Origin: a virus
DNA length: 64,000 bases
Reading direction: 5' to 3' (one strand)
Virus record (IMG/VR): IMGVR_UViG_3300012944_000001
Location: 1 to 64,000 of that record
Position numbers and translations under genes: made by a program. The notes under the pieces were generated by a model, which did not search any database, was not told where the DNA came from, and saw nothing but the letters and a program-made list of their open reading frames with translations. Shown here piece after piece: positions 1-64,000 of the stretch (positions within the stretch are counted from its first letter, which is position 1; each line of letters opens with the position of its first letter).

Positions 1-1
1 G

Positions 2-388
2 CAGAAGAAGGCTCAGCAAGAGCAGTTGAAGAAGGAATTGGAGCCCTATCTTCTGGCGGCAGAGACTAACGCTAGAGGTTCCCATGTGCTAGCGTTTGAT
101 ACTCCGCTGGAAGTCAATGGACAACGTTACGCCAGCTTGCAGAAGATGCGTAAGGAGAGTAAGGTTCTCAACGAAGACCGAGTCTACGACTGGTTGGCAA
201 CACGAGCACAAGATGATACTCTGACGAAGGCAGAAAGAGATCTACTCAGCAGCATATTCGTAGAGGTAGAGCAGATAGATCAATCAGCTCTATGGGAGGT
301 GTTCGTACAGGATCTCATGTCACAAGAGGAACTTGACAGCCTGTTCGATACCACAGTAGTATGGGCGTTCTCACCAGTTAAAGAATAA
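2..388 (+). CDS. hypothetical phage protein (probably 5'-truncated by window edge)
   Basis: Frame of ORF 26..388 is open back to the window start. Confidence 0.6.
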   Translation, partial: QKKAQQEQLKKELEPYLLAAETNARGSHVLAFDTPLEVNGQRYASLQKMRKESKVLNEDRVYDWLATRAQDDTLTKAERDLLSSIFVEVEQIDQSALWEVFVQDLMSQEELDSLFDTTVVWAFSPVKE

Positions 389-406
389 CAATCCAGGAGG
401 CAGTAA

Positions 407-682
407 ATGCAGCTCAACAAGACTCTTGCAGGTATGGTAGTTGGAGTTGTTATCGCGGGTTCCGCGTTGACGGCTTGTACTTCTCAGCCCACTGAGTATG
501 ATCGTGTCTATGACACGCGTACCCACACGTATGTTGTGGTTACCCACACCTACTACGTGCAGCACAAGAGTTATTACAGTGGTCCGACTGTTAAGGTTTC
601 TTCTCCGAAGTCCACTAAGACTTCTTCTACTAAGAAGAAGCTGGTCTGTAAGATTGTGAAGAAGCACAAGAGTTGCCGCTAA
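407..682 (+). CDS. putative lipoprotein
   Basis: AGGAGG RBS; hydrophobic signal peptide ending in lipobox LTA-C; basic C-terminus. Confidence 0.7.
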   Translation: MQLNKTLAGMVVGVVIAGSALTACTSQPTEYDRVYDTRTHTYVVVTHTYYVQHKSYYSGPTVKVSSPKSTKTSSTKKKLVCKIVKKHKSCR

Positions 683-740
683 TATTCTTCTATTATTCTC
701 AGGTGACTGAGAGTAGTAGTGGACTATTAAAGGAGAAGCA

Positions 741-926
741 TTGAAGTATGAATTAAGTAAACTCAAACAACGATGGTTAACGCGTTTTGTTTGGCACTTA
801 CCACGTTCGTTAGTTTATTGGTGTGCCATACGAGTAATGTCTCATGCTACAACGGGAGAATATGATAATCAAATAGTTCCAGATCTTACTGCAATGGAAG
901 CACTCGAACGCTGGGAGAATAAGTGA
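741..926 (+). CDS. hypothetical protein
   Basis: AAGGAG RBS, TTG start, coupled to next ORF. Confidence 0.6.
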   Translation: MKYELSKLKQRWLTRFVWHLPRSLVYWCAIRVMSHATTGEYDNQIVPDLTAMEALERWENK

Positions 927-1213
927 TTACTCGTAAGTTCACCGTGGATGAATTGGAAGAGGAGTACGGACTTCCTTGGGAGGACAATCTTTCTTTTGAG
1001 CGTATAGATAAGCACCGTTGGTATACCGTCTGTGAAGTAGTATTTCGGGCTGACGATGGTTTCTATTACTCAGTTGACTATCTGGAACCCAACACTGAAA
1101 TGCAAGAGGGTCAGGATCGTTGGAATGCAGAATACAGTACAAATCTGGTAACAGCTACTAAGGTAGTAAAGAAGTCTATTGTTGTAGACAGTTGGGTAAC
1201 TGCTGACGCATAG
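923..1213 (+). CDS. hypothetical protein
   Basis: Overlapping stop/start in operon. Confidence 0.7.
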   Translation: MITRKFTVDELEEEYGLPWEDNLSFERIDKHRWYTVCEVVFRADDGFYYSVDYLEPNTEMQEGQDRWNAEYSTNLVTATKVVKKSIVVDSWVTADA

Positions 1214-1225
1214 GAAAGGCACTTA

Positions 1226-1435
1226 ATGAATTTCAGTACACTTGCTACTTTGGACACCGATGATATAGCTCGTAGACTTGCTCAGCACCTTGATCCAGAT
1301 GAATTGATAGATTTTATCGCGGCTATTGATGATCATATGTCTGACTGGGAATTTACTGAGAAGATTTATGAATGGGCTTTGGCCGAACACGAAACCTTTG
1401 TTGGTGAAGTCCAAGAATATGATCGTAAGTTCTGA
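1226..1435 (+). CDS. hypothetical protein
   Basis: GGAAAGG RBS, acidic phage-type ORF. Confidence 0.7.
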   Translation: MNFSTLATLDTDDIARRLAQHLDPDELIDFIAAIDDHMSDWEFTEKIYEWALAEHETFVGEVQEYDRKF

Positions 1436-1444
1436 TGGATAGAG

Positions 1445-1846
1445 GTGAGATTAATTAATTCCTGGTACCACGCTGTTTCTGCTTCACACAAGTGGGGCGG
1501 AAAGCCTGAAGATTATCTTCCTATTGAAGAGTTTATCGATTCTTCCAAGAAGACCTTTGGTGACTTCCGGCATCGTGCTATGTATCATCACACACTAGGT
1601 GTATACCTGTGTGAGGATCTTTTTGGGAAGACTATTAAGATCAGTAAGAACACAAAGATTATTGATGTTCCTGTACGTCTTATCGCAGAGCGTCATATTG
1701 TAGAGGACTTGGGATTCCTTCCAAGTCCAGAGCATTATCTTAAGAATATTCCTTTTGATAGTGATGAGACTCGTTGGATGAGTGGAGCTATTCGTAAGGA
1801 AGTCGGTAATTTCAATCAAATCTTTAACAAGGAGAGCAATGTCTAA
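1445..1846 (+). CDS. DUF6915-like phage protein
   Basis: HAxS..kWGGkPEDY...DSSK...DfRHRA..HHT.G motif recalled for this family. Confidence 0.6.
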   Translation: MRLINSWYHAVSASHKWGGKPEDYLPIEEFIDSSKKTFGDFRHRAMYHHTLGVYLCEDLFGKTIKISKNTKIIDVPVRLIAERHIVEDLGFLPSPEHYLKNIPFDSDETRWMSGAIRKEVGNFNQIFNKESNV

Positions 1847-2315
1847 TAGTTCACAGTTCTTGGGTATGAAGGTAGAAGGTAGTTACGGCGGTTGGACCCG
1901 CGCTATCCAGAAGCCTATTGAAGATCTTTATCCTTATTTCAAGCTGGCTTTTGATAAGGGTGTAACCGCAGTGATGTGGGAGCAGTATACTCCTGGCTTT
2001 AATGATGGTGAGCCTTGTGAGTTCTCTGTTATGGAAGCTAAGGTAACTTCCAACGCACTGGTCGCTGAGGCTTGGTTGGATGACGAGTCCCCAGATATGG
2101 AACTGGCTTATCCGGATGAAGACTTTTCCGATTATGATGAGTATCACTATGCGTCTTGGTCTGAGCATCCAGACGGGGTAGAAATTTCTAAGATTGAAAT
2201 GCCAGTAGATTCTGTTGCCTTTGAGGATGCTTTACGTGGAGTCTTTGGTAATGATACAAAGATTGTCGTTACTCCGGGACGTGTTGTTCAGTTCGAATAC
2301 GACTGTGGGTACTGA
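1839..2315 (+). CDS. hypothetical protein (WxQYTPxFNDGEPCEF motif)
   Basis: AAGGAG RBS before ATG 1839 (in frame with ORF 1782..2315). Confidence 0.7.
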   Translation: MSNSSQFLGMKVEGSYGGWTRAIQKPIEDLYPYFKLAFDKGVTAVMWEQYTPGFNDGEPCEFSVMEAKVTSNALVAEAWLDDESPDMELAYPDEDFSDYDEYHYASWSEHPDGVEISKIEMPVDSVAFEDALRGVFGNDTKIVVTPGRVVQFEYDCGY

Positions 2316-2506
2316 TGGAAAGAATGCGTATTGAACTAGATCTTCCTACCATGTATGTGGTGATGACTCCTGCCTTGCAGGAAGCATATGATAGGGCAGA
2401 GGAAGAGGATGATTGGCAGCCCCTAATTGATACGCTCTACGGTGACCTAGAAGATCATTTTATGAGCGAATTCACTATTGAAGATGTGGACATTGTAAAT
2501 TGGTGA
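2315..2506 (+). CDS. hypothetical protein
   Basis: TGATG coupling. Confidence 0.6.
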   Translation: MERMRIELDLPTMYVVMTPALQEAYDRAEEEDDWQPLIDTLYGDLEDHFMSEFTIEDVDIVNW

Positions 2507-2946
2507 CAACTTGGCATGAACAGATGGCAAAGGTCTTTCCTGGATCAACAACGCCTCTTATACACCAAGAGATTCGTGTAGCCCAAGAAAAGGCCATTGA
2601 GGACTGGGATGCCAAGCCTAATATCTTTCGCATGAATGGAAAGGATGTAGAATTCTTTTCTATAGGTCAGTTGGGAAAGGCTCTGGGAAACCGGAGCTCC
2701 AACACCTTGCGTGCGTGGGAGAGAGAAGGTATTATCGGCAAGTCCCCTTATGTCAAGCCTTCTGCCACACCGAATGGTCGCCGTAGGATGTACACACGTG
2801 CCATGGTGGAGGGGTTAGTAATCATAGCCCGAGAAGAAGGCGTGTTGTGGCCAGATAAGGGCATTAGACTCTCCGATACCAAATTCTCAGTAAGAGCAAT
2901 AGCCTTATTCAAACAATTAATAAAGGAGCGCAATGGCAACACGTAA
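2500..2946 (+). CDS. MerR-like helix-turn-helix DNA-binding protein
   Basis: FSIGQLGKALG.RSSNTLRAWEREGII...RRMYT pattern. Confidence 0.75.
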   Translation: MVTTWHEQMAKVFPGSTTPLIHQEIRVAQEKAIEDWDAKPNIFRMNGKDVEFFSIGQLGKALGNRSSNTLRAWEREGIIGKSPYVKPSATPNGRRRMYTRAMVEGLVIIAREEGVLWPDKGIRLSDTKFSVRAIALFKQLIKERNGNT

Positions 2947-3256
2947 GGCTGTATCAGAGGAGACAAAGCCCGGACCGGTGCTCGCTGCGGCTGAGCCTGT
3001 GTCAGTCACCTCTGTTACACTGTTGGATGACAGTCTGGAGATTACCTACTCTCGTAGTTGGGAACTGGCTGTAGTACAGTACGAGAAGGAGGCTTTGTTC
3101 ACCAGTTTCAAGGTTAGAGTTCCTGTAGATAGTGATCTGACTGCGGTGGGTGAGAAGTGCTCTGATATGATGAACGAAATCCAGGAAGCTGATCTGGGTT
3201 GGGCTCGTTCCATGACGAATAACAATGGTTCTCTTATTACTCGTATCATTAAGTAA
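2933..3256 (+). CDS. hypothetical protein
   Basis: AAGGAG RBS; operonic. Confidence 0.7.
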   Translation: MATRKAVSEETKPGPVLAAAEPVSVTSVTLLDDSLEITYSRSWELAVVQYEKEALFTSFKVRVPVDSDLTAVGEKCSDMMNEIQEADLGWARSMTNNNGSLITRIIK

Positions 3257-3306
3257 TTGTAAATAGTTGATAGCGCCTATAGCGCAACTAACAAAGGAAA
3301 ATATTT

Positions 3307-4050
3307 ATGGCTAGGATTTCTCGTACACGTGTCGCTGATGCTGACACTTATGGCACGGATATGCCCCAGGATGTTGAGCGTGAAGTATATGCTAACGGTG
3401 TACCAGATCATGACGAAGATGATGTTCCGCGTCGTCGTCCCGCTAGTACTTCTCGTCCCGCAGTAAGTACGGGCTGGGGTGCGCCTAAGCAGGAGCAGCG
3501 TGAGCGTGTTCAGGCACCTTATCTTAAGCTAAAGGACAACGGTAAGCGTATTGTCAAGCTTCTTACTGAGGCTCCTTCCCTTCGTTATTTCGAGCACTAC
3601 GTAAACTCTTCCGGCAAGCGTTATATTTGTCCTGGACGAGATGAGTGTGCTCTGTGTCAGGAAGGACACAAGGCAGGCTATCGTTTTATGTTCAACGTAG
3701 TGGACATGGAGGATCCTTCTGAGGTAGCTACTTGGACATTCGGTAATGAGGTGTCTCAGCAGCTACAGTCATTTGCTGAAGATGAAATTACTTCTCCCCT
3801 TAACCGAGAGAATCTTTATTTTCAGGTCTATCACATTAAGGTAGACGGCCGTAAGGCTCCTGGTACTAAGGTGCTTCCCCTTAAGGCGCGAGATCTTCAA
3901 CTAGATTATAGTGTTGAGCCTCTTAATGGAGATGAAATTGCCGCTCTGTCTGACGAACTATATGCAGATGAGATCTTGTTTATCTGGGGAGCTCGTAAGA
4001 TTGAGGAAGCTGCTGCGGATCTGACACCTAATGATCTGCCTAAGAAGTAA
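3307..4050 (+). CDS. single-stranded DNA-binding protein (T4 gp32-like)
   Basis: H-x9-C-x5-CxxC Zn motif in an OB-fold-like core, next to the DNA polymerase. Confidence 0.65.
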   Translation: MARISRTRVADADTYGTDMPQDVEREVYANGVPDHDEDDVPRRRPASTSRPAVSTGWGAPKQEQRERVQAPYLKLKDNGKRIVKLLTEAPSLRYFEHYVNSSGKRYICPGRDECALCQEGHKAGYRFMFNVVDMEDPSEVATWTFGNEVSQQLQSFAEDEITSPLNRENLYFQVYHIKVDGRKAPGTKVLPLKARDLQLDYSVEPLNGDEIAALSDELYADEILFIWGARKIEEAAADLTPNDLPKK

Positions 4051-4070
4051 CACTGCGTAACTAGACAAAC

Positions 4071-4109
4071 TACAGCCCCTGATGATATCTTGTCGTCAGG
4101 GGCTGTTTT
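4071..4109 (+). terminator. intrinsic terminator-like hairpin
   Basis: ACAGCCCCTGATGA...TCGTCAGGGGCTGT then TTT. Confidence 0.65.
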
Positions 4110-4132
4110 ATTGGACAAAGAAAGGAGTATTG

Positions 4133-6145
4133 ATGGATGGAGTTATTTTTACCGAAGAACAACTTAAGGAAGAAGTAGATTACTTTCTTAAGCAAGATGC
4201 TTTTACTTTCGACATCGAGTCTATGGAAGGAGCATATCCAGGTACCCGAGGAGTTCCCGCACACAATAGGGTAGTGTGGATTTCCTTGGCCACATATGGT
4301 CGGACTATTATCGTACCCATGGGGCATCCTAATGGGGATGTTTTGCTACAGCGTGCACATAAGAAGAAGAACAAAGAGACTGGGAAGTTTGAGGACTTTC
4401 CTGCTATTTACAATGAACCGCCCAAGCAATTGATGCCTAGTGTTGCTTTTGCAATTCTTCGTCCGCTTTTCTTCTCTCCCCTTGTTAAGATTGCACATAA
4501 CTCACCCACCGACTTCGTATCTGTGGCTAAATACTTTGGGGAAATTCCTCCAGGTCCAGTAGAAGATACTATTGTGGATCAATGGTTGCTTGATGAGAAT
4601 ATCGGACAGCCTGTCGGTGGACCGAAGCGACCTATGGATAAGAAGTTGAAGACTCTTATCAAGTGGTACTTTGGCGTGGACTATGATAAAGAGGGGGTGG
4701 GAAAGTGTATTGAAGCGCACCCCTTTTCCCGGGTGGCTCGTTATGGTCTCCTGGACGCTCGGTATACGTGGATGCTACGTCTCCTTCTCCGCAGAAAGCT
4801 AGCTGTAGCGGACCTGGAGGCCCATAGGAGCCTTGAGCGAGAGCTGTCTGAGGTTCTGTTCGCTATGAACCTGGAAGGCGCTCCTGTGGACGTACAGGCG
4901 ATTCAGGAACTAGAGATTCTTCTTACAAATAAACTTGCTGAAATTGAAGGAAGAGTATATAAGGCTGCGGGTAAGCGATTCAATATCAATTCTCCTATGC
5001 AAAAGCAGGACATCCTCTATGGCTATAAGAAGGATGGCGGCCAAGGACTAAAGCCTTGGAAACTGACTGATAGTGGTAAGAAGAAAAGAAATAATAGAGA
5101 ATCACTTGATATTCGTTGTTATTCCACAGATAAAGAAACGTTGGACAGTTATCCAGGAAACAAACTATGCCAAACCCTGTTGGAATATCAGGAAGTATCC
5201 AAGCTACTCAATACCTATGTGATTGGTTATCTGGGAGAGGAAGGTAACAAGGATAAGCCTTGCCGTATCTTTGATGGAAGAATTCACGCTGATCTTGTAC
5301 AGTACGGTACGGTTACTTCTCGTTTCTCTTGTCGGGAACCTAACCTACAGAATATTCCTCGCCCAGGTACTGAATTAGGTACTGCGGTTCGTGGTCTATT
5401 CCGTGCTCCTCAAGGATACAAGTTGGTAGTAGCGGACTATGCTCAGATCGAGTACCGTGTACTAGCCCACTATCTTGGCAAGGGAGTATTGTATGATGGA
5501 TTCCACGCAGGACTTGATGCTCACAAGGCCACTGCTTCTTCTATGTACAAGGTTCTTATTGAAGAAGTGACTAAGGAAATGCGTCAGGATTCCAAAGCAC
5601 TGGGATTCGGTGTTCTCTTTGGGGCTATGGCTGCGAAGATTGCGGCTACTATGGGTAAGTCTTTGGAATACGCACAAGAAAGAATTGAAGAATATGAAGC
5701 TACTCAGCCTGAAGTAAATGCCCTTAAGCGTGCTGTTTGGCGGGAAGCCCGTAAGCGTACAGTTCCACATCTTCGTACGATTACCGGATTTGAGCGCCGT
5801 GTATGGGATCTGTCCAGTGACGAGAAGTGGAAGCGGCTACGTGCTGAGAGGCAACTATTCAACTCTCTCATCCAGGGTGGTGCAGCAGGACTTATCAAGA
5901 TGGCTATGGTACGTTTGCATAAAGCATTGAAGGAAGATTACAGCAAGCATAATAATCCGGCGGAGAAGATTTCTCTAGTTCTTTCTGTACATGATGAGTT
6001 GGTGCTTCTTTCACCAGAACACAGAGTAGAAGAGGCTAGGATTATGTTGGAAAATGCTATGGTAGGTGACGAGATGCAAACTATTCTCAAGGTGCCTCTT
6101 GAAGCAGATGCAAAGATCGTTTCGCGTTGGTCAGAAGCAAAGTGA
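4133..6145 (+). CDS. polA: DNA polymerase, family A, with 3'-5' exonuclease domain
   Basis: ExoI FDIES; PNLQNIP; motif A ADYAQIEYR; motif B RQDSKALGFGVLFG; motif C VHDEL; AAGGAG RBS before ATG 4133. Confidence 0.95.
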   Translation: MDGVIFTEEQLKEEVDYFLKQDAFTFDIESMEGAYPGTRGVPAHNRVVWISLATYGRTIIVPMGHPNGDVLLQRAHKKKNKETGKFEDFPAIYNEPPKQLMPSVAFAILRPLFFSPLVKIAHNSPTDFVSVAKYFGEIPPGPVEDTIVDQWLLDENIGQPVGGPKRPMDKKLKTLIKWYFGVDYDKEGVGKCIEAHPFSRVARYGLLDARYTWMLRLLLRRKLAVADLEAHRSLERELSEVLFAMNLEGAPVDVQAIQELEILLTNKLAEIEGRVYKAAGKRFNINSPMQKQDILYGYKKDGGQGLKPWKLTDSGKKKRNNRESLDIRCYSTDKETLDSYPGNKLCQTLLEYQEVSKLLNTYVIGYLGEEGNKDKPCRIFDGRIHADLVQYGTVTSRFSCREPNLQNIPRPGTELGTAVRGLFRAPQGYKLVVADYAQIEYRVLAHYLGKGVLYDGFHAGLDAHKATASSMYKVLIEEVTKEMRQDSKALGFGVLFGAMAAKIAATMGKSLEYAQERIEEYEATQPEVNALKRAVWREARKRTVPHLRTITGFERRVWDLSSDEKWKRLRAERQLFNSLIQGGAAGLIKMAMVRLHKALKEDYSKHNNPAEKISLVLSVHDELVLLSPEHRVEEARIMLENAMVGDEMQTILKVPLEADAKIVSRWSEAK

Positions 6146-6246
6146 GGTATTGGTATGAACACTGATAAACAATGGCATGATTTTCATCACAAGAAGAATC
6201 AATATCCTGGTTCTTGTATCTGGTGTAAAGCAGCAAAGGGGAATAA

Positions 6247-6681
6247 ATGATTAATCCTTTTGAAGAAGTAGAACCTGTGCCTCCTATCGATCCCTTCCAA
6301 GTACTTACCGCACAGTTATCCCGTGCCATGCTATGGGATATGGTGGGTCCTAAAGCAATTCAGGAAGATTTTGCATTATTTGGGCAACAACCTGCCAGTG
6401 AAGACGTACTAGAGGCAGAAGCAAGAGAGATGTGGGCTCGTAAGAACTCTCTTGCACATTTTGGTATGGATTTTCCTTTATTGTGTTGGGTGGCAGCAGA
6501 ATCAGCTTCTAAGGCGTTACTAGGAGCGGATGCTAATCTTAAAAATCTGTCTGATGTGGATAAAGCTAATTTCAGAACTAGTAATATTAAACTTGGCACA
6601 GCTATTGCCGAGTCAGTAGTTTCCCATATGTTAGAAAAAGGTTTGATTAAATACGGAGATAGTAATGAGTTTTTGGGCTGA
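6247..6681 (+). CDS. hypothetical protein
   Basis: ORF with RBS in operon. Confidence 0.65.
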   Translation: MINPFEEVEPVPPIDPFQVLTAQLSRAMLWDMVGPKAIQEDFALFGQQPASEDVLEAEAREMWARKNSLAHFGMDFPLLCWVAAESASKALLGADANLKNLSDVDKANFRTSNIKLGTAIAESVVSHMLEKGLIKYGDSNEFLG

Positions 6682-7069
6682 TAAATTAAATGGAACAAAT
6701 TCTGTACCCACAGCTATTCCTTCTAGAGAATTATTTGGTTTACACCAACCGGTATATACCCCACAAGCAAATTCGCCACAACAAAGTATCCCAAACCCAC
6801 AGGACTACCAACCTAATGTGCGGTTGAAGCAAGGCGGTAGATGCCCTGATTGTGGTAGTGATAAATACATGACACATGGCAGTTATGCCATAGCTTGTGG
6901 AGAATGCGGATATCACCCTCGTTTTGAACAATCAGGACATGGAGAAAGAAGTCTTAAGACACAGCCAGGAGAAGCTACACCAGCAAGACAGTCAGCAGAT
7001 TCACAGACCATGGCCTCATCCATTGTTACATTGAACGCTGGTGGTGGAGATCACATTGGCAGCGCATAA
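6665..7069 (+). CDS. zinc-ribbon protein
   Basis: CPDC...CGECG. Confidence 0.65.
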   Translation: MSFWADKLNGTNSVPTAIPSRELFGLHQPVYTPQANSPQQSIPNPQDYQPNVRLKQGGRCPDCGSDKYMTHGSYAIACGECGYHPRFEQSGHGERSLKTQPGEATPARQSADSQTMASSIVTLNAGGGDHIGSA

Positions 7070-7114
7070 TTTAATAGTTTAGATACCGACCACTACCCCT
7101 AACGGAGATACATT

Positions 7115-8725
7115 TTGAGCACAACTATGTCTTCTTTCGCAGAGACTATTTACCGTAATAAATATGCACACATCGGGGAAGAGTGGGAGGACACTGCGAG
7201 ACGCGTAGTCAGTACTGTAATGTCTCCATATTTTCCGGAAGATGTAGACACCCTGACGCAGGCTGTCATAGATCGTAAGTTCCTTCCTGGTGGTCGGTAT
7301 CTTTATGCCACAGGAAAGCCATTTCATCAGACTCAGAATTGTCTTCTTCTTACTGTTGAGGATTCAAGAGAATCTATCGCTGATCTTATGCAACGAGTAG
7401 CGTCCGGTTTGATGACCGGCGCTGGCATAGGTATTGTGTGGTCTAAGCTTCGTCCTGATGGCGCGGCCGTAAAGGGAATGGGCGGTACTTCTACCGGACC
7501 TGTTGCTTTTATGAAGGCCATCAATGAAATTGGCAGAAACATTATGCAAGGTGGTTCCAGACGTTCAGCCATTTGGGCTGGGCTACACTGGAATCATCCT
7601 GATGTATTCTCATTTATCAATGCTAAGAATTGGGATGAAGATTTAGTAGCAATGAAAGAGAAGGATTTCAATGCTGCTGCTCCTCTTGACATGACTAATA
7701 TTTCTGTAATTCTAGATGATGCTTTCTTTGTCGCATTTAATAATGAAAATAATGAAATGTATTCGTGGGCACAAAAGATTTACTGGACTACCATTGAGCA
7801 AATGCTTAAGACTGGCGAACCAGGATTTTCTGTAGATATTGAAGAGAATGAGGGAGAGAATCTTAGAAATGCCTGTACTGAGGTAACATCCAGAGATGAT
7901 GACGACATCTGTAATCTGGGCTCTCTTAATATGGCGCGTATTGAGTCTGTGGAAGAGATGGGGGAATTAACCCATCTGGCTACTCGTTTCCTTCTGTGCG
8001 GCACTCTTTATTCAAAGGTTCCTTATCAAGGAGTAGCTGACACGCGTGATAAGAATCGTCGTCTTGGTCTTGGTTTAATGGGAATCTACGAATGGCTGGT
8101 GACTAGAGGAAAGCCCTACGCGCCTGATACAGAGCTTGGGGAGTGGTTGGCACAGTATTCCCTCAGCGGAGTGTACGCAGCTTCCGCAGCAGACCATCTA
8201 GGCGTTTCTAGACCTATCAAGACACGTGCCATAGCTCCTACTGGTACGATCGGCATCATCGCAGAGACAACCACAGGCATTGAGCCTTTATTTGCGACTG
8301 CGTATAAGCGACGTTATCTTAAGGGAACAACGTGGCATTTCCAATATGTTGTAGAGCCTATGGCAAAGAGATTGGCCGACCAAGGTATTGATCCTGATAC
8401 TTTAGAAACTGCTTACACTCTGTCACTAGATCCAGGACGCAGACTTGCCTTCCAGGCATGGGTACAGATTTATGTAGATCATGGAATCAGTAGTACACTG
8501 AACCTCCCTGCTTGGGACAGTCAGATGTTTACAGCAGAAGATTTTGGTGGTATCCTCCTGGAACACCTGAAGGACATACGTGGAGTCACTGTGTATCCTG
8601 ATGGGGCCAGAGGCGGTCAGCCGCTAACTGTGGTACCGTACGCTGAAGCAGTCGCTTCTGAGGGAATCGAATATGAAGAACTTGGAAACGGTATGGCTTG
8701 TGTTTCGGGGGTTTGCGGAGTATAA
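7115..8725 (+). CDS. nrdJ: ribonucleotide reductase class II (adenosylcobalamin-dependent)
   Basis: FLPGGR, NC, finger loop NACTE, CNLGSLN, RRLGLG, APTGT, C-terminal CxxGxC; no beta subunit nearby. Confidence 0.88.
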   Translation: MSTTMSSFAETIYRNKYAHIGEEWEDTARRVVSTVMSPYFPEDVDTLTQAVIDRKFLPGGRYLYATGKPFHQTQNCLLLTVEDSRESIADLMQRVASGLMTGAGIGIVWSKLRPDGAAVKGMGGTSTGPVAFMKAINEIGRNIMQGGSRRSAIWAGLHWNHPDVFSFINAKNWDEDLVAMKEKDFNAAAPLDMTNISVILDDAFFVAFNNENNEMYSWAQKIYWTTIEQMLKTGEPGFSVDIEENEGENLRNACTEVTSRDDDDICNLGSLNMARIESVEEMGELTHLATRFLLCGTLYSKVPYQGVADTRDKNRRLGLGLMGIYEWLVTRGKPYAPDTELGEWLAQYSLSGVYAASAADHLGVSRPIKTRAIAPTGTIGIIAETTTGIEPLFATAYKRRYLKGTTWHFQYVVEPMAKRLADQGIDPDTLETAYTLSLDPGRRLAFQAWVQIYVDHGISSTLNLPAWDSQMFTAEDFGGILLEHLKDIRGVTVYPDGARGGQPLTVVPYAEAVASEGIEYEELGNGMACVSGVCGV

Positions 8726-8742
8726 ATAATTAGGAGGAATAT

Positions 8743-8934
8743 ATGATCTTTGATAAGGTAGATCTCGGTATTCGCATCGTATTTATTGTTTTTTGGTTGA
8801 TGATGTTGGCTCTTGCTATAGTACAGACAGGTATTATTACCGGTATTGTTTCTATTTTTTGGCTTGTTCAGGGTTGTTTTGAATCAGCTAAACTTGTTCG
8901 TAAGATTCAGGACCATGTTACTGAGGGGGAATAA
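8743..8934 (+). CDS. small membrane protein
   Basis: AGGAGG RBS; two hydrophobic segments. Confidence 0.65.
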   Translation: MIFDKVDLGIRIVFIVFWLMMLALAIVQTGIITGIVSIFWLVQGCFESAKLVRKIQDHVTEGE

Positions 8935-9134
8935 TGTCAAAGCAAATAAGAGTAGCTGCACGAGATCTTATCATTACTGGGAGTTTTGGTAGACAGACGC
9001 GTCTACGACTTTTGGATAGTAATGCTCTTTTAAGTTCTCTAATGGTTATCAAATCCTGTGCTAAGGAAGAAACTACTCAGAAAAATCTAGATAATTTGAT
9101 TGCTATGATCCTTGAAGCAGAGTTGGATCATTGA
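8934..9134 (+). CDS. hypothetical protein
   Basis: TAATG coupling. Confidence 0.55.
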   Translation: MSKQIRVAARDLIITGSFGRQTRLRLLDSNALLSSLMVIKSCAKEETTQKNLDNLIAMILEAELDH

Positions 9135-9311
9135 TGATAGTTCTTGATACTGCTCTATTTCTTTGGGCAGGGCTTTTGTGGTTTGGTGGAGTACCTATAT
9201 GGATTCCTATAGTTTTGTTTCTTCTAGCACTACTATTGCTATTCGTGATAGTAGATGGTATAGAAGGTATCGCTGAATTTTTCAGTGACTTTTTTGACAA
9301 CTTACTTTAGT

Positions 9312-9340
9312 TGACGATGACAGTATGGCCTGGTAGACTC
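9312..9340 (+). promoter_or_regulatory. sigma70/HrdB-type promoter upstream of recA
   Basis: TTGACG-N17-TAGACT. Confidence 0.55.
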
Positions 9341-9374
9341 TAGTCTCCAGGCCATACGCTATTTAGGAGAGATA

Positions 9375-10403
9375 TTGCAAGACTCAGTAAGTGTGTTCAT
9401 GGCACAGATGAATAAGCAACTGGCAAAAGACGGTAAGCCCCTTCTTATTTCCGCCTCAGATATGGTTGTGGCTAAGAAGTTTACATCAGGACTTCTGTCC
9501 TTAGACGTGGCTCTTGGGGGAGGCTGGCCAGGTAATCAATGGGTAGAGGTATATGGTAAAGAAAGCAATGGAAAGACATCCATCGTTCTCCATACTATTG
9601 CCACTAATCAAGCATTAGATCCCAACTTTACTACCTTTTGGGTTGCTTCTGAACATTATGATATGGAATGGGCAGAGAAGAATGGTATTGATAACTCCAG
9701 AGTTATAGTTCTTTCTACCAGTAATATGGAATTGGCCTATCAGGCAATTCTGGATGCCGCAAATTCTCATGAATTCGATTGCATTGTATTAGATAGTTAT
9801 CCTGCTCTTGCTGCCTCTGAAGAAGAGGACAAGACTATGGATCAAAATACTATGACACTGGGAGCCCGACGTACTGGACAATTCTTCCGTAAAGTAGGAG
9901 GATCATTCGACAAGGAGAGACCTTATATTGGCTTCTTTATCAATCAGTTACGTGATGCGGTGGGTTCGTTCTCACCATATGGAACACCGACTACAACTCC
10001 CGGAGGAAAGGCAAAGAACTATGCCTTTTATCAGCGAATTCTTGTATCCAGAGATGACTGGATTGAAGAAAAAGTTGATGGTCTTGGAAAGGTAAAGGTC
10101 GGACAAACCAATAAATATTTGATGGAGAAGAACAAGGCGGCAGCACCAAAGGCTGTAGCTATGGGAGATTTCTACTTCCTGGATTCCATTAAAGGATTTC
10201 ATCCCGGGGAATTCGATATGGTAAGAGACATCATTACTATGGCGGTTCTTTTCAAGGTAGTAAAGCGTGGCGGTGCCTGGTACAACTACGAAGAATACAA
10301 ATGGCAGGGACGTGATGCCATGGAAGAAGAAATACGCAGTAATATGGAGCTACAAGAAGAGATCCGTATAAAGACTCTTGACATAGCTACCATAAAGGAC
10401 TAA
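9375..10403 (+). CDS. recA: RecA-like recombinase
   Basis: SLDVALGGG, Walker A GKESNGKT, Walker B IVLDS, FINQLR, TTPGGKA. Confidence 0.93.
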   Translation: MQDSVSVFMAQMNKQLAKDGKPLLISASDMVVAKKFTSGLLSLDVALGGGWPGNQWVEVYGKESNGKTSIVLHTIATNQALDPNFTTFWVASEHYDMEWAEKNGIDNSRVIVLSTSNMELAYQAILDAANSHEFDCIVLDSYPALAASEEEDKTMDQNTMTLGARRTGQFFRKVGGSFDKERPYIGFFINQLRDAVGSFSPYGTPTTTPGGKAKNYAFYQRILVSRDDWIEEKVDGLGKVKVGQTNKYLMEKNKAAAPKAVAMGDFYFLDSIKGFHPGEFDMVRDIITMAVLFKVVKRGGAWYNYEEYKWQGRDAMEEEIRSNMELQEEIRIKTLDIATIKD

Positions 10404-10406
10404 CGT

Positions 10407-10790
10407 ATGACTATCACTGGTGGAAAAACCATAATAGTTACTGGAAAGTATGTAAACTTCATCAGTGGCGCAGGAGAGAACGGTACTGTACAATTCATAC
10501 CCTCTCTACCAAGTCTGTCTGATGCTGTGGATGATCAGTTCTTAACTATTCCTCCTCTTGTTGCTGTACTACCAGGGACACTGGGGGGTACCCCAAACAG
10601 CAGCGGACCAGGTACTTTTAGTATTCATCTACCTTGCACAGACAACACTGAATTGCATCCAGAAGGATTTACTTACACTGTTATTGAGAAGGTTACCAAT
10701 ATGGCTAATCGAATCACTAAAGGTGTGTTAATTCCTTCTACTTATGGTTCAACGGTTGATTTGACACAGGTTCTAGCACCATATATCTAA
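10407..10790 (+). CDS. hypothetical protein resembling the N-terminal adaptor domain of actinophage minor tail proteins
   Basis: VTG.Y...G.V.F.P...F.I.LP.TD...L.P.GFTY.V.E pattern recalled. Confidence 0.45.
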   Translation: MTITGGKTIIVTGKYVNFISGAGENGTVQFIPSLPSLSDAVDDQFLTIPPLVAVLPGTLGGTPNSSGPGTFSIHLPCTDNTELHPEGFTYTVIEKVTNMANRITKGVLIPSTYGSTVDLTQVLAPYI

Positions 10791-10812
10791 ACTAATAAAA
10801 GGAGGCAGTAGG

Positions 10813-11448
10813 GTGGAATTTGAGAAGTGGCCCAGTATTCCTCGGCTTTCTAAGGAGAAGGCTGTTGTAACAGAGAAGATTGATGGCTCGAATAGTTGTA
10901 TTCGTATTCGTCCTTATCACGGTATTGTAAATGACAATGATGTTGTTCTGCATGTTGTAGTAAAGGATGAACCATATTCTGTTTGGGCACAGTCTCGCAC
11001 TAGATTCTTAAAGCCTGACAAGAGCAGCGATAATTTCGGTTTTGCTGTATGGGTACACAATAACGCCAGTAACCTGGTAGATATTCTGGGCAACGGTAAT
11101 CACTATGGCGAGTGGTGGGGTTCTAAGATCCAGCGTGGATATGGTCTCACAAACGGTGAGCGTCGTTTCTCCCTGTTCAATGCTTCTCGTTGGCAGGAAG
11201 CTATCGATATTTATCCCGATTCCACTGAAGTAAAGGAACTGTGCACTGTACCTATGCTGTATTCTGGTTCTTTCATAGACATGGATTTGACAAGTCTTAG
11301 AGAAGATCTCCTGCGTAATGGCTCAGAAGCTATGCCTGGTTTCAAGGCAGAAGGTATGGTACTGTACCTGCGAGAACTGGATGCAAGTTATAAGATTCTT
11401 CTTGACAAGGATGACCAACACAAGTGGGAGATCGCAAATGGTAAGTAA
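10813..11448 (+). CDS. RNA ligase (Rnl2-like nucleotidyltransferase domain)
   Basis: Motif I TEKIDGSN, QSR, YGEWWG, F.LF, EGMV. Confidence 0.8.
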   Translation: MEFEKWPSIPRLSKEKAVVTEKIDGSNSCIRIRPYHGIVNDNDVVLHVVVKDEPYSVWAQSRTRFLKPDKSSDNFGFAVWVHNNASNLVDILGNGNHYGEWWGSKIQRGYGLTNGERRFSLFNASRWQEAIDIYPDSTEVKELCTVPMLYSGSFIDMDLTSLREDLLRNGSEAMPGFKAEGMVLYLRELDASYKILLDKDDQHKWEIANGK

Positions 11449-11561
11449 GGAAATGGCCTACCAAGAACTTGACAAACTTATTAATAGTAATAGATATTAC
11501 TGGAGTAGTCCAATGGTGTCTGCTATGTTGTGGCTTTGTCTAACAATTCTGAATACAGAAA

Positions 11562-11750
11562 GTGATCCACTTGTCTAAAAAAGTTGTAGAACTTAAGTTA
11601 ACACTCCACTTTCAGGGAGATTATATTCCTGTAGAAGATTGTGAGCGCTATGTAGAAAATTGGCTCAGTATGGGTCTGGAAGACCGAGATGATCTAAGAG
11701 ACTGGTACATAGAAGTACTTTCAGTAAATGAAACAGATGGCGACGCATAA
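11562..11750 (+). CDS. hypothetical protein
   Basis: Operonic acidic ORF. Confidence 0.5.
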   Translation: MIHLSKKVVELKLTLHFQGDYIPVEDCERYVENWLSMGLEDRDDLRDWYIEVLSVNETDGDA

Positions 11751-12066
11751 AGATAGCCAGAGACAGGAACGCCTCCTTGCCAATCGGTTTGGAGGCACTG
11801 TCAATTCTGGCTCAGGTAATGGGTGGATTCGTAAAGGCGATGTAAGAACAGAGGAAGAGCTCTTTGAATTAAAGATAACCTCAGCTAAATCTTATTCTCT
11901 TAAAGACGCTGAACTAGAAAAGAATTACAATCAAGCACTCATAGATGGACGAATTCCGATCTTTCTGGTAGAGTTTAAAATCTCCAGTAATTCTTGGGTA
12001 ATCATGTCTAAGGATGACTATATAACTCTTAGAGAAAGAGCAAGTCTTGGTAATGAAACTCCGTAG
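11728..12066 (+). CDS. PD-(D/E)XK nuclease, Holliday-junction-resolvase-like
   Basis: QE..LA..FGG....SG.G...KGDV......ELK. Confidence 0.7.
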   Translation: MKQMATHKDSQRQERLLANRFGGTVNSGSGNGWIRKGDVRTEEELFELKITSAKSYSLKDAELEKNYNQALIDGRIPIFLVEFKISSNSWVIMSKDDYITLRERASLGNETP

Positions 12067-12394
12067 TGTAGCCCCCCAATGGTTCCATGATAATCCGACT
12101 AAAACAGCTAAGTGTGTGCTATTTAAAGCCACAGCAGCTTACGATCCTTGGTTCGGTGATTCAGAGGATTTGGACTCGTCTGAGGAAACTGATGAAGCCA
12201 AGGCTATATGCCGAGGAACCTATGATGGTAGGCCGTGTCCTTTATTAGACTTATGTTTAGAATTTGCTATGGATAACAATGAGCGTTACGGAGTCTGGGG
12301 CGGAATGACATCAGACGAAAGAGCAAAACTAAGAAAGGAACGAAAGCTTTGGCAATTGAAAAAGGCTGGGGACCAAAACTCACAGGACGACTAG
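12047..12394 (+). CDS. whiB: WhiB family transcription factor
   Basis: Four Cys plus GVWGG turn and basic tail. Confidence 0.88.
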   Translation: MVMKLRSVAPQWFHDNPTKTAKCVLFKATAAYDPWFGDSEDLDSSEETDEAKAICRGTYDGRPCPLLDLCLEFAMDNNERYGVWGGMTSDERAKLRKERKLWQLKKAGDQNSQDD

Positions 12395-13449
12395 CTGACT
12401 ATGCCAATGCCTCCAAAGGAACTGTTCTCCTTGGGGATATTCAAGCGTACATGATGAAAGAGCATGCCAAGCCTAGTGATCGTCGTCAAGACATCATACA
12501 TCCCTCTGAGATGGCCAAAGAAGGTTGGTGTCCTAGAAGTACCTACTACCGCATTAAGGCGTGTAGAGAGGCATCTGATCCCTTCCTGAAGCCTCCTGAG
12601 AACATAGGTGTCCAGCTCCTGAACATCTTTGATGAAGGACATAATATTCACCATAAATGGCAGACCCGTATAAGAAATATGGGAGATTTATGGGGAAACT
12701 GGGCGTGCGGCTTCTGTGGTTATATTACTGAATGCCACTTGTTTGATGAGAATAAGTTCTGTGAATATTGTGAGAGATCTGGCAGAATTGATATATACCA
12801 AGAAGTACCTTTACACGCAGAACAGTATCTTATTCATGGACATGCTGATGGTGCTATTCCTCGTTTGAAGTCTCTTATAGAGATTAAATCAGTAGGAACA
12901 GGTACGGTAAGAATTTCTGCACCAGATATTTACGCAGCTAATACTGAAGGGGCTATGATAGACCTACAGGGCCTGTGGAAAGATATTAAAAAGCCTTTCC
13001 CAGAGCATATTAATCAAGGACAACTTTATCTGACTTTATGTAGTCTTATGGGCCTTGAATATGATCAGATTATATTTATCTATGAATCTAAATATAATCA
13101 GGGTGTAAAAGAATTCGTAGTAAAGTATGATCCTAATTACTGTGACAATATGCTTAAGCAGGCTAGTATTATTACTAATGCTTTAGAAGGCTGTTATCCT
13201 AACGGAGAAGATTGTCCAATTTGCGAGCACAAAAATTTGGATTATCCGTTTATCTGTGAGTGTACTGATCCTGTAAAATGTCCTACTGGCGCAACTTGTA
13301 AAGATTGTGAGAAATATAGTGGCACAGAGAAATCCGATTCAAAGAGGGTGGGGGAATCAGAACACGGCCAAAGGACTGAAAGCCCCAGAACAGCCATCAG
13401 AAGACGCCCCGGATCTTCCTCAAGGATTGTCAGACCTTCCAGATCATGA
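12349..13449 (+). CDS. Cas4-like exonuclease
   Basis: HPS...CPR, G..IH, GHADG, IEIKS, QGQLY, C-terminal Cys cluster; no CRISPR array. Confidence 0.8.
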   Translation: MAIEKGWGPKLTGRLADYANASKGTVLLGDIQAYMMKEHAKPSDRRQDIIHPSEMAKEGWCPRSTYYRIKACREASDPFLKPPENIGVQLLNIFDEGHNIHHKWQTRIRNMGDLWGNWACGFCGYITECHLFDENKFCEYCERSGRIDIYQEVPLHAEQYLIHGHADGAIPRLKSLIEIKSVGTGTVRISAPDIYAANTEGAMIDLQGLWKDIKKPFPEHINQGQLYLTLCSLMGLEYDQIIFIYESKYNQGVKEFVVKYDPNYCDNMLKQASIITNALEGCYPNGEDCPICEHKNLDYPFICECTDPVKCPTGATCKDCEKYSGTEKSDSKRVGESEHGQRTESPRTAIRRRPGSSSRIVRPSRS

Positions 13450-13801
13450 CCTGATGGAATTATACGTATCTTTCACCAACTGGACTGGGTACGCAGGTTA
13501 TCTTGTAGCTCTTGCAGAAATTGAGGAACGTAAAGCAGATCGTATTCTTCAAAGAGTATTTGATAAATATAGCATTCAGCATAAGAAGGAAAAAACGGTA
13601 GCAGCTACCAAAGCCATGGTTCAGCAGGAGCCGGACTACCTTGACGCCGAGGATGCAGTTGATGTAGCATATGCTGTAACGAAAATTACACGAAGTCAGT
13701 ATACCCACCTGGAATCTTGTGGAAAAACAGTATCAAGAGAACTTTCCCGAAGGTTGGCCAGACGTGGTAATGAAGATCGTAGTGATAAATATAACTCTTA
13801 G
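13307..13801 (+). CDS. coiled-coil protein (possible UvsY-like recombination mediator)
   Basis: Helical, ends SRELSRR; recombination context. Confidence 0.45.
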   Translation: MRNIVAQRNPIQRGWGNQNTAKGLKAPEQPSEDAPDLPQGLSDLPDHDLMELYVSFTNWTGYAGYLVALAEIEERKADRILQRVFDKYSIQHKKEKTVAATKAMVQQEPDYLDAEDAVDVAYAVTKITRSQYTHLESCGKTVSRELSRRLARRGNEDRSDKYNS

Positions 13802-13809
13802 GGGAGAAT

Positions 13810-13983
13810 ATGTTTGGTAGGTCTAAAGGAAAGAAGTACAAGAACAAGAATATTGAAGATATTACTTATACAGTTAAAGCGGTGTCTCCGGAAAAGAAGC
13901 TCATAGAGCTAAAGTCCAATGATGGTAGTGAGAATATCGTTGTTACATACTCAGAATTAAAGGATCGTTACAAAGAAGTTTAA
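13810..13983 (+). CDS. small hypothetical protein (not in ORF track)
   Basis: GGGGAG RBS, ATG TTT GGT AGG...GAA GTT TAA. Confidence 0.5.
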   Translation: MFGRSKGKKYKNKNIEDITYTVKAVSPEKKLIELKSNDGSENIVVTYSELKDRYKEV

Positions 13984-13985
13984 TT

Positions 13986-14014
13986 AAAATAGCCCCTATA
14001 TAGGGGCTATTTTC
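13986..14014 (+). terminator. intrinsic terminator
   Basis: AAAATAGCCCCTA-TA-TAGGGGCTATTTT. Confidence 0.75.
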
Positions 14015-14033
14015 TTATTATAAGGAGAAGTAA

Positions 14034-14738
14034 TTGAAAGTAACACTTATTGCGCGGACCGGATTTATTGATATTCCAGAATCCGTTGAAGGTACGTCAT
14101 TTGGGGAATTTTTCTATTCTGATAAAGATGCTCTGATAAATGACTCAGACACTCTAGCGCATTTTGCTGGACGATCCTGTTATCAATCTTGGGATATGCC
14201 AAGTGAGAAGACTGCTACTAATATGGGTTATATGGCTAATATTCTTAAGCAGCAACATTATTCGATTATGGAACATGCTTCTGCTACTTTCTATATTGAA
14301 GGTGTTTCTCGTAATCTGACCCATGAATTGATTCGTCATCGGCACTTGAGTTATAGTGAGTTGTCTCAGCGTTTCGTTAACATGGAAGACTCAAAGGTAA
14401 TAGTTGCTCCAGCTAACAGGGAACAGCTCAATCTCCCGAAACTTCTGCCGCAGGCACCTCAGACTCTGATCAACTACACCGCAGTAGTTGACAGGCTGAT
14501 GAGTTTCGGTAAGACTAGGAAGGAAGCACGTGAAGCTGCGCGATATGATCTTCCAGGAGGAACTGAGACTAAGATCGTAGTCACTGGAAACCATAGAGCA
14601 TGGCGGGATATGCTCCACAAGCGCTACAGTGTCCATGCAGACGCAGAGATTTGCGAACTTGCCACAGAACTACTGAAGCAGCTAAAATTGCTCGCACCAG
14701 CAACATACCAGGACTTCCCAGATCGCCCATTTGAATAG
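14034..14738 (+). CDS. thyX: flavin-dependent thymidylate synthase
   Basis: AGRSCY, HYSIMEH, ThyX motif RHRHLSYSELSQRF, TGNHRAW. Confidence 0.95.
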   Translation: MKVTLIARTGFIDIPESVEGTSFGEFFYSDKDALINDSDTLAHFAGRSCYQSWDMPSEKTATNMGYMANILKQQHYSIMEHASATFYIEGVSRNLTHELIRHRHLSYSELSQRFVNMEDSKVIVAPANREQLNLPKLLPQAPQTLINYTAVVDRLMSFGKTRKEAREAARYDLPGGTETKIVVTGNHRAWRDMLHKRYSVHADAEICELATELLKQLKLLAPATYQDFPDRPFE

Positions 14739-14746
14739 GAGAAGAT

Positions 14747-15100
14747 ATGTCTGACGAACCTCAGGTATCTTACGAGAATGCTTATGTAGTAGACTGTCAT
14801 GATTTGGATAAATTCGTAAACATGCACCTAGAAGGCTATGGCAAGACGTGGCGTTCACTTGACACAAACCAAGATGGCTACCATAATGGTAGTTATGAAG
14901 AGGCCGATGTAGCTCCAGGTCAGGAACCTGACTGGGATGATAATCAGGACTTTGATCGCTGGCTTGCTGGTGGTCTTTATTTTGGGGAAGACACTTATGG
15001 TGGTGGAGGCGGTATGCCCTCTATTGAGGAGATGTTACAGTGGCTCTGTGATCAGGACAAGGTTCCCCTGGGAAAGTATGTGGTAAAACTATGGTGGTAA
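14747..15100 (+). CDS. hypothetical protein
   Basis: AGGAG RBS. Confidence 0.65.
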   Translation: MSDEPQVSYENAYVVDCHDLDKFVNMHLEGYGKTWRSLDTNQDGYHNGSYEEADVAPGQEPDWDDNQDFDRWLAGGLYFGEDTYGGGGGMPSIEEMLQWLCDQDKVPLGKYVVKLWW

Positions 15101-15309
15101 CTGTCCGAGAGTTTATAGAAGCACTACAAGAACTTCCTCCAGATATTCCTATGATTCTTTCCACAGACGAAGAAGGCAACGAACTTCGTATGGTGAACGG
15201 TGTTGGTAAGTGTTATGTTGTAGATCTCCAGCATCGCTGTATGGAAGGCATTCATGAGGATGATTTGGATGAATATGACCATTGGGTATTGACAGCGGAG
15301 GTTTGGTAA
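15091..15309 (+). CDS. hypothetical protein
   Basis: TVrEfIEaLqeLPPD...D.EGN common phage motif. Confidence 0.65.
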   Translation: MVVTVREFIEALQELPPDIPMILSTDEEGNELRMVNGVGKCYVVDLQHRCMEGIHEDDLDEYDHWVLTAEVW

Positions 15310-15460
15310 TGGATTTTAATTCAGGATTTAATGTCGGTCTCACTACAGCAGAGCAGATTCTTACAGAGAAGATGCTGGAACTTCCCAAGGAGACCGCTAT
15401 GGACATCTGGGATTTTATTCTTGACGTAAAGTTGGCTATTCGAGAGAAGGTAATTAACTA

Positions 15461-15667
15461 ATGGCATTGTCTTCTATTTATTATGTGTCTTGCCTAGAAG
15501 ATGAGATTCCTAATCAGTGTGAGTGGGAATCCTCTCAGGTCAACGCAGAGGAAACCGCTCTGCTTGACGCACCATACTGTGCGCATGGTGAATATGCAAT
15601 AGTATATGAAATTAGTGTTCGTGCGATCAAGCAGGTTATTCCTAACTATACTTTGGAGGCTGTGTAA
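15461..15667 (+). CDS. hypothetical protein
   Basis: Operonic ORF. Confidence 0.55.
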   Translation: MALSSIYYVSCLEDEIPNQCEWESSQVNAEETALLDAPYCAHGEYAIVYEISVRAIKQVIPNYTLEAV

Positions 15668-15872
15668 AATGGAGCCTGTAAGTTGGCTTAAGGCTAAGTA
15701 CTCTTGCCCCAAGCAGCGCGGACGTTATTCCGGAGGTACCCACAATGGTCCTCTGAAGAAGCGTAAGAAGGTCAGTGGAAGCAAGCCTAAGCCAGTTGTT
15801 CAACGCGTAATGGTTTTGAGTGCCAACGGTAAGACTGGTTTTACCTGGGGCCTTCCTAATTAAGGAAACAAC

Positions 15873-16088
15873 ATGGGAAAACATGCTAGAAAGCCTGTAT
15901 CGAGTAAACCTCTGACACAGAGACAGAAGAAAGCTCTTACTGAAGAAGAGTTAGCTGAGTATGAAAAGACCAGAGCTACCATTCGTAAAGCTGATGAGGT
16001 TGAACGTTCTTATAAAGTAAGACCTCAAGCTATTCGGGAAGAAGAAGCTGCACGAGCCGAACGTAAAAAGCATTGGTGGCAGCGGTGA
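15873..16088 (+). CDS. hypothetical protein
   Basis: AAGGA RBS. Confidence 0.6.
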   Translation: MGKHARKPVSSKPLTQRQKKALTEEELAEYEKTRATIRKADEVERSYKVRPQAIREEEAARAERKKHWWQR

Positions 16089-16358
16089 AAATTAGAAAGG
16101 CTAAACCTATTTGTCCGGGCTGCAAGAGAAATGATTATGTAGCCCGGCATAATAGTGTAATAACTTCTCTCAGAGAATGGTGGTGCGGATATTGTCAGCA
16201 TTGGTTTGTGGTATATAAATGAGTAAACATCCTAACTGTCCCACGTGTAATAAAAATGATAAAGTAGTATTTCAAAGTAGAAGCCGGGTGGCAAATACAG
16301 CCTCCTGGTATTGTCTAAGATGCCGTACACCTTTTAAATCAGGGAGAGGTATTAAAGG

Positions 16359-16748
16359 ATGACCAAGGTTGTTATTACGGGTTCAAGAGACTGGCCAAGC
16401 AGCAAAGCTTCACTCATCTGGGATGCCCTCAGGAAGCTCCAGGACAGACATGAGAACGATTGGCACTGGTCCCCTATGGAACTCCATCATGGAGACTGCC
16501 CGTTCGGTGGAGCGGACCTTATAGGCGCTTCCTGGGCTGCTGGTGCTGACTGGGAGGTTATTGCACATCCGCCTATTAAGCCTACCAGTTGGGCATACGC
16601 CAAACGTAATCAGGAAATGATTGACCTAAACCCTGATTACGTGGTAGCGTGCTTTCTAGAGGGCGCGGGTAATCGTGGAACTCAGATGACCTATGATATG
16701 GCTGTTAAGGCAGGACTCAAACACAAGATAATTGAGGTAAAAGGATAG
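16359..16748 (+). CDS. SLOG family (YspA/DUF2493-like) protein
   Basis: VVITGSRDW, HGDCPFGGAD, RNQEM, GTQMT. Confidence 0.8.
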   Translation: MTKVVITGSRDWPSSKASLIWDALRKLQDRHENDWHWSPMELHHGDCPFGGADLIGASWAAGADWEVIAHPPIKPTSWAYAKRNQEMIDLNPDYVVACFLEGAGNRGTQMTYDMAVKAGLKHKIIEVKG

Positions 16749-16848
16749 AACTAGTGCTATGTAATTGTGGCGCACCTGCGGTACCTAAGTGGTACCCTTT
16801 CTGCTCTAAACTCTGTTACGATTTCTACCATAAGGGGATACCAAAGAA

Positions 16849-17112
16849 GTGAATATTGTATATGCTCGATCTTGGAGTGAGTCTGAGAGAGGTTGGGGAT
16901 ATAGTTCTGATGGTTATAGTCTTCATCTCACAAAAGAAGATGCTATAGACTATGTAAAAGACTACTGGGATTCTATGCCTGACCACACTCCTGATGTATA
17001 TTCTTTTCCTAGTGGTGTTGTTTTTCCTACAGAAGTTGATAAGTATTTGCTTGATGTGATCGGTAGTGCTAAGAATGGTATTCGTGAATATAATTGGAGT
17101 CCTAATAAGTGA
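16849..17112 (+). CDS. hypothetical protein
   Basis: W.ESERGWG...DGYSLH phage motif. Confidence 0.65.
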   Translation: MNIVYARSWSESERGWGYSSDGYSLHLTKEDAIDYVKDYWDSMPDHTPDVYSFPSGVVFPTEVDKYLLDVIGSAKNGIREYNWSPNK

Positions 17113-17118
17113 GTAAAG

Positions 17119-17604
17119 ATGAGTAACCCACTACAGCCCAAAGCCGTATTTATAGGTATCGACCAATCCTATACCGGCTTTGGGCTTGTAGTATTGGATG
17201 ATGCAGGAAATTGTCTTGGGAAGCATTTATGGAAATTTCCTAAAACAGAAGATGATGGAGAACGGTTAGCAACGATAAATGATAAGTTGTGGGCACACCT
17301 AGGAGAATACTCTTTACTAAATATAGAAGTACATATTGCTATGGAGGGTTATTCTTACGGTTCCCAACTCAACAGAGAGAAGCTAGGAGAATTAGGGGGA
17401 TTAGTAAAGATGATATCTTTCCTTCTCTTTGGTAAATCTCCTACAGTATTCGCTCCTACAACTTTGAAACAATCTATTACTGGCAAAGGCAACGCTTCTA
17501 AAGAGGACATGATAATAGCCATACAGAGACTTGACTCAGAGGTTACGAACCACAATGTAGCTGATGCATATGGCTTGGCCTATATGATATACTGCGCAAA
17601 CTAA
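17119..17604 (+). CDS. ruvC: RuvC-like Holliday junction resolvase
   Basis: IGIDQS.T.fG, AMEG, TGKGNASKEDM, ADAYGLA. Confidence 0.85.
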   Translation: MSNPLQPKAVFIGIDQSYTGFGLVVLDDAGNCLGKHLWKFPKTEDDGERLATINDKLWAHLGEYSLLNIEVHIAMEGYSYGSQLNREKLGELGGLVKMISFLLFGKSPTVFAPTTLKQSITGKGNASKEDMIIAIQRLDSEVTNHNVADAYGLAYMIYCAN

Positions 17605-17607
17605 ATA

Positions 17608-17655
17608 AGAGCCTATCATCCGTTGATACAATGGGTGGTAGGCTCTTTTTCTTTT
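17608..17655 (+). terminator. intrinsic terminator
   Basis: AGAGCCTATCATCC...GGGTGGTAGGCTCT then T-tract. Confidence 0.7.
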
Positions 17656-17696
17656 GTATGTATAATCAAATAGACATCTATAATCTGGAGAAAAAC

Positions 17697-17981
17697 ATGG
17701 TTGAAAATACGAACCCCAATGAGGTATTACTACGAGTAAAGTCATCTTCCTCTGCTGCTAATTTGGCTGCCGCTATTGCTAATAATGTATATGATAATAA
17801 AGATATTACTTTACGTGCTATTGGTGCAGCAGCAGTTAATCAGACTATTAAGGCTATTGCTATTGCACAATCTTACGTGGGCCCACGGGGCAGAGTATTG
17901 TCCTGCCGACCAGGTTTCACCACCGTAATTATGGCCGACGGAGAAATTTCAGCTCTTACTTTTAAAATAATAGTAGACTAA
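17697..17981 (+). CDS. spoVS: SpoVS family protein
   Basis: LRVKSSS...LAAAIA...LRAIGAAAVNQTIKAIAIA...CRPGF; GGAG RBS before ATG 17697. Confidence 0.88.
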   Translation: MVENTNPNEVLLRVKSSSSAANLAAAIANNVYDNKDITLRAIGAAAVNQTIKAIAIAQSYVGPRGRVLSCRPGFTTVIMADGEISALTFKIIVD

Positions 17982-17997
17982 TCACAGGAGTATATTC

Positions 17998-18204
17998 ATG
18001 CCTGGAGCAGAATCGCAACCAACTATATCTAGAACAGCGGAATTCTCTTCCGGCATCTCTGGAGGATCAGTGCATAGCGCACAACAATCCGCACCCAAAA
18101 GCTATCTTCCTTCTTCTGTACTATCTCCTGTAACAGGAAGTATAAATGGAGAAAGTCCAGCAACATATCAGCAAAATCGAATTCTTGATTACTATCGTTC
18201 GTAG
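17998..18204 (+). CDS. hypothetical protein
   Basis: AGGAG RBS. Confidence 0.55.
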   Translation: MPGAESQPTISRTAEFSSGISGGSVHSAQQSAPKSYLPSSVLSPVTGSINGESPATYQQNRILDYYRS

Positions 18205-18212
18205 GAGATACT

Positions 18213-18536
18213 ATGACAAATACTGAAGCGGGAACTGGTTCTTTCCCTACAATGGGAACCTCTGCTGCTACCCTGTGCCGTACGGGCAAGCCTGAGCGTG
18301 GACGTCTACGTCCTAAGGGCGGAGCAGGTAAGGGTGGCTCTGCTCATGAAGGCCCTACAGGACATCGTAGAGCCTCTTTTGAGAAGATGGGCGCAACACT
18401 CCACCCTACAGCTACTCTGTACGCTCAGAACGCTGCTGAGGCCACTCAGGGACAACGTCACGTTATCATGATGCCTTCCCGTGCATCTTGGACAGATCAA
18501 TTCCGTGCAAAGGCCAAGTACGGGAGAGCAATGTAA
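18213..18536 (+). CDS. hypothetical protein
   Basis: AGGAG RBS. Confidence 0.65.
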   Translation: MTNTEAGTGSFPTMGTSAATLCRTGKPERGRLRPKGGAGKGGSAHEGPTGHRRASFEKMGATLHPTATLYAQNAAEATQGQRHVIMMPSRASWTDQFRAKAKYGRAM

Positions 18537-18871
18537 TGGCCGATGCCCGAAATTTCGGAGAAAGAACTGCTGATGGCATAACTCAAGGAATGGGAACTTG
18601 GAAATTCATTATCGGGCAAGCAGTATTTACCATGTGCTGGATTATACTTAACAGCGTTCATGGTTGGGGTCTGGCTTGGGACAGTTATCCCTTTGTTTTA
18701 TTGAATCTCGTATATTCATTCCAAGCGGGTTTCACTGGTCCTATTCTTTTGCTTTCCCAGAATAGACAAGTAGCCAGAGACAGCACCAGACTCGAACAGG
18801 ATTTGGCAGCTGATATGGAAGCGTTGAATATACTTAACAAGATTGTTGATCATTTAGGCATTGAGGAGTAG
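18536..18871 (+). CDS. DUF1003 family membrane protein
   Basis: GTWKFII...WDSYPFVLLNLVYSFQA...PILLLSQNRQ. Confidence 0.85.
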   Translation: MADARNFGERTADGITQGMGTWKFIIGQAVFTMCWIILNSVHGWGLAWDSYPFVLLNLVYSFQAGFTGPILLLSQNRQVARDSTRLEQDLAADMEALNILNKIVDHLGIEE

Positions 18872-18873
18872 AT

Positions 18874-19416
18874 ATGCCACAGAACCCTAATGTTGGTATG
18901 AACAATATTATGTACAATCCTCCAGTAGGGCAACAGGGTTCTGTTACTCAATATGCTGGCGGTGGAGGACAAGCACTAACAGGATTCAGAAGCATCCTTG
19001 ACGCAAGACTTGCAGCAGCAACAGGTAAAACTCCTGAAGCACAATATCCTGACGGATATCTGGGATCTGTAATTGATCGTCGTCAAGATAAATTGATGCA
19101 GACCGTTCGTAATAATGCGAGAAGTTATACCAGAGGAGTTCATAAGGGCTCCAGAATCGCTCCCACTGATTATTTCTGGCCAGATGACCTTACTCCTTAT
19201 TCAACTCTCGAAAGACGCTTAGAAGGCGATAAGAAGCGTTTTGCGGCGCAAGGTAATCCTATAGAGCGTCTGGCTCATGGAGGAAAGTTCATCAGTAATG
19301 AAGAAGCTGTTAAATTAGCTCAGGAACTTAATATCTCTCATGATCCTCAAATGAAGGTTGTATCACCAGAACTGCGTAAATTTCATCGCAGTATCAATAG
19401 TCCTGGATATATGTAA
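18874..19416 (+). CDS. hypothetical protein
   Basis: GAGGAG RBS. Confidence 0.7.
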   Translation: MPQNPNVGMNNIMYNPPVGQQGSVTQYAGGGGQALTGFRSILDARLAAATGKTPEAQYPDGYLGSVIDRRQDKLMQTVRNNARSYTRGVHKGSRIAPTDYFWPDDLTPYSTLERRLEGDKKRFAAQGNPIERLAHGGKFISNEEAVKLAQELNISHDPQMKVVSPELRKFHRSINSPGYM

Positions 19417-19745
19417 TGGAAAAACAAAATACTAATTACAACCCCGATAAGCGCGAACAAGGTAATGACACCATTTATAATGTGGCAAGACCTGTTCAGT
19501 CTATGGCAGAACAACTAGTATCTGCACAACTGGTAATGAATGCTACAGCAGATGCAATTAACAGAAGACCTCCTATACCTAATATAGGTCTTATACCTAA
19601 TCGTTTTGGCTACCCAGTAGATCCACCAGGAATATCAGATATTCTAGTTGTAGACGATTCTTTCTCTGCCAATTTTGGAGATTTCTCCGGAACCGAATCA
19701 GGTTATCAGGGGACTTCTTATCCCCAGAACCCGAGTCTATCCTAA
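19416..19745 (+). CDS. hypothetical protein
   Basis: TAATG coupling. Confidence 0.65.
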   Translation: MEKQNTNYNPDKREQGNDTIYNVARPVQSMAEQLVSAQLVMNATADAINRRPPIPNIGLIPNRFGYPVDPPGISDILVVDDSFSANFGDFSGTESGYQGTSYPQNPSLS

Positions 19746-19755
19746 GGAGCAAGTA

Positions 19756-19953
19756 ATGGCAGAAGCAAAGCCTGTGGCTAAGAAAGCCGCAAAGAGATCA
19801 GTAGCATCCGCTAGAAAATCCACAGATAAGCGTACAGTAGGAACTGCTGCTAATCCCAAAAAGGTTGCAGCTCCCAATGCGGCAGCTTACAAACCAATAA
19901 AACCCGCAGCAGTAATCAAGAAAACTGCTGGAAGACCGAAGAAGGCAAAATAA
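19756..19953 (+). CDS. small Lys/Ala/Pro-rich basic protein (histone H1-like)
   Basis: AAGGAG RBS before ATG 19756; KPVAKKAAK composition. Confidence 0.6.
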   Translation: MAEAKPVAKKAAKRSVASARKSTDKRTVGTAANPKKVAAPNAAAYKPIKPAAVIKKTAGRPKKAK

Positions 19954-20225
19954 TGGCAATTAACGCTTCCAGAAGCATGAACGAGAGTCTTGACCAAGGT
20001 GCTATTGACGGCACATACAAGCAGATCCGTCGTGATACGGCTGGACAACCAGCGAACACGGAGGCTATGATGAACTCTCGTCGCCAACTACATCTAGCGT
20101 ACTACGGTATCGGTGAGGCTAGAATGGCAGACGTTCCCGGCCGAGGGTTTAAGAATATGCCGTTCTTTGTAGGAAATAAGTTTGAAATTGAAGAAGAGGG
20201 ACCAACTTTCGGCAAGACTTGGTAA
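19953..20225 (+). CDS. hypothetical protein
   Basis: TAATG coupling. Confidence 0.65.
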   Translation: MAINASRSMNESLDQGAIDGTYKQIRRDTAGQPANTEAMMNSRRQLHLAYYGIGEARMADVPGRGFKNMPFFVGNKFEIEEEGPTFGKTW

Positions 20226-20332
20226 CACGTTTTCAAGTTTGTAGTACAGGGCTCCAGTTGACAAAATCGGCTGGGGCCCTCTATGCTAGACAGCATCGTT
20301 ACAGAGCCCGGACATTTCTTCGGATGTAATGA

Positions 20333-20851
20333 GTGACCTTATTGTCTACTGATTGGACAGATATGTCCAGCAAAACCGCTATTAGACGTGCTGCTACAGT
20401 ACTAGGTATGTCGGCGTTGATCATGGTTCCTCTTGTAGGAACTGCTGATGCTGCTGCGCCTACTCTTCAAGCACGTGCTCTGGGTGTGGCTAAATACCAG
20501 ATTGGTGATCCTTACGTTTGGGGTGCAACTGGTCCCAGTGCATTTGACTGTTCGGGGTTGGTGTACTACGCTTACAAGCATGCAAGCAACGGCAAGACCC
20601 TGTCTCGTACAGCGCAGGCACAGTATGATAAAGCAACAAAGATCAAATCCACTAATCGTAAAGTTGGAGATTTGATCTTTTTTGCAACTGGCTGGCATTG
20701 GTCTACCCACCATAAAACTAAGATCGCTACTGGTGTGTATCATGTGGGAATTTACATGGGCAATGGCAAGATCTTGCACGCGCCACATACAGGTGCTAAG
20801 GTTCGGATCGAAAAGCTATGGACAAATAGTGTATTTTACGGAAGAGTCTAA
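20333..20851 (+). CDS. secreted NlpC/P60 peptidoglycan endopeptidase
   Basis: Signal peptide; PYVWGATGPSAFDCSGLV, GDLIFF, HVGIY. Confidence 0.92.
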   Translation: MTLLSTDWTDMSSKTAIRRAATVLGMSALIMVPLVGTADAAAPTLQARALGVAKYQIGDPYVWGATGPSAFDCSGLVYYAYKHASNGKTLSRTAQAQYDKATKIKSTNRKVGDLIFFATGWHWSTHHKTKIATGVYHVGIYMGNGKILHAPHTGAKVRIEKLWTNSVFYGRV

Positions 20852-20860
20852 GGAGAGCAC

Positions 20861-21616
20861 ATGAATAAGATATCTATTGCAATAATCACTGCCAGCCTTG
20901 CAGGAGGAATTGCTTCTGGCGTTGTACAGAACGCATATGCTGATTCCTCTTACAGTGTTCCCCAATTGGAGCAATTGTGGATTAGTGCTGGGGGTGACCC
21001 TTCTAAAGCATGTGTCGCTGCGGCTGTTGCCCATGCCGAATCTGGAGGAAATCCTAATGCAATTAGTCCTACAAATGATTGGGGTTTGTGGCAGATCAAT
21101 AAGGATGCGCACCCAAGTTTGGCAACTCTTTCTTCTATAGGAAGTGCTAAGGCGGCTATTACTATTAGTAATAATGGCAATAATTGGGCCCCTTGGTCAG
21201 TTTATGGGAGCGTTAACTATGAAAAAGGTTTGTCAAAGTGCTCCAATGGCTCTGTAAGCTCCTACAACAACGTAGAGACTACTCCTGCGCCTACTGCCTC
21301 TGTTAGTCCTTCTACAGGCGCCACAGGGGCTCCTAAGCCTAACTACAAGAAGAACACTGGGCATCCGTTCAAGATGCCTACCCTTACCTACAGCGGTGCG
21401 CCTGGAACTACTGTAATGACTGGTTGTGGAGATTGGGATCGTTTTGGCTATATTGTAAAGTCAGGTGATACTCTATCCAGCATTGGTCGTAAGTTTGACG
21501 TCACCTGGAAGGCAGTCTATAAGGACGTTTCTAACAAGTCTCGAATTACTGACGCCAACGTCATATACCCCCACGAGTTGGTATGTATTCCTTATAGTTC
21601 TACGAATCACCAGTAG
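20861..21616 (+). CDS. secreted lytic transglycosylase with LysM domain
   Basis: AESGGNPNA...GLWQIN; YIVKSGDTLSSIG LysM. Confidence 0.9.
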   Translation: MNKISIAIITASLAGGIASGVVQNAYADSSYSVPQLEQLWISAGGDPSKACVAAAVAHAESGGNPNAISPTNDWGLWQINKDAHPSLATLSSIGSAKAAITISNNGNNWAPWSVYGSVNYEKGLSKCSNGSVSSYNNVETTPAPTASVSPSTGATGAPKPNYKKNTGHPFKMPTLTYSGAPGTTVMTGCGDWDRFGYIVKSGDTLSSIGRKFDVTWKAVYKDVSNKSRITDANVIYPHELVCIPYSSTNHQ

Positions 21617-21703
21617 GAATCAGCCCTGTCCTTCTCTTGAAGGATGGGGCTTTTTCTGTTAAGATGAAGAAGTTAATCGAGAAATCTATTTGGAAGGCAT
21701 TAT

Positions 21704-22255
21704 ATGGCTGACACATTTGATCCCCATACGGATAGCAATGTTCACAAAACTGGACTTTTAGTATGTTTTCCCTGCAAATCTATAGATGAGATTCCGGATT
21801 ATGATCCTGACAACGCGGATAATGATCCTCGTATTGGTTACATCTTGGAGACACATCTAAGACGCCATCCTTCTTTTGAAGATCGTCTATCCACTGAATG
21901 GGCAGCCTTAGGCTTTGTACCTACGCGTCACTGGAAGGATCCAGAATACCGCAAGGACATCACCAAGAAGATCCTTGCAGGAAACGGCGCAACAGGTTTT
22001 GACAGTGAGTTCTATGCTGTACAGAATACTTTCAAAGAAGATGCTATGACCTGTTATAACAAACACAATAGACCTTCTTTTACAGCCATCAAGTGCTTGG
22101 ATTACCTGGATAACTCCAAGGAAATTAAGCCTGATACTAGTCGTGAGCGCAAGAAGGCCGGTCTTCCTACATATGATGAGACAAAAATCAGAAGATCCTT
22201 TGTGTGCGAATACTGCCCCTATCATCAAAGTGTCCGCAGTGCCCTGCAAAAGTAA
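21704..22255 (+). CDS. hypothetical Cys/His-containing protein
   Basis: ORF with CxxC pairs. Confidence 0.65.
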   Translation: MADTFDPHTDSNVHKTGLLVCFPCKSIDEIPDYDPDNADNDPRIGYILETHLRRHPSFEDRLSTEWAALGFVPTRHWKDPEYRKDITKKILAGNGATGFDSEFYAVQNTFKEDAMTCYNKHNRPSFTAIKCLDYLDNSKEIKPDTSRERKKAGLPTYDETKIRRSFVCEYCPYHQSVRSALQK

Positions 22256-22284
22256 CATAGAAATACTACTAGGAGAATCCAAGA

Positions 22285-22644
22285 ATGACAATTGATTTAG
22301 ATGAGCTAAGACAAAAGAAGGCTTTTGAAGAACTAGCAGCTTCCCGAGAAAGTTCTGCTGAAGAAGTCACAACTGCTTTCCTTGTTGTTCAAAGTAAGGA
22401 TGGACAGTGGGCTGCTTACCATGATTTTGCTGATCTAGAACTGGATATGCGTCACGCAGCAACATTTGATGATATGATAGGCGGCTGTGAAAATATAAAG
22501 ATAGGCTGCCAAATTCAGCAAACAGGTATGGCTACTATGATTGTGATGGAGCAGCGAGCAGCACAGATGCAGCAGCAACTTGCTCAGCAGCAGGAAGCTA
22601 ATAGAGTCGCCTCACTTATTGACCCTAAGAAATTGAGAGCATAA
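22285..22644 (+). CDS. hypothetical protein
   Basis: AGGAG RBS. Confidence 0.65.
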   Translation: MTIDLDELRQKKAFEELAASRESSAEEVTTAFLVVQSKDGQWAAYHDFADLELDMRHAATFDDMIGGCENIKIGCQIQQTGMATMIVMEQRAAQMQQQLAQQQEANRVASLIDPKKLRA

Positions 22645-22645
22645 T

Positions 22646-23530
22646 ATGGGAATATATGGACAAGATTGGGCAAGCTATCAAGGATCTACACCTTCTGCCA
22701 AGGGAATCGATTTCGTATTCCTTAAGGTAACTGAGGGAACTACATATGAAAGTCCTGTATGGAAATCACAATACGCAGAAGCTATCAAAGCAGGATTAGC
22801 AATAGGTTTTTATCATTATCCGCACATGCACAATAATCCAGACGCTGAGGTAAATTACTTTCTATCTAAGGTAACTCCTAAGATAGGCGAGATGGTTGTA
22901 TTGGACTGGGAAGGTTATGACGCGAATAATCGTAATCTGTCGCCTTCCGAACTGTTGTCTTATAAGGAAGAATATCTTCGTTTTATGAAGTCAAAGCTTC
23001 CACATAATCCGGTAGGACTTTACTGTAATACTAGTTATTGGTTAAGCATCGACAAGGCCAGTAACGCGGGAGACTTCCTATGGATTGCTACAGCTAACAA
23101 GCCCGCTGGACAGCCGGGAATTCAGTACAACTGGCTGTTCCATCAGTATGGAGCTTCTGGCGTAGACAGAGACTATTGTCGTCTTGCAACCAAGACTGAT
23201 TTGATAAACTGGATTAAGGGATTCGCACCTAAGGCTGCGGGTACTACAATTCATCTGAGTCACATCATCGCCGCTGCCACAACGGATCCTACCGCTAAGC
23301 AGGGACATACAACACACGCCGCTGAAGTGCGTGTTGTAGAGAACGCTCTTTGGGTAGAGGGTTTGTTGGAGAAGAAGTATGCCAGTGATGGTTCTTTTGG
23401 ATCTAAGACTTTAGAAGCTTATGCAAAGTGGCAGAAGAAGTGTGCAGATGGCAAGGGAACTCATACGGGTATTCCCGGTAAAGGGTCTCTTACTCTTCTA
23501 GGCAAGAAGCATTACTTTACTGTGCTGTAA
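22646..23530 (+). CDS. endolysin, GH25 muramidase with C-terminal peptidoglycan-binding domain
   Basis: GQDWASYQ, KVTEG, GFYHY, LDWE, FHQY, DRD; DGSFG.KT..AY..WQ. Confidence 0.9.
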   Translation: MGIYGQDWASYQGSTPSAKGIDFVFLKVTEGTTYESPVWKSQYAEAIKAGLAIGFYHYPHMHNNPDAEVNYFLSKVTPKIGEMVVLDWEGYDANNRNLSPSELLSYKEEYLRFMKSKLPHNPVGLYCNTSYWLSIDKASNAGDFLWIATANKPAGQPGIQYNWLFHQYGASGVDRDYCRLATKTDLINWIKGFAPKAAGTTIHLSHIIAAATTDPTAKQGHTTHAAEVRVVENALWVEGLLEKKYASDGSFGSKTLEAYAKWQKKCADGKGTHTGIPGKGSLTLLGKKHYFTVL

Positions 23531-23606
23531 TCAATATAAAATTAGTAGGGAACCTATCTGACTTGGGTAGGTTCCCTTCTTACTTTCTTTAGGATAAGAT
23601 ATAACT

Positions 23607-24473
23607 ATGAATAGACTTAATATAGGCGCGAGTAGTTATTTCTCCCGACCTTCCCACGAACTTGATCCACACCTATTTGACGGGGAACACCTAAAGCCAC
23701 ATGTGCGCGAAACTATTAACAATCTGCTTATGGAGTATCTTGATTCTAGGTACCATAACGCTAGCAGTTATGTCATGGTATGGTTGGCTGGTTCTGGAAT
23801 CAGTTATCAGTGGGCTTCAGATCGCGGAAACGGTGATCTCGATGTATTATTCGGAATCGACTATTCCAAATTCGTAACTGACAATCCTGAATTTCAATAT
23901 ATGGATAGACAAGAGATAACTGATGCTATTGATGATGATTTAAAAAAGAATCTTTGGCCATATACTTCAGGAATGCCTTTTTATATTGATAATAAAGAAC
24001 AATATACTTCTCAAAGATATGAAATAACTTTCTTTCTCAATAACAATATAGAAGATTCTCCGCATGCTATTGTTAATATTCATCCCTATGCAGCATATAA
24101 CGTTACTGAAGATATGTGGACAATAAAACCCCCAGCACCTGGAGATATTCCTTCTGAGTATCCTAAGGAATATGAAGAAAAGTCTCAGGATAATCTTAGA
24201 CAAGCAGAACAATTAGTTACTAGACACGGATATCTTATGCAGCAATTATCTATGACTCCTAAGAATTCTCCACAATGGCATAATTATCAATCTTCTATGA
24301 CATTACTTATGCAATATATAAGAACTATGTATGATGAGATTCATTTAGGAAGAAAGAAAGCTTTTTCTGATAATGGAGAAGGTTATGGAGATTTTTATAA
24401 TTATCAATGGCAAGCCGCAAAGCGTGATGGAATAGTAAATACTCTTAATGAAATACTAAATATGGAGCATTAA
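23607..24473 (+). CDS. Pol-beta superfamily nucleotidyltransferase
   Basis: hGS...DLDV motif (LAGSGISYQW...GDLDVL). Confidence 0.75.
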   Translation: MNRLNIGASSYFSRPSHELDPHLFDGEHLKPHVRETINNLLMEYLDSRYHNASSYVMVWLAGSGISYQWASDRGNGDLDVLFGIDYSKFVTDNPEFQYMDRQEITDAIDDDLKKNLWPYTSGMPFYIDNKEQYTSQRYEITFFLNNNIEDSPHAIVNIHPYAAYNVTEDMWTIKPPAPGDIPSEYPKEYEEKSQDNLRQAEQLVTRHGYLMQQLSMTPKNSPQWHNYQSSMTLLMQYIRTMYDEIHLGRKKAFSDNGEGYGDFYNYQWQAAKRDGIVNTLNEILNMEH

Positions 24474-24971
24474 ATGGCAGAACAATGGGGTAATCATATA
24501 GCTATAGTAGTAGAAGGAATATTAAGACAACCTAATGATTCTTCTGTAATTATTCCTGGTTTATTAATATATAAAGCTCTTGTTAATACACATAGGGTTT
24601 CTCTTATATTCGATAGTTCTGCCAAAGAGAAGATACAGTATTGGCTGCTTATGAATTCTCTTACAGAACATGTTGGAGAAATCTACTGGGATGACATTGA
24701 TTCAGAAGATGTAGGAGAGAGAAGACTGGCTCAAGTAGCAAGATTAAGGACTAGTGGGCCGCTATCTCTTGTATATGAGTCAAATACAACGGCAGCAGCC
24801 AGGTTACTCAATGCAGGAATTCCTACTTTTCTATTTCTTCATCCTCAATATACCCATCCCGAGTTCCGTCCTGGACATTCTTCAAGCGCAACACCTTGGA
24901 ATGATCTGTTAAATGAGAAGATCCGTCAACAAGAAGCCAGAGTAACAGATACTCGACTAAACGATTTCTAA
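24474..24971 (+). CDS. degenerate HAD-like protein
   Basis: IAIVVEGILR resembles HAD motif I without the nucleophile Asp. Confidence 0.45.
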   Translation: MAEQWGNHIAIVVEGILRQPNDSSVIIPGLLIYKALVNTHRVSLIFDSSAKEKIQYWLLMNSLTEHVGEIYWDDIDSEDVGERRLAQVARLRTSGPLSLVYESNTTAAARLLNAGIPTFLFLHPQYTHPEFRPGHSSSATPWNDLLNEKIRQQEARVTDTRLNDF

Positions 24972-24980
24972 GGAGATCTT

Positions 24981-25589
24981 ATGCCTGCAAGTATTCCTAA
25001 TCAAACAGCAATAGCTACTGTAGGTGCTCAATTCCATACTGATGTATTTCATAAACTTGAGCAAGGCGTACACAAAAGTGTAGCTAATAACAAAGCAAGG
25101 GCTGTAGCAAAAGCCAGAGCCACTGATGCTGCGCGTAATCAGTATGCACAAAGTGCCCGACAAGGTGTTTCCCAAGGAAGAGCAGCATATAATGCGGCCC
25201 AAGCGAATAAGCCTAAAGGAACTGCTACACCTACTTTTTCACATACAGCGCAGACCCATACATCCAGACCTGGAGGGCCTGTAGGAAACGCCTCATCTAC
25301 CTTTTCCAGTCAGTTTTCTTCGCACACCCCTCATGGGACTCCTCAGGGTACCGCAGCGCCTACTTTCAGTTCTCCGCAACCTGCCGCTACGCCTACACAT
25401 GTTCCCGTGGCTGGACAACCTATTGCACACACTACCTTCTCTAGTCAGCTAACACCTCAGGCTGCCTCTCAGAGCGCTCCAGGGCCTGTTACAGGCGGTT
25501 TCAGCAGTGCGGCGCAGGATACTGCCACTCCGCCAACGCCTCCTTTCAGACAGGGTTCTACAGGAGCAAGTTTCTCTCATGGAATCTAA
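24981..25589 (+). CDS. low-complexity Ala/Pro/Ser/Thr-rich protein
   Basis: AAGGAG RBS; repeated TFSS/FSH motifs. Confidence 0.65.
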   Translation: MPASIPNQTAIATVGAQFHTDVFHKLEQGVHKSVANNKARAVAKARATDAARNQYAQSARQGVSQGRAAYNAAQANKPKGTATPTFSHTAQTHTSRPGGPVGNASSTFSSQFSSHTPHGTPQGTAAPTFSSPQPAATPTHVPVAGQPIAHTTFSSQLTPQAASQSAPGPVTGGFSSAAQDTATPPTPPFRQGSTGASFSHGI

Positions 25590-25809
25590 CGAACATCCTC
25601 AACATAAAGAACCAAAAGGTATTTCTAAACAAATACTTCCTAAATTATCAGCACGCCATACTATTGAAGGTCGTACACAAGAATTCACTGTAGGTTCTCG
25701 TAATGCAGAATCTGGCGGTGTTGCTGCTAAAGGATCAAAACTAGAAGCACAAGCAATTAATATGCAAAACTCCAAGAAGGCAAAGCGAGCAAAGAAAAAG
25801 AGCCGATGA
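25579..25809 (+). CDS. small basic protein
   Basis: ATG 25579 in frame with ORF 25507..25809. Confidence 0.5.
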   Translation: MESNEHPQHKEPKGISKQILPKLSARHTIEGRTQEFTVGSRNAESGGVAAKGSKLEAQAINMQNSKKAKRAKKKSR

Positions 25810-27320
25810 TTCTCTATTACCAAGGCTTAGAACTTCCTACATATAGAAATATCATTAAAGAAATGAAAGTTCCTGGAAGTTCTATAAGTTATATGGCATT
25901 ACGTAAACGGACTAAATTCAGAAAACCCTGGTTACTGAAGAACTATATGCCAGAAGGCCACAGAGTGCTTGTGGATTCTGGTTGTGGGGCCCTGAATAAC
26001 TCTAAGGAACAACTATATGAAAATAAAGAATTACGAGAAATCGCAGAGCATTACTATAGCTGGGTATCTGACAACATCGAATACATTGACTTTTACACAG
26101 AATTCGATGCTCTTCAACTCGGTAAAGGATTTATTGAAGAGTATAGAGATTCCGCAAGAGGTCAATTTTACGATAAATTGGTGCCAATATGGCACGGGGA
26201 TACAGGAAATGAGACCACAGCTGATCTCCATTCACTTGCCGAGAGATTCGGACGCGTGGGAATTACACAGACAACTCTCAAAGGACGAGACCTTGTCCCT
26301 GTACTCAATAAAATGGCAAACTCCGGTGTATCTCTTCATGGGCTAGCTATGACCAAGCCTGATATCATGCAGGCTATCGGCTGGGCATCTATCTCTTCCA
26401 CATCGTGGACAACACCTCAACGTTATGGCGATACTATTATTTGGTCGCATAATCAGATAAAGAGATATCCCAAGAGCATGAAAGAACAAGGCAGAAGAAA
26501 AGAGCGGTACGTTATCCAGGCTGCCGGATTCGACTGGGAAAAGATACAGAAGGATGATCCTAAGGAACTTTTACGACTAGCTATTTGGTCATTGGAGCAA
26601 TTAATTGGCAGTATTAATAAGAAAAATAATAGAGGAGTAACTACATCAATGAATTTCGATGATGAGGGCTTTACAGATATAGAAGATGAGGAAGTTGGTG
26701 GTGTAGTAGAAAGGGCCACGAACAGAGTACCAACTGCTACCCCTAGAGATGCTTCTCAAAAACGTGTTATTCCCCTTATTGATTTCGATATAGATACAGT
26801 AAAAGTAAAAAATGCAGAGACCGGAAAAACTGAAGATGTAACCCGTCCTCGCATTAAGATTCGTAGTGAATCTATGCGTATCTGTGATACTTGTTTTCTT
26901 GCGGCAAAATGTCCTATGTTTGAGTCTGGAAGTACTTGTGCCTACGATATTCCTATTCAAGTAGAAACAAAAGAACAAGTACAATCCCTTATGAATACCC
27001 TGGTTTCTATGCAAACACAGCGTGTTCTGTTAGGAAAAATGGCGGAAGACCTAGAAGGTGGCCAAATTGATCCACTTCTTTCTGGAGAGATTGATCGTTT
27101 AGGAAAACTGATAGAGAAGAAGAATACTATAGAACAAGAAGGCTTTTCTCTTACAGTTACTGCTAAGCAACAAGGAAATATGTCTTATGTAGATAGAATA
27201 TTTGGTGATATGACAGATCGTTCTTTTACAGCCCTACCAAAGCCAGTACCTGCTGAAGACGCTATGAAACAATTAGATATTCCAGACGCCGATATCATAG
27301 AAGATAGATGGGAACAATAG
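25806..27320 (+). CDS. TGT/DpdA-like TIM-barrel protein with C-terminal Cys-rich extension
   Basis: VLVDSG, PIWH, LHGLAMT, SISSTSW resemble TGT-fold DSG/HxLG/SxDSxSW motifs; CDTC-x4-C...C. Confidence 0.55.
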   Translation: MILYYQGLELPTYRNIIKEMKVPGSSISYMALRKRTKFRKPWLLKNYMPEGHRVLVDSGCGALNNSKEQLYENKELREIAEHYYSWVSDNIEYIDFYTEFDALQLGKGFIEEYRDSARGQFYDKLVPIWHGDTGNETTADLHSLAERFGRVGITQTTLKGRDLVPVLNKMANSGVSLHGLAMTKPDIMQAIGWASISSTSWTTPQRYGDTIIWSHNQIKRYPKSMKEQGRRKERYVIQAAGFDWEKIQKDDPKELLRLAIWSLEQLIGSINKKNNRGVTTSMNFDDEGFTDIEDEEVGGVVERATNRVPTATPRDASQKRVIPLIDFDIDTVKVKNAETGKTEDVTRPRIKIRSESMRICDTCFLAAKCPMFESGSTCAYDIPIQVETKEQVQSLMNTLVSMQTQRVLLGKMAEDLEGGQIDPLLSGEIDRLGKLIEKKNTIEQEGFSLTVTAKQQGNMSYVDRIFGDMTDRSFTALPKPVPAEDAMKQLDIPDADIIEDRWEQ

Positions 27321-27496
27321 CAACTCGTGTTAAGTGAAATATATGTAGATGCTTCCGACTTTGATAATTATCCGGAGAAGTGGTGGCCGGACGATACGGA
27401 AGAAGAACTTAAAAGTTGTCATGCTTGTTTTGGAACAGGTATGGATAAATATGAAGATGCCGATTGTATTGTCTGTTTTGGAGATGGAGTACTGTA

Positions 27497-27748
27497 ATGC
27501 AGGTGTTTGATGAAATGGTAGATGATCTTCTTTCCGGAGAAGTTCTCTTGGCAGAATTCGATTCAGGATTAACAATCTCAGCGAATGCTGATTATGTTGG
27601 AATAACAATTGAAGATGACGACACCATTATGGATATTAAGATAGAAGGAGATGAGCTTGATTATCTCCATCTATTTCTGGAAGCTATGTTCGTTGCCAGA
27701 AAGCAGATAGAAAATATTAATTGGGACGATTTACTGACCGGAAATTAA
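27497..27748 (+). CDS. hypothetical acidic protein
   Basis: GGAG RBS before ATG 27497. Confidence 0.55.
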   Translation: MQVFDEMVDDLLSGEVLLAEFDSGLTISANADYVGITIEDDDTIMDIKIEGDELDYLHLFLEAMFVARKQIENINWDDLLTGN

Positions 27749-27763
27749 AAATTTAATTAACGC

Positions 27764-27805
27764 AAAAACCCCACCAGAATCTTTTCGATAATGGTGGGGT
27801 TTTTC
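27764..27805. terminator. bidirectional terminator
   Basis: AAAAACCCCACCA...TGGTGGGGTTTTT between convergent genes. Confidence 0.8.
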
Positions 27806-27816
27806 ATGTGCTTTTA

Positions 27817-28053
27817 TTAAAACCATTCCCAGTAATAATTATTTGTCACTCTTCCCAAATAGTCTTGTCCGTATTTCTTGGTGATGAGACTGAACAAGGC
27901 CATTGTCGCTATCAATTCCTCTTGCTTTTCAACCTTTTCTCCCGCATAAGTACTTACGAAGGTACTTACACACATGTAGGCATCATCCGTCATTGCCATC
28001 TTCGCAACTGTGATGATTGCGGCATCTCGTACTATGTCTCTCATAAGGTACAT
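27817..28053 (-). CDS. hypothetical protein
   Basis: AGGAG RBS; promoter at 28201-28229. Confidence 0.6.
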   Translation of the reverse strand: MYLMRDIVRDAAIITVAKMAMTDDAYMCVSTFVSTYAGEKVEKQEELIATMALFSLITKKYGQDYLGRVTNNYYWEWF

Positions 28054-28200
28054 GTCTCCTATAGGGTGTCAAATCGGACATGGCAGTATTGCGTAGATTG
28101 TGTGATTAGCCCTAAATGTCCGATTTGGGTAAAAGGGCAGGTCTGGTACGAATCTTTGGTGGACACCGAGTGAAACAGTCGGGCCGCTGTGTTGATATAG

Positions 28201-28229
28201 ACACTAGCCTCTGCCTACAGCTCTGTCAA
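28201..28229 (-). promoter_or_regulatory. sigma70/HrdB-type promoter
   Basis: Minus strand TTGACA-N17-TAGTGT. Confidence 0.75.
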
Positions 28230-28351
28230 GTCCTTTCACAAGACTCGCTGTATGGCTCTGTGAGTCCCTGTCTGTGTCTCTGGGCAACAGAGTAGCGCGT
28301 GCCGCTGAGAGCGTCTAGAGGAGCTCTCCAGAGGCTCTCTGACCTGCCCGC

Positions 28352-28380
28352 TTGACACGTACTGCGGCAGGCCCTAGTGT
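28352..28380 (+). promoter_or_regulatory. sigma70/HrdB-type promoter (divergent from 28201)
   Basis: TTGACA-N17-TAGTGT. Confidence 0.75.
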
Positions 28381-28430
28381 TCTCCATGTCGCCACAACGG
28401 CGGACACACACAGAGAGAGGAACAGCATAG

Positions 28431-28622
28431 ATGTACTCACGTACACACCTGAGTCCCTTGCCTGACGCCGGTCTCCCACCCTTTCAAAAACCGGCTAAAC
28501 TCACGGGTCAGCAGAGAGACGAGATCCGGGAAAAGCGGCTTGCGGGAGTAGACCCTAAGGTCTTGTCGTTGGAATACGGTGTCACAGCGGGATACATTCG
28601 CCACATGGTTAGTCCTGCATAA
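28431..28622 (+). CDS. helix-turn-helix DNA-binding protein
   Basis: KLTGQQRDEIR...LSLEYGVTAGYIRH. Confidence 0.65.
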   Translation: MYSRTHLSPLPDAGLPPFQKPAKLTGQQRDEIREKRLAGVDPKVLSLEYGVTAGYIRHMVSPA

Positions 28623-28637
28623 GCGAAAGAGGAACAA

Positions 28638-28892
28638 ATGCCTCAGTTGATCATCAAAGAATATGCCGATCGTGTCTGTGTAGGCACCACAGAGCATGAT
28701 GTCTCAGATGTCACAGAAGCTTCTGTGCGCTTGGTACACGATCTGTGGGATACTTCCAGCCCGGAATACTCGGCGGAGGTACTGGCCAAGTGGTTCGCTG
28801 GTCCCTTCATGGTGGGTGACGACTACGGGTTTGATGTGCGACAGTATGACGGACCTGTAGGTCAGTGGACAGAGTTCCTATACCGTCCCTAG
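28638..28892 (+). CDS. hypothetical protein
   Basis: GAGGA RBS. Confidence 0.65.
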   Translation: MPQLIIKEYADRVCVGTTEHDVSDVTEASVRLVHDLWDTSSPEYSAEVLAKWFAGPFMVGDDYGFDVRQYDGPVGQWTEFLYRP

Positions 28893-28971
28893 TATTGTGT
28901 ATCATTCAGAGGGTTGACATTCTCTGAGTGGTACGGTTCACTAGGAACCCTGAACACGAGAAAGGCACATA

Positions 28972-29223
28972 TTGAAGATTCTCATTGACGACATCGACGC
29001 TGCGGGTAACAAGATTCCCGACACTTACCTGTCTGGCGATGATCGCGGTGATTTGACTGCGGCCCTACAGGATGACCTTCGCCTATTGGCCAGTGATGAA
29101 TTCGCCGAGGTGGCATTTACCGCTTGGGTGGAGGGTTGGCGGAACAACGAGCCAGCCGAGACTTTCTCGTTCGACGTAGAGAACGGGAACGGCTGGAAGG
29201 TACGATACACCTACGTTCCCTAG
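28972..29223 (+). CDS. hypothetical protein
   Basis: GAAAGG RBS, TTG start. Confidence 0.6.
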   Translation: MKILIDDIDAAGNKIPDTYLSGDDRGDLTAALQDDLRLLASDEFAEVAFTAWVEGWRNNEPAETFSFDVENGNGWKVRYTYVP

Positions 29224-29285
29224 TTGTCGCTATCGTCTAGGGCTTAACCTCCCTAGGCGGTAGGGTCCACTAGAAAGGATGCAAA

Positions 29286-29540
29286 ATGTCTTGGCAGAGC
29301 AATTGGAGTAGCAATCCCTCAGAAGCTTATTGGTATGGCTGTGTCATAATCGAGCGCCCTGGGGAAGTGTCTAGTTACACTGATTACGTGGATGCGTATA
29401 GTGCTAGTACAGAGCCGCCCAATGTGGATGAGCTGTGTCCTTATGGCAGCAGAATTCTCGAAAGGGAATTGAGAGCCACACCTTTGGGCAAAGATATGCT
29501 TGATGGTTGGGCAGATGATGAAATACTCCCTAACGAGTAG
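29286..29540 (+). CDS. hypothetical protein
   Basis: GAAAGGA RBS. Confidence 0.65.
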   Translation: MSWQSNWSSNPSEAYWYGCVIIERPGEVSSYTDYVDAYSASTEPPNVDELCPYGSRILERELRATPLGKDMLDGWADDEILPNE

Positions 29541-29620
29541 CGGGTGTGTATTACTCTGGATTACTCCAGGGTAGTGCAGACTTCCTAATCGGGGAAGTTA
29601 ACAGGAAAGGAAATACCTAC

Positions 29621-30214
29621 ATGAGCATTACTCTGTCTAAGGCCGATGGCGTTGTTCCTATGGAGGGTGTACGCAAGCTCGCTATTGGTGCCTCTTGGGA
29701 CACTACTGCGGGTACTTCTGGCGGAGTCTTGGGTTGGGGCAAGCGTAAGCGAGGCACTGACCTTGACGCTATCGCCATCCTGACGAGTGCTGGAGACCCT
29801 GTGAGGTATGCTGGTCTGGATGTCCTGGATCCTTGTCAGAATGGCTCTGTGACTCACTCTGGCGACAACCAGACTGGGCATGGTGAGGGTGATGACGAGA
29901 CCATTTCTGTAGAGTTCGCGTCTATCCCCAGTCATGTTGACGGCATTCTGTTCGTTGCTGCTGCTTTCAAGGCAGGCAGTAGTCTTGAAAAGGCTGCGAA
30001 TGTCTCTTTCAGGGTCTATACTCAGGGAATGGACGAGCCTAAGCTTGAGCTTGTTGCGGATATCTGGCCTTCACTTATGCAGACGGGTAATGCCGTCGGT
30101 GTCGCTAAGGCCAAGCGTATTGGCGACATGTGGACTATTGAGGTAATCAATACTCCTGGTAGCATCAAGCAGGGTGACCGTACTTCTCTTCTGAGGTTCG
30201 CACTCAACATGTAA
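29621..30214 (+). CDS. TerD/TerZ family stress protein
   Basis: GASWD, TDLDAIA, HSGDNQTGHGEGDDETI. Confidence 0.88.
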   Translation: MSITLSKADGVVPMEGVRKLAIGASWDTTAGTSGGVLGWGKRKRGTDLDAIAILTSAGDPVRYAGLDVLDPCQNGSVTHSGDNQTGHGEGDDETISVEFASIPSHVDGILFVAAAFKAGSSLEKAANVSFRVYTQGMDEPKLELVADIWPSLMQTGNAVGVAKAKRIGDMWTIEVINTPGSIKQGDRTSLLRFALNM

Positions 30215-30295
30215 TGCTGGTGAGCTTGTATCATCTTAGTTAATGTACTAGGGTGGTGCTAGCTTCCTAGAGAAGGAAGCACACAGGAGGTTACA

Positions 30296-30676
30296 ATGCG
30301 TGATCATTCTCTCAACTCGCTTGGTCAGATCATCGCTGCGGCCAAAGAATCGGGTAGTCATTTCTTTGACAAGGATACTTTGCGCTTCTTCAGTTGCCGC
30401 GTGTCTGAGATGGTCTATCCTACGTTTGGTTTCTATGGAACTCTGTTCGTTACCAGCGAGCACGATCGCGGATCTTCTTACGGACAGCATGCACGGTATT
30501 ACACTGTTCGCCGTGCCTACTGGACCGAAGTAACTGAGTGGGAAGATCCTATTCTTTCTATCGGAACACTTCTCAGTATTGAAACTGTTGGTGAATTTCA
30601 GCAGTACGCCAGTCGTTCTGGTGCCCATCGTGCGGCTAAGCGTATGCGGCTTTCGCATATGATTCCGACGGAGTAA
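30296..30676 (+). CDS. hypothetical protein
   Basis: AGGAGG RBS; HFFD.DT.RFF..R...FVTSE motif common in phages. Confidence 0.7.
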   Translation: MRDHSLNSLGQIIAAAKESGSHFFDKDTLRFFSCRVSEMVYPTFGFYGTLFVTSEHDRGSSYGQHARYYTVRRAYWTEVTEWEDPILSIGTLLSIETVGEFQQYASRSGAHRAAKRMRLSHMIPTE

Positions 30677-30768
30677 TTCAGATCGCTTATATCATTCCTG
30701 AGGAAACTCGGGAGTGGTATTGGCTAGCTGAATCGGTTAGTCTTTATTACTCGAAAGGCTTTAATACT

Positions 30769-31005
30769 GTGCTACGTACCTATAACTTTCAGTCGCCCGC
30801 CGACATTCGTTCCGGTGACAAGGTAACTGATTTCCGGGGTCGTACATTCATTACCACGGGAATGGCAGAGTTTGTATTGGGTGATTATCATGTCAATGGC
30901 TACCTTGTGGGTAGTTCTTCATTCACCTCTTTCACCATTGATGGTGACTCTCTTGTCACTATCTCTTATGAGGAGGAGTACGCGGATAGTGAAGTAGACT
31001 TCTAA
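30769..31005 (+). CDS. hypothetical protein
   Basis: GAAAGG RBS. Confidence 0.55.
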   Translation: MLRTYNFQSPADIRSGDKVTDFRGRTFITTGMAEFVLGDYHVNGYLVGSSSFTSFTIDGDSLVTISYEEEYADSEVDF

Positions 31006-31270
31006 GCACACAGCATTACCACTCAGCAGGCATACACTCGTAAAATTGGGTGTATGCCTGCTTTTTCGTATTCCCTTTTAGGAGAGTTATGAACCATCAC
31101 CCTTTATGGACTAAGAAGACCTTTGCTTGTATTACTGCTTCAGTTGCCCTTACTTCCTGCGTCGCTCTGAGCGTCCATGATGCTAAGGGAGGCATACACC
31201 TTAGCCTGCCCGCTCATAGGGCATCAGACGGACACACAGAGCCCTCAACAAGTCTCGGAGGGAAGTAACG

Positions 31271-31441
31271 ATGCCCTACGCCATTCGTAAATCAGGAGCC
31301 GGATTCAAAGTGACCAACAAGAATACGGGCAAGACCTACAGTCGGCATGCGCAGTCACGAGACATGGCAGAGCGCCAACGCAGAGCCATCGCTGTATCCG
31401 AGTTCGGGCACGGCTCCTCATCCCACAAGGCAGGTTCCTAG
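31271..31441 (+). CDS. small basic protein MPYAIRKSG... (not in ORF track)
   Basis: GGAGG RBS; 56-codon ORF. Confidence 0.55.
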   Translation: MPYAIRKSGAGFKVTNKNTGKTYSRHAQSRDMAERQRRAIAVSEFGHGSSSHKAGS

Positions 31442-31621
31442 ACATCTAACAGAGCCGCTAGCACGTCTGTATGCGTCTCTAAGAGCCTTACGTCCCTTGG
31501 TTGGACTAGGAGACCTGCTCTCTATTTGATCTTGTTAGAGGAGCACACACAGCCTGTTTGTACCACATATTGTTTTCCTTGCCGACGGGCAGACAACATG
31601 AACCTGTCAATACGTCAACGC

Positions 31622-31670
31622 AAAAGAGCCCCACCAATTCCAGTTAAGGAAAAGGCAGGGCTCTTTTTTA
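31622..31670. terminator. bidirectional terminator
   Basis: AAAAGAGCCC...GGGCTCTTTTTT at the convergence point. Confidence 0.75.
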
Positions 31671-31671
31671 T

Positions 31672-31849
31672 TCAGTCATCCATAAGGTCAATGGTGATTC
31701 GGACCCTAGTCATATCCCTATTGTCAGTGTTCCATGCGTCTGAATCATAAACTACATTTTCCAATGCGTCGATGATATGTTGAATTGTACTACCCGCCTG
31801 ATCTGGTGTGTAGCCTTCAACAATAACCGAGCCGTAGTTGATTCGCATT
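31672..31849 (-). CDS. hypothetical protein
   Basis: AGGAGG RBS before MRINYG. Confidence 0.55.
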
Positions 31850-31920
31850 GCATTCCTCCTGTTAGTGAGCCATAGAGAAAGCCCCACCCTTTCGAGTGGA
31901 GCTATCCCTAAAACACACTA

Positions 31921-32616
31921 CTAGAACGGAGCTACCTCAGGCTGGTTCAGCTTGTGCGCGTTGATCTGAGCATCGGCCTTAGCCATCCACCAGGCACGTG
32001 CACTCTCAGTGTTCGCGCAGTGAGCCATGAACCAAGTGTTCTCAGAGACTCCAGCCGGAACAGCAGGAAGCGTCTCGGGAGCCTCAAAGTCCTCAGCGAT
32101 CTTGGACTCCTCAAACGTAGGCGTCCAAGTCTCGGGGAACTCTGCGTCAAGCAGCTTCTCTACGATCTCATCCATGATCTTTCCCGCTTCCTTCGCCTCT
32201 ACCATTCGTGGAACGGTAACAGTCTCCACAATCTCACTGTTTTCGTTGAGCGTGTAAGTCTCGTCAAGCTGAGGGGAAGGCACAATAGGCGCCTTAGCCT
32301 TAGTGGCACGCTTCGGCTTGGGAGCCTCTGCCGGAGGAAGCGGGTGGGTCATCAGAGCGTCATAAGCGGTCTGCTGAGCATTGGTCTCGCTGACATCCGG
32401 AATGGCGACCCACACGTTACCTCGTTCGAAACCGATAAGCTCAGCGTCGGCGAGGATGTTCAGGGCATCGAAAGTGCTCTGCCCAGTCTCGTCGTCCAGT
32501 TCCTGGACGGTAACAGGAGACTCCTCAGTAGGCGAGAATTCCACCACAGTCACAAACAGGGCAACCAGGTCGGTACCGTCAATCTCGACACTCTGAACCT
32601 TGGTACGACTAGCCAT
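31921..32616 (-). CDS. hypothetical acidic protein
   Basis: GAAAGGA RBS; promoter at 32667-32695; host-like codon use. Confidence 0.75.
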   Translation of the reverse strand: MASRTKVQSVEIDGTDLVALFVTVVEFSPTEESPVTVQELDDETGQSTFDALNILADAELIGFERGNVWVAIPDVSETNAQQTAYDALMTHPLPPAEAPKPKRATKAKAPIVPSPQLDETYTLNENSEIVETVTVPRMVEAKEAGKIMDEIVEKLLDAEFPETWTPTFEESKIAEDFEAPETLPAVPAGVSENTWFMAHCANTESARAWWMAKADAQINAHKLNQPEVAPF

Positions 32617-32666
32617 TGTGCTTGTCCTTTCGTTCGTGGTTCCCCTCTAGGAACCTCACAAGGAAG

Positions 32667-32695
32667 ACACTAGCGATCAGTGTCTACCCTGTCAA
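32667..32695 (-). promoter_or_regulatory. sigma70/HrdB-type promoter
   Basis: Minus strand TTGACA-N17-TAGTGT. Confidence 0.7.
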
Positions 32696-32714
32696 GCCAC
32701 TAGCTCAAGATCTT

Positions 32715-33263
32715 TTACAACTCACATGGTCCCATACACACGGGACACTCATACTCTTCTACGTCGTAGAAGTCGTAAGGGTCCGTCAGAGCGTCGTAAT
32801 CGGTCCAGTCGTAGTCTTCTACGGCGTAACCGTACTCTGCCTCTTCCTGCTGCTCACGCTCCCACTCACGTAGCCACAACACGCGTTCCTTGCGCTTGAT
32901 CTCCCTACGGAGAGTCTTACCGCGCTCCCCTTCATCTCTGTAGTGGTGTGACAGGACACGAGAGTTAGCAGAGACGCCCGCACCGTTCTTGTACTTACGG
33001 CGTCCGCCGCTCCGCAAGCGCGAAACAGGAACGCCTTTTTCTGTAGCGTGAACCAAGTTCGGACGCTTGTACTCATAAGCGGGGGGAAGGGATTCGACAA
33101 ACGCATCCCAAACCTTCATTTTGGAAACGTAGCGATAAGTCGCTTTGGTGTAAAGCGAAATGTCACCATTGAATTCCGAAAGGCGCGGGTATTCGGGCTT
33201 TTCCATGCGCTCTCGCGTCTCCCGGTTGAAACCCACCCACTTACCAGCGCGGTAGTAGATCAT
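32715..33263 (-). CDS. hypothetical protein, acidic tail with CPVC
   Basis: AGGAAGGA RBS before MIYYRAG. Confidence 0.65.
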   Translation of the reverse strand: MIYYRAGKWVGFNRETRERMEKPEYPRLSEFNGDISLYTKATYRYVSKMKVWDAFVESLPPAYEYKRPNLVHATEKGVPVSRLRSGGRRKYKNGAGVSANSRVLSHHYRDEGERGKTLRREIKRKERVLWLREWEREQQEEAEYGYAVEDYDWTDYDALTDPYDFYDVEEYECPVCMGPCEL

Positions 33264-33590
33264 TCGCCGTGTTCCTTCCTGCTGTCTTGCTGTTGTGTCC
33301 AACTTAGTGGACACCCCCACACCCTGTCAAGCGACAGGACACAAGAGAATCAACTAGCCAAGATCAGAAATTATACTCTTTATGGAATACTGATCGAACA
33401 CTGGTTCTTTCTTTCAGTAATGACTTTCAGTGTGAAGCAATAACAAAGAATACTATCAGCACGACAACCATTAGCGTGATAAAAGATCCTCCGCCATTGT
33501 TTTCTTTTTCGTTTATTTCTTTCTTCATGAGATTTCCCTTTCTAGGAAACCATAACCACTCCCCTGATTTAGGGGAATGATTAAAGCTTA

Positions 33591-33800
33591 CTAGAGAATA
33601 AGACTACCTAGCCACCAGAGTAGAAAACCTAGTCCCACAAAGAAAGCGGGAACAATAGTTATGGCAGGAAGAAGACAACAACCATAAACCAGTCCTTTGG
33701 CTAGTGGCCCTTCATCACCATAACCGTTTTCGAATGCGGATCCCATACGGTCACGTAATGGAGCGTTACGAGTTGAATTGAATCGCGCCCATTTTGGCAT
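33591..33800 (-). CDS. small membrane protein
   Basis: C-terminal hydrophobic helix. Confidence 0.55.
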   Translation of the reverse strand: MPKWARFNSTRNAPLRDRMGSAFENGYGDEGPLAKGLVYGCCLLPAITIVPAFFVGLGFLLWWLGSLIL

Positions 33801-34019
33801 TAGATCAGCTCAAGCTTTCGTGCCGTGGTGCGCTTGATAACACGCATTTGCGTAGTAGAGGAAAATCCCTTGATAAAGCCATTACAGGCTTTCTTGGTAA
33901 GCGGAAGTGTCCAACCGAATACTACGCGCTCACTCTTAGCCGTGCGCTCAGTGACAACATAATGCCGATCGGCAGCAAGCATCTGTGAAACCTCCTGTGT
34001 GCCGTTGTGTGGGACTGGA

Positions 34020-34310
34020 TCAGATAGCAGTGTACAGTTCCCGCAACGTCTTACGGTAAGCGCTCATACGGTCAGTCAGAGCCTTGAACTGTGCTTCCTC
34101 AGCGACAGTCCAGCGACTGATTCCCCGCACGCCCGGAAAACGTGTTGCAGGAATTTCGGGGTTATTGAATTGTGCCACCGTGTAATTGTTGATGTAGAAA
34201 TCCGGACCGTAATCCTTGATAAAACGCGCACGCATAGCGATCTGCTTATTGCGCATACGGACAAGATGCGGGTTAGCGGCAATAGTGTGGGCGAGCTCAA
34301 TTTCCTGCAT
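34020..34310 (-). CDS. hypothetical protein
   Basis: GAGGA RBS. Confidence 0.6.
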   Translation of the reverse strand: MQEIELAHTIAANPHLVRMRNKQIAMRARFIKDYGPDFYINNYTVAQFNNPEIPATRFPGVRGISRWTVAEEAQFKALTDRMSAYRKTLRELYTAI

Positions 34311-34592
34311 TTTCTGTTCCTCTCTTGTTGGCTACCTCTAGCCAACCATACCCGCCACCCTGTGTCAAGCACAGAGAGACGAGTAAAGCAGTCTAGATCG
34401 GGTAAAGCTCAGTGCCTGTTACCAGTACTCCGTTATTTTCCCACGTGTGATCGAATACCACCCGATATACTTCACAGTTGGGCAAGCACTCAATAATAGT
34501 TCCCCGAGAACCCCAGTCTCGGGTTCGGCCCACACGATCATTTACTGAGTATTCATGAACAAATCCCCAACTAGAAGTAGCCATTAACACTC

Positions 34593-34919
34593 CTAAAAAT
34601 CTAGTTCCCGGTTTTCCTCGCAGTCAATCACTTGAGTTCGTACTGCGTGTGGAGCATTGTACACCTCGCCGCACTCTTCCGCAGGCTCACCACACGGGCA
34701 GGATGTCTTAGCTTCCTCCTCACACGTTCTCGTACGCGATGCAGCACATAGGAACGCATCAGACTCGCTACGTGTCTTGTAAGGCACGTCATATCCGTCT
34801 GTGTCCACCTGATACCAGCCGTTGATGTGCCGAGAAACGGTGGTATTTGCCCACAAATCTTCTGCTTGCCAAACACGGTATTCCCGCATTTCGGTCCAGC
34901 CGTTGTAAGTGGCCATCAA
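34593..34919 (-). CDS. hypothetical protein
   Basis: Operonic ORF. Confidence 0.6.
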   Translation of the reverse strand: MMATYNGWTEMREYRVWQAEDLWANTTVSRHINGWYQVDTDGYDVPYKTRSESDAFLCAASRTRTCEEEAKTSCPCGEPAEECGEVYNAPHAVRTQVIDCEENRELDF

Positions 34920-35200
34920 TCCTCACGCTCTTCCACATCTTCCATAGCGTGGATAACTACGCCATGAAAAACAGCAGTAAGACCAAACGCTAGAGATTCC
35001 TTAGGAACACACAAAATTGTGTGCTTTTCCTTAGTCTCCTCTGCTAGGCGAGCCGCTTCTTCTTCAGCACTATTAAGTGCGTTATAACCGCCCATATCGG
35101 TATGAGTATAAAATGTTTTTGGAATTCCTTGAAAAACAATATAGCACTTGTCCTCAGGGGCCATTTCTGTAAATTCTCCCATTAGTTCGCTTCCTTTCAA
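34916..35200 (-). CDS. hypothetical protein
   Basis: Operonic ORF. Confidence 0.55.
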   Translation of the reverse strand: MKGSELMGEFTEMAPEDKCYIVFQGIPKTFYTHTDMGGYNALNSAEEEAARLAEETKEKHTILCVPKESLAFGLTAVFHGVVIHAMEDVEERED

Positions 35201-35248
35201 CTAGGCGAACAACACCGAACACCTTTGCAGATGTGCGATGCAATACGT

Positions 35249-35440
35249 CTAGTCTTCAACTAGCAGTGCGTTCCGAATCTTTCGCAAGTCAGGGTCCGTA
35301 AAGAAGTCTTCCAATGCCCCTTGGATTCTCTCAGAACTCAAATCCCTATCCTTGAGAATACGCACAAAGGCAATCATGCCATCAATCAAGCCTTCGGTAA
35401 TACCTTCTTCAGAACGGCAACTTCCCATTTCCTCAGACAT
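35249..35440 (-). CDS. hypothetical protein
   Basis: Operonic ORF. Confidence 0.55.
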   Translation of the reverse strand: MSEEMGSCRSEEGITEGLIDGMIAFVRILKDRDLSSERIQGALEDFFTDPDLRKIRNALLVED

Positions 35441-35458
35441 ATTAATTAGCTTTCTGTG

Positions 35459-35842
35459 TTAGGCAAGAACAGAAAGGGCACGTACTTCAGCGTCTCCCCA
35501 ACTATTGCCATTATCCTGATAACTCTGAGCGTAGCGCAGCATATCCAATGCCTTACGCTCAAACTCAAGAATTCCTCGCCCGGACAAACTCTCTACTACG
35601 CTCCGTGCAGGGCGAGTCTCATAGTCTGAGAGAACATACAAGGGAACCCCAAGTCGATGCAGAACATTACCCACAATGCAGCCCGGCTTGTCTGTGTGAA
35701 CGTACTGGCACTGAATTTCTACAGCGTTTTCCAAATTAGCTACCTCACCCGCTTCATTGGTGTATACGTAATCTGCTCCCTTTTCCTCCACCGCTTCCCT
35801 AAGAGCCTCAGCGACACTCTCTACGGAAAGAGCAATGGTCAT
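35459..35842 (-). CDS. hypothetical protein
   Basis: GGAAGGA RBS before MTIALS; C.Y....PGCIVG...Q..QD.G..WG motif. Confidence 0.65.
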   Translation of the reverse strand: MTIALSVESVAEALREAVEEKGADYVYTNEAGEVANLENAVEIQCQYVHTDKPGCIVGNVLHRLGVPLYVLSDYETRPARSVVESLSGRGILEFERKALDMLRYAQSYQDNGNSWGDAEVRALSVLA

Positions 35843-36405
35843 AATGTATTCCTTCCATTGTTTGCCCAATCGGACAACACCACTCCCGAATTACTCAGGA
35901 ATGATGCAATGCGATTAGTCCTGAATGGTAGGCCACTGAGCGCGGTCGGCAGAGAGCCACACAATCTCGTCCCTGTCATCCATCAGAACGGCTACAGAGC
36001 CGTCAGAGCGCTTCCCACACGTGATACCCGTACGGCCATCAACGAAATGAGCCTTACGCATGATGTCTCCTTTATCTTGCCGAATCCTCTAATTCGGTCA
36101 AAGCCACTTCCGGAACACATTTCCCACAAGGAAAGGATTTCCGGCCATGACTCAAACAGAATTAAAGCCTGTCTACCATAGGAGAGAGAATTTGAACCCT
36201 GTCTGGAGAATATTCTTCCAGCAGTTCGGACACTCTGTCTTCTGCATCATTAAGCGTATCGTGCTCGGAATCATCCGACCAGCAATATGTATAGGCCACC
36301 TGTACTTTGAACATGTGAACTTCTTTCTCTACTCGCACTCAACTAGGTGGACAGTGGAGACGCTAGCATGGCCTTTGAGAGGTTGTCTAGCGTCCCACAA
36401 TCCGA

Positions 36406-36810
36406 TTAGAGGGTAATACTCAGTGCTCGACGCTCCAGAACCACTAGGCGCCAAAGGTTGGTCAGACGGTCCAATGCATCAGAGTTGGAATACCTTCCCC
36501 AACCCTCTGTAACATCGAAATCGTCAAAGGGTACATCTTCCGCATTGAAGCCGTGGGCGATGTATGTGTTGTCGTCTGCGGTATTCGCGTCATTGGTGAG
36601 CCCGAAGTGCCGCATACCATCCAGCCAATCCCTTCCCACACCCAAGTGCTGAGCAGCTTGAGCAGTCACACAGGCCATACCGTCGGACACATTCAGAGTG
36701 TCAAGGTTGAGCAGCTTCCACCAGTCAGGGAATCGCTCGTCCAACAGAGCAACACCCTTAGCCACACGAGCGGAATAATCGATGTCGCCCGGCAGGTAAT
36801 CAATCGTCAT
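36406..36810 (-). CDS. hypothetical protein
   Basis: RVAKGVALLDE..PDWW motif; RBS. Confidence 0.65.
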   Translation of the reverse strand: MTIDYLPGDIDYSARVAKGVALLDERFPDWWKLLNLDTLNVSDGMACVTAQAAQHLGVGRDWLDGMRHFGLTNDANTADDNTYIAHGFNAEDVPFDDFDVTEGWGRYSNSDALDRLTNLWRLVVLERRALSITL

Positions 36811-37057
36811 AGCTTTTCCCTTTTCTCTGCGGAATTGCCCTGATTGGACAACACCGAATTCACAGAGTGAATACGATGCAATTCAATCAGCGATTCTTAT
36901 TGGAAAGTCCAATCACAAAAACGATGGCAAGTCCAAGAAAGGACCCCACGCCCGCCCATATGATGAGCCAGCCAATCGCGTTCGCAATTTCCTCAACAAT
37001 ATCCATTAGGTCTGCTCCCTTTTGATTAGTTGACCATAGGCAGGCTCAATACTTTAT

Positions 37058-37261
37058 TTAGGAGAGTTCGTTCTTGGCACTTTCCAGTGTCCAGAAATCG
37101 GTTTCGTAGATGTAATACTTCTCATCTTCGAATTTGATGAGGGAAAATATGACCGAACCAAACATATCGTGCTTATAAACTCGAATGTTTTCCTTTTCGT
37201 ACACCATTACTGAATCATTGATGTATTCAGCGGCGCCGAAGGTTTCGAATTCAATCCACAT
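37058..37261 (-). CDS. hypothetical protein enclosed by an inverted repeat
   Basis: ORF between IR arms 37029-37052 and 37276-37299. Confidence 0.55.
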   Translation of the reverse strand: MWIEFETFGAAEYINDSVMVYEKENIRVYKHDMFGSVIFSLIKFEDEKYYIYETDFWTLESAKNELS

Positions 37262-37403
37262 GGCATTTCCATTCTGTATTGAGCCTACTTAAGGTCAACC
37301 ACTCAACTCACTTACTGCACAAACACACATTATGTGCGCGGCTCATTCAGTGAGGAATGGAGACCATTTACTAGGCAGTGATAGGGCCACTGGAATTTTT
37401 ATA

Positions 37404-37712
37404 TTACATTTCTGAAATTTTACGGGAATGTTCTACGATGTCAGCCACGGTCAACCAGCCAATTACATTATCGAATTCATTGGCCCCGATTTTTACAGTG
37501 ACTGTGTTGACTTCACTGTCTCGCAGCAGAATTTCCCACAGTCCTTGATTTGCCCCGTAGGTTCCTCCAAAACCGCTCTTTCCTTTGCGGTTTCGAATGA
37601 TAGAAAGACTGTAGCCATTCTTGAAATGGACCTCATATGCGTGGTTGATGGGATCCGCGTGTTCCTCTACGAATTCCACACCATCAATTGCGTAAAGTTC
37701 CTGGAAGTACAT
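37404..37712 (-). CDS. hypothetical protein
   Basis: F.NGY.LSII....YG...GLWEI motif; AGGAG RBS. Confidence 0.65.
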   Translation of the reverse strand: MYFQELYAIDGVEFVEEHADPINHAYEVHFKNGYSLSIIRNRKGKSGFGGTYGANQGLWEILLRDSEVNTVTVKIGANEFDNVIGWLTVADIVEHSRKISEM

Positions 37713-38543
37713 AGGATTTCTCCTGCCTAATTCCAGTGACCTTAACACCGCCTAGTATAAGCTTGGCGTCCACTATTGAGTTATCAAGGATCCTGATTCC
37801 GTTTCGAGTTGCTTTCGCTTCCCGTCCCGCTCATTCGGTGTTGCTGGTAGAACCGTACTGCCTTGCGGTGTTGCTGTCAACTCCCCTGCCCAGTAGGCAT
37901 GTTGGACTACACACCCGCAGGCTATCGTCTTTCCCCACCCTAAAAGGCAGGGGAGTCAAATTGTGGCTAGTTCTGTATAGCTTTTGCCTAGTGGCATGAG
38001 CCCTACCCCTAACCCACCACACGAGACTAGAGGACTCTCTCACTGCTGTACAGAACTTGCGTTCCCTCGTCTAAGCCAAGAACAGAGCCTTTTCCACAGG
38101 TGGGTTTGCGCCCCGCTGATACTCTAAGCGTTCAAGGATACGAACTAGCCGGAACTATCACCAGCGTATGAGCGTCCGTTGCGTCGTTTTAGGCCCTAGG
38201 GCTGTCTCGCTCTGGCGTTGCTCTGTGCTGCTGACAGGTAGAACACTACTCAGATCCGGCGCTGTGTCAAGTCCAGACACAGAAACACCCTCTGACCAGG
38301 TCTTTTCGCCTAGTACAGAGGGTGTCTCATGCTCAGTCTTGCGCCGCGTACAGCCTGTTGATCATGTTCATGACTTGCACATAACGTAGCCCTATAGTGG
38401 CGTTGTCATTGAGCACGTACAGAGCCTGCGTCAGTAGGTCTAGATCCTCCTCTGTGAGCCCTGTAAGGCTGTAGAGGGGTTCCTGTACCTCCGTCGGCTC
38501 CTGGGCGCTCTGAGAGTCGTTTACGGGCATTGGATGATCCTTC

Positions 38544-38870
38544 CTAGATGTCGTACAGCGCGTGCTGTAGTTCCACACCTTCCGAGTCTTCCAGAGACAC
38601 AAGATCCAGCGCATCTCTCAGACGCTCCAGATGTCCCTCTGAGAGATCCGTCAGCATGTACCGACCTGATCCAGTCATCCACACAGTGGGAGACTTGACA
38701 AGAGCCTCTGAAGCAGTGCCTGTGCCTTCCTCTGTGTATCCGGCGCACTGAACAAGCTCTGATCTATCAGTGTGACTATGAGGAGCATGCTCGATTTCAT
38801 CCCATGCATCTTGGCAACCCAACCAAGCGACTACTTGGGAACGCTTATTGTTAGCCAGCGACATTGTCAT
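38544..38870 (-). CDS. hypothetical protein
   Basis: AAGGA RBS. Confidence 0.55.
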   Translation of the reverse strand: MTMSLANNKRSQVVAWLGCQDAWDEIEHAPHSHTDRSELVQCAGYTEEGTGTASEALVKSPTVWMTGSGRYMLTDLSEGHLERLRDALDLVSLEDSEGVELQHALYDI

Positions 38871-39425
38871 CTTCCTTTACTGGAATTTCTGAGTCAGTAA
38901 GAATAGAAACTACTTGAGAACAAATAAGAACTATTGCTCCTCCACCATCATATGGAAGAAAAGTATATGAATCATGATTACGAATATTCCATTCCAATAA
39001 CTGAATAGGAATTTTGTTTAGGACAGTCATTTTTACATTTCCCAATAGAAAGAATTGAACTCTTCGCTCCTCCACTAAAGGATAACCAGAGGGAAATGGA
39101 TCAATATCTTTACGTTTGAACAATTCTATTCTCCTTTTGTTCCATAAATAATAATCCAAGCAAGGAATAAGAAACACATTCCAGAAGGAATACCAAAGAC
39201 AACCAGCCAATCAAATAAAGATACTTCTGGCAAAGATATATCCTTTCTTTTATGTATAAATATACAATATGTTTTTCCTATGAAAAGAATATACATATTA
39301 TATAAAGAAACATAAACGATTATATTTAGAATATCTATTCATATATTCTTTTGTATTTATAAAAGAAGAGTGTACTACCAAGAGACTGTAATTGTCAATC
39401 CCTTGGTAGTACCCCTTACAGCCTC

Positions 39426-39662
39426 TCAGACTCCACAGAAATCCTGAATGGTGACGGAATCGTGATAGTCGTCCCATACAGCCGTAGAACCCTCGTTCAT
39501 AGCCGTTTCCAGCAGGGCAAAGCCACACTCATGCGCGAACCAACGCCCGGCTACGTAAGCATCATATGCCCATGAGCCGAACTCTTGGGATACGAAAACC
39601 TCGTAAGCCTCAAACACGTACTCATAAACGTCATCCTCACAGTTGTAGAACCATGCGTACAT
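39426..39662 (-). CDS. hypothetical protein
   Basis: GAGGA RBS. Confidence 0.6.
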   Translation of the reverse strand: MYAWFYNCEDDVYEYVFEAYEVFVSQEFGSWAYDAYVAGRWFAHECGFALLETAMNEGSTAVWDDYHDSVTIQDFCGV

Positions 39663-40271
39663 GTCTCGTTCCTCTCGCTTGGCCCTTAAAGGGCTCTGTA
39701 CGCTCCTCTAAGCGTCCAACACAAGTCAGGTGGCACAATCCCTCACCTGACTCATGCAAGGTGCTTACAGCGGCTTAGGCAAGGCTCTTAGAAAGTTATT
39801 ATTTTATTGAATTTCACTCGCGTATTTAGATAAAAATCGTTTTATACACGTATTCGAGATTATCGTCATTAGCTTTACCTTTATCTACAGCAGCTCTTAG
39901 GAGTTTTGCCGAATAGAATTCTGAATAATTTTTTCTGTTTCCTTCCAACATATAGAAATTTACGAAAAACTTTGTACGAAAAGATCCACGAATACCGCCT
40001 TCCAATGTACCACCTTTATGTTTTGCTTCCGTTTTTGCGGCTATGTCAGTTACGATAACTTCCATTACCAGCACACCACATTTATATACCAAAAGGCTAT
40101 ATGCTTTACCATCGTACATTTCGTATTCTCCTCTGATTGGCGAATAACGCCATGCAAGGCTCTCAGCGGTTCGTGTGCCAAGTTCCCACATATTTTCTCT
40201 TGGCTTTACGACACATTTTGCAATAGCGGTATTGATAAATGGAATATGCGGGCCAATGCCATTCGCCCCAT

Positions 40272-40637
40272 TTATGCAAATGCATTTTTATCCTTTCGAG
40301 AAAGCATGAAATTGGTTTCCTTCTGACTTTCACATTCACAGTAATTCGTATGAATTTCCTCACCCACATTTTGCATGTGCTGAATATACTGTGAAAGTGC
40401 ATTCAAGCACATACGGGCATTTCCATTCGCTTCCGCGTATTCTTTATCGGTAGCGAAATCGGAAAGCTGAGCATCACACGTGACCACGCCCAGGGTGCTA
40501 AGAGCAGTTGAATTCGGCGAACCAGGAGAATGCCACCAGGCAGCGATAACCTGTGCACACTTATCCGTGATGATGTCCTCATGCAGCCACGCGTCCGCTA
40601 CGACCGTATAAACGGCTTGCTCGTATTCAGTGGGCAT
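40272..40637 (-). CDS. hypothetical protein
   Basis: AGGAAGGA RBS. Confidence 0.6.
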   Translation of the reverse strand: MPTEYEQAVYTVVADAWLHEDIITDKCAQVIAAWWHSPGSPNSTALSTLGVVTCDAQLSDFATDKEYAEANGNARMCLNALSQYIQHMQNVGEEIHTNYCECESQKETNFMLSRKDKNAFA

Positions 40638-40913
40638 TTACAGGACTTCCTTCCTCATTGGCCTTAATCCAATTGACTTCAGCGTGCGCGACGCCCTTGG
40701 ACATTCCGCATTCCTGGTAAAGCGCATTCAGCAGCAATCCAAAGGGCTCATTGTTCTTCCATGCACTCACAACAGCACGTGCGAGAACATGCTTACGAGT
40801 TTCCATTCGCTGTACGCCTTTCTAAGCGTCTCTCGGGCTGTAGATGGTCCCTACTGCCATAGACACTCTGCGAGGCTCTTAGAGAGTCACGCAGGATGCC
40901 TAAAGCGGTACGG

Positions 40914-41915
40914 CTAGAACTTGTCTGCACAGACCGGGCCGATACCTTGCTCGATGCTGATCGCCTTGGTAAGCGTACGCCCACAGCAGCAGCATGTCCC
41001 TGTGCGCCGTCCAAAGGCTTTGGCGTTCGCCAGAGACAAGAGCATGTCCGGAGTGATGTTGCGGACTTCACCAGGCGCGTACACGAATTCATGGGTCTTG
41101 GTTGCGGTCTTCATTACGACAGGTTCCGCAAGCTCGGTCAACAGCATGGCATACGGCTTGCCACTCGACTGAGAGATCTTTACTTTCCAGATCTTCTCCC
41201 CGTTGCCGTACATTCCCTCCTTCAGCTCTTCCAGGGAAGGATTGGCGACCTTGATCTCTTCCTGACGCTTACGGTCGATTTCCTTCTTAGCGCCATTGAA
41301 CAAAGGGAGAACACTGTCAATAAGCTTTGAAGCGCTGCTTTTGGTGTATTTTCCCTTTTCCAATTGCTCATTGAAAGCATCAAGCATTCCCATGCCGAAT
41401 GCCTCATCAATTGTGGTGTAGATTACGCGCAGGAAATCAACCTGCTTTTCGGCAATCTCATTCACAAGTTTTCCCTTTCCATATCCCATGGAATTCCCAT
41501 CCGTATTCCTACGCTGAGAATCGGGGTTATTCGTGATAACCGTAGTGGCGTAATTGCGGGTAGCCAATGCGGCACGGTAAAGGGCAATTCGAGAAGCGCT
41601 GTTCTCTTCACCCTTCTCATAGTCCCTTACCACGTCTTCCAGCATTGCCCACTGCTCACCGGTACGCCGCATGCTGATGAACGTCTTCTGCGCTTCCGTC
41701 CACGTACCCTCTGTGTCCTCCACCCGGGCTACGCGGGCACAAGACTTGCACAGCCTGTCGGCAGGCACACGCTCACCCATGAGAGCGACACGACCACACA
41801 GGGAGGAAACACCAGCACTCAGGGCAAGGTGTGTGACCTGCCCGCCCTTACGCGTTACCCGAACCATCTCGGCTACCGTGATCATGATGTGTGCCTCCCT
41901 GTGAACTACTGACAC
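40914..41915 (-). CDS. DUF6011-like protein (C-terminal Zn finger)
   Basis: CCCCGRTLT...SIEQGIGPVCA. Confidence 0.75.
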   Translation of the reverse strand: MSVVHREAHIMITVAEMVRVTRKGGQVTHLALSAGVSSLCGRVALMGERVPADRLCKSCARVARVEDTEGTWTEAQKTFISMRRTGEQWAMLEDVVRDYEKGEENSASRIALYRAALATRNYATTVITNNPDSQRRNTDGNSMGYGKGKLVNEIAEKQVDFLRVIYTTIDEAFGMGMLDAFNEQLEKGKYTKSSASKLIDSVLPLFNGAKKEIDRKRQEEIKVANPSLEELKEGMYGNGEKIWKVKISQSSGKPYAMLLTELAEPVVMKTATKTHEFVYAPGEVRNITPDMLLSLANAKAFGRRTGTCCCCGRTLTKAISIEQGIGPVCADKF

Positions 41916-42069
41916 TCAGACACTTCCTTAGGAGGGTGCCGGTGTCAAGACCCTAGAACAGTAAAGCTTGAGCAAAGCCTATCTAGCATGATCGAAAGCT
42001 CTGTGTGGCGTTGTAAGAGCCTTGCAGAGGAGGGGTGGACCAAGTGCCCACCCCATACCTCGCAGCCTC

Positions 42070-43116
42070 TCAGACGTCGCACACATCAATCACACGGATG
42101 ATGCTCGCCCAACCGTCTCGCGGCATACCGGAACCGTTGCGCACCCCGTACATGTTGGCGATTACTTCTGCGTTCGCAGCATTGGCTGCCGACACCGTGA
42201 ATTTGTGCCAACCGAGATCAACCGCTGCACCCGTGGACTCATCCACAACGATTTCCAACAGGTATTCCTGGGTCACCCACTGCACGCTGTTTTCCTCGGC
42301 GTACCGGGCCATTGCGGTGCAGAAACCACACACATGCCCCTCTGACGTGTTCTCAGGGGTCATGCTCATGTCTCCGTGGACTCCGCACCGAACGCACTTC
42401 TGGGGATCAAGAGGAGCATTCTGCTCAAGGGAGAACACTTCCCCCTTCACCACTCGCAGGAGCCTGTCACCCATCTTGCCCTCAGGGATCGAAAGGCACG
42501 GCATGATACGAACCATGCTGTTCGAGTTTTCCAGAATGGCCTCATACCACTCGGGAGTTCCCTCACTGGCGTAATCGCTCGACACATCACCCATTTCCAT
42601 AATGAGGATTTCGGCGACCGATTCGAAATTCATGCACAGCACGTCACCCGCACTCTGCCCGTAACGCTTCATTTCCCGCTGAATGTCACGGCAACCAGGG
42701 GTGTGGTAGTGGGTGATTCCCGCCATACCCGTCCCGTTCTGAATGACTCCGACCACGGAGACACTCAAGGCTTCCTCGGCCGCGTACTGGGCTGTCAGGA
42801 CTTCAGAGAGCGTCACCACACCCTCACGGATGTAAGCGTCTTCCAGGGCCTGAAACTCACTCAGACGCATGGTGTGTGCATCCTTGTCCGCCGTGATCTT
42901 GTTCGCTTCCGTGATGACACTCGCCGCTGTGTAGGTGAAGACGATCTTGCCCGTCTTCTGGGTGACGATCTCTACCGTGTCACCCATGCACAGCTCATCC
43001 GCGCTCTTGGCGAAGAGTTCGGCCGCCTCAACCGCGCGTCCCTTGTTCGTGTAGGTCTTGTCCTGTGTGATCCCGTTGAGCTTGATCATGTATACCGTTG
43101 CGGCCATTTCGATCAC
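42070..43116 (-). CDS. hypothetical protein with Zn-finger motifs
   Basis: AAGGAG RBS; CVRC...CGFC. Confidence 0.75.
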   Translation of the reverse strand: MIEMAATVYMIKLNGITQDKTYTNKGRAVEAAELFAKSADELCMGDTVEIVTQKTGKIVFTYTAASVITEANKITADKDAHTMRLSEFQALEDAYIREGVVTLSEVLTAQYAAEEALSVSVVGVIQNGTGMAGITHYHTPGCRDIQREMKRYGQSAGDVLCMNFESVAEILIMEMGDVSSDYASEGTPEWYEAILENSNSMVRIMPCLSIPEGKMGDRLLRVVKGEVFSLEQNAPLDPQKCVRCGVHGDMSMTPENTSEGHVCGFCTAMARYAEENSVQWVTQEYLLEIVVDESTGAAVDLGWHKFTVSAANAANAEVIANMYGVRNGSGMPRDGWASIIRVIDVCDV

Positions 43117-43201
43117 TCCTTTTGTGGGTCAAGCCTTGCAGGGTAACCATACCCCCATAGCCACGCTCGCAAACTCACGAGGATGACTAAACAGGTAAGG
43201 G

Positions 43202-43489
43202 TCAGACTGCGCAGCCTACGAACAGCGCGTAAGCCATGTTCTCAAGGTTCCTGTAGTCGTAGGTCATCCATGCGTTCATGTTCCTACGTGCCATGGCGTC
43301 CATGGTGGCTGCTGCGCGCTCAACGATCCAGGAGCGCTCAGTCTCGGTCACCTCACACATGAACTGTCCCTGGTACTCCACGCCGTTCATCAGCCGCTCA
43401 CGCAAGCCTGACAGCGTCCGTGAAGGAAGCAGGATGGACATGTCCACCACGTACTGACGCTGTTCCCTGTTGATCTCAATCAGGATCAT
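43202..43489 (-). CDS. hypothetical protein
   Basis: GAGG RBS; TTGACA upstream at about 43547-43552. Confidence 0.65.
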   Translation of the reverse strand: MILIEINREQRQYVVDMSILLPSRTLSGLRERLMNGVEYQGQFMCEVTETERSWIVERAAATMDAMARRNMNAWMTYDYRNLENMAYALFVGCAV

Positions 43490-43554
43490 GATCCCTGCCT
43501 CTCATCGGTACTGCCTACTAACCACATCCTCCCATACACAGTCCCCCTGTCAAG

Positions 43555-44630
43555 GTCCCCTACAGGTAAAGGCTCCCTAAAGGATTTCGCGGCGAACCAT
43601 AGAAATTTTCATATGTCAATACCTACTCCCACGTATAGTAGAGAAACCCCTACACACCCTTCTAAGAACCTCTCAGCACTCTCTAGGTCTCCTCATACCA
43701 ACCCTCACCTACCAGGCCCTTACAGACGATTTTCACTCACTGTAGGGACTAGACCAATAGACCACAGAGTCTAGACCACTATTGGTATATCCTCTGACCT
43801 GGTGTGGTTCACTGTAGATGCATATGCATATCCCTTAGACCCACAAACCATACCCTAGGTACTCTATGTCTTTCTCTGTACCTTATGTCCAATATAAAGA
43901 TACTCTCTGTTACTAGACAACAGTAGACAGGTACATATCATAGTTAATCAGGATATATCCTAGTACATGGGTAACTAAGAGATTAGTCAATACATACCAT
44001 TACCAATAGGGATAACATAGGTAACTTAGGGAAAAGGCATAATATAGCCTCACATGAGTAACATACGGGATATAGAAGATATACCATTACTAGGCACTAC
44101 AAATACCCATATATCCCCCAATTTCCACTCGTATCTATCCATTCTTATCTAAAATAGTCTTTTATAGTCCATTACATCGCATTTCAGCGCACAATAGCCT
44201 ATTAGACCCATACCAGACTAATATACTCATATCTCGCACACCTCTCATACCTAATATATCCTCTAATATGCTCTCATTCTGGTTCTTTATATCATGTATG
44301 GTGTCAATACACCCTTATAGAGCATACTTCTCCTATAGGAAAAGAAGGCATAAAGTGCATTTCTCATATCATATGTGACGTTAGGAACATATCTTCTATA
44401 TCAGGTATAAAGGACATCTCAGCGCATAGTACACATAGAGTATATGAGGGGCAAAACGGACATTCAGGGTAGAAATAGCCTATATGGGGAGGGGGTACCT
44501 TTAAAACGGACATATGGGGATATAGTGGGCCTAGTTTTCCGATTATGATTTCATGTTTATGCGGGGTACAGTATCTAAAAATTACTAACAGTATCGAGTA
44601 TTGCGATAAAGTATCTTATTTGATATACTC
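43555..44630. other. long non-coding region (candidate genome terminus, packaging or replication region)
   Basis: No ORF of 60 aa or more over 1.1 kb; lies between divergent transcription units; GGACAT repeats. Confidence 0.5.
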
Positions 44631-44635
44631 TCTGT

Positions 44636-45040
44636 ATGAATCATGAACTAAGAAACTATAGTAAGAAGACTTTAAAAGGGTATTGTCTTACCTGTAATGG
44701 AATAGTAGATATAAAGAATAGAGGAAAAGAATATCTATGCTTTCGCACACCTGAGTATGCAATTCCACAAATACCTAAGAAAGAACCTAAACCTAAAAAG
44801 AAATATGTATATGACCAGACATATAAACATGGGCTAAAAAGAAGCGAAGCGGATGCTATGAAAGCTATTAATCCTTGTGCTATATGTGGAGAAACAGATA
44901 TATCTAAGTTATGTATTGATCATTGTCATAAAACTTTGATTATTAGAGGAGTGCTATGTAATGACTGTAATTTAGGTATAGGTAGATTTAAGGATAATCC
45001 AGATCTTTTGGTGGCTGCCGCTAAATACCTTAAGGGATAA
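44636..45040 (+). CDS. endonuclease VII-type (His-Me) endonuclease
   Basis: CAICG...LCIDHCH....RGVLCNDCNLGIG.FKDNP. Confidence 0.85.
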   Translation: MNHELRNYSKKTLKGYCLTCNGIVDIKNRGKEYLCFRTPEYAIPQIPKKEPKPKKKYVYDQTYKHGLKRSEADAMKAINPCAICGETDISKLCIDHCHKTLIIRGVLCNDCNLGIGRFKDNPDLLVAAAKYLKG

Positions 45041-45043
45041 AAG

Positions 45044-45229
45044 ATGTGTATAAACTGTTCTGAGTATGAGTATTCAAGGAATTGTGGTCCTGATTGTACA
45101 GATCATAATTGGGTATTGGAAACGGCTTTCTCTGATGAAGAGGGTTGGTACTATAGTTGTTCTATATGTAATAACGGTAAATGGGTACTACCAGGCCAGA
45201 CAGCTCTTGACGCGCCAAATTGGGACTGA
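45044..45229 (+). CDS. small Cys-rich protein
   Basis: Several CxxC. Confidence 0.5.
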   Translation: MCINCSEYEYSRNCGPDCTDHNWVLETAFSDEEGWYYSCSICNNGKWVLPGQTALDAPNWD

Positions 45230-45448
45230 TAGAGTACCTATATGGTAATCTGCGATAGGGATCTATAATGGTCGATAAGATAAAGAAGAACTACCTGGAG
45301 CCATATGATACTAAAGAACAAGCATTAGCTGCTCTGGAAAGATTCTCTAAAGATATTAAAAGGATGCGCTTTATAGGAAGAGGTATTACTTTGACAGTAG
45401 AGAAATATCAGAAGCGTTGGTGGATAGTAGCTATTGACCGTAGATAAC

Positions 45449-45491
45449 AAAGAAATCCCCGATCTCGTTTATAGAGAAAGGGGATTTCTTT
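45449..45491. terminator. bidirectional terminator
   Basis: AAAGAAATCCCC...GGGGATTTCTTT. Confidence 0.75.
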
Positions 45492-46052
45492 ACTTACTAT
45501 ATGGACATTCAGGGTTGGGACAACTGTCTCCGCTGGATATACCACCACATCTACATGTATAAGGCATAATTATTACTTGGCTTTCTTGTAGTTGGGACAT
45601 TCAGAATTAGGGCAGTTACCTCCACTGCTCTGGGCACGGCATTTTGGACATACATATTCTTCTTTTGGTTTAGGCACAATAGTTCTCCTTTTTATTAGTT
45701 ATGCTTTGCCCATGCTATTACTTCTTCTCTGGTATTCGCTGAGAACATATTAAGTCCTCTTCGTTCAGCAACCCATTTTTCATCTACTAATTTTATAACA
45801 TAGTCATTTACTTTTTCATACTTCACAGGTTAGCCTTTCTTTGGTTCTGATGCGGGTACAGGCTTTCTGGGAAGATCTGCTGGCGGAAGTATTGGTCTGT
45901 TGATTAGCATTATCGATTATTCCTCTGCTCTTTATGGTTATAGAACTTACATAGACATTTAACTTTATCCGGGCCGAACTTAGAAGTACATTTCTTATGG
46001 TCTTTCCTCATACAGGCTGGACATATTCCCATACTGTCCCGGGAGTTTTCCC

Positions 46053-46673
46053 TTACCATCTATAGACTCCCTCCGAAGTATAGCTTTCCGTAATAATAGG
46101 TTCCATAGAGCCTAATTGAAATTCTCCCAGAAGGCGCTGAGGATCCTTCTTATGGCCTCGCAGGTATGCGTAGGTCTCCTTGTTCCATAGAGCATCTGCT
46201 AGAGCGTTGTGGGCCCCTTCAGACTGCTCTGGGACCCTAGGATTTCCCATACTTACCATCAGACTCTTCAAGTCATTGGTATACATGGGAATTCCATGAG
46301 GAAGATCAATCATTCGCCCGAAAAGCTGACAGAGTGCAACATGGTCATAGGCTGAATAGTAAGCCCACAATTCGGGATTAGTAGTACCTATAATGAATTT
46401 TCTTACTTCCTCGGCAATAGTTTCTTTAGATTTTATAGCCGAGTAATCTGGGTGCTTTGTGTTGTAACCTAAAGTACCTTCTTCATTGATTGAATAAGGA
46501 AGATACTTGAGAACATTTTTTAACAGCCAAGGATTGGTGCTGGCATCGAATATTACTGAATAGTCATCTACAACAGCGTAATACTTCTTACCGTCTTCTC
46601 GGACCATTCCTATACTGATGAGACGAATAGTCTCTCCATTTTCCAGAAATTCAGTATCATAAAATATTTTGAT
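46053..46673 (-). CDS. DEDDh 3'-5' exoribonuclease (Rv2179c/DUF5051-like), probable ATC start
   Basis: IFYDTEFLENG...LISIGMV, AYDHV, HNALADA; ExoI motif lies upstream of the first ATG. Confidence 0.8.
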   Translation of the reverse strand: MKIFYDTEFLENGETIRLISIGMVREDGKKYYAVVDDYSVIFDASTNPWLLKNVLKYLPYSINEEGTLGYNTKHPDYSAIKSKETIAEEVRKFIIGTTNPELWAYYSAYDHVALCQLFGRMIDLPHGIPMYTNDLKSLMVSMGNPRVPEQSEGAHNALADALWNKETYAYLRGHKKDPQRLLGEFQLGSMEPIITESYTSEGVYRW

Positions 46674-47181
46674 GGTATTTCTCCTTATAGTTCTTTATTC
46701 TTCTTATATAGTTCGTTGGCATTCTTATCGGAAAGAATAAAAGTATGCCTTTTGTCATAGAGATACCATTTTCTTTTCCTGCGGTTGAATTTCATATAAC
46801 TGCCGTTCTCCATAGGGATACATTCTCCCCATAGTTGTCCCTTTTTAAAGAAAACCATCAATACTTCTTTCTATATTCCTGTATAACCTCTGTAGTTACC
46901 GATATTCCATGATCTGCCAAGATATATACCAAGTCTTCCGGAGAAATATTTCTATTATCTGTGTAATTAAGGGGTACTTCCAGACTCCATAGAAGATACT
47001 TAAGCATTCTGGCAGTTTTAGCTACTAATTTCATTACCTCCCTCGGAATTTCTTAAGATTTTCCTTATTCTTATTAGAAGTAATAAGATTTCCCTTTTTA
47101 TCATAGAGATACCATCGTTTAGTTACCGTATAAAAACGGATATACCTACCGCCAGAAAGTACTTCTGGATCTCCCCAATCC

Positions 47182-47709
47182 TTATCTTCCACTGATTTCC
47201 TCTTTCCATTCCCGTATTATTTCGAAATGCCCGTCTTCCAGGCCGAATTTAGGACTGACCAACATAGTTGCGCTTCCTGGAGCACAATTCTCTTCAACCC
47301 AGGCTCTGTCTCTTCTGGTTACCTCATCATCAATCCACAGAAAGGGAATTCCTGGACGGTTTTCATTCATCCAGGCTACTAATTTCTGAGTTTTCCAATG
47401 AAGTCTCTCTGTATCCCAGAGATCTCGGTCTTCCCAAGGAATATGTGGGAGTACCGGTAAACCTATATGTGGTCCGATCCAGTCATTCGCTTCTTCCTCC
47501 CAAGCAGTAGCCCATATCAACTCACAACCTATCTCCATTAGGCGGAAGCCATCAGTGGCTCTCAGACGGATTTTCATAGGGTTACCTGTCTCCCAACCCC
47601 TAGGACGGCTGCTGTGCTCTACAAACCCCGCTGGAAGCCCTTTAGGAGCACTCCAAGGGTTCAGTGGCCCGTCAACATCCAGGAGTAGTATCGGTTTCGA
47701 CACGCTCAA
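47182..47709 (-). CDS. HAD phosphatase (Swiss-army-knife RNA repair type)
   Basis: LLLDVDGPLNP, WATAW, WK, WIDD. Confidence 0.8.
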   Translation of the reverse strand: MSVSKPILLLDVDGPLNPWSAPKGLPAGFVEHSSRPRGWETGNPMKIRLRATDGFRLMEIGCELIWATAWEEEANDWIGPHIGLPVLPHIPWEDRDLWDTERLHWKTQKLVAWMNENRPGIPFLWIDDEVTRRDRAWVEENCAPGSATMLVSPKFGLEDGHFEIIREWKEEISGR

Positions 47710-47842
47710 TCATCCTTTGCATTTACTTTATCCAATCAATCCGACCAAAACGCCAGATGCGGGAGCTGTGCTTGCATGAATTCCAGACCCATGTGACAGT
47801 CCCGCATCTATGGCAATACCATTGAAATCTATTCCACATATT

Positions 47843-48031
47843 TTACTTAATAAGTCTCGTTGGTACTTCTGCATGAGCTAACCAGCGAGCACATTCCTGT
47901 TTGGTGAGACCTAAATATTCATATAGAGGAATACCCGTCTTACCTAAAGAAGACCACTCTTGTGTTTGCGCTGTCAGAAGATTTTTGGCTCTCTTTTTAC
48001 TATCTCCTGCTCCAGGTTTAAAAAGACCCAT
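47843..48031 (-). CDS. hypothetical protein
   Basis: GAAAGGA RBS; LYEYLGLT motif. Confidence 0.5.
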   Translation of the reverse strand: MGLFKPGAGDSKKRAKNLLTAQTQEWSSLGKTGIPLYEYLGLTKQECARWLAHAEVPTRLIK

Positions 48032-48425
48032 ATTTAATCCTTTCCTCATTACACCAGGCATGTAGTGCTACTACATTTCTTTTGTGGATAATCATTTCTA
48101 CATATTGATAATCTTTGTGTTCTTGGGTAATAGTCAAATTACAGTACATGCAACGATAACCTTCTGGAATATTGATTCCTATTTCCAGTTTCTTTTTCCA
48201 GTCCAGAGGATACAGCGTATCGCTCTTAAGGTTATTACACGTCTTATGTGTTAACTGGATATTGGATCTTTCATTACCTCCACCAGAAGCCCGAGGAACG
48301 ATATGGTCACGGGACGCATCAATCAATTCCACGTACTTACCGCATAAGGCACAGATACCCTCATAGTCAGCATGTATCTTTACCAGCGGTTTGGAGTAAT
48401 AAGAACTTTGATTTTTGTGTCCCAT
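48018..48425 (-). CDS. HNH endonuclease
   Basis: CALCG...DHIVPRASGG...NIQLTHKTCNNLK. Confidence 0.88.
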   Translation of the reverse strand: MGHKNQSSYYSKPLVKIHADYEGICALCGKYVELIDASRDHIVPRASGGGNERSNIQLTHKTCNNLKSDTLYPLDWKKKLEIGINIPEGYRCMYCNLTITQEHKDYQYVEMIIHKRNVVALHAWCNEERIKYGSF

Positions 48426-48791
48426 GATGACCTCTTACTTGTTTTTTACCGCCTCTAGATATTGGCTAAAAGTTTTTCTATAGAGAAACTGTCTCATTGC
48501 TTGCCAGCACTTAGGACCAAGCTCATGTTCCTTTGGATGACCAGTCAGTAGACACGGACCTATCTCTTTGATATCCTCTACACTCTTGTAGTTCATATAT
48601 TTGACTTTCTGTTCTTTGTTGAACCCCCACCGTTCTCCCTTATAGAGAACTCTAGCAGAATCTGTACCCCCTTGGCAACCAGAGACCTGCACTTGATTAA
48701 CCAGACGAAGTTTGGTAGTATGTGGTATGTCGAAGCATTACCTAGAAAAAGCATAAATATAAAGTCTTCCAAAGAAACATATTATAGACAC

Positions 48792-48820
48792 TTGACAGTC
48801 TGTGGTACCTTCTGTATACT
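48792..48820 (+). promoter_or_regulatory. sigma70-type promoter
   Basis: TTGACA-N17-TATACT. Confidence 0.75.
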
Positions 48821-48899
48821 TTCTTTTATAACAAAGATACTAGAACATACATATATGTTTCTTCTATGTATCTATATATTCTATTTATAGGAGAAATAT

Positions 48900-49076
48900 A
48901 TGGAAGGCATTAAAAAGACTAAGCTGTCCAGAAGTGTTCGTCTGGAAAAAGATACTTTAGACGAACTGAAAAGATTAGCAGAGGAAATGAATATAGGTAT
49001 TACTGTTTATATAAGAAGAGTATTAGAAGCAGTAGTAGAAAATTCTAAGAATCCAGAGATACTAGAGGCAGTTTAA
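48900..49076 (+). CDS. ribbon-helix-helix DNA-binding protein (not in ORF track)
   Basis: AGGAG RBS; RSVRLEKDTLDELKRLAEEMNIGITVYIRRVLE. Confidence 0.65.
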   Translation: MEGIKKTKLSRSVRLEKDTLDELKRLAEEMNIGITVYIRRVLEAVVENSKNPEILEAV

Positions 49077-49077
49077 T

Positions 49078-49287
49078 ATGAAGGATTCTCTGGAAGAAGT
49101 TCTTTACACTTCTATTTATAATCATTTGATAAAAGAAATAAAAATAGAAGAAGAGTATGAAAAAAGATTTGTAGATGCTTTGGTAAAAACAGCCACAGAA
49201 GGTGTACAAGAGTATGTAAGGGACCTGGAAGAAGCAGTATCACATCTTCAAGAAACAGTCAAGAGGTTAAGTCATGTTGACTCTTGA
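49078..49287 (+). CDS. hypothetical protein
   Basis: Operonic. Confidence 0.55.
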   Translation: MKDSLEEVLYTSIYNHLIKEIKIEEEYEKRFVDALVKTATEGVQEYVRDLEEAVSHLQETVKRLSHVDS

Positions 49288-49492
49288 GGAAAAACTTGCT
49301 AGGTTCTTGGCAGTAGCTGTTTGGCAACTTGGGGGTAGCCTACAGATTTCTAAAGAACTCATTGACAGCATGGTACCGGTTAGACTAGTATTAGACGAAA
49401 CATCAGAAACTGATCAAGTAACTTTGGCAGTTATTAACAATGACGTTATTACTATAGTTATTGACAAAGCTGGTGCAGTAGAGGTACAGTAA
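49274..49492 (+). CDS. hypothetical protein
   Basis: Operonic. Confidence 0.55.
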   Translation: MLTLEEKLARFLAVAVWQLGGSLQISKELIDSMVPVRLVLDETSETDQVTLAVINNDVITIVIDKAGAVEVQ

Positions 49493-49717
49493 TGAGTACT
49501 TACTCAGAACGTAAATGTTGGTTTACTACGTGTCAAGGACAGAAAGCTTTTTGGGTAACCATTAATGGAACTCTAAGACATGTGTGCAAAAAACACTGGA
49601 AAGTATTTTCATCTTCCAAAGAAGATGAAGCTTGACTTTAGGATGGCCGGATGTTACAATGAACTTGCCTCCTTTCAACAGGGAGTATACGGTCCCCTCT
49701 CCCGTATACTCCCACCT

Positions 49718-49789
49718 CGGGTGCGAGGAAGATGGCAATCCGCCTGGTTTGGGACCAGGATAAACTGAGTTCGATTCTCAGGCATCCGA
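49718..49789 (+). tRNA. tRNA-Pro(TGG)
   Basis: Cloverleaf; CCTGG-TT-TGG-GA-CCAGG; TTCGATT. Confidence 0.88.
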
Positions 49790-49934
49790 CTAGTCATGTA
49801 TTTGCTAACGATAAATAATGGCAAATGTAAGAACCCATGGTAATGGGACGCATGGCAATAATTTGAGTTAGCACAAATGTATACACTCTCAAATATAAAT
49901 AAATATTAGTGCTCAACATTTAATAACTCATTAT

Positions 49935-50008
49935 GCCGTTGTAGCTCAGTCCGGAAGAGCATTCGGTTGAAGCCCGAAGGGTCGTAGGTTCGAATCCTAC
50001 CGGCGGCA
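49935..50008 (+). tRNA. tRNA-Phe(GAA)
   Basis: Cloverleaf; TTCGG-TT-GAA-GC-CCGAA. Confidence 0.9.
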
Positions 50009-50056
50009 CTATGAGTCTCTGGATACTCATAGAGGAACACAACAAAATCCAGAAAT

Positions 50057-50128
50057 GGCGCAATAGCTCAGAGGAAGAGCATCCGCTTCATACGCGGCAG
50101 GTCGCTGGTTCGAATCCAGCTTGCGCTA
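50057..50128 (+). tRNA. tRNA-Met(CAT) (elongator Met or Ile2)
   Basis: Cloverleaf; TT-CAT-AC loop. Confidence 0.85.
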
Positions 50129-50129
50129 C

Positions 50130-50206
50130 TGCACGGATAGAGAAACGATGTCTCACCAGCCTCATAAGCTGAAAAGTAGTGGGTTTGACTCCCGCCTGTG
50201 CCCCCA
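50130..50206 (+). tRNA. tRNA-Met(CAT), atypical, initiator-like 1:72 mismatch
   Basis: CCAGC-CT-CAT-AA-GCTGA; T-loop TTTGACT; encoded CCA. Confidence 0.65.
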
Positions 50207-50278
50207 CTTAACAATGTTAATTTTGACAATGCCCTATCTTGCGTGGTACTCTTCAGTCCTCAACGACTTGGAGGAATT

Positions 50279-50632
50279 ATGGGAGATAGGGCAAACGTTT
50301 ATATTCACGAAGGTGATTCGCCTGGTGTATATTTATATACTCACTGGGATGGTACAGAACTTCCACAGATTGTGCAAAGTTCTCTACTAACAGCTAGAGC
50401 AATATCTAGATCTACAGATATTGCCTATCTAACTAGAATTATCTTTGAAGATATGATAAAGGATGATTTAGGCGGAGAAACGGGATACGGTGTTTCTGCG
50501 GAAGTACAAGATGGGGATGATCGGATAGTAGATATTAATGTAGATTTCCGTAATGGAATCACAACTACTTTAATCGGTTATCCTTATACTTGGGCAGATA
50601 TTCCTGAAGATCCGTTTTCATTTGAAGATTAA
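50279..50632 (+). CDS. hypothetical protein
   Basis: GGAGG RBS; MGDRAN...YLYTHWDG motif. Confidence 0.7.
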   Translation: MGDRANVYIHEGDSPGVYLYTHWDGTELPQIVQSSLLTARAISRSTDIAYLTRIIFEDMIKDDLGGETGYGVSAEVQDGDDRIVDINVDFRNGITTTLIGYPYTWADIPEDPFSFED

Positions 50633-50711
50633 GTAAACTATTGACGGGCCTGGGTCCTACACTGTAGGATGGATGAGAGCCAGTGAGTTGAGGGTGGTAC
50701 CTCTTCCTAAT

Positions 50712-50784
50712 GCGATATTAGTGTTTAACGGCAGCACGACAGTCTTCCAAACTGTAAGAGGGAGTTCGAATCTCCTATATCGCT
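50712..50784 (+). tRNA. tRNA-Gly(TCC)
   Basis: Cloverleaf; ACAGT-CT-TCC-AA-ACTGT. Confidence 0.9.
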
Positions 50785-50842
50785 CGTAATGAGGTTCTGC
50801 GGTACGCCTCCTGGTGAAAAACCAGATAAACACCGCCTTTAT

Positions 50843-50913
50843 TCCCCGATGGTGTAACGGTAGCACTACTGCCTCTGGAGCAGTAAGACTTGGTTCGAAT
50901 CCAGGTTGGGGAG
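50843..50913 (+). tRNA. tRNA-Gln(CTG)
   Basis: Cloverleaf; ACTGC-CT-CTG-GA-GCAGT. Confidence 0.9.
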
Positions 50914-51161
50914 CGGGCGTAAGTAGGGCAAATAGTAAGCGCACGGATACTAGTCAAGTCGTGTGATAGGGTATGTCCGAAGATTCTAGAGCGTGTAAAT
51001 CGACTCAGAGCGCGCACACCACTTGGTATGTAAGAATGAGGAGCCCCCAGCAATGAATGGTCGATACTGGGAATAGGTGACGCTCATTGATAAACCTCCT
51101 GAAAAATAAAAGGGAGGCCAAAGTTCATATGTCCATTACCATATGACGCATATCAATACTT

Positions 51162-51232
51162 TCCCCCTTGGTGTAATGGCAGCACACGAGCCTTTGGATC
51201 TCGTAGTTTTGGTTCGATCCCAGACGGGGGAG
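51162..51232 (+). tRNA. tRNA-Gln(TTG)
   Basis: Cloverleaf; CT-TTG-GA loop. Confidence 0.85.
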
Positions 51233-51438
51233 CTTTAGTAAATACTAAAGGAGGTAAATATGTTTATGGATCCAAGCATTTATAAGGATATTGAAATACT
51301 TAAAGTTCAAGTTGAAGGTTTAAAACAAATTATAAATACTCTTGTAGGAGAAACTCCAGGTATTAATGATTTAGTTCATATTAACTATGATTTTACTCAA
51401 GAGTTAACTAAACTCAGAAAGCTGGGAGAGTTAATTTA

Positions 51439-51759
51439 ATGGGTTATTATTCTACATTTGAAGTACTAGAGACAGATATTATTGACGCTTATACAGTATT
51501 AAATGATTTGACTGAGTCAGACTGGGATAGTTCGCCCGGTTTTTCCTATTGGGATTCTAATAATAGTGTTCATTCATATGATTCAGCTAAGTGGTATGAC
51601 TGGTTGACAGATCTGGGACAGCTTGCTAGACTCTACCCAGACAGTTACTTAGTAATGGAACGTCGTGGAGAAGAATCCCCTGATATTTCCAGAGTCATAG
51701 TAAAGCACGGAAAAGCCGTAGAGATTGAGCCAGAGCTGGTGTGGCCTGAAGTTCTGTGA
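51439..51759 (+). CDS. hypothetical protein
   Basis: MGYY...KWY...GEE..D motif common in phages. Confidence 0.7.
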   Translation: MGYYSTFEVLETDIIDAYTVLNDLTESDWDSSPGFSYWDSNNSVHSYDSAKWYDWLTDLGQLARLYPDSYLVMERRGEESPDISRVIVKHGKAVEIEPELVWPEVL

Positions 51760-51813
51760 TACAGTAGAGCAACCGTACGCCATGCGACGGTATATAAATA
51801 GGGCATGGCGCCT

Positions 51814-51885
51814 GGACTCATAGCTCAATGGTAGAGCACCAGCTTGTCACGCTGAAGGTTGCCGGTTCGAATCCGGTTGGGTCCG
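51814..51885 (+). tRNA. tRNA-Asp(GTC)
   Basis: Cloverleaf; TT-GTC-AC. Confidence 0.9.
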
Positions 51886-52252
51886 CGTTAAGGAGAGATA
51901 ATGGCTAACCTAAGTGCTAAATATGCTGCAATGACTAATGAACAACTCAAAGCTGAAATAGTAAGACTTAAGCGCCTTAAGAAAGAGACGCTAGATATTA
52001 ATACAGTAAAGAGCTATAACGCAGAAATACTTCGTATAGTTAAGGTCTTAGAAGTAAGAGGTTTATAATCTTTAACGTGTGGAGCAAACATGAATTCAAG
52101 GTATGATTCTTGGAGCACTGATGATCTATTAGTAGAGATCATCAGATTAAAGCAGAGGATAAAAGAGTCTCTGACAGTATATGGCTCTACACTTGATAAA
52201 GATAAATTATTAGCAATTACTAAAGTATTAGAAAAAAGACGTAATAATTAAT

Positions 52253-52323
52253 GCCGCTATCGTATATAGGTAGTATGCAAGCTTCTCACGCTTGTGGACA
52301 GAGTTCGAATCTCTGTAGCGGTA
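52253..52323 (+). tRNA. tRNA-Glu(CTC)
   Basis: CAAGC-TT-CTC-AC-GCTTG. Confidence 0.88.
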
Positions 52324-52521
52324 CTAGCAACACACCTTACAGGTCTTCAGAGTGTCGTGCTTTCTGAGATAAAAGAAAAGCGGCTCGTTAGCCAAAATAG
52401 AGATAGGCTGCCTGTTTGATGCTAACAAACCGAGGAAGTATGTGTGGGACTAGACTCGGATACTACTGATATAGGTATGCTTAGTGTGTACACACTAATT
52501 GGCAAAGGTATCAGTAGGTAT

Positions 52522-52593
52522 GCCCCCATCGTATATTGGTTAGTATCTGAGGCTTTCAATCTCAAGGAGAGGGTTCAATTCCCTCTGGGGGTA
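52522..52593 (+). tRNA. tRNA-Glu(TTC)
   Basis: TGAGG-CT-TTC-AA-TCTCA. Confidence 0.88.
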
Positions 52594-52849
52594 CGTAGCA
52601 CGTAATGGGATACTCTTCGGAGTAGGAGTGCGTTCCGGGAGATCACCCATTCGATCCTCTGGGTAGCATAGGAGCGGCGCGAACAAGGGAAGGGCCGCCA
52701 GGTAGGAGATACTGCATTCTGTGGCAGGAATGTAAGCAGGCATAAGGGATGAGCCTACCAGCCACTTAAACTAAATAACCTTTCTGAGATACAATTAGAT
52801 TGCTATAGCGATTACTGTTAAAGTAATTCTTTCTAGAAAGGTTCAAATA

Positions 52850-53164
52850 ATGGCTTTTACGTATTCACTTGTTACAGTGAACAACCTTGCTGTTGGTGAC
52901 CAGGTACGTGCCGCTGTTGCTGCTGATGGACATGCTTATGTGTTCCCAGTTCCAACAACTGGTGGCGCTTCTTTCCCAACAACAGTTCGTGCTATTTACC
53001 CAGCAGCAGTACCTCCTGGAACTGATAGTGCGGGTAACCCAGTTACCAATACTTCTGTTCTTTGGACAATTCAGTTAAACAACAGCTCTGTGTTCAATCT
53101 ACCAACAGACTTCACTTTGAATGTTGGAACAGACTTTGTTGTCAAGGCTACTGGTACAGCGTAA
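52850..53164 (+). CDS. hypothetical beta-rich protein
   Basis: GAAAGG RBS; followed by a hairpin. Confidence 0.7.
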   Translation: MAFTYSLVTVNNLAVGDQVRAAVAADGHAYVFPVPTTGGASFPTTVRAIYPAAVPPGTDSAGNPVTNTSVLWTIQLNNSSVFNLPTDFTLNVGTDFVVKATGTA

Positions 53165-53217
53165 GCTTTACTCCTAGTGGGACGTATGGTATCCTCCTTG
53201 CTGTACGTCCCACCCAG

Positions 53218-53291
53218 GCCCCTATAGCTCATGTAGGCAGAGCAGCGCTCTTGTAAAGCGCAGGCGGAGGGTGCAAGTCCTTCTGGGGGCT
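53218..53291 (+). tRNA. tRNA-Thr(TGT)
   Basis: GCGCT-CT-TGT-AA-AGCGC; variant T-loop TGCAAGT. Confidence 0.82.
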
Positions 53292-53309
53292 CTTTAAAGA
53301 AAGGTTATT

Positions 53310-53507
53310 ATGAAAATCTCTGATCCTATAATTCAGGAAGCATTAAATTCTGGAGCAGCTATTGGTATGGATAATTATCCAGAACATTATGCGGTAGTCT
53401 TGACAAACGGAGACTACTACATGTATCCTGACTATCCTAGCAACGACGTACGACACTTACTTGAAACAAAAAGTGTTGAGTTAGTGGACTGCTGGAAAGT
53501 TTTGTAG
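53310..53507 (+). CDS. hypothetical protein
   Basis: GAAAGG RBS. Confidence 0.6.
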   Translation: MKISDPIIQEALNSGAAIGMDNYPEHYAVVLTNGDYYMYPDYPSNDVRHLLETKSVELVDCWKVL

Positions 53508-53521
53508 TATCTTAGCTTTAT

Positions 53522-53595
53522 GCTCCAGTATCCCAACGGTAGAGGACATAGTCTCAAAAACTATGATAGTGTCGGTTCAAATCCGACCTGGAGTA
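53522..53595 (+). tRNA. tRNA-Leu(CAA), short variable loop
   Basis: ATAGT-CT-CAA-AA-ACTAT. Confidence 0.88.
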
Positions 53596-53730
53596 CAGCG
53601 CGGGTTCTTTCCAATAGTACTGAGGAAACCTCGTTAGTTACTGTAGTTTAAGTAAGCCCAGGCTAATTAAAAAACACTCAACCTAGGATAAGAGAGATAT
53701 GACCTGCTTGGTGGTCATCAGTAACGTTAT

Positions 53731-53803
53731 GGTTCTATAGCCCAATGGCAGAGGCATTCGACTTAAAATCGAAACAGTGACGGTTCGAGTCCGTCTAGAA
53801 CTA
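53731..53803 (+). tRNA. tRNA-Leu(TAA), bldA-type decoder
   Basis: TTCGA-CT-TAA-AA-TCGAA. Confidence 0.9.
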
Positions 53804-53880
53804 CTTGACTAGAGACGTATGAGAAGGTAGACTCATAATCTATCAGAAGGCTACGACGAACTGTAGGCTCTCTAGTTTAT

Positions 53881-53956
53881 GCTCCTGTAGCCCAATTTTG
53901 GCAGAGGCGTCGGTTTTAGGTACCGAAGGTTGTCAGTTCGAGTCTGACCAGGAGTA
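53881..53956 (+). tRNA. tRNA-Leu(TAG)
   Basis: TCGGT-TT-TAG-GT-ACCGA. Confidence 0.88.
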
Positions 53957-53990
53957 CGTTTTACAAAATCCATAAAAGGAGGCAACTGAT

Positions 53991-54206
53991 ATGGGGTTTG
54001 ACGTTACTCAAATTCTAGGATTTTTGGGACCTATTGGTCTTATGGGAGCATTTCTACTCTTTATGATTATGCGTAAGGGATGGGGATGGGCTCAGTTTGT
54101 TACAGCTTTTGTTTTTACTCTGTTGGTAGCTTCTGCACTTCCTGCCTTGCCACAAGCAATGCACAATGGTATGGTAGGCGTTATCAATGCATTTCAAAGT
54201 AAGTGA
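53991..54206 (+). CDS. small membrane protein
   Basis: AGGAGG RBS; two TM segments. Confidence 0.7.
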   Translation: MGFDVTQILGFLGPIGLMGAFLLFMIMRKGWGWAQFVTAFVFTLLVASALPALPQAMHNGMVGVINAFQSK

Positions 54207-54227
54207 TTAATAGCCCTTCGGGGTTTT

Positions 54228-54298
54228 AGGAATATACGTCAATGGAAGACTAGCGGCCTCCAAATCCGCTGATGTGGGTTCGAATCCTACTATTCCTG
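54228..54298 (+). tRNA. tRNA-Trp(CCA)
   Basis: CT-CCA-AA loop; G73. Confidence 0.88.
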
Positions 54299-54299
54299 C

Positions 54300-54328
54300 T
54301 TGACAGAGACTAACAACTCTGTTAGTAT
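54300..54328 (+). promoter_or_regulatory. promoter for tRNA-Asn and the Y-RNA array
   Basis: TTGACA-N17-TAGTAT. Confidence 0.65.
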
Positions 54329-54364
54329 CAGTAAAATACCTTCCTCCTTGTAGGTAAGGTTTAT

Positions 54365-54436
54365 TCCTTGATAGCTCAATGGCAGAGCAGTCGACTGTTA
54401 ATCGACCGGTTGTTGGTTCGAATCCAGCTCAGGGAG
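54365..54436 (+). tRNA. tRNA-Asn(GTT)
   Basis: GTCGA-CT-GTT-AA-TCGAC. Confidence 0.92.
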
Positions 54437-54497
54437 CCTTAGCCCCTTTTCAAGCCTCTCGATGAAGCTCAAATGAGAAGGGCCAAAATTTAAATTT

Positions 54498-54619
54498 GTG
54501 ACGATGCGAAGAATAGAGTTACTTCGGTTAATTAGTGGTTCGATTCCATTCTCTGTAGTAAAACACAGATAGGCGAGTATAAAAACTCGTACATACTTTA
54601 TTCAAATTTTTCTAGTCAC
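54498..54619 (+). ncRNA. Y-RNA-like unit 1 (T-arm cargo)
   Basis: GTGAC/GTCAC terminal stem; GATGCG...TTACTTC...TTTCTA; AGTGG-TTCGATT-CCATT. Confidence 0.75.
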
Positions 54620-54625
54620 TTAAAC

Positions 54626-54718
54626 TTGATAGAAGGTTGGGGTAGCCTGCTAGCGGCTGTAATCGGGCGAAAACGTCCCTTGTAATACTGATACGAACGT
54701 TCACATCCCTTCTATCAA
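54626..54718 (+). ncRNA. unassigned structured RNA within the array
   Basis: 11-bp terminal stem TTGATAGAAGG/CCTTCTATCAA with internal hairpins. Confidence 0.5.
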
Positions 54719-54725
54719 CTAACTT

Positions 54726-54866
54726 GACAGCGATGCGCAGATAAGAGATACTTCACAGGGAACTCCGGGTCGTAGGTTCGAATCCTACTCTATCGACTCT
54801 TCGGTAGATAGCTCAGTGGTAGAGCAGGGGTATATAAAGAACTTTTATCGACTTTTTCTAGCTGTC
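54726..54866 (+). ncRNA. YrlA-type Y RNA, unit 2 (circularly permuted tRNA domain)
   Basis: GACAGC/GCTGTC stem; T arm GTAGG-TTCGAAT-CCTAC, closed acceptor hairpin, D arm TAGCTCAGTGGTAGAGC. Confidence 0.88.
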
Positions 54867-54874
54867 TTTATTTT

Positions 54875-54967
54875 TATGACCAATGCGTAGGCACGGGGTT
54901 ACTTCAAATTAATTGATAATTGACGGGCATAGCCCAGTAAACCTCAGCCGATTATTTCTAGGTCATA
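54875..54967 (+). ncRNA. Y-RNA-like unit 3
   Basis: TATGACC/GGTCATA stem; AATGCG...TTACTTC...TTTCTA. Confidence 0.75.
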
Positions 54968-54980
54968 TAACTTAATATTT

Positions 54981-55053
54981 CTACCCGATGCGACGCCGCC
55001 GGTTACTTCAACCCTTCGCAGAAAAAATCCGGCCGCACATTTTTCTAGGGTGG
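54981..55053 (+). ncRNA. Y-RNA-like unit 4 (minimal)
   Basis: CTACCC/GGGTGG stem; GATGCG...TTACTTC...TTTCTA. Confidence 0.75.
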
Positions 55054-55061
55054 ATCATTTT

Positions 55062-55169
55062 AGTTCCGATGCGTGGATTACTGGTTACTTCAATGCTAAT
55101 GAAAAGGTACGGTTCGAATCCGTTTAAGGCATGGCGCCCACACACCAGAAATCATTATTTCTAGGAACT
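55062..55169 (+). ncRNA. Y-RNA-like unit 5 (anticodon-like hairpin plus T arm)
   Basis: AGTTCC/GGAACT stem; GATGCG...TTACTTC...TTTCTA; ACGG-TTCGAAT-CCGT. Confidence 0.78.
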
Positions 55170-55179
55170 TATTAATCTT

Positions 55180-55220
55180 CCCCTTGGTTAGGCATAGCCT
55201 TACTTGAGGGGTTTATTTTT
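55180..55220 (+). terminator. terminator-like hairpin between the Y-RNA array and Ro60
   Basis: CCCCTTGGT...ACTTGAGGGG then TTTATTTTT. Confidence 0.6.
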
Positions 55221-55254
55221 ATCTACTTAACGTACCACAACATAGGAGGATACA

Positions 55255-56874
55255 ATGGGTAAGTTCAATAAGGTTAACAGCACAGGCGTTCAGTCACCTA
55301 TAAAGACTGTAGGAAAGATTATTAATCATGATGCTCGTGTAGCTTTTGCGCGGGATACCCAGTCTGAACTGTATTTGTTTGCAGTATCCAACTTTGTTGG
55401 TCAGGATACGTTCTATGAGAATGCTAAGGCCAGCGATGATCGCTTTGTTATCCTTTCTCAAAAGGCCGCTGTAGCAGATCGTGCCTGGTTTGGCTACTTC
55501 GTGAGCTGGCTTCGTAACGAGGCATTCATGCGTAGTGCTGCTGTTGTGGCGGCTGTTGAGGGTGCCAAGGCATTACACGCGGCTGAGTCGTTTGTAGGGG
55601 CTGAGAATGCCTCCTGGCCCCGTCATATAGTTAGTGCTGCTCAAGCACGAGCTGATGAGCCCGGTGAAGTATTAGGATACTATGAAGCTAAGTACGGTAA
55701 GAATTTCCCGGCTTGGTTAAAGAAGGGTGTTGCGGACGGCGCAAAGCGTCTCTATAATGAGTATTCTCTTCTTAAGTACGATACAGTTTCTCACGGTTAT
55801 CGTTTTTCTGATGTAATTCAGCTTACTCACCCTAAGCCTGATAATGAAATACAGGAACAACTATTTAAGTACGCGATGAATAGTCGATACAATAACACAG
55901 AGTTTGTTGGCCGAGAGAATCATCTGCCCATGATAGAGACTCGTAAGGCTATTATGGAAATGCCTGTTCGTAGTCGAAAGGCACTTATAGGTAAGGGCGG
56001 AACAGAGGTACAGAGCCTATTCAAGAATGCAGGAATGACGTGGGAAGCTCTGTCTGGCTGGCTTCAGGGTCCTATGGATGCTGCGGCTTGGGAAGCCGTT
56101 ATTCCTTCTATGGGATACATGGCGCTGCTTCGTAATCTTCGTAATTTCCAGAATGCTGGTATCCGTGCTAAGGTGCTGAAGGAAGTTCTTGGTAAGCTTG
56201 CTGATTTCGAGCAGGTTGCAAAGAGTAAGCAGTTCCCTTTCCGATTCCTTGCTGCTTACCAGGCAAATAAGGATAATCTACAGATCTCTGCCGCGCTAGA
56301 GAGTGCTTTGCAGGCTTCTTTGGCCAATGTCCCTTCCCTTAATGGGAATAGCTTGATTCTAGTTGATCGCTCTGGTAGCATGTTCCAGACTGGTGGAGGT
56401 GTCCAAGGACTCGATCGTGCAGACACGGCTGCTATTTTCGGTACCGCTCTGGCTATGCAAGCAGAAAAGGCTGATCTTGTGCAGTACGGTTCAGCATGGT
56501 ATGGTCAGGATAGTTCTTCCAAGGTAGTATCTTTCCGTAAGGGGAATTCTATTCTGCCGATGCTCAGTAAGTTTGAGAATCTTGGCGGAACAGACACCAC
56601 TGGAGCTATTAAGCGACACTTGACACCGAAGCATGACCGAGTTATTCTCATCACTGATGAGCAGTACAACGGCTATGGTGTCGATCCAGGAAGCATTGTT
56701 CCTGCTAAGATTCCGATGTACACTTGGAATCTTGGAGGATATCAAGCGGCTCACAGTGAGTCTGGTTCAAAGAAGCGTCACACCTTTGGCGGATTGACTG
56801 ATAAGGCATTTGTACAGATTCCTATGATTGAGGCTGGGCAGAATGCTGTATGGCCTTGGGAGGCTAAGAAGTGA
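55255..56874 (+). CDS. rsr: Ro60/Rsr TROVE-domain RNA-binding protein with vWA domain
   Basis: DTFYE, RADEPGE, KY, HPKP, TWE.L, MGYMALLRNLRN, FPFRF; MIDAS DRSGSM, GGT, ITDEQ. Confidence 0.93.
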   Translation: MGKFNKVNSTGVQSPIKTVGKIINHDARVAFARDTQSELYLFAVSNFVGQDTFYENAKASDDRFVILSQKAAVADRAWFGYFVSWLRNEAFMRSAAVVAAVEGAKALHAAESFVGAENASWPRHIVSAAQARADEPGEVLGYYEAKYGKNFPAWLKKGVADGAKRLYNEYSLLKYDTVSHGYRFSDVIQLTHPKPDNEIQEQLFKYAMNSRYNNTEFVGRENHLPMIETRKAIMEMPVRSRKALIGKGGTEVQSLFKNAGMTWEALSGWLQGPMDAAAWEAVIPSMGYMALLRNLRNFQNAGIRAKVLKEVLGKLADFEQVAKSKQFPFRFLAAYQANKDNLQISAALESALQASLANVPSLNGNSLILVDRSGSMFQTGGGVQGLDRADTAAIFGTALAMQAEKADLVQYGSAWYGQDSSSKVVSFRKGNSILPMLSKFENLGGTDTTGAIKRHLTPKHDRVILITDEQYNGYGVDPGSIVPAKIPMYTWNLGGYQAAHSESGSKKRHTFGGLTDKAFVQIPMIEAGQNAVWPWEAKK

Positions 56875-57036
56875 GTAGGTGGTTCTGTATTTTTTGTCGA
56901 GAATGGTGGAAGCCGAGAGAAGCAAAGTGTCCAACATGTAGCCGACCAAAACCGTTGTCTTGACTTTGACTCATACGATCTGATACAGTATTAAGAGCAG
57001 TTGGCGGACTGCCCTCTAGTAAAAAACCGCCACGAT

Positions 57037-57109
57037 GGGCCTATAGCATAATTGGGAATGCACCTCTTTTGCAAGGAGACGAGTGTCGGTTCGAATCCGA
57101 CTAGGTCCA
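57037..57109 (+). tRNA. tRNA-Ala(TGC)
   Basis: G3:U70 acceptor; TT-TGC-AA. Confidence 0.88.
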
Positions 57110-57236
57110 CGCGGAAGTCCGTATTAGCTACCTAAACCGGTTGGGTCGGACCCAGAACGCTAATAACATGGGATAACAGAATATTAAAGAAAGTTAATTC
57201 GGCCGAATTATACCTACTAGTATTTTGCCCATGCAT

Positions 57237-57309
57237 GCTCCGTTAGCTCAGTTGGTAGAGCATTCGCCTCTTAAGCGACAGGTCGTCCGTTCAAGTCGGA
57301 CACGGAGCA
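57237..57309 (+). tRNA. tRNA-Lys(CTT)
   Basis: CT-CTT-AA loop. Confidence 0.9.
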
Positions 57310-57351
57310 CTGAGTTTTAGTAGCGCGGTTTCTCTAAAAAACCGGGACAAT

Positions 57352-57424
57352 GATTCCTTAGCTCAGTTGGTAGAGCAGCGGACTTTTAATCCGAAGCGCG
57401 TCGGTTCGAGCCCGACAGGAATCA
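57352..57424 (+). tRNA. tRNA-Lys(TTT)
   Basis: CT-TTT-AA loop. Confidence 0.9.
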
Positions 57425-57577
57425 CATGAATATATTGAGAGATCTTTATACAGTTAAAGGTTTATGGTATTACGTGTGTCCACGTCCAAAATGTAAATTC
57501 ACTACTGTAAGTAACTTAACATCTAGAGCTGATGCTATCGGAGCAAGAGCTAATCATGAGAGGGAACACGATAATTA

Positions 57578-58144
57578 ATGATCACTCCTCAGCCTGGAGA
57601 CTTTGGATTAGTCGCCATTAAAGGCGGTGTAGGTAAACTGATCCGTATTGGTCAATGGTTGAATGGTGATGGTTTCAATGACTATGAACATGCTTTCATC
57701 TATATTGGTGAGGGTAAGATAGTAGAAGCTGAACCAGGCGGAGCACTTCTATCAGATATAAGTGGGTATGATGGTAGATTCATTCTATGGTCTACAGGTC
57801 TTATTCCTTTGACTGATATTCAAAGAAGTTCTATAATAGACATGGCTCTAAAACAAATTGGCACACCTTATAGTTTCTTAGATTATTTTGCTATAGCGCT
57901 TTATAGAGTTGGTATTCGTCATCCAAAAGTATCTGATAGAGTTATCAGTTCAAAACATTTGATATGCTCTCAGTTAGTTGCCCAAGACTATGCCGATTCG
58001 GGAGCACCCGTAACAAAGTATCCACCTTACCTGGTGACCCCTGGACGTTTGGCAGACTTTTTGGTAAGCTTCAGACACACAAAACGTCTAGGCAAGATGG
58101 TTCAAAAATCTGGATCAAATAGCATTAATATTCAAATAGCCTAG
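57578..58144 (+). CDS. permuted papain-like NlpC/P60 amidase (YiiX/YaeF-like)
   Basis: PGD, HAFIY, VEA, GTPYSF, ICSQLV (His before Cys). Confidence 0.8.
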   Translation: MITPQPGDFGLVAIKGGVGKLIRIGQWLNGDGFNDYEHAFIYIGEGKIVEAEPGGALLSDISGYDGRFILWSTGLIPLTDIQRSSIIDMALKQIGTPYSFLDYFAIALYRVGIRHPKVSDRVISSKHLICSQLVAQDYADSGAPVTKYPPYLVTPGRLADFLVSFRHTKRLGKMVQKSGSNSINIQIA

Positions 58145-58149
58145 ATTAT

Positions 58150-58222
58150 GCATCCATAGCTCAACGGATAGAGCACTTGATTACGGATCAAGAGGTTGGG
58201 GGTTCGAATCCCTCTGGATGCA
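58150..58222 (+). tRNA. tRNA-Arg(ACG)
   Basis: CTTGA-TT-ACG-GA-TCAAG. Confidence 0.92.
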
Positions 58223-58356
58223 CAGGGACATAGGGTTCATCTATGTGAGGGTTGTCCCTCGGAAAACACGGAGATCATAGAGTGCGTTCCTGCACGTCCA
58301 GACCAAGCAGGTCAGATTGACGGTACCTGAATATTACCGTTATTAAGCATTTAACT

Positions 58357-58845
58357 GTGGGAGGTACTTTGTCTCGTACATTAAAAGATCGTCCTTACTG
58401 GGTATTAAAGAATGATCCAAAAATGTCTCGTTACGCTACTCACGCGCATATTGTTATGCAGCGGGAGGAGATCGGTGAAGAAGAGTATGACAGATATCCT
58501 TGGCGACCTGACGTAGATCCAGTAACACATATAAGAAAACTTTACAGAAGATGGTACGAGAATATACCTTGTACTCTTGATATACCAGAACAGTCACGTC
58601 ATGCTAGACAGTATGCTCGTTGGCAAGGTAGACATACCAACGAAGAAATGCTTGAAGGCAAATATTGTGAATATTGGCTGAGATACTATCCTAATATGAA
58701 GAGCGATAAAGCTTTCAAGCAGTTGACAAACCAGGCGATACGATCTAGAATAAATCAACAGCTTCGGGCAGCGTGTCATGAAGATCCTGAAGACGTTGAC
58801 ATAAGCACCGACACGAAGTACAATAGTCGTGGCTGGTGGGACTGA
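58357..58845 (+). CDS. hypothetical protein (start probably TTG 58369)
   Basis: GGAGG RBS; SRT.KDRPYWV N-terminus. Confidence 0.65.
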   Translation: MGGTLSRTLKDRPYWVLKNDPKMSRYATHAHIVMQREEIGEEEYDRYPWRPDVDPVTHIRKLYRRWYENIPCTLDIPEQSRHARQYARWQGRHTNEEMLEGKYCEYWLRYYPNMKSDKAFKQLTNQAIRSRINQQLRAACHEDPEDVDISTDTKYNSRGWWD

Positions 58846-59057
58846 TAAACACAATAGGAGGATGCAATGGGCAAGCCTAAGGCAAATTCAAATGTTTCGA
58901 TCCCTAAGAATCGTACGGGAGTTGTAACTGAAGTCGGAGAGACTAGGTCACACGTTCTAATTGAAGATCCAGAGGACCCTAAGAAGAGTATTACAGTTAT
59001 CGTTCCTAATAATAAGATTAAGTAGTGGGATAGAACAAAGTGTGCTATACTTAGTGT

Positions 59058-59375
59058 ATGCCTTATAAAAATAGAGAAGATCAATACGCATCGCAAGCAG
59101 CACATCGGCAACGCAATTTTGAAGCTATGTGGTCGATTCTCCGCAACTCGTCATGTACGGATTGTGGAGAATATGATCCCATAGTGCTAGAGTTCGATCA
59201 CCTTCCAGGTTACGAAAAGCGATTTGAAATTGCTAGAGCTGTAGGAAGTTCTACTAGAAGTTGGAAGGCTATAAAAGCAGAAATAGACAAGTGTGAAATC
59301 GTATGTGCTAACTGTCATAGACGTAGAACAAATCAGCGAGGATTGCACAAGCGTCATCTTGCTCCCGTAGACTAA
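59058..59375 (+). CDS. HNH endonuclease
   Basis: CTDCG...LEFDH...EIDKCEIVCANCHR. Confidence 0.85.
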   Translation: MPYKNREDQYASQAAHRQRNFEAMWSILRNSSCTDCGEYDPIVLEFDHLPGYEKRFEIARAVGSSTRSWKAIKAEIDKCEIVCANCHRRRTNQRGLHKRHLAPVD

Positions 59376-59433
59376 TGGACAAGTCACCAGCCTTCTAAGC
59401 TGTTAAATGGGGGTTCGAATCCCTCCGGGAGTA
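59361..59433 (+). tRNA. tRNA-Arg(TCT)
   Basis: CT-TCT-AA loop; overlaps HNH stop. Confidence 0.88.
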
Positions 59434-59466
59434 CGTAAGTATAGTTAAACACAATGGGAGGCAATT

Positions 59467-59664
59467 GTGGGATATAAGTTTAGAAAAGGCCAAGAAGTAG
59501 ATACGGTCGATGGTAAGGACGGCAGAATTACTTCTCGATCGGATGATTTCGGTAGGCAACCACGATATGTAGTAAATGGCAAGCTATATTTTGAGGAAGA
59601 ACTTCAGGCACAAACTTCGGACGAAAAGCCAGCAAAGAAGAGTCGCTGGGGTAGAAATAAGTAA
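59467..59664 (+). CDS. small SH3/KOW-like protein
   Basis: GGAGG RBS; KFRKGQEV. Confidence 0.6.
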   Translation: MGYKFRKGQEVDTVDGKDGRITSRSDDFGRQPRYVVNGKLYFEEELQAQTSDEKPAKKSRWGRNK

Positions 59665-59686
59665 GTTAAAAGCCCTTAGGGGCCAT

Positions 59687-59757
59687 GCCCGCTTAGGTTA
59701 ATGGAAGACCAGTAGTTTTACACACTACATGCGGGGGTTCGATTCCCTCAGCGGGTA
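59687..59757 (+). tRNA. tRNA-Val(TAC)
   Basis: GTAGT-TT-TAC-AC-ACTAC. Confidence 0.9.
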
Positions 59758-59780
59758 CTCGTAACAAGCAGGAGGCAATT

Positions 59781-59984
59781 ATGGCAAAAGTAGGCGACAT
59801 CGTAAAGATGCAAAAAGGAACATACAAGGATCGTCTGGGAGTAGTTATTGCTATCCGTAATAATATTCTGTGTGATGTAAAGCTAGCTCGTCCAGGTGAG
59901 CGGCGTTCCAGAATTAGTCTGGATATGCCTGGAATAGTAGTTACCAATTGTCTTGAAATTGAAGATTTCATCATATCTAAATAG
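59781..59984 (+). CDS. KOW-motif protein
   Basis: KVGDIVKMQKGTYKDRLGVV. Confidence 0.65.
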   Translation: MAKVGDIVKMQKGTYKDRLGVVIAIRNNILCDVKLARPGERRSRISLDMPGIVVTNCLEIEDFIISK

Positions 59985-59990
59985 TTTTAT

Positions 59991-60069
59991 GGGTCTGTAA
60001 GGTTTCGTCTGAACTTAAAGCCGCACGTCGGAAACTTTCAGCACCCCGGTTCGATTCCGGGCAGATCCA
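59991..60069 (+). ncRNA. mini-tmRNA-like RNA (tRNA-like domain only)
   Basis: GGGTCTG/CAGATCC-A acceptor with G3:U70; stemless D-loop TAAGGTTTCG; T arm CCCGG-TTCGATT-CCGGG. Confidence 0.7.
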
Positions 60070-60073
60070 CTTT

Positions 60074-60150
60074 GCGCATTGATCTAATCCGCATGGTGTG
60101 GAGTTGGTCTGCAAAACCAATGATTTCCGGTTCGATTCCGGTAATGCGCT
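60074..60150 (+). tRNA. tRNA-Cys(GCA), atypical D arm
   Basis: TTGGT-CT-GCA-AA-ACCAA; U73. Confidence 0.8.
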
Positions 60151-60162
60151 CTTGGAGGATAG

Positions 60163-60316
60163 CATGAAACAAGGAACAATAACTAAGATATATGGAAAAT
60201 ACAAAGCGGAATATGTAAAACCTGATCGTAAGTATGGAAGACATTGGGTAACGATTTTAGAAGGCCCTGATATAGGAAGAACTATAACTGTTCCCGCAGA
60301 TCGTCTTGATAAGTAA
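60163..60316 (+). CDS. small hypothetical protein
   Basis: GGAGG RBS before MKQGT. Confidence 0.55.
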
Positions 60317-60320
60317 ATAT

Positions 60321-60406
60321 GGAGAAGTGGCTGAGTTGGTCTAAGGCATCTGATTGCTAATCAGAAGGGTGTAAAAGCTCCGCAGGTTCGAATCCTGTCT
60401 TCTCCG
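60321..60406 (+). tRNA. tRNA-Ser(GCT)
   Basis: TCTGA-TT-GCT-AA-TCAGA; long variable arm. Confidence 0.92.
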
Positions 60407-60535
60407 CTCTGGTATCAGTCCTATATCAGGAACCTGAAAGACGACGTGTAGTCCGGATTAGTAAGGTAGCTAAATATACATAAAAGAAGTGCTCGACTAC
60501 ACATACGCTTTTATGTATAATTTAGTATGGACATT

Positions 60536-60623
60536 GGAAGTTCCAACCGATAGATGGCGCCGGTCGCAGTCTTGAAAACTGTTGGGTGTAATAGCCGTAG
60601 GGGTTCGACCCCCCTAGCTTCCG
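60536..60623 (+). tRNA. tRNA-Ser(TGA), atypical D arm
   Basis: GCAGT-CT-TGA-AA-ACTGT; long variable arm; G73. Confidence 0.82.
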
Positions 60624-60675
60624 CTGGCTGATAGTATTGACTATTGAATCACTATGTTATAGTGTGGCCTAACTT

Positions 60676-60751
60676 GCTCCAGTGGCCAAGTCTGGTGAAG
60701 GCGCCCGTCTTATAAGCGGGAGATGCGTCGGTTCAAATCCGACCTGGAGTA
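60676..60751 (+). tRNA. tRNA-Ile(TAT)
   Basis: CCCGT-CT-TAT-AA-GCGGG. Confidence 0.85.
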
Positions 60752-60808
60752 CAAAGACTGCTATCCGTTAGATTCGGATATAATCCTAGTTGGACACTAG
60801 CAGTCCTT

Positions 60809-60882
60809 TCAGGTATAGTGAAATCTGGTCATCACAACACTCTGATAAAGTGTAATTCTGGGTTCAAATCCCGGTACCTGGA
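60809..60882 (+). tRNA. tRNA-Ile(GAT)
   Basis: ACACT-CT-GAT-AA-AGTGT. Confidence 0.88.
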
Positions 60883-60978
60883 CGTTAAGGAGATAACTAT
60901 GATTAAATGTTCAAGATGCAAAGCAAAGAATATAAAAGGTAGTCGTTGGTGTCATAGATGTGGCAAGGAGTTAAGTTA

Positions 60979-61293
60979 ATGTATTCGGTAACTGATGCTA
61001 CATTTCATGAAGTATTACACAACAATAAGTCTGTCATTGTAGATTTTTGGGCACCCTGGTGCGGTCCTTGTCGTCAAGTAGCACCTGTGCTAGACTCTTT
61101 ATCACAAGAGCATACAGATATTACTTTTGTCAAAATGGACATTGATACAAATCATATGACATCTAATAAGTATGAAATATTATCTGTTCCAACAATTGCA
61201 CTATTTATTAATGGTGATTTAGTAAAAACAGTAGTTGGAGCAAGACCGAAAGTAGCTCTTGAAAGAGAATTACTTTCTGCCCTATATCAATAG
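60979..61293 (+). CDS. trxA: thioredoxin
   Basis: VDFWAPWCGPC; AAGGAG RBS before ATG 60979. Confidence 0.95.
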   Translation: MYSVTDATFHEVLHNNKSVIVDFWAPWCGPCRQVAPVLDSLSQEHTDITFVKMDIDTNHMTSNKYEILSVPTIALFINGDLVKTVVGARPKVALERELLSALYQ

Positions 61294-61299
61294 GGTTAT

Positions 61300-61372
61300 G
61301 GTGTTTGAGGCCAAACGGATAGGCGCCTGGTTGTGGTCCAGGTTAAAGCGGGTTCGACTCCCGTCATTCACC
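61300..61372 (+). tRNA. tRNA-His(GTG)
   Basis: G-1:C73; CCTGG-TT-GTG-GT-CCAGG; two T-T mismatches in acceptor. Confidence 0.8.
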
Positions 61373-61478
61373 CTTAAGGTCCAGAGTAACCATAAAAATC
61401 CTCCTCTCTGGTATGCAATGGATGCCTCTCACACCTCTATATAACGAGGAAGGTGGAGGATAAGGCTCCTGCGCCAAT

Positions 61479-61559
61479 GGGTGAGTTGAGCAATTGGTTG
61501 GCTCAGCGGACTGTAAATCCGTCTCTTCGGACATGGGGGTTCGAATCCCTCCTTACCCA
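61479..61559 (+). tRNA. tRNA-Tyr(GTA)
   Basis: GCGGA-CT-GTA-AA-TCCGT; variable arm. Confidence 0.92.
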
Positions 61560-61801
61560 CCTTAAGGAAATAAATGGCTAGTATAGTTGATGAATTAATT
61601 AATGGTATTGCTCATTTTGAATGTTTGGGCTGTAAGACTACTGCTACTAAAAATGTAGGACAAAGTAGAACAGCTTATGATAAAGCCTATAATAAATTCT
61701 TAAGTAAGCATTTGTCTTGTAAGTAGTACCAAATCCTCTATGTGTCACATAGAGGATTTTTTATTGACGTAGATCGTACCACACACTGAGGAGGAAATAT
61801 C

Positions 61802-62038
61802 GTGCGTCCATGGACTAAAGATGAAAGAGAAGCATATAAAGATTCGACCATGCATTATCACAAGTACGATCTCTATGGATATGTAGATGATCTTATTGAG
61901 ACTTGGCACACTTCTATGGGCCTAAATGTTTCTCTTTATAGTTTCCTAGGACTTTACGAAGGAGAAGTGTCAGACTGGGCCGGTAAGAATATCATTCCGG
62001 ATCGTATTGTAGTTATGTGGGAGGAAGGAGAATACTAA
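61802..62038 (+). CDS. hypothetical protein
   Basis: GAGGAGG RBS. Confidence 0.6.
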   Translation: MRPWTKDEREAYKDSTMHYHKYDLYGYVDDLIETWHTSMGLNVSLYSFLGLYEGEVSDWAGKNIIPDRIVVMWEEGEY

Positions 62039-63114
62039 TGCTTATACATGATTTACTTAACATCCGGGATTTAGATACTATGCTTACGGAAGGTTATGTA
62101 AGATTTGGTATTCATCCCATTTTTCCAAATGTTCGTATATTTAACTACACTGAAAAGGCTCAATTCGCCAACGAGTGGAATGACATAACTCGACAATGCC
62201 GTGGTCTTATAGTTGATTGGGATACCAAAGAAGTACTTGCGCGCCCTTTTGACAAGTTCATGAATTATGGTCAAGATCAGGCAGACGTAATTCTTGCTGG
62301 CTATTCAGTTAAGGTATATGACAAGTTAGACGGATCTCTGGGAATTCTATTTCGTCGTCCTGATGGTTTTTGGGAAATAGCTACAAGAGGTTCCTTTCAA
62401 TCAGACCAGGCGTCGCATGCCACAATACTTCTTCGTCAAAAGTACAGTTCGTTTTTACTGGGATTAAATAGTGATCTTACATATATGTTTGAAATCATCT
62501 ATCCACAAAACCGTATCGTATTGGATTACGGAGACAAAGATTCCCTGGTATTACTTGGTGCCAGAAGTATTGACGAAGGCTCTACGTACGGGCCTGAGAG
62601 CCTCCCAGATTGGCACTGGGACCGAACTACTACCTTCCCTTACAAGACTCTCAGTGAGGCGCTGAAGGCCCCTCCTAGACCTAATGCAGAGGGTTACGTG
62701 GTCTACTTCCCGGAGTTGGACCACAGAGTCAAGATCAAGCAGGATGATTACATAGCGATGCACAAGATCGTTACGGGCTTGACAGAGCGTCGTATCTGGG
62801 AGAACATGAAGGAAGGTAAAACTCTAGAAGATCTTGTAAATATTATTCCAGACGAATGGCATGATTGGCTCCAAGAAACGTATACTAAGATCAAGAAAAA
62901 TTATTGGGCTGAATGGAGTACTATTCTTGAGGAGTTTAATACACATACCATGTGGTTGGACGTGGCTAATTATCAAAAATGGTCCCGAAAAGATTTTGCT
63001 TTGCGAGTTAAAGACTCAAGATATAAAGGCTTTATGTTTTTAATGTTGGATAATAACAACGTAACTGACAAGGTATGGCAATTGGTTCGACCACCCGCTG
63101 AGTCATTACTGTAA
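62038..63114 (+). CDS. T4 Rnl1-like RNA ligase
   Basis: CRGLI, RPFDKFMN, motif I KLDGSLG, ATRGSF, FEII, EGYV, VKIK. Confidence 0.92.
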   Translation: MLIHDLLNIRDLDTMLTEGYVRFGIHPIFPNVRIFNYTEKAQFANEWNDITRQCRGLIVDWDTKEVLARPFDKFMNYGQDQADVILAGYSVKVYDKLDGSLGILFRRPDGFWEIATRGSFQSDQASHATILLRQKYSSFLLGLNSDLTYMFEIIYPQNRIVLDYGDKDSLVLLGARSIDEGSTYGPESLPDWHWDRTTTFPYKTLSEALKAPPRPNAEGYVVYFPELDHRVKIKQDDYIAMHKIVTGLTERRIWENMKEGKTLEDLVNIIPDEWHDWLQETYTKIKKNYWAEWSTILEEFNTHTMWLDVANYQKWSRKDFALRVKDSRYKGFMFLMLDNNNVTDKVWQLVRPPAESLL

Positions 63115-63267
63115 GTGTTTATACGCCTGAGCAGTCTAGTGCTATCCTTATAGAGAAATGGCACTAGACTGCTACTAATAGATCATTTGGGGTACTTATT
63201 TGAAGAAGTAATTGACAGCTCGCGGTCTAGTATTATTATTCCTTTTTGAATATCTAGCCCGAGCGAG

Positions 63268-63708
63268 TTGCTAATGCCAACACAACCGAATGCCCCAAAT
63301 TGGTCAGAAGCAGTCCAAAGAGAGCTAGACAGTTTACAGAGAAACGTGGATACACGGTTCGTAGATTTTTCTAGCCGCCTGGACAGACTGCTTACACTAA
63401 CTGAGTATTATGCGGACAAGCGTTCTTCAGATATAAGATTCGAAAATGTCAATGAAAAAATTGAAGATACTGAGAGTGATATAGCAGCTTTAAGATTGGA
63501 TTTGAGAAATTCTTTTGAGTCTTTAAGAAGAGACTTGATGAAAGAGCGTAATCGATATGAGGCATCTTTAAATAAAGAGACTACAGAAAGAAAGAAAGAA
63601 CATAGTGATTATCTAAAATCTAGACAGTCTCAATTTAGATGGCTTATATCTATGGTCATGATTCCAATAACCATTGCAATTGTTGATCTCATAGTAAGTA
63701 AGAAGTAG
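63268..63708 (+). CDS. coiled-coil protein with C-terminal membrane anchor
   Basis: Heptad-rich, ends in TM helix. Confidence 0.65.
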   Translation: MLMPTQPNAPNWSEAVQRELDSLQRNVDTRFVDFSSRLDRLLTLTEYYADKRSSDIRFENVNEKIEDTESDIAALRLDLRNSFESLRRDLMKERNRYEASLNKETTERKKEHSDYLKSRQSQFRWLISMVMIPITIAIVDLIVSKK

Positions 63709-63771
63709 ACACGAATCTCTGTATAGTGTAGGATGTACTGCACTATACAGATTTTTTATAAGGAGGCAAAT

Positions 63772-64000
63772 ATGTGGGGAAACTTAGAATATATTTCAAA
63801 CATCGATCAGCTATATATGTTGGCTTCTGAAAATGATAATGTCGCCGAGGTGCTGGCAGATAAATCTAAGGGCCGCGCATCAGTATGTAAAATTCTTGCG
63901 GGCAGCGGATATGCTGTATCTGAGAAATTAATTCGTACATTTCGCAATAAACAAGAAGCAATTACAGATAAAAATATTAGAGAGGCGATGGACTATATCC
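63772..64000 (+). CDS. hypothetical protein (3'-truncated by window edge)
   Basis: AAGGAGG RBS, ATG 63772, open to end. Confidence 0.55.
   Translation, partial: MWGNLEYISNIDQLYMLASENDNVAEVLADKSKGRASVCKILAGSGYAVSEKLIRTFRNKQEAITDKNIREAMDYI

What the first reader, a model, noticed from the sequence alone, without database searches (positions are those of the whole stretch)
54498..56874. Tandem array of five Y-RNA-like genes with one scaffold and different cargos, directly upstream of a phage Ro60
Seen: five units (54498-54619, 54726-54866, 54875-54967, 54981-55053, 55062-55169; 73-141 nt) share the layout [5-7 bp stem]-RATGCG-N2-[helix 2]-WTACTTC-[variable cargo]-[helix 2']-TTTCTA-[stem']. The terminal stems differ in sequence but all pair (GTGAC/GTCAC, GACAGC/GCTGTC, TATGACC/GGTCATA, CTACCC/GGGTGG, AGTTCC/GGAACT). 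Helix 2 also covaries (GAATAGAG/CTTTATTC, GATAAGAG/CTTTTATC, CCGG/CCGG, CTGG/CCAG), which indicates selection on RNA structure. A TTGACA-N17-TAGTAT promoter (54300) and tRNA-Asn come before the array, and the Ro60/TROVE gene follows it. Established: bacterial Ro60 (Rsr) binds a bulged terminal helix of Y RNAs, whose distal module recruits or mimics partners (PNPase in Deinococcus, the tRNA-like domain of YrlA); characterised loci have one or two Y RNAs. Inference: a modular phage RNP system in which one Ro60 is loaded with at least five different RNA adaptors or decoys, possibly for tRNA protection, repair or anti-defence.
Basis: partly seen in the sequence, partly recalled or inferred. Interest (0 to 1): 0.92.

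Follow-up and report, generated by a model that had tools for sequence, protein, structure and literature searches.

The report
Five Y RNAs beside phage Ro60
A 112-kb actinophage carries five small RNA genes in a row that share one docking "handle" but differ in their inner parts, just upstream of its Ro60 ring-protein gene; this is a real, enlarged version of the known Ro60/Y-RNA partnership, not a new kind of system.

Summary
Observation confirmed. Five units lie at the stated coordinates. A covariance model built only from unit-4 orthologues finds exactly these five in the 64-kb window (E 3e-14 to 1e-6) and none elsewhere in the 111,914-bp phage genome. Both scaffold helices covary strongly.

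The same array of four or five units, in the same order, lies between tRNA-Asn and Ro60 in Streptomyces phages BRock, Alone3, LuckySocke, GiJojo and pSt2308 and in about ten IMG/VR contigs. Every model hit lies beside a Ro60 gene on its strand.

- Unit 2 is a full YrlA-type permuted tRNA.
- Units 1 and 5 keep a T arm.
- Units 3 and 4 are simple hairpins.
- Cargos turn over between phages while the handle stays.

What lowers novelty:
- YrlA RNAs beside phage Ro60 were reported in 2014.
- Eighty Streptomyces, Kitasatospora and Nonomuraea chromosomal rsr loci carry two or three units with the same scaffold.
- Other actinophages carry up to six.

So this is a phage-expanded member of the Y RNA kind. 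Ro60 binding and function remain untested. This scan has also noted analogous handle-sharing RNA arrays beside Ro60-like genes in over 200 other genomes; I did not check those notes.

The parts
54300..54328 (+). Sigma-70-like promoter (TTGACA-17-TAGTAT, TG-extended) between tRNA-Trp and tRNA-Asn; the likely start of the tRNA-Asn plus Y-RNA transcription unit
   Evidence: 10 of 12 matches. A TTGACA-N16-18-TAnnnT site lies in the same interval in BRock, Alone3, GiJojo, pSt2308 and L012. Promoter function is inferred.
54365..54438 (+). tRNA-Asn(GUU), immediately upstream of the array in all relatives
   Evidence: ARAGORN; Rfam tRNA 65.8 bits; synteny.
54498..54619 (+). Unit 1 (122 nt): handle plus a T-arm-like hairpin (GGTTCGATTCC) and two further hairpins
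   Evidence: 41.1 bits, E 4.5e-08; 62.4 bits. Orthologues are present in Alone3, GiJojo, pSt2308, L012, L030 and L040, but the cargo is only partly alignable. BRock lacks this unit.
54726..54866 (+). Unit 2 (141 nt): handle plus a complete YrlA-type circularly permuted tRNA-like domain (anticodon-stem-like helix, T arm, closed acceptor hairpin, D arm)
   Evidence: Rfam YrlA 37.7 bits, E 2e-06, below the gathering score of 69. Twelve orthologues give 37 consensus pairs, 20 of them with compensatory change.
54875..54967 (+). Unit 3 (93 nt): handle plus a small AU hairpin and a GC hairpin (GGGC-AUA-GCCC); no tRNA-like arm in this phage
   Evidence: (58.3 bits). Orthologues in L011, L034 and L040 carry a T-arm-like GGTTCGATTCC instead, so the cargo has been replaced.
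54980..55054 (+). Unit 4 (75 nt): handle closing a short, largely unstructured loop; the YrlB-like short form
   Evidence: 65.3 bits. In 12 orthologues helix 2 covaries (5 of 13 pairs compensatory). It matches the roughly 75-nt middle unit of Streptomyces rsr loci.
55062..55169 (+). Unit 5 (108 nt): handle plus a 'V' stem-loop and a T arm; the acceptor hairpin and D arm present in BRock, Alone3, GiJojo, pSt2308 and L011 are missing here
   Evidence: (43.7 bits). The T arm covaries. L031 and L034 share the short form.
55180..55222 (+). Terminator-like hairpin (CCCCUUGG.../...UUGAGGGG) followed by a U-rich tract, between the array and the Ro60 ribosome-binding site
   Evidence: -15.9 kcal/mol. 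A hairpin plus U tract with a different sequence sits at the same place in BRock, Alone3, GiJojo, pSt2308, L011 and L012. The simple terminator scan did not call it.
55255..56874 (+). Phage Ro60 (Rsr) gene, 539 aa: TROVE ring plus a vWA domain with a DxSxS MIDAS motif
   Evidence: Pfam TROVE 1.3e-18. Near-full-length match (two stretches, residues 25-474) to Thermus phage phiLo Ro60 structures 9KOP and 9L5Y, E 4e-21, with 'DRSGS' aligned to 'DVSGS'. It is 59-68% identical to BRock-group Ro60 proteins and 47-51% identical to Streptomyces Rsr.

Best explanation
These are five paralogous Y RNA genes (YrlA/YrlB type) that serve the phage's own Ro60.

Shown: the five units share a covarying two-helix handle (terminal stem, GAUGCGNAG / UUUCUAG internal loop, helix 2, UACUUC) and carry different inner modules. 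The handle occurs only beside Ro60 genes and on their strand. A promoter-like site, tRNA-Asn, the array and a terminator-like hairpin are conserved as one block.

Inferred: the block is transcribed with tRNA-Asn as one precursor and cut into 73-141-nt RNAs by the host's tRNA-processing nucleases. Each RNA docks by its handle on the outside of the Ro60 ring. Its inner module (a full tRNA mimic in unit 2, T-arm remnants in units 1 and 5, plain hairpins in units 3 and 4) then gates the ring or tethers it to different partners, such as host PNPase or other tRNA-binding enzymes. This would adapt RNA surveillance, decay or repair to infection. The array is an expansion of the two- or three-unit array found at host Streptomyces rsr loci.
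For: - Units and handle.
- Covariation.
- Exclusive linkage to Ro60 on the same strand: 63 R1 hits, all in Ro60 loci, and none in 14 pattern-hit loci without Ro60; 97 R2 hits in 27 phage sources; 187 R2 hits in 80 bacterial rsr loci, all within about 500 nt upstream. The phage genome has none outside the array.
- The handle's 3' motif is lineage-specific but uniform within a genome: UUUCUAG in the BRock group, UUGAYCUC in Streptomyces and related phages, and other motifs in Satis, Kela and Atuin. This fits one genome-specific binding partner.
- The unit 2 fold is the YrlA architecture.
- The conserved promoter-like site and terminator-like hairpin bracket tRNA-Asn plus the array.
- Precedents: M. 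smegmatis YrlA and YrlB are cut from one precursor upstream of rsr; D. radiodurans Yrn2, tRNA-Asp and Yrn1 are polycistronic; 22 phages have YrlA near Ro60 (PMC4201824). Thermus phage phiLo Ro60 binds two phage Y-like RNAs and, with host PNPase, forms ternary complexes in gel-shift assays (PMC12135203).
- An Rnl1-type RNA ligase lies in the same tRNA cluster.
Against: - No expression, end-mapping or binding data exist for any of these RNAs.
- The published GNCGAAN0-1G motif is not met strictly in any unit; the units have UGCGNAG or UGCGNNG.
- Rfam YrlA is below the gathering score (37.7 against 69) and matches unit 2 only. Rfam Y_RNA gave no hit at E up to 10.
- Single-sequence folds are only weakly better than shuffles (z -0.7 to -2.3).
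- Part of the covariation statistics comes from a model-fitted alignment.
- The partners of the cargos are unknown.
Confidence: 0.78

Rival explanations
1. The shared handle is a processing or stability signal, or the binding site of some other protein, rather than a Ro60 docking site. On this reading the cargos are released or act independently, and the linkage to Ro60 reflects only co-regulation.
For: The strict Ro60-contact motif GNCGAA is not matched. The units sit in a tRNA cluster with 8-13-nt AU-rich spacers like tRNA precursors. The UACUUC motif is invariant across all lineages while the presumed Ro60-side 3' motif varies.
Against: In every locus examined the handle travels with a Ro60 gene on the same strand, across phages and bacteria whose Ro60 proteins are only 33-68% identical to this one. 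Its 3' motif changes with the Ro60 lineage. Characterised relatives are Rsr-bound (PMC4201824).
Confidence: 0.1
2. The array is a cis-acting structured leader of the Ro60 mRNA, for example autoregulatory Ro60 binding sites, and not a set of separate RNAs.
For: It lies directly upstream on the same strand, and no separate promoter for Ro60 has been proven. A weak TTAACG-18-TACAAT site at 55227 is the only candidate.
Against: A conserved terminator-like hairpin with a U tract separates the array from the Ro60 ribosome-binding site. In Arthrobacter phage Atuin four of six units lie downstream of Ro60, interspersed with tRNAs. Homologous bacterial RNAs are processed to stable species (PMC4201824).
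Confidence: 0.05
3. The tRNA-like units are decoys for host tRNA-targeting defences (anticodon nucleases and the like), with Ro60 only stabilising them.
For: Three of the five units carry tRNA parts. The phage encodes 28 tRNAs, a mini-tmRNA and an Rnl1 ligase nearby. Some 'V' loops are 7 nt with a U33-like base.
Against: Unit 2 has no anticodon loop. The anticodon-like loops of units 3 and 5 are not conserved among orthologues. Host chromosomes, which need no such decoy, carry the same RNAs. Units 3 and 4 have no tRNA part.
Confidence: 0.07

Closest known systems
YrlA / YrlB Y RNAs of Salmonella Typhimurium and Mycobacterium smegmatis, and YrlA of mycobacteriophages (Rfam RF02553; Chen et al. 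2014, PMC4201824)
   Same: They are encoded just upstream of Ro60 on the same strand. The terminal stem is formed by the 5' and 3' ends. One RNA carries a permuted tRNA-like domain (T arm, closed acceptor, D arm, optional V stem-loop) and another is a short hairpin or T-arm form. They are cut from one precursor. ACUUC is present in the M. smegmatis YrlA and YrlB probe targets.
   Different: There are five paralogues instead of two. The handle motifs are GAUGCGNAG / UUUCUAG rather than GNCGAAN0-1G. The Rfam score is below the gathering score. No binding data exist.
Chromosomal rsr loci of Streptomyces, Kitasatospora and Nonomuraea (found here)
   Same: They have the same scaffold plan (stem, GGUGCG-NAGG, helix 2, UACUUC, cargo, helix 2', 3' motif, stem') in tandem within about 500 nt upstream of a Ro60 that is 47-51% identical. 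The order is about 140 / 75 / 140 nt, which parallels phage units 2, 4 and 5.
   Different: They have two or three units, GGUGCG / UUGAYCUC motifs and high GC. The phage adds units 1 and 3 and has truncated unit 5.
Deinococcus radiodurans Yrn1 / Yrn2 with Rsr and PNPase
   Same: Several small RNAs lie upstream of rsr and are made as a polycistronic precursor with a tRNA gene. The design is modular: a Ro60-binding stem plus an effector module that includes a T arm.
   Different: The tRNA-like module has an independent origin and both strands of the metazoan-type Ro site are retained there. PNPase tethering is shown there and only inferred here.
Thermus phage phiLo Ro60 with Yrl1 and Yrl2 (PMC12135203; PDB 9KOP, 9L5Y)
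   Same: A phage-encoded Ro60 has phage-encoded Y-like RNAs upstream. This protein matches it by sequence (E 4e-21).
   Different: It has two RNAs, defined by a CGAA motif, and the host lineage is unrelated. Binding, and PNPase-containing complexes in gel shifts, were shown there.
Vertebrate Y RNAs (Y1, Y3, Y4, Y5)
   Same: They form a family of up to four paralogues that share the Ro60-binding stem and differ in the loop that recruits partners.
   Different: They have no tRNA-like module, are separate Pol III genes, and gave no detectable sequence or covariance-model similarity (no RF00019 hit).

Membership tests
Bacterial/phage Y RNA (Chen et al. 2014 criteria) | Encoded within a few kb of a Ro60/TROVE gene, on the same strand | tested here: met
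   The units lie 85-757 nt upstream of the TROVE CDS on the + strand. The same holds for all 97 phage and 187 bacterial model hits.
Bacterial/phage Y RNA (Chen et al. 2014 criteria) | The 5' and 3' ends pair into a stem that carries the Ro60 site, with a large internal loop or module beyond it | tested here: met
   Stem 1 and helix 2 covary: 15 of 15 pairs have compensatory change and 91.7% of cells pair. Cognate strands pair far better than non-cognate ones.
Bacterial/phage Y RNA (Chen et al. 2014 criteria) | GNCGAAN0-1G motif near the 5' end | tested here: not met
   No unit matches the strict motif. The units have UGCGAAG, UGCGCAG, UGCGUAG, UGCGACG and UGCGUGG at the equivalent place, so this is a near variant only.
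Bacterial/phage Y RNA (Chen et al. 2014 criteria) | At least one RNA per genome has a tRNA-like domain (T and D arms) | tested here: met
   Unit 2 has a T arm, a closed acceptor hairpin and a D arm, all supported by covariation in 12 orthologues.
Bacterial/phage Y RNA (Chen et al. 2014 criteria) | Bound by, and stabilised by, Ro60 in vivo | not testable with these tools
   This needs RIP, Northern blots or EMSA.
Rfam YrlA (RF02553) | Covariance-model score at or above the gathering score (69 bits) | tested here: not met
   Unit 2 scores 37.7 bits (E 2e-06 over 1.1 kb); the other units give no hit. Streptomyces chromosomal rsr-linked RNAs also score only 37-43 bits, so the threshold excludes actinobacterial relatives generally.
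Ro60 / Rsr protein | TROVE (HEAT-repeat ring) domain followed by a vWA domain with a MIDAS motif | tested here: met
   Pfam TROVE 1.3e-18, with VWA_2 sub-threshold. The protein aligns to phiLo Ro60 structures, with DRSGS aligned to the MIDAS DVSGS.

The most novel reading that the evidence does not exclude
Actinophages use the Ro60 handle as a plug-in socket. By duplicating units and swapping cargos (five here, six in Atuin and in one IMG/VR phage), a single phage Ro60 ring would be re-targeted to several different host partners or RNA substrates during infection. Together with the phage tRNA set and Rnl1 ligase, this would form a programmable RNA-surveillance or counter-defence particle with no described bacterial equivalent.
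Probability: 0.2. Interest if true: 0.75.

Novelty: new member of a known kind. Interest (0 to 1): 0.45.

Why it matters
What bacterial Y RNA effector modules, especially the tRNA mimic, actually do is still open.

This locus and its relatives give a natural series: one handle, five different modules, and frequent module replacement between closely related phages. Several of those phages (BRock, Alone3, LuckySocke, GiJojo, pSt2308) are cultured and virulent on Streptomyces, so unit deletions, Ro60 pull-downs and partner identification are practical.

The comparison also shows three further things:
- Streptomyces rsr loci routinely carry two or three handle-sharing Y RNAs.
- Some phage 'tRNA' annotations are really Y RNA modules.
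- Rfam's YrlA threshold misses the actinobacterial and actinophage branch.

Tried and rejected
- Rfam at gathering score found only tRNAs in the window. No Y_RNA (RF00019) hit appeared at E up to 10.
- Megablast of the locus against GenBank phages found nothing. Relatives were reached through the protein instead.
- The exact pattern GATGCG..TTACTTC..TTTCTAG hit 25 IMG/VR stretches. Fourteen lack a Ro60 gene in the locus; none of these has an R1 hit and none a convincing unit, though the loose scan returned weak stem hits in seven. I treat them as chance or coding matches.
- A loose regex on GC-rich bacterial loci gave false positives inside genes, so I relied on the covariance model instead.
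- I first equated Rfam's 'AUGCuu' with the GAUGCG loop. Rfam alignments consistently place it on UACUU, and the Rfam outer stem on helix 2, so I dropped that mapping.
- The idea that the cargos of units 3 and 5 mimic anticodon arms of tRNA-Ile or tRNA-Ser: the unit 5 stem covaries but its loop sequence is not conserved, and the unit 3 hairpin is absent from orthologues. I did not adopt it.
- MAFFT/RNAalifold on the cargos of units 1 and 3 gave no common fold because the cargos differ between phages.
- Two Wolin-lab reviews (PMC10870794, PMC6047535) and the supplements of Chen 2014 were not held. I therefore could not check whether multi-unit actinobacterial arrays are tabulated there.
Full report
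**What is there.** The window is the first 64 kb of a complete 111,914-bp virus record with direct terminal repeats. GC content is about 43%. A cluster of 28 tRNA genes spans 49.7-61.6 kb. Within that cluster lies a 539-aa TROVE protein at 55255-56874 (Pfam 1.3e-18). It matches the solved Ro60 of Thermus phage phiLo over most of its length (residues 25-474), and its vWA MIDAS motif aligns.

Shuffled windows give 0.06 hits on average.

**Is the scaffold real?**
- Within the window, each unit's 5' stem strand and helix-2 strand pair much better with their own 3' partners than with those of other units.
- A covariance model built only from 12 orthologues of unit 4 (A1 and R1) finds all five window units (E 3e-14 to 1e-6) and nothing else on either strand up to E=10.
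- The whole-genome search finds four of the five and nothing outside the array; its first-look filter dropped unit 2.
- Across 45 sources R1 gave 63 hits. On their alignment 91.7% of cells pair, against 60% in shuffles and about 40% in slid controls, and all 15 pairs show compensatory changes. That alignment is fitted to the model. The independent MAFFT alignment of unit-4 orthologues shows the same trend.

**Relatives.** The Ro60 protein is 59-61% identical to those of Streptomyces phages BRock, Alone3, LuckySocke, GiJojo and pSt2308, and up to 68% identical to IMG/VR contigs. All of these have the block tRNA-Trp, promoter-like site, tRNA-Asn, four or five units in the same order, hairpin plus U tract, Ro60. 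BRock lacks unit 1.

None of the units is annotated as an RNA gene in those records. Unit 5 is instead overlapped by 'tRNA-Ser(gct)' in Alone3 and LuckySocke and by 'tRNA-Arg(cct)' in GiJojo.

**Anatomy of the cargos.**
- Unit 2: 12 orthologues give a 37-pair consensus, with 20 pairs compensatory. It consists of the handle, a 5-bp junction helix, a T arm, a closed acceptor hairpin and a D arm, which is the YrlA permuted-tRNA design. Rfam YrlA matches it at 37.7 bits, E 2e-06, below the gathering score of 69.
- Unit 5: it has a covarying 'V' stem-loop and T arm. The acceptor hairpin and D arm present in five relatives are missing in this phage.
- Unit 1: it keeps a T-arm-like hairpin plus two further hairpins.
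- Units 3 and 4: these are simple. Unit 4 resembles the short YrlB-type form.
- Turnover: unit 3 carries a T-arm-like element in L011, L034 and L040 but not here, and unit 1 cargos differ between phages. Cargos are therefore replaced while the handle is kept.

**Linkage to Ro60.** All 63 R1 hits and all 97 hits of the broader model R2 lie in Ro60-bearing loci on the Ro60 strand. The 14 exact-pattern hits without a Ro60 gene gave no model hit. Units per locus range from two to six; Atuin and L022 have six.

Eighty Streptomyces, Kitasatospora and Nonomuraea chromosomal rsr loci have Ro60 proteins 47-51% identical to this one. They carry 187 R2 hits, all on the rsr strand within about 500 nt upstream. 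There are two or three per locus, typically about 140 / 75 / 140 nt, with the scaffold GGUGCG...UACUUC...UUGAYCUC.

The 3' handle motif is uniform within a genome but differs between Ro60 lineages. That pattern is what one expects if the handle is read by that genome's own Ro60. This last step is inference.

**Comparison with the literature.** Chen et al. 2014 (PMC4201824) found YrlA-like RNAs near Ro60 in 254 bacteria and 22 phages. They found at least two Y RNAs in each of three species studied. They also showed precursor processing of M. smegmatis YrlA and YrlB, and a polycistronic Yrn2, tRNA-Asp and Yrn1 transcript in Deinococcus. Their M. smegmatis probes imply ACUUC in YrlA and YrlB.

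A 2025 paper shows that a Thermus phage Ro60 binds two phage Y-like RNAs and, with host PNPase, forms ternary complexes in gel-shift assays (PMC12135203). I found no paper describing arrays in BRock-like phages or in Streptomyces, but two key reviews and the 2014 supplements were not available to me.

**Mechanism.** Shown: the handle, its covariation, the cargo diversity, the exclusive synteny with Ro60, and the conserved promoter-like and terminator-like elements that bracket tRNA-Asn plus the array.

Inferred:
- co-transcription with tRNA-Asn and processing by tRNA nucleases;
- docking of each RNA on Ro60 through the handle;
- cargo-specific tethering or gating, with PNPase or tRNA-binding enzymes as candidate partners.

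An Rnl1-type RNA ligase at 62017-63114 and a mini-tmRNA make an RNA repair or quality-control context plausible. This is context only, not evidence of function.

**Membership.** Location, terminal stem and tRNA-like domain are met. The strict GNCGAAN0-1G motif and the Rfam gathering score are not met. Host rsr-linked RNAs fail the Rfam threshold in the same way. Ro60 binding cannot be tested here. I therefore call these Y RNAs of the YrlA/YrlB kind in a divergent actinophage branch.

**Verdict.** Novelty is moderate: this is a larger, phage-specific member of a known kind. Its parent form, a two- or three-unit array, is common in the host genus, and its function is untested. This scan has also logged analogous handle-sharing RNA arrays beside Ro60-like genes in more than 200 other genomes. 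I did not check those notes.

Noticed in passing
window 54627-54717 (+): A structured element of about 90 nt, closed by a 10-bp stem (UGAUAGAAGG / CCUUCUAUCA), sits between units 1 and 2. It has no Y handle and no Rfam hit. It is 88% identical at the same position in one IMG/VR phage (L012/L047) and absent from BRock, Alone3 and GiJojo. Its function is unknown.
   Followed up: partly
window 54446-54483 (+): A hairpin between tRNA-Asn and unit 1 matches the Rfam abiF RNA motif at 32.6 bits (gathering score 37). It is unique in the window and absent from L012 and Alone3, where unit 1 abuts tRNA-Asn.
   Followed up: partly
window 54724-54752 (+); same place in 11 orthologous loci: The 5' edge of unit 2 reads TTGACA(G/A)C in all 12 orthologues, with GATACT 17 nt downstream in 11 of them. 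This is a sigma-70-like promoter (10 of 12 matches) embedded in the handle. Unit 2's terminal stem is nearly invariant between phages, unlike the other units' stems. It may have a second function as an internal promoter.
   Followed up: partly
window 55229-55238 (+); BRock, Alone3, GiJojo, pSt2308, L011, L012: A conserved ACGTACCAC motif lies about 10-15 nt upstream of the Ro60 ribosome-binding site, after the terminator-like hairpin, in all relatives. It could be a phage promoter or leader signal for Ro60.
   Followed up: no
L002:2774-2847, L010:1274-1347, L003:1269-1343: The GenBank features 'tRNA-Ser(gct)' (Alone3, LuckySocke) and 'tRNA-Arg(cct)' (GiJojo) lie inside unit 5 of the Y RNA array. 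They are probably mis-called tRNAs; Rfam tRNA scores only 29.5 bits, just at threshold.
   Followed up: partly
L054-L133 (80 Streptomyces, Kitasatospora and Nonomuraea rsr loci), about 2000-2500: Chromosomal rsr genes are preceded by two or three tandem handle-sharing Y-like RNAs (about 140 / 75 / 140 nt). Rfam YrlA scores them at only 37-43 bits, below its gathering score.
   Followed up: partly
L005 (Arthrobacter phage Atuin) 945-1364 and 3247-3830; L022 617-1673: These loci have six-unit sets. In Atuin two units lie upstream and four downstream of Ro60, interleaved with tRNA genes.
   Followed up: no
L007:1307-1393 (Gordonia phage Neville): A third Y-like unit overlaps the annotated start of the Ro-like CDS (1342), so that start codon is probably called too far upstream.
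   Followed up: no
window 62017-63114 (+), 60958-61293 (+): An Rnl1-type RNA ligase (PF09511, 1.7e-14) and a thioredoxin (4e-30) are embedded in the same tRNA cluster. In Streptomyces phage Kela an RNA ligase gene lies directly upstream of Ro60.
   Followed up: partly
window 59991-60072 (+), 60536-60622 (+): A mini-tmRNA-like gene scores 43.8 bits against Rfam tmRNA (gathering score 47). There is also a weak tRNA-Sec-like match (30.6 bits) that ARAGORN did not call.
   Followed up: no
L001:5079-5242, L002:4967-5199: Sub-threshold manA RNA motif hits (49.7 and 47.8 bits; gathering score 55.2) lie between the two tRNA-Lys genes of BRock and Alone3. The window has no counterpart, because its tRNA-Lys genes are adjacent.
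   Followed up: no

What the first reader, a model, noticed from the sequence alone, without database searches (positions are those of the whole stretch)
59991..60069. 79-nt mini-tmRNA: an alanylatable tRNA-like domain with no tag reading frame
Seen: acceptor GGGTCTG/CAGATCC plus discriminator A with a G3:U70 pair; a stemless D-loop TAAGGTTTCG; a CTGAA/TTCAG helix closing only about 23 nt; a 3-nt linker; and a canonical T arm. Established: G3:U70 and A73 specify AlaRS, and a stemless GGTTTCG D-loop with a short linker to the T arm marks the tmRNA tRNA-like domain bound by SmpB. Normal tmRNA inserts more than 250 nt (pseudoknots and tag ORF) in helix 2; tmRNAs without a tag ORF are known from jakobid and oomycete mitochondria. 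A separate normal tRNA-Ala exists at 57037. Inference: an SmpB decoy that blocks host trans-translation, or a ribosome-rescue RNA that adds no degradation tag. Less likely alternative: a degenerate tRNA with an insertion after CT-TAA-A.
Basis: partly seen in the sequence, partly recalled or inferred. Interest (0 to 1): 0.8.

Follow-up and report, generated by a model that had tools for sequence, protein, structure and literature searches.

The report
Phage tag-less mini-tmRNA gene
This phage carries a real 79-base gene for just the alanine-accepting, tRNA-like end of the bacterial ribosome-rescue RNA (tmRNA). One such RNA was already described in mycobacteriophage DS6A; it is common and mostly unannotated in phages, and it probably interferes with the host's rescue-and-tag system.

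Summary
Window 59991-60069 (+) has a 7-bp acceptor stem with G3:U70 and A73, a stemless tmRNA-type D-loop, a 5-bp helix 2 closing 23 nt, a 3-nt linker and a canonical T arm. It has no tag frame and no pseudoknots.

It is not a one-off. A covariance model built from 20 relatives finds the same RNA in Streptomyces phages BRock, GiJojo, LuckySocke, Alone3 and pSt2308, in well over 100 viral and metagenome contigs, and in mycobacteriophage DS6A (59.9 bits). The DS6A "TLD-only" tmRNA is already published.

Across 137 distinct sequences G3:U70 is invariant, while helix 2, the T stem and an apical 3-bp hairpin covary. Rfam's tmRNA model scores the window copy at 43.8 bits, just under its cut-off of 47; relatives score 56-65.

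The phage encodes no second tmRNA piece and no SmpB, ArfB or Pth. It does have a separate tRNA-Ala(UGC) at 57037.

The most likely function is a host-charged competitor of tmRNA for SmpB, EF-Tu and stalled ribosomes. Tag-less rescue is the main rival. Function was not tested.

This is a new member of a known kind. This scan has already reported the same family on many other phage genomes.

The parts
59991..60069 (+). Whole mini-tmRNA (TLD-only tmRNA) gene, 79 nt. CCA is not encoded: the discriminator A is followed by CTTT.
   Evidence: R1 85 bits; RF00023 43.8 bits over model positions 1-374; sequence. All 28 tRNA genes of the array likewise lack an encoded CCA.
59991..59997 (+). Acceptor stem, 5' strand GGGTCTG (G1, G2, G3).
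   Evidence: Pairs with 60062-60068. G1:C72, G2:C71 and G3:U70 are invariant, and pairs 4-7 covary.
59998..60008 (+). Stemless tmRNA-type D-loop TAAGGTTTCGT. It carries the GG and UCG of the family consensus GG..UCGAC; this copy reads GUC instead of GAC.
   Evidence: G11 and G12 are invariant or nearly so, and T15, G17 and C19 are conserved at 90% or more in the 20-sequence alignment. The Rfam tmRNA consensus is GGaUUCGAC.
60009..60013 (+). Helix 2, 5' strand CTGAA.
   Evidence: Pairs with 60037-60041. All 6 modelled pairs of this helix change on both sides in the family.
60014..60036 (+). 23-nt apical cap: a purine-rich 5' side (TAAAG), the hairpin CCG-CACGT-CGG (60021-60031), and a 3' AAAC. 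A likely closing pair is T60016:A60034.
   Evidence: The core AAAGCCGCACG(N)CGGA is invariant in 64 sequences, though the search pattern selected for it. The hairpin covaries in a set chosen without reference to it: third pair GC 31, AU 7, UA 7, CG 5.
60037..60041 (+). Helix 2, 3' strand TTCAG.
   Evidence: See the 5' strand.
60042..60044 (+). 3-nt linker CAC. Most relatives and canonical tmRNA have GAC as the end of GGAC.
   Evidence: Alignments.
60045..60061 (+). T arm CCCGG / TTCGATT / CCGGG.
   Evidence: The T stem covaries and 97-100% of cells are paired.
60062..60069 (+). Acceptor stem 3' strand CAGATCC (U70 at 60066) plus discriminator A73 (60069).
   Evidence: G3:U70 in 137 of 137 and A73 in 135 of 137 distinct family members.

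Best explanation
The element is a functional phage gene for a tag-less, TLD-only tmRNA of the type first seen in mycobacteriophage DS6A.

Inferred steps:
1. It is transcribed within the tRNA array.
2. It is processed like a tRNA (RNase P, 3' trimming, host CCA addition).
3. Host AlaRS charges it with alanine through G3:U70 and A73.
4. Host SmpB binds its D-loop/T-loop elbow and helix 2a, and EF-Tu binds the charged form.

Because it has no mRNA-like domain, it cannot direct tagging. Its most likely effect is to compete with host tmRNA for SmpB, EF-Tu and stalled ribosomes, which would lower SsrA tagging and degradation during infection.

Shown here: the anatomy, the conservation and covariation, the homology to DS6A, the lack of any tag frame or second piece, and the lack of a phage SmpB.
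Inferred: expression, charging, SmpB binding and the effect on trans-translation.
For:
- **Rfam tmRNA model:** it matches end to end with the interior missing. The window scores 43.8 bits, BRock 64.5 and 55.9, GiJojo 57.4, LuckySocke 57.1 and DS6A 43.2.
- **Homology to DS6A:** model R1, built without DS6A, finds its published TLD-only tmRNA at JN698994 28479-28557 with 59.9 bits, E 4e-14.
- **Covariation:** strong in the acceptor stem, helix 2, the T stem and the apical hairpin.
- **Alanine identity:** G3:U70 in 137 of 137 and A73 in 135 of 137, while the neighbouring acceptor pairs vary. This implies selection for alanine charging.
- **SmpB-facing D-loop:** the motif GG..UCGAC is conserved at 90% or more.
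- **Constrained size:** 125 of 137 members are 76-81 nt long.
- **Standalone module:** many carrier phages have no tRNA gene nearby.
- **Dependence on the host:** no SmpB, ArfB or Pth in this phage, BRock, GiJojo, LuckySocke or DS6A, so host factors must be used. The two bacterial genomes that carry a copy also have a full tmRNA.
- **Literature:** the DS6A sequence is 'little more than the TLD', and a similar molecule strongly inhibits tmRNA in E. coli, perhaps by titrating SmpB (PMC4131195; PMC11915505).
Against: - No expression, charging or binding data exist for this phage or its host.
- The cited E. coli experiment found inhibition whether or not the RNA was chargeable. Pure SmpB titration therefore does not explain why G3:U70 is invariant. 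Something that needs alanylation, and so acts on the ribosome, is under selection, and that also fits the rescue rival.
- The window copy departs from the canonical tandem G.A motif: GUC/GCA instead of GAC/GGA. It falls below Rfam's cut-off.
- The strongly conserved apical cap has no role in this model.
- The host is unknown. The nearest cultured relatives infect Streptomyces, but the window is only about 42% G+C.
Confidence: 0.5

Rival explanations
1. Tag-less ribosome rescue. The same molecule, charged with Ala and bound to SmpB and EF-Tu, enters stalled ribosomes and accepts the nascent chain. The peptidyl-RNA is then released or hydrolysed by host factors (Pth, ArfB or a second rescue round). 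This raises rescue capacity during infection without marking proteins for degradation, as is proposed for mitochondrial tmRNAs that lack a tag frame.
For: G3:U70 and A73 are invariant, which implies that charging matters. The length and the helix 2 arm are constrained. CDS-less tmRNAs persist together with SmpB in jakobid and oomycete mitochondria and in some plastids, and are thought still to help with incomplete mRNAs (PMC11915505). The phage carries a full tRNA set and sits in a translation and RNA-maintenance gene island (other readers' note e1-6017832, untested).
Against: The phage encodes no hydrolase that could release the peptidyl-RNA: no RF-1/ArfB and no Pth. The only experiment cited for such a molecule reports inhibition of tmRNA, not rescue. 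No mechanism is known for recycling a ribosome that holds a peptidyl-TLD and an empty A site.
Confidence: 0.3
2. The tRNA-like shape is used for something other than trans-translation. Possibilities are a decoy or sink for a host tRNA-targeting defence nuclease, a ligand for a phage RNA-binding protein through the conserved apical cap, an Ala donor for a non-ribosomal transferase, or an RNase P/Z processing signal in a polycistronic transcript.
For: The apical cap is the most conserved part and its hairpin covaries, yet it has no assigned role in SmpB binding. The element sits among tRNA genes and small ORFs in this phage. In other phages it sits between replication genes with no tRNAs.
Against: The features that are conserved are exactly the AlaRS and SmpB determinants of tmRNA. 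No protein gene co-occurs with it across 80 loci. A pure processing signal would not need G3:U70 or the tmRNA D-loop.
Confidence: 0.13
3. A decaying remnant with no function: a degenerate tRNA with an insertion in the anticodon loop, or a deleted tmRNA pseudogene.
For: ARAGORN does not call it. The single-sequence fold is no more stable than shuffled sequence. RF00023 scores it below the cut-off.
Against: There are compensatory changes in four helices across more than 130 distinct sequences, with invariant identity elements. The element keeps the same syntenic slot, tRNA-Val then mini-tmRNA then tRNA-Cys then tRNA-Ser, in phages that share no megablast-detectable DNA beyond one tRNA-Ser match.
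Confidence: 0.03
4. One half of a two-piece (permuted) tmRNA whose tag-coding piece lies elsewhere in the genome.
For: There is a weak sub-threshold hit to tmRNA_permuted RF04321: 18.6 bits against a cut-off of 47.
Against: Both acceptor strands are contiguous and helix 2 is closed by a 23-nt cap, which is the opposite of the permuted gene order. Whole-genome searches with RF00023, R1 and ARAGORN find no other tmRNA-like piece in the 111.9-kb genome.
Confidence: 0.01

Closest known systems
TLD-only (CDS-less) tmRNA of mycobacteriophage DS6A (tmRNA Website tmID 11587 / Phage__Mycobacterium.9; Mao et al. 2009 RNA Biol 6:355 as cited in PMC4131195 and PMC11915505)
   Same: It is also 79 nt, with the same order of parts and the same core: DS6A GAAAACCGCACGCGGTA against the family's GAAAGCCGCACG(N)CGGA. 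It has G3:U70, A73, a tmRNA D-loop (GGTGGTCGAC) and a GCAC linker as in the window copy. My model built without it scores it at 59.9 bits. Both are phage-borne, and neither phage encodes SmpB (for the window phage).
   Different: The host genus and phage type differ: DS6A is a 60.6-kb mycobacteriophage in which the gene lies between protein genes and is not annotated. Here the gene lies in a 28-tRNA array of a 111.9-kb phage with direct terminal repeats. The window copy has GUC rather than GAC in the D-loop motif and a 5-nt rather than 4-nt hairpin loop.
Canonical one-piece bacterial tmRNA (Rfam RF00023), e.g. the 373-nt tmRNA of Actinomadura violacea fetched here
   Same: The tRNA-like domain matches: acceptor stem with G3:U70 and A73, D-loop GGxUUCGAC, the start of helix 2a, a GGAC-type linker and a T arm. 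The Rfam model aligns positions 1-29 and 334-374 (host-type example).
   Different: About 300 nt are missing: pseudoknots PK1-PK4, the resume codon, the tag frame and its stop. The RNA therefore cannot act as a message.
Mitochondrial and plastid tmRNAs without a tag frame (jakobids, oomycetes, Mallomonadaceae plastids; Rfam mt-tmRNA RF02544)
   Same: They follow the same principle: a short alanine-type TLD kept without a coding part and working with an SmpB encoded elsewhere (PMC11915505).
   Different: There is no sequence-model match to RF02544. Those RNAs arose independently by reduction of the organelle's own tmRNA, whereas this one is an extra copy brought into a cell that has its own full tmRNA.
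Full-length phage tmRNAs (mycobacteriophage Bxz1 group, Bacillus phage G, Streptomyces cluster BE phages)
   Same: They are phage-borne tmRNA genes, often beside large tRNA sets (PMC4131195; PMC5764925).
   Different: Those encode a tag peptide and are found by ARAGORN. This one has no tag, and ARAGORN misses it.

Membership tests
tmRNA (canonical, Rfam RF00023) | Alanine-type acceptor stem: G1:C72, G2:C71, G3:U70 and discriminator A73 | tested here: met
   Sequence; invariant across the family.
tmRNA (canonical, Rfam RF00023) | Stemless D-loop with GG and UUCGAC, plus a canonical T arm | tested here: met
   The window reads GGTTTCGTC, one change from GGTTTCGAC, and its T loop is TTCGATT.
tmRNA (canonical, Rfam RF00023) | Helix 2a opening with the GAC/GGA motif (tandem G.A pairs) | tested here: inconclusive
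   The window has GUC/GCA, so G.A is possible and the next position is U.C. Most relatives have GAC/GGA. My tabulation of this position was not reliable.
tmRNA (canonical, Rfam RF00023) | mRNA-like domain: resume codon, tag reading frame and stop codon | tested here: not met
   Only 23 nt lie inside helix 2, and there is no stop triplet 3' of element nt 28. ARAGORN reports no tag peptide.
tmRNA (canonical, Rfam RF00023) | Pseudoknots PK1-PK4 | tested here: not met
   About 304 model positions are replaced by about 12 nt in the relatives' alignment.
tmRNA (canonical, Rfam RF00023) | Score at or above Rfam's gathering cut-off (47 bits) | tested here: not met
   The window scores 43.8 bits. The same element scores 55.9-64.5 in BRock and 57 in GiJojo and LuckySocke.
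TLD-only / CDS-less phage tmRNA (DS6A type) | Both TLD halves contiguous, with helix 2 closed by a short cap; total length about 65-90 nt | tested here: met
   79 nt. Family lengths are 76-81 nt in 125 of 137 members.
TLD-only / CDS-less phage tmRNA (DS6A type) | Homology to the DS6A element | tested here: met
   R1, built without DS6A, scores it at 59.9 bits, E 4e-14, and the core motif is shared.
TLD-only / CDS-less phage tmRNA (DS6A type) | Alanylation, SmpB binding and inhibition of host tmRNA | not testable with these tools
   Only the literature statement for a similar molecule in E. coli is available (PMC4131195).
Mitochondrial tmRNA (Rfam RF02544) | Match to the family model | tested here: not met
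   No match at E <= 0.001 among 37 scored candidates. Caveat: the model also rang in none of the control genomes.
Two-piece (permuted) tmRNA (Rfam RF04321) | Permuted gene order (3' acceptor piece first) and a separate coding piece; score of 47 bits or more | tested here: not met
   18.6 bits, in an alignment that spans two adjacent genes. No second piece exists in the genome.
Canonical tRNA (Rfam RF00005 / ARAGORN) | Cloverleaf with a D stem and an anticodon arm | tested here: not met
   ARAGORN does not call it and RF00005 does not reach its gathering score. There is no D stem and no 7-nt anticodon loop.

The most novel reading that the evidence does not exclude
Because G3:U70 and A73 are invariant while the rest of the acceptor stem drifts, the RNA must be charged to do its job. 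It would then act on the ribosome as an alanine donor rather than as a passive SmpB sponge. The phage would reprogram ribosome rescue to tag-less release, or to repeated Ala addition, so that its own stalled products escape SsrA-directed proteolysis. The conserved, covarying apical cap (NAAAR-CCN-loop-NGG-A) would be a specific docking site for a ribosomal or other factor that has not yet been identified.
Probability: 0.3. Interest if true: 0.7.

Novelty: new member of a known kind. Interest (0 to 1): 0.4.

Why it matters
Trans-translation is the main bacterial ribosome-rescue pathway and a drug target. A widespread phage RNA that plugs into it would be a natural, compact tool for blocking or redirecting it.

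There is also an annotation gap. ARAGORN misses these genes. The window copy falls just under Rfam's cut-off. The five GenBank relatives leave the locus blank, or cover it with a protein CDS in GiJojo.

The published record that I could search names only DS6A as a phage example.

For this particular window the result is ordinary within that family, and the same scan has already reported the family on many other phage genomes.

Tried and rejected
- **Close relatives.** Megablast of the 4-kb neighbourhood found only a tRNA-Ser match to phage Faust. Relatives came from the more sensitive blastn mode ('distant') and from pattern scans.
- **Single-sequence folding** is not informative (z = -1.2).
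- **Substitute for a missing tRNA-Ala.** Rejected: 57037-57110 is tRNA-Ala(UGC).
- **Partner proteins encoded by the phage.** No SmpB, RF-1/ArfB, Pth or CCA-adding enzyme was found.
- **A protein gene that travels with the RNA.** Clustering ORFs within 2.5 kb in 80 loci gave only lineage-specific neighbours.
- **Pfam on flanking ORFs.**
  - The small ORFs next to the window copy gave nothing above cut-off.
  - In another lineage the neighbours include a recombination endonuclease VII and a weak, sub-threshold DnaB-like helicase match.
- **Promoter and terminator scan.** Nothing beyond chance near the gene.
- **mt-tmRNA and permuted-tmRNA models.** No hit and a sub-threshold hit respectively.
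- **A.G to U.C covariation in the helix 2a motif.** I could not tabulate it reliably and do not claim it.
- **Origin of the cap.** Comparison by eye with an actinobacterial tmRNA was suggestive only and is not claimed.
- **Literature.**
  - Mao et al. 2009 is not held, so it is cited only through the two papers that quote it.
  - The held supplements of the 2025 tmRNA database paper list no Streptomyces phage entry.
  - No paper in the library uses terms such as mini-tmRNA or TLD-only for phages.

Full report
**1. What is there**

The window is the first 64 kb of a complete 111.9-kb virus genome with direct terminal repeats. It holds an array of 28 tRNA genes between 49.7 and 61.6 kb, and no tmRNA is called.

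At 59991-60069 (+) the sequence reads, in order:
- acceptor strand GGGTCTG
- an 11-nt stemless D-loop, TAAGGTTTCGT
- helix strand CTGAA
- a 23-nt cap
- helix strand TTCAG
- linker CAC
- T arm CCCGG/TTCGATT/CCGGG
- acceptor strand CAGATCC
- discriminator A

Stop triplets occur only at element positions 8, 20 and 26, so no frame that starts in the cap can terminate. CCA is not encoded; the same is true of every tRNA gene in the array.

**2. Is it more than chance?**

On its own the sequence folds no better than shuffles (z = -1.2), and neither ARAGORN nor Rfam's tRNA model calls it. Comparative evidence settles the question.

The more sensitive blastn mode ('distant') found the element in the same syntenic slot in Streptomyces phages BRock, GiJojo, LuckySocke, Alone3 and pSt2308. 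The slot is tRNA-Val(tac), element, odd tRNA-Cys, tRNA-Ser(gct). These phages share no megablast-detectable DNA with the window beyond one tRNA-Ser match.

A pattern taken from the conserved core and the T loop hit:
- 25 IMG/VR contigs
- 78 metagenome contigs
- 6 contigs from bacterial genomes, of which two are true members: Actinomadura violacea, within a tRNA array, and a Sideroxyarcus MAG

A covariance model (R1) built from 20 distinct sequences separates members from ordinary tRNAs: 53-98 bits for members, below 30 bits for tRNAs.

Pair counts:

| Set | Cells forming a standard pair | Covariation score (shuffled mean) | Shuffles reaching it |
|---|---|---|---|
| 21 distinct sequences | 96.8% | 0.565 (0.125) | 0 of 500 |
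| 64 distinct sequences | 95.7% | 0.584 (0.126) | 0 of 500 |

In both sets, sliding the 3' partners by one to three columns drops the paired fraction to 31-54%.

Those sets were selected for the core motif. I therefore ran a second scan anchored only on the D-loop and T loop (GGTTTCGAC N25-55 GGTTCGATTCC). Of the 88 distinct sequences, 75 have a perfect 7-bp acceptor stem, G3:U70 and A73. In this set the apical hairpin also covaries (third pair GC 31, AU 7, UA 7, CG 5), and 97.6% of its cells are paired.

Over 137 distinct sequences, G3:U70 is present in 137 and A73 in 135, and 125 are 76-81 nt long.

**3. What it is**

Rfam's tmRNA model matches the element end to end with the interior missing. 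For BRock, model positions 1-29 and 334-374 align, and 304 positions are replaced by about 12 nt.

| Element | RF00023 score (cut-off 47 bits) |
|---|---|
| Window | 43.8 |
| BRock | 64.5 and 55.9 |
| GiJojo | 57.4 |
| LuckySocke | 57.1 |
| DS6A | 43.2 |

The window copy scores lower probably because it reads GUC/GCA where the consensus has GAC/GGA at the start of helix 2a. Metagenomic members L015 and L034 share this variant.

The mitochondrial tmRNA model does not match. The permuted model gives only a spurious sub-threshold alignment across two genes. No other tmRNA-like piece exists in the genome.

The element is therefore a tmRNA tRNA-like domain with no mRNA-like domain and no partner piece.

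**4. Precedent**

The literature already names one phage example. Hudson, Lau and Williams list 'Mycobacterium phage DS6A (TLD only)'. They note that a similar molecule, chargeable or not, strongly inhibits tmRNA, perhaps by titrating SmpB, and they cite Mao et al. 2009 (PMC4131195). The 2025 tmRNA database paper repeats this and sets it beside the CDS-less organelle tmRNAs (PMC11915505).

I located the DS6A element at JN698994 28479-28557, between gp33 and a DNA polymerase III gene, where it is unannotated. It is 79 nt long and has the same architecture and nearly the same core. It scores 59.9 bits with my model, which was built without it. The window element is thus a homologue of a published RNA.

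In the paper library I found no description of the wider phage family. Mao et al. 2009 itself is not held.

Notes from this scan show that other agents have already reached the same conclusion on many other phage genomes: 173 notes in at least 158 genomes. I reached the DS6A link independently.

**5. Context and what it is not**

- **Not a stand-in for a missing tRNA-Ala.** 57037-57110 has G3:U70 and A73. It aligns without gaps to the relatives' tRNA-Ala(tgc) with TGC at positions 34-36 and a compensatory 30:40 change. It precedes the same two tRNA-Lys genes. ARAGORN's Cys(gca) call is a one-base register slip. With that correction the array covers all 20 amino acids.
- **Not tied to tRNA arrays.** In DS6A and many metagenomic phages no tRNA gene lies nearby. 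No protein family accompanies it across 80 loci. In one lineage it sits beside a recombination endonuclease VII gene and a weak, sub-threshold DnaB-like helicase match.
- **Dependent on host factors.** This phage, three relatives and DS6A encode no SmpB, ArfB-type release factor or Pth, and this phage encodes no CCA-adding enzyme. Both bacterial genomes that carry a copy also have a normal tmRNA.

**6. How it most likely works**

*Shown:* the determinants that AlaRS reads (G3:U70, A73, G1:C72, G2:C71) are kept under strong constraint. So is the surface that SmpB reads in tmRNA (the GG..UCGAC D-loop, the T loop and the start of helix 2a).

*Inferred:* the RNA is cut out of the array transcript like a tRNA, receives CCA from the host enzyme, is charged with alanine, and binds host SmpB and EF-Tu. 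Lacking a message, it cannot tag.

- **Favoured reading (0.5):** it competes with host tmRNA and lowers SsrA tagging during infection. The only experiment reported for such a molecule found inhibition.
- **Main rival (0.3):** tag-less rescue, as proposed for organelle forms.

The invariance of G3:U70 argues that charging matters. Simple SmpB titration does not require charging. I therefore think the RNA acts at the ribosome under either reading.

The conserved cap has no assigned role. It consists of a closing pair, a purine-rich 5' side, a 3-bp hairpin with a CACG-type loop, and a 3' A. It is the main unexplained feature.

A non-translational role (0.13), a decaying remnant (0.03) and a two-piece tmRNA (0.01) are much less likely, for the reasons given under the rival explanations.

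**7. Verdict**

- This is a new member of a known, little-described kind.
- Function remains inferred.
- Interest is moderate (0.4). The class is biologically attractive and badly annotated. However, this instance adds little beyond the DS6A precedent and the many earlier hits in this scan.

Noticed in passing
window 57037-57110 (+): ARAGORN types this gene tRNA-Cys(gca). By G3:U70, A73, a gapless alignment to the relatives' tRNA-Ala(tgc), and its position before tRNA-Lys(ctt) and tRNA-Lys(ttt), it is tRNA-Ala(UGC) with a 27:43 mismatch. With this correction the 28 tRNAs cover all 20 amino acids.
   Followed up: yes
window 60074-60151 (+); also L006:1684-1764, L007:1745-1823, L008:1641-1719: An atypical tRNA-Cys(GCA) with U73 lies 4 nt after the mini-tmRNA. 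The consensus fold gives an 8-bp acceptor stem, a 4-bp T stem, and 6-8 unpaired nt between the acceptor and a 3-4-bp D stem; 9 pairs show compensatory changes. It is unannotated in GiJojo, LuckySocke, Alone3 and pSt2308, is annotated on the wrong strand in BRock, and ARAGORN calls it tRNA-Arg(tcg) there. The 8/4 geometry recalls Sec-like 'allo-tRNA' folds; that comparison is from memory and was not tested.
   Followed up: partly
L007:1501-1743 (GiJojo gene 44, PP725410 17023-17265): The annotated 'hypothetical protein' CDS starts at an ATG two bases before the mini-tmRNA and runs through it. The real small ORF probably starts after the RNA gene, at about L007:1582. So the RNA gene is hidden under a protein annotation.
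   Followed up: partly
L031:12100-12166 and L023:468-538: In one phage lineage a GC-rich element of about 70 nt lies directly upstream of the mini-tmRNA. Its 3' strand (CCGCCAGGTCCAC) can pair either with the 5' end (GTGGACCTGGC) or with an internal CTGGCGG, and an inner hairpin covaries between the two contigs. It could be a leader, a processing element or an attenuator. ARAGORN does not recognise it.
   Followed up: no
L201:13717-13985 (three tandem 90-nt units); also L170:56-143 and L202: These tandem units contain GGTTTCGAC and GGTTCGATTCC but have no alanine acceptor stem. This is a different repeated tRNA-like element that the D-loop/T-loop pattern picked up.
   Followed up: no
L167:4177-4264, L177:4731-4821, L258, L263:13748-13836, L219, L229, L189: These are longer mini-tmRNA variants (86-92 nt). 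A larger hairpin replaces the short apical cap, and GTAC replaces the GGAC linker. L168 carries a second, weaker copy (5-81, 39.8 bits) with an aberrant T loop.
   Followed up: no
L055:5800-5880 (Sideroxyarcus sp. MAG) and L060:3042-3119 (Actinomadura violacea): These are the only two true members found in 185,579 species-representative bacterial genomes with the core pattern. One is in a betaproteobacterial MAG contig, which may be a mis-binned phage. The other is in an 8-tRNA array on a 253-kb Actinomadura contig. Both genomes also have a normal tmRNA.
   Followed up: partly
window 49718-61561: None of the 28 tRNA genes, nor the mini-tmRNA, encodes CCA. Each has a C after the discriminator followed by unrelated bases. 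The phage has no PolyA_pol-family CCA-adding enzyme, so 3' maturation depends on the host.
   Followed up: yes
window 54498-56874 and 62017-63114: Other first-stage notes on this genome report a Ro60/TROVE gene with Y-RNA-like repeats, and an RNA ligase, close to the array. I saw the 539-aa ORF (55255-56874) and the 365-aa ORF (62017-63114) in the ORF list. Relatives annotate an RNA ligase at the syntenic place. I did not test these.
   Followed up: no
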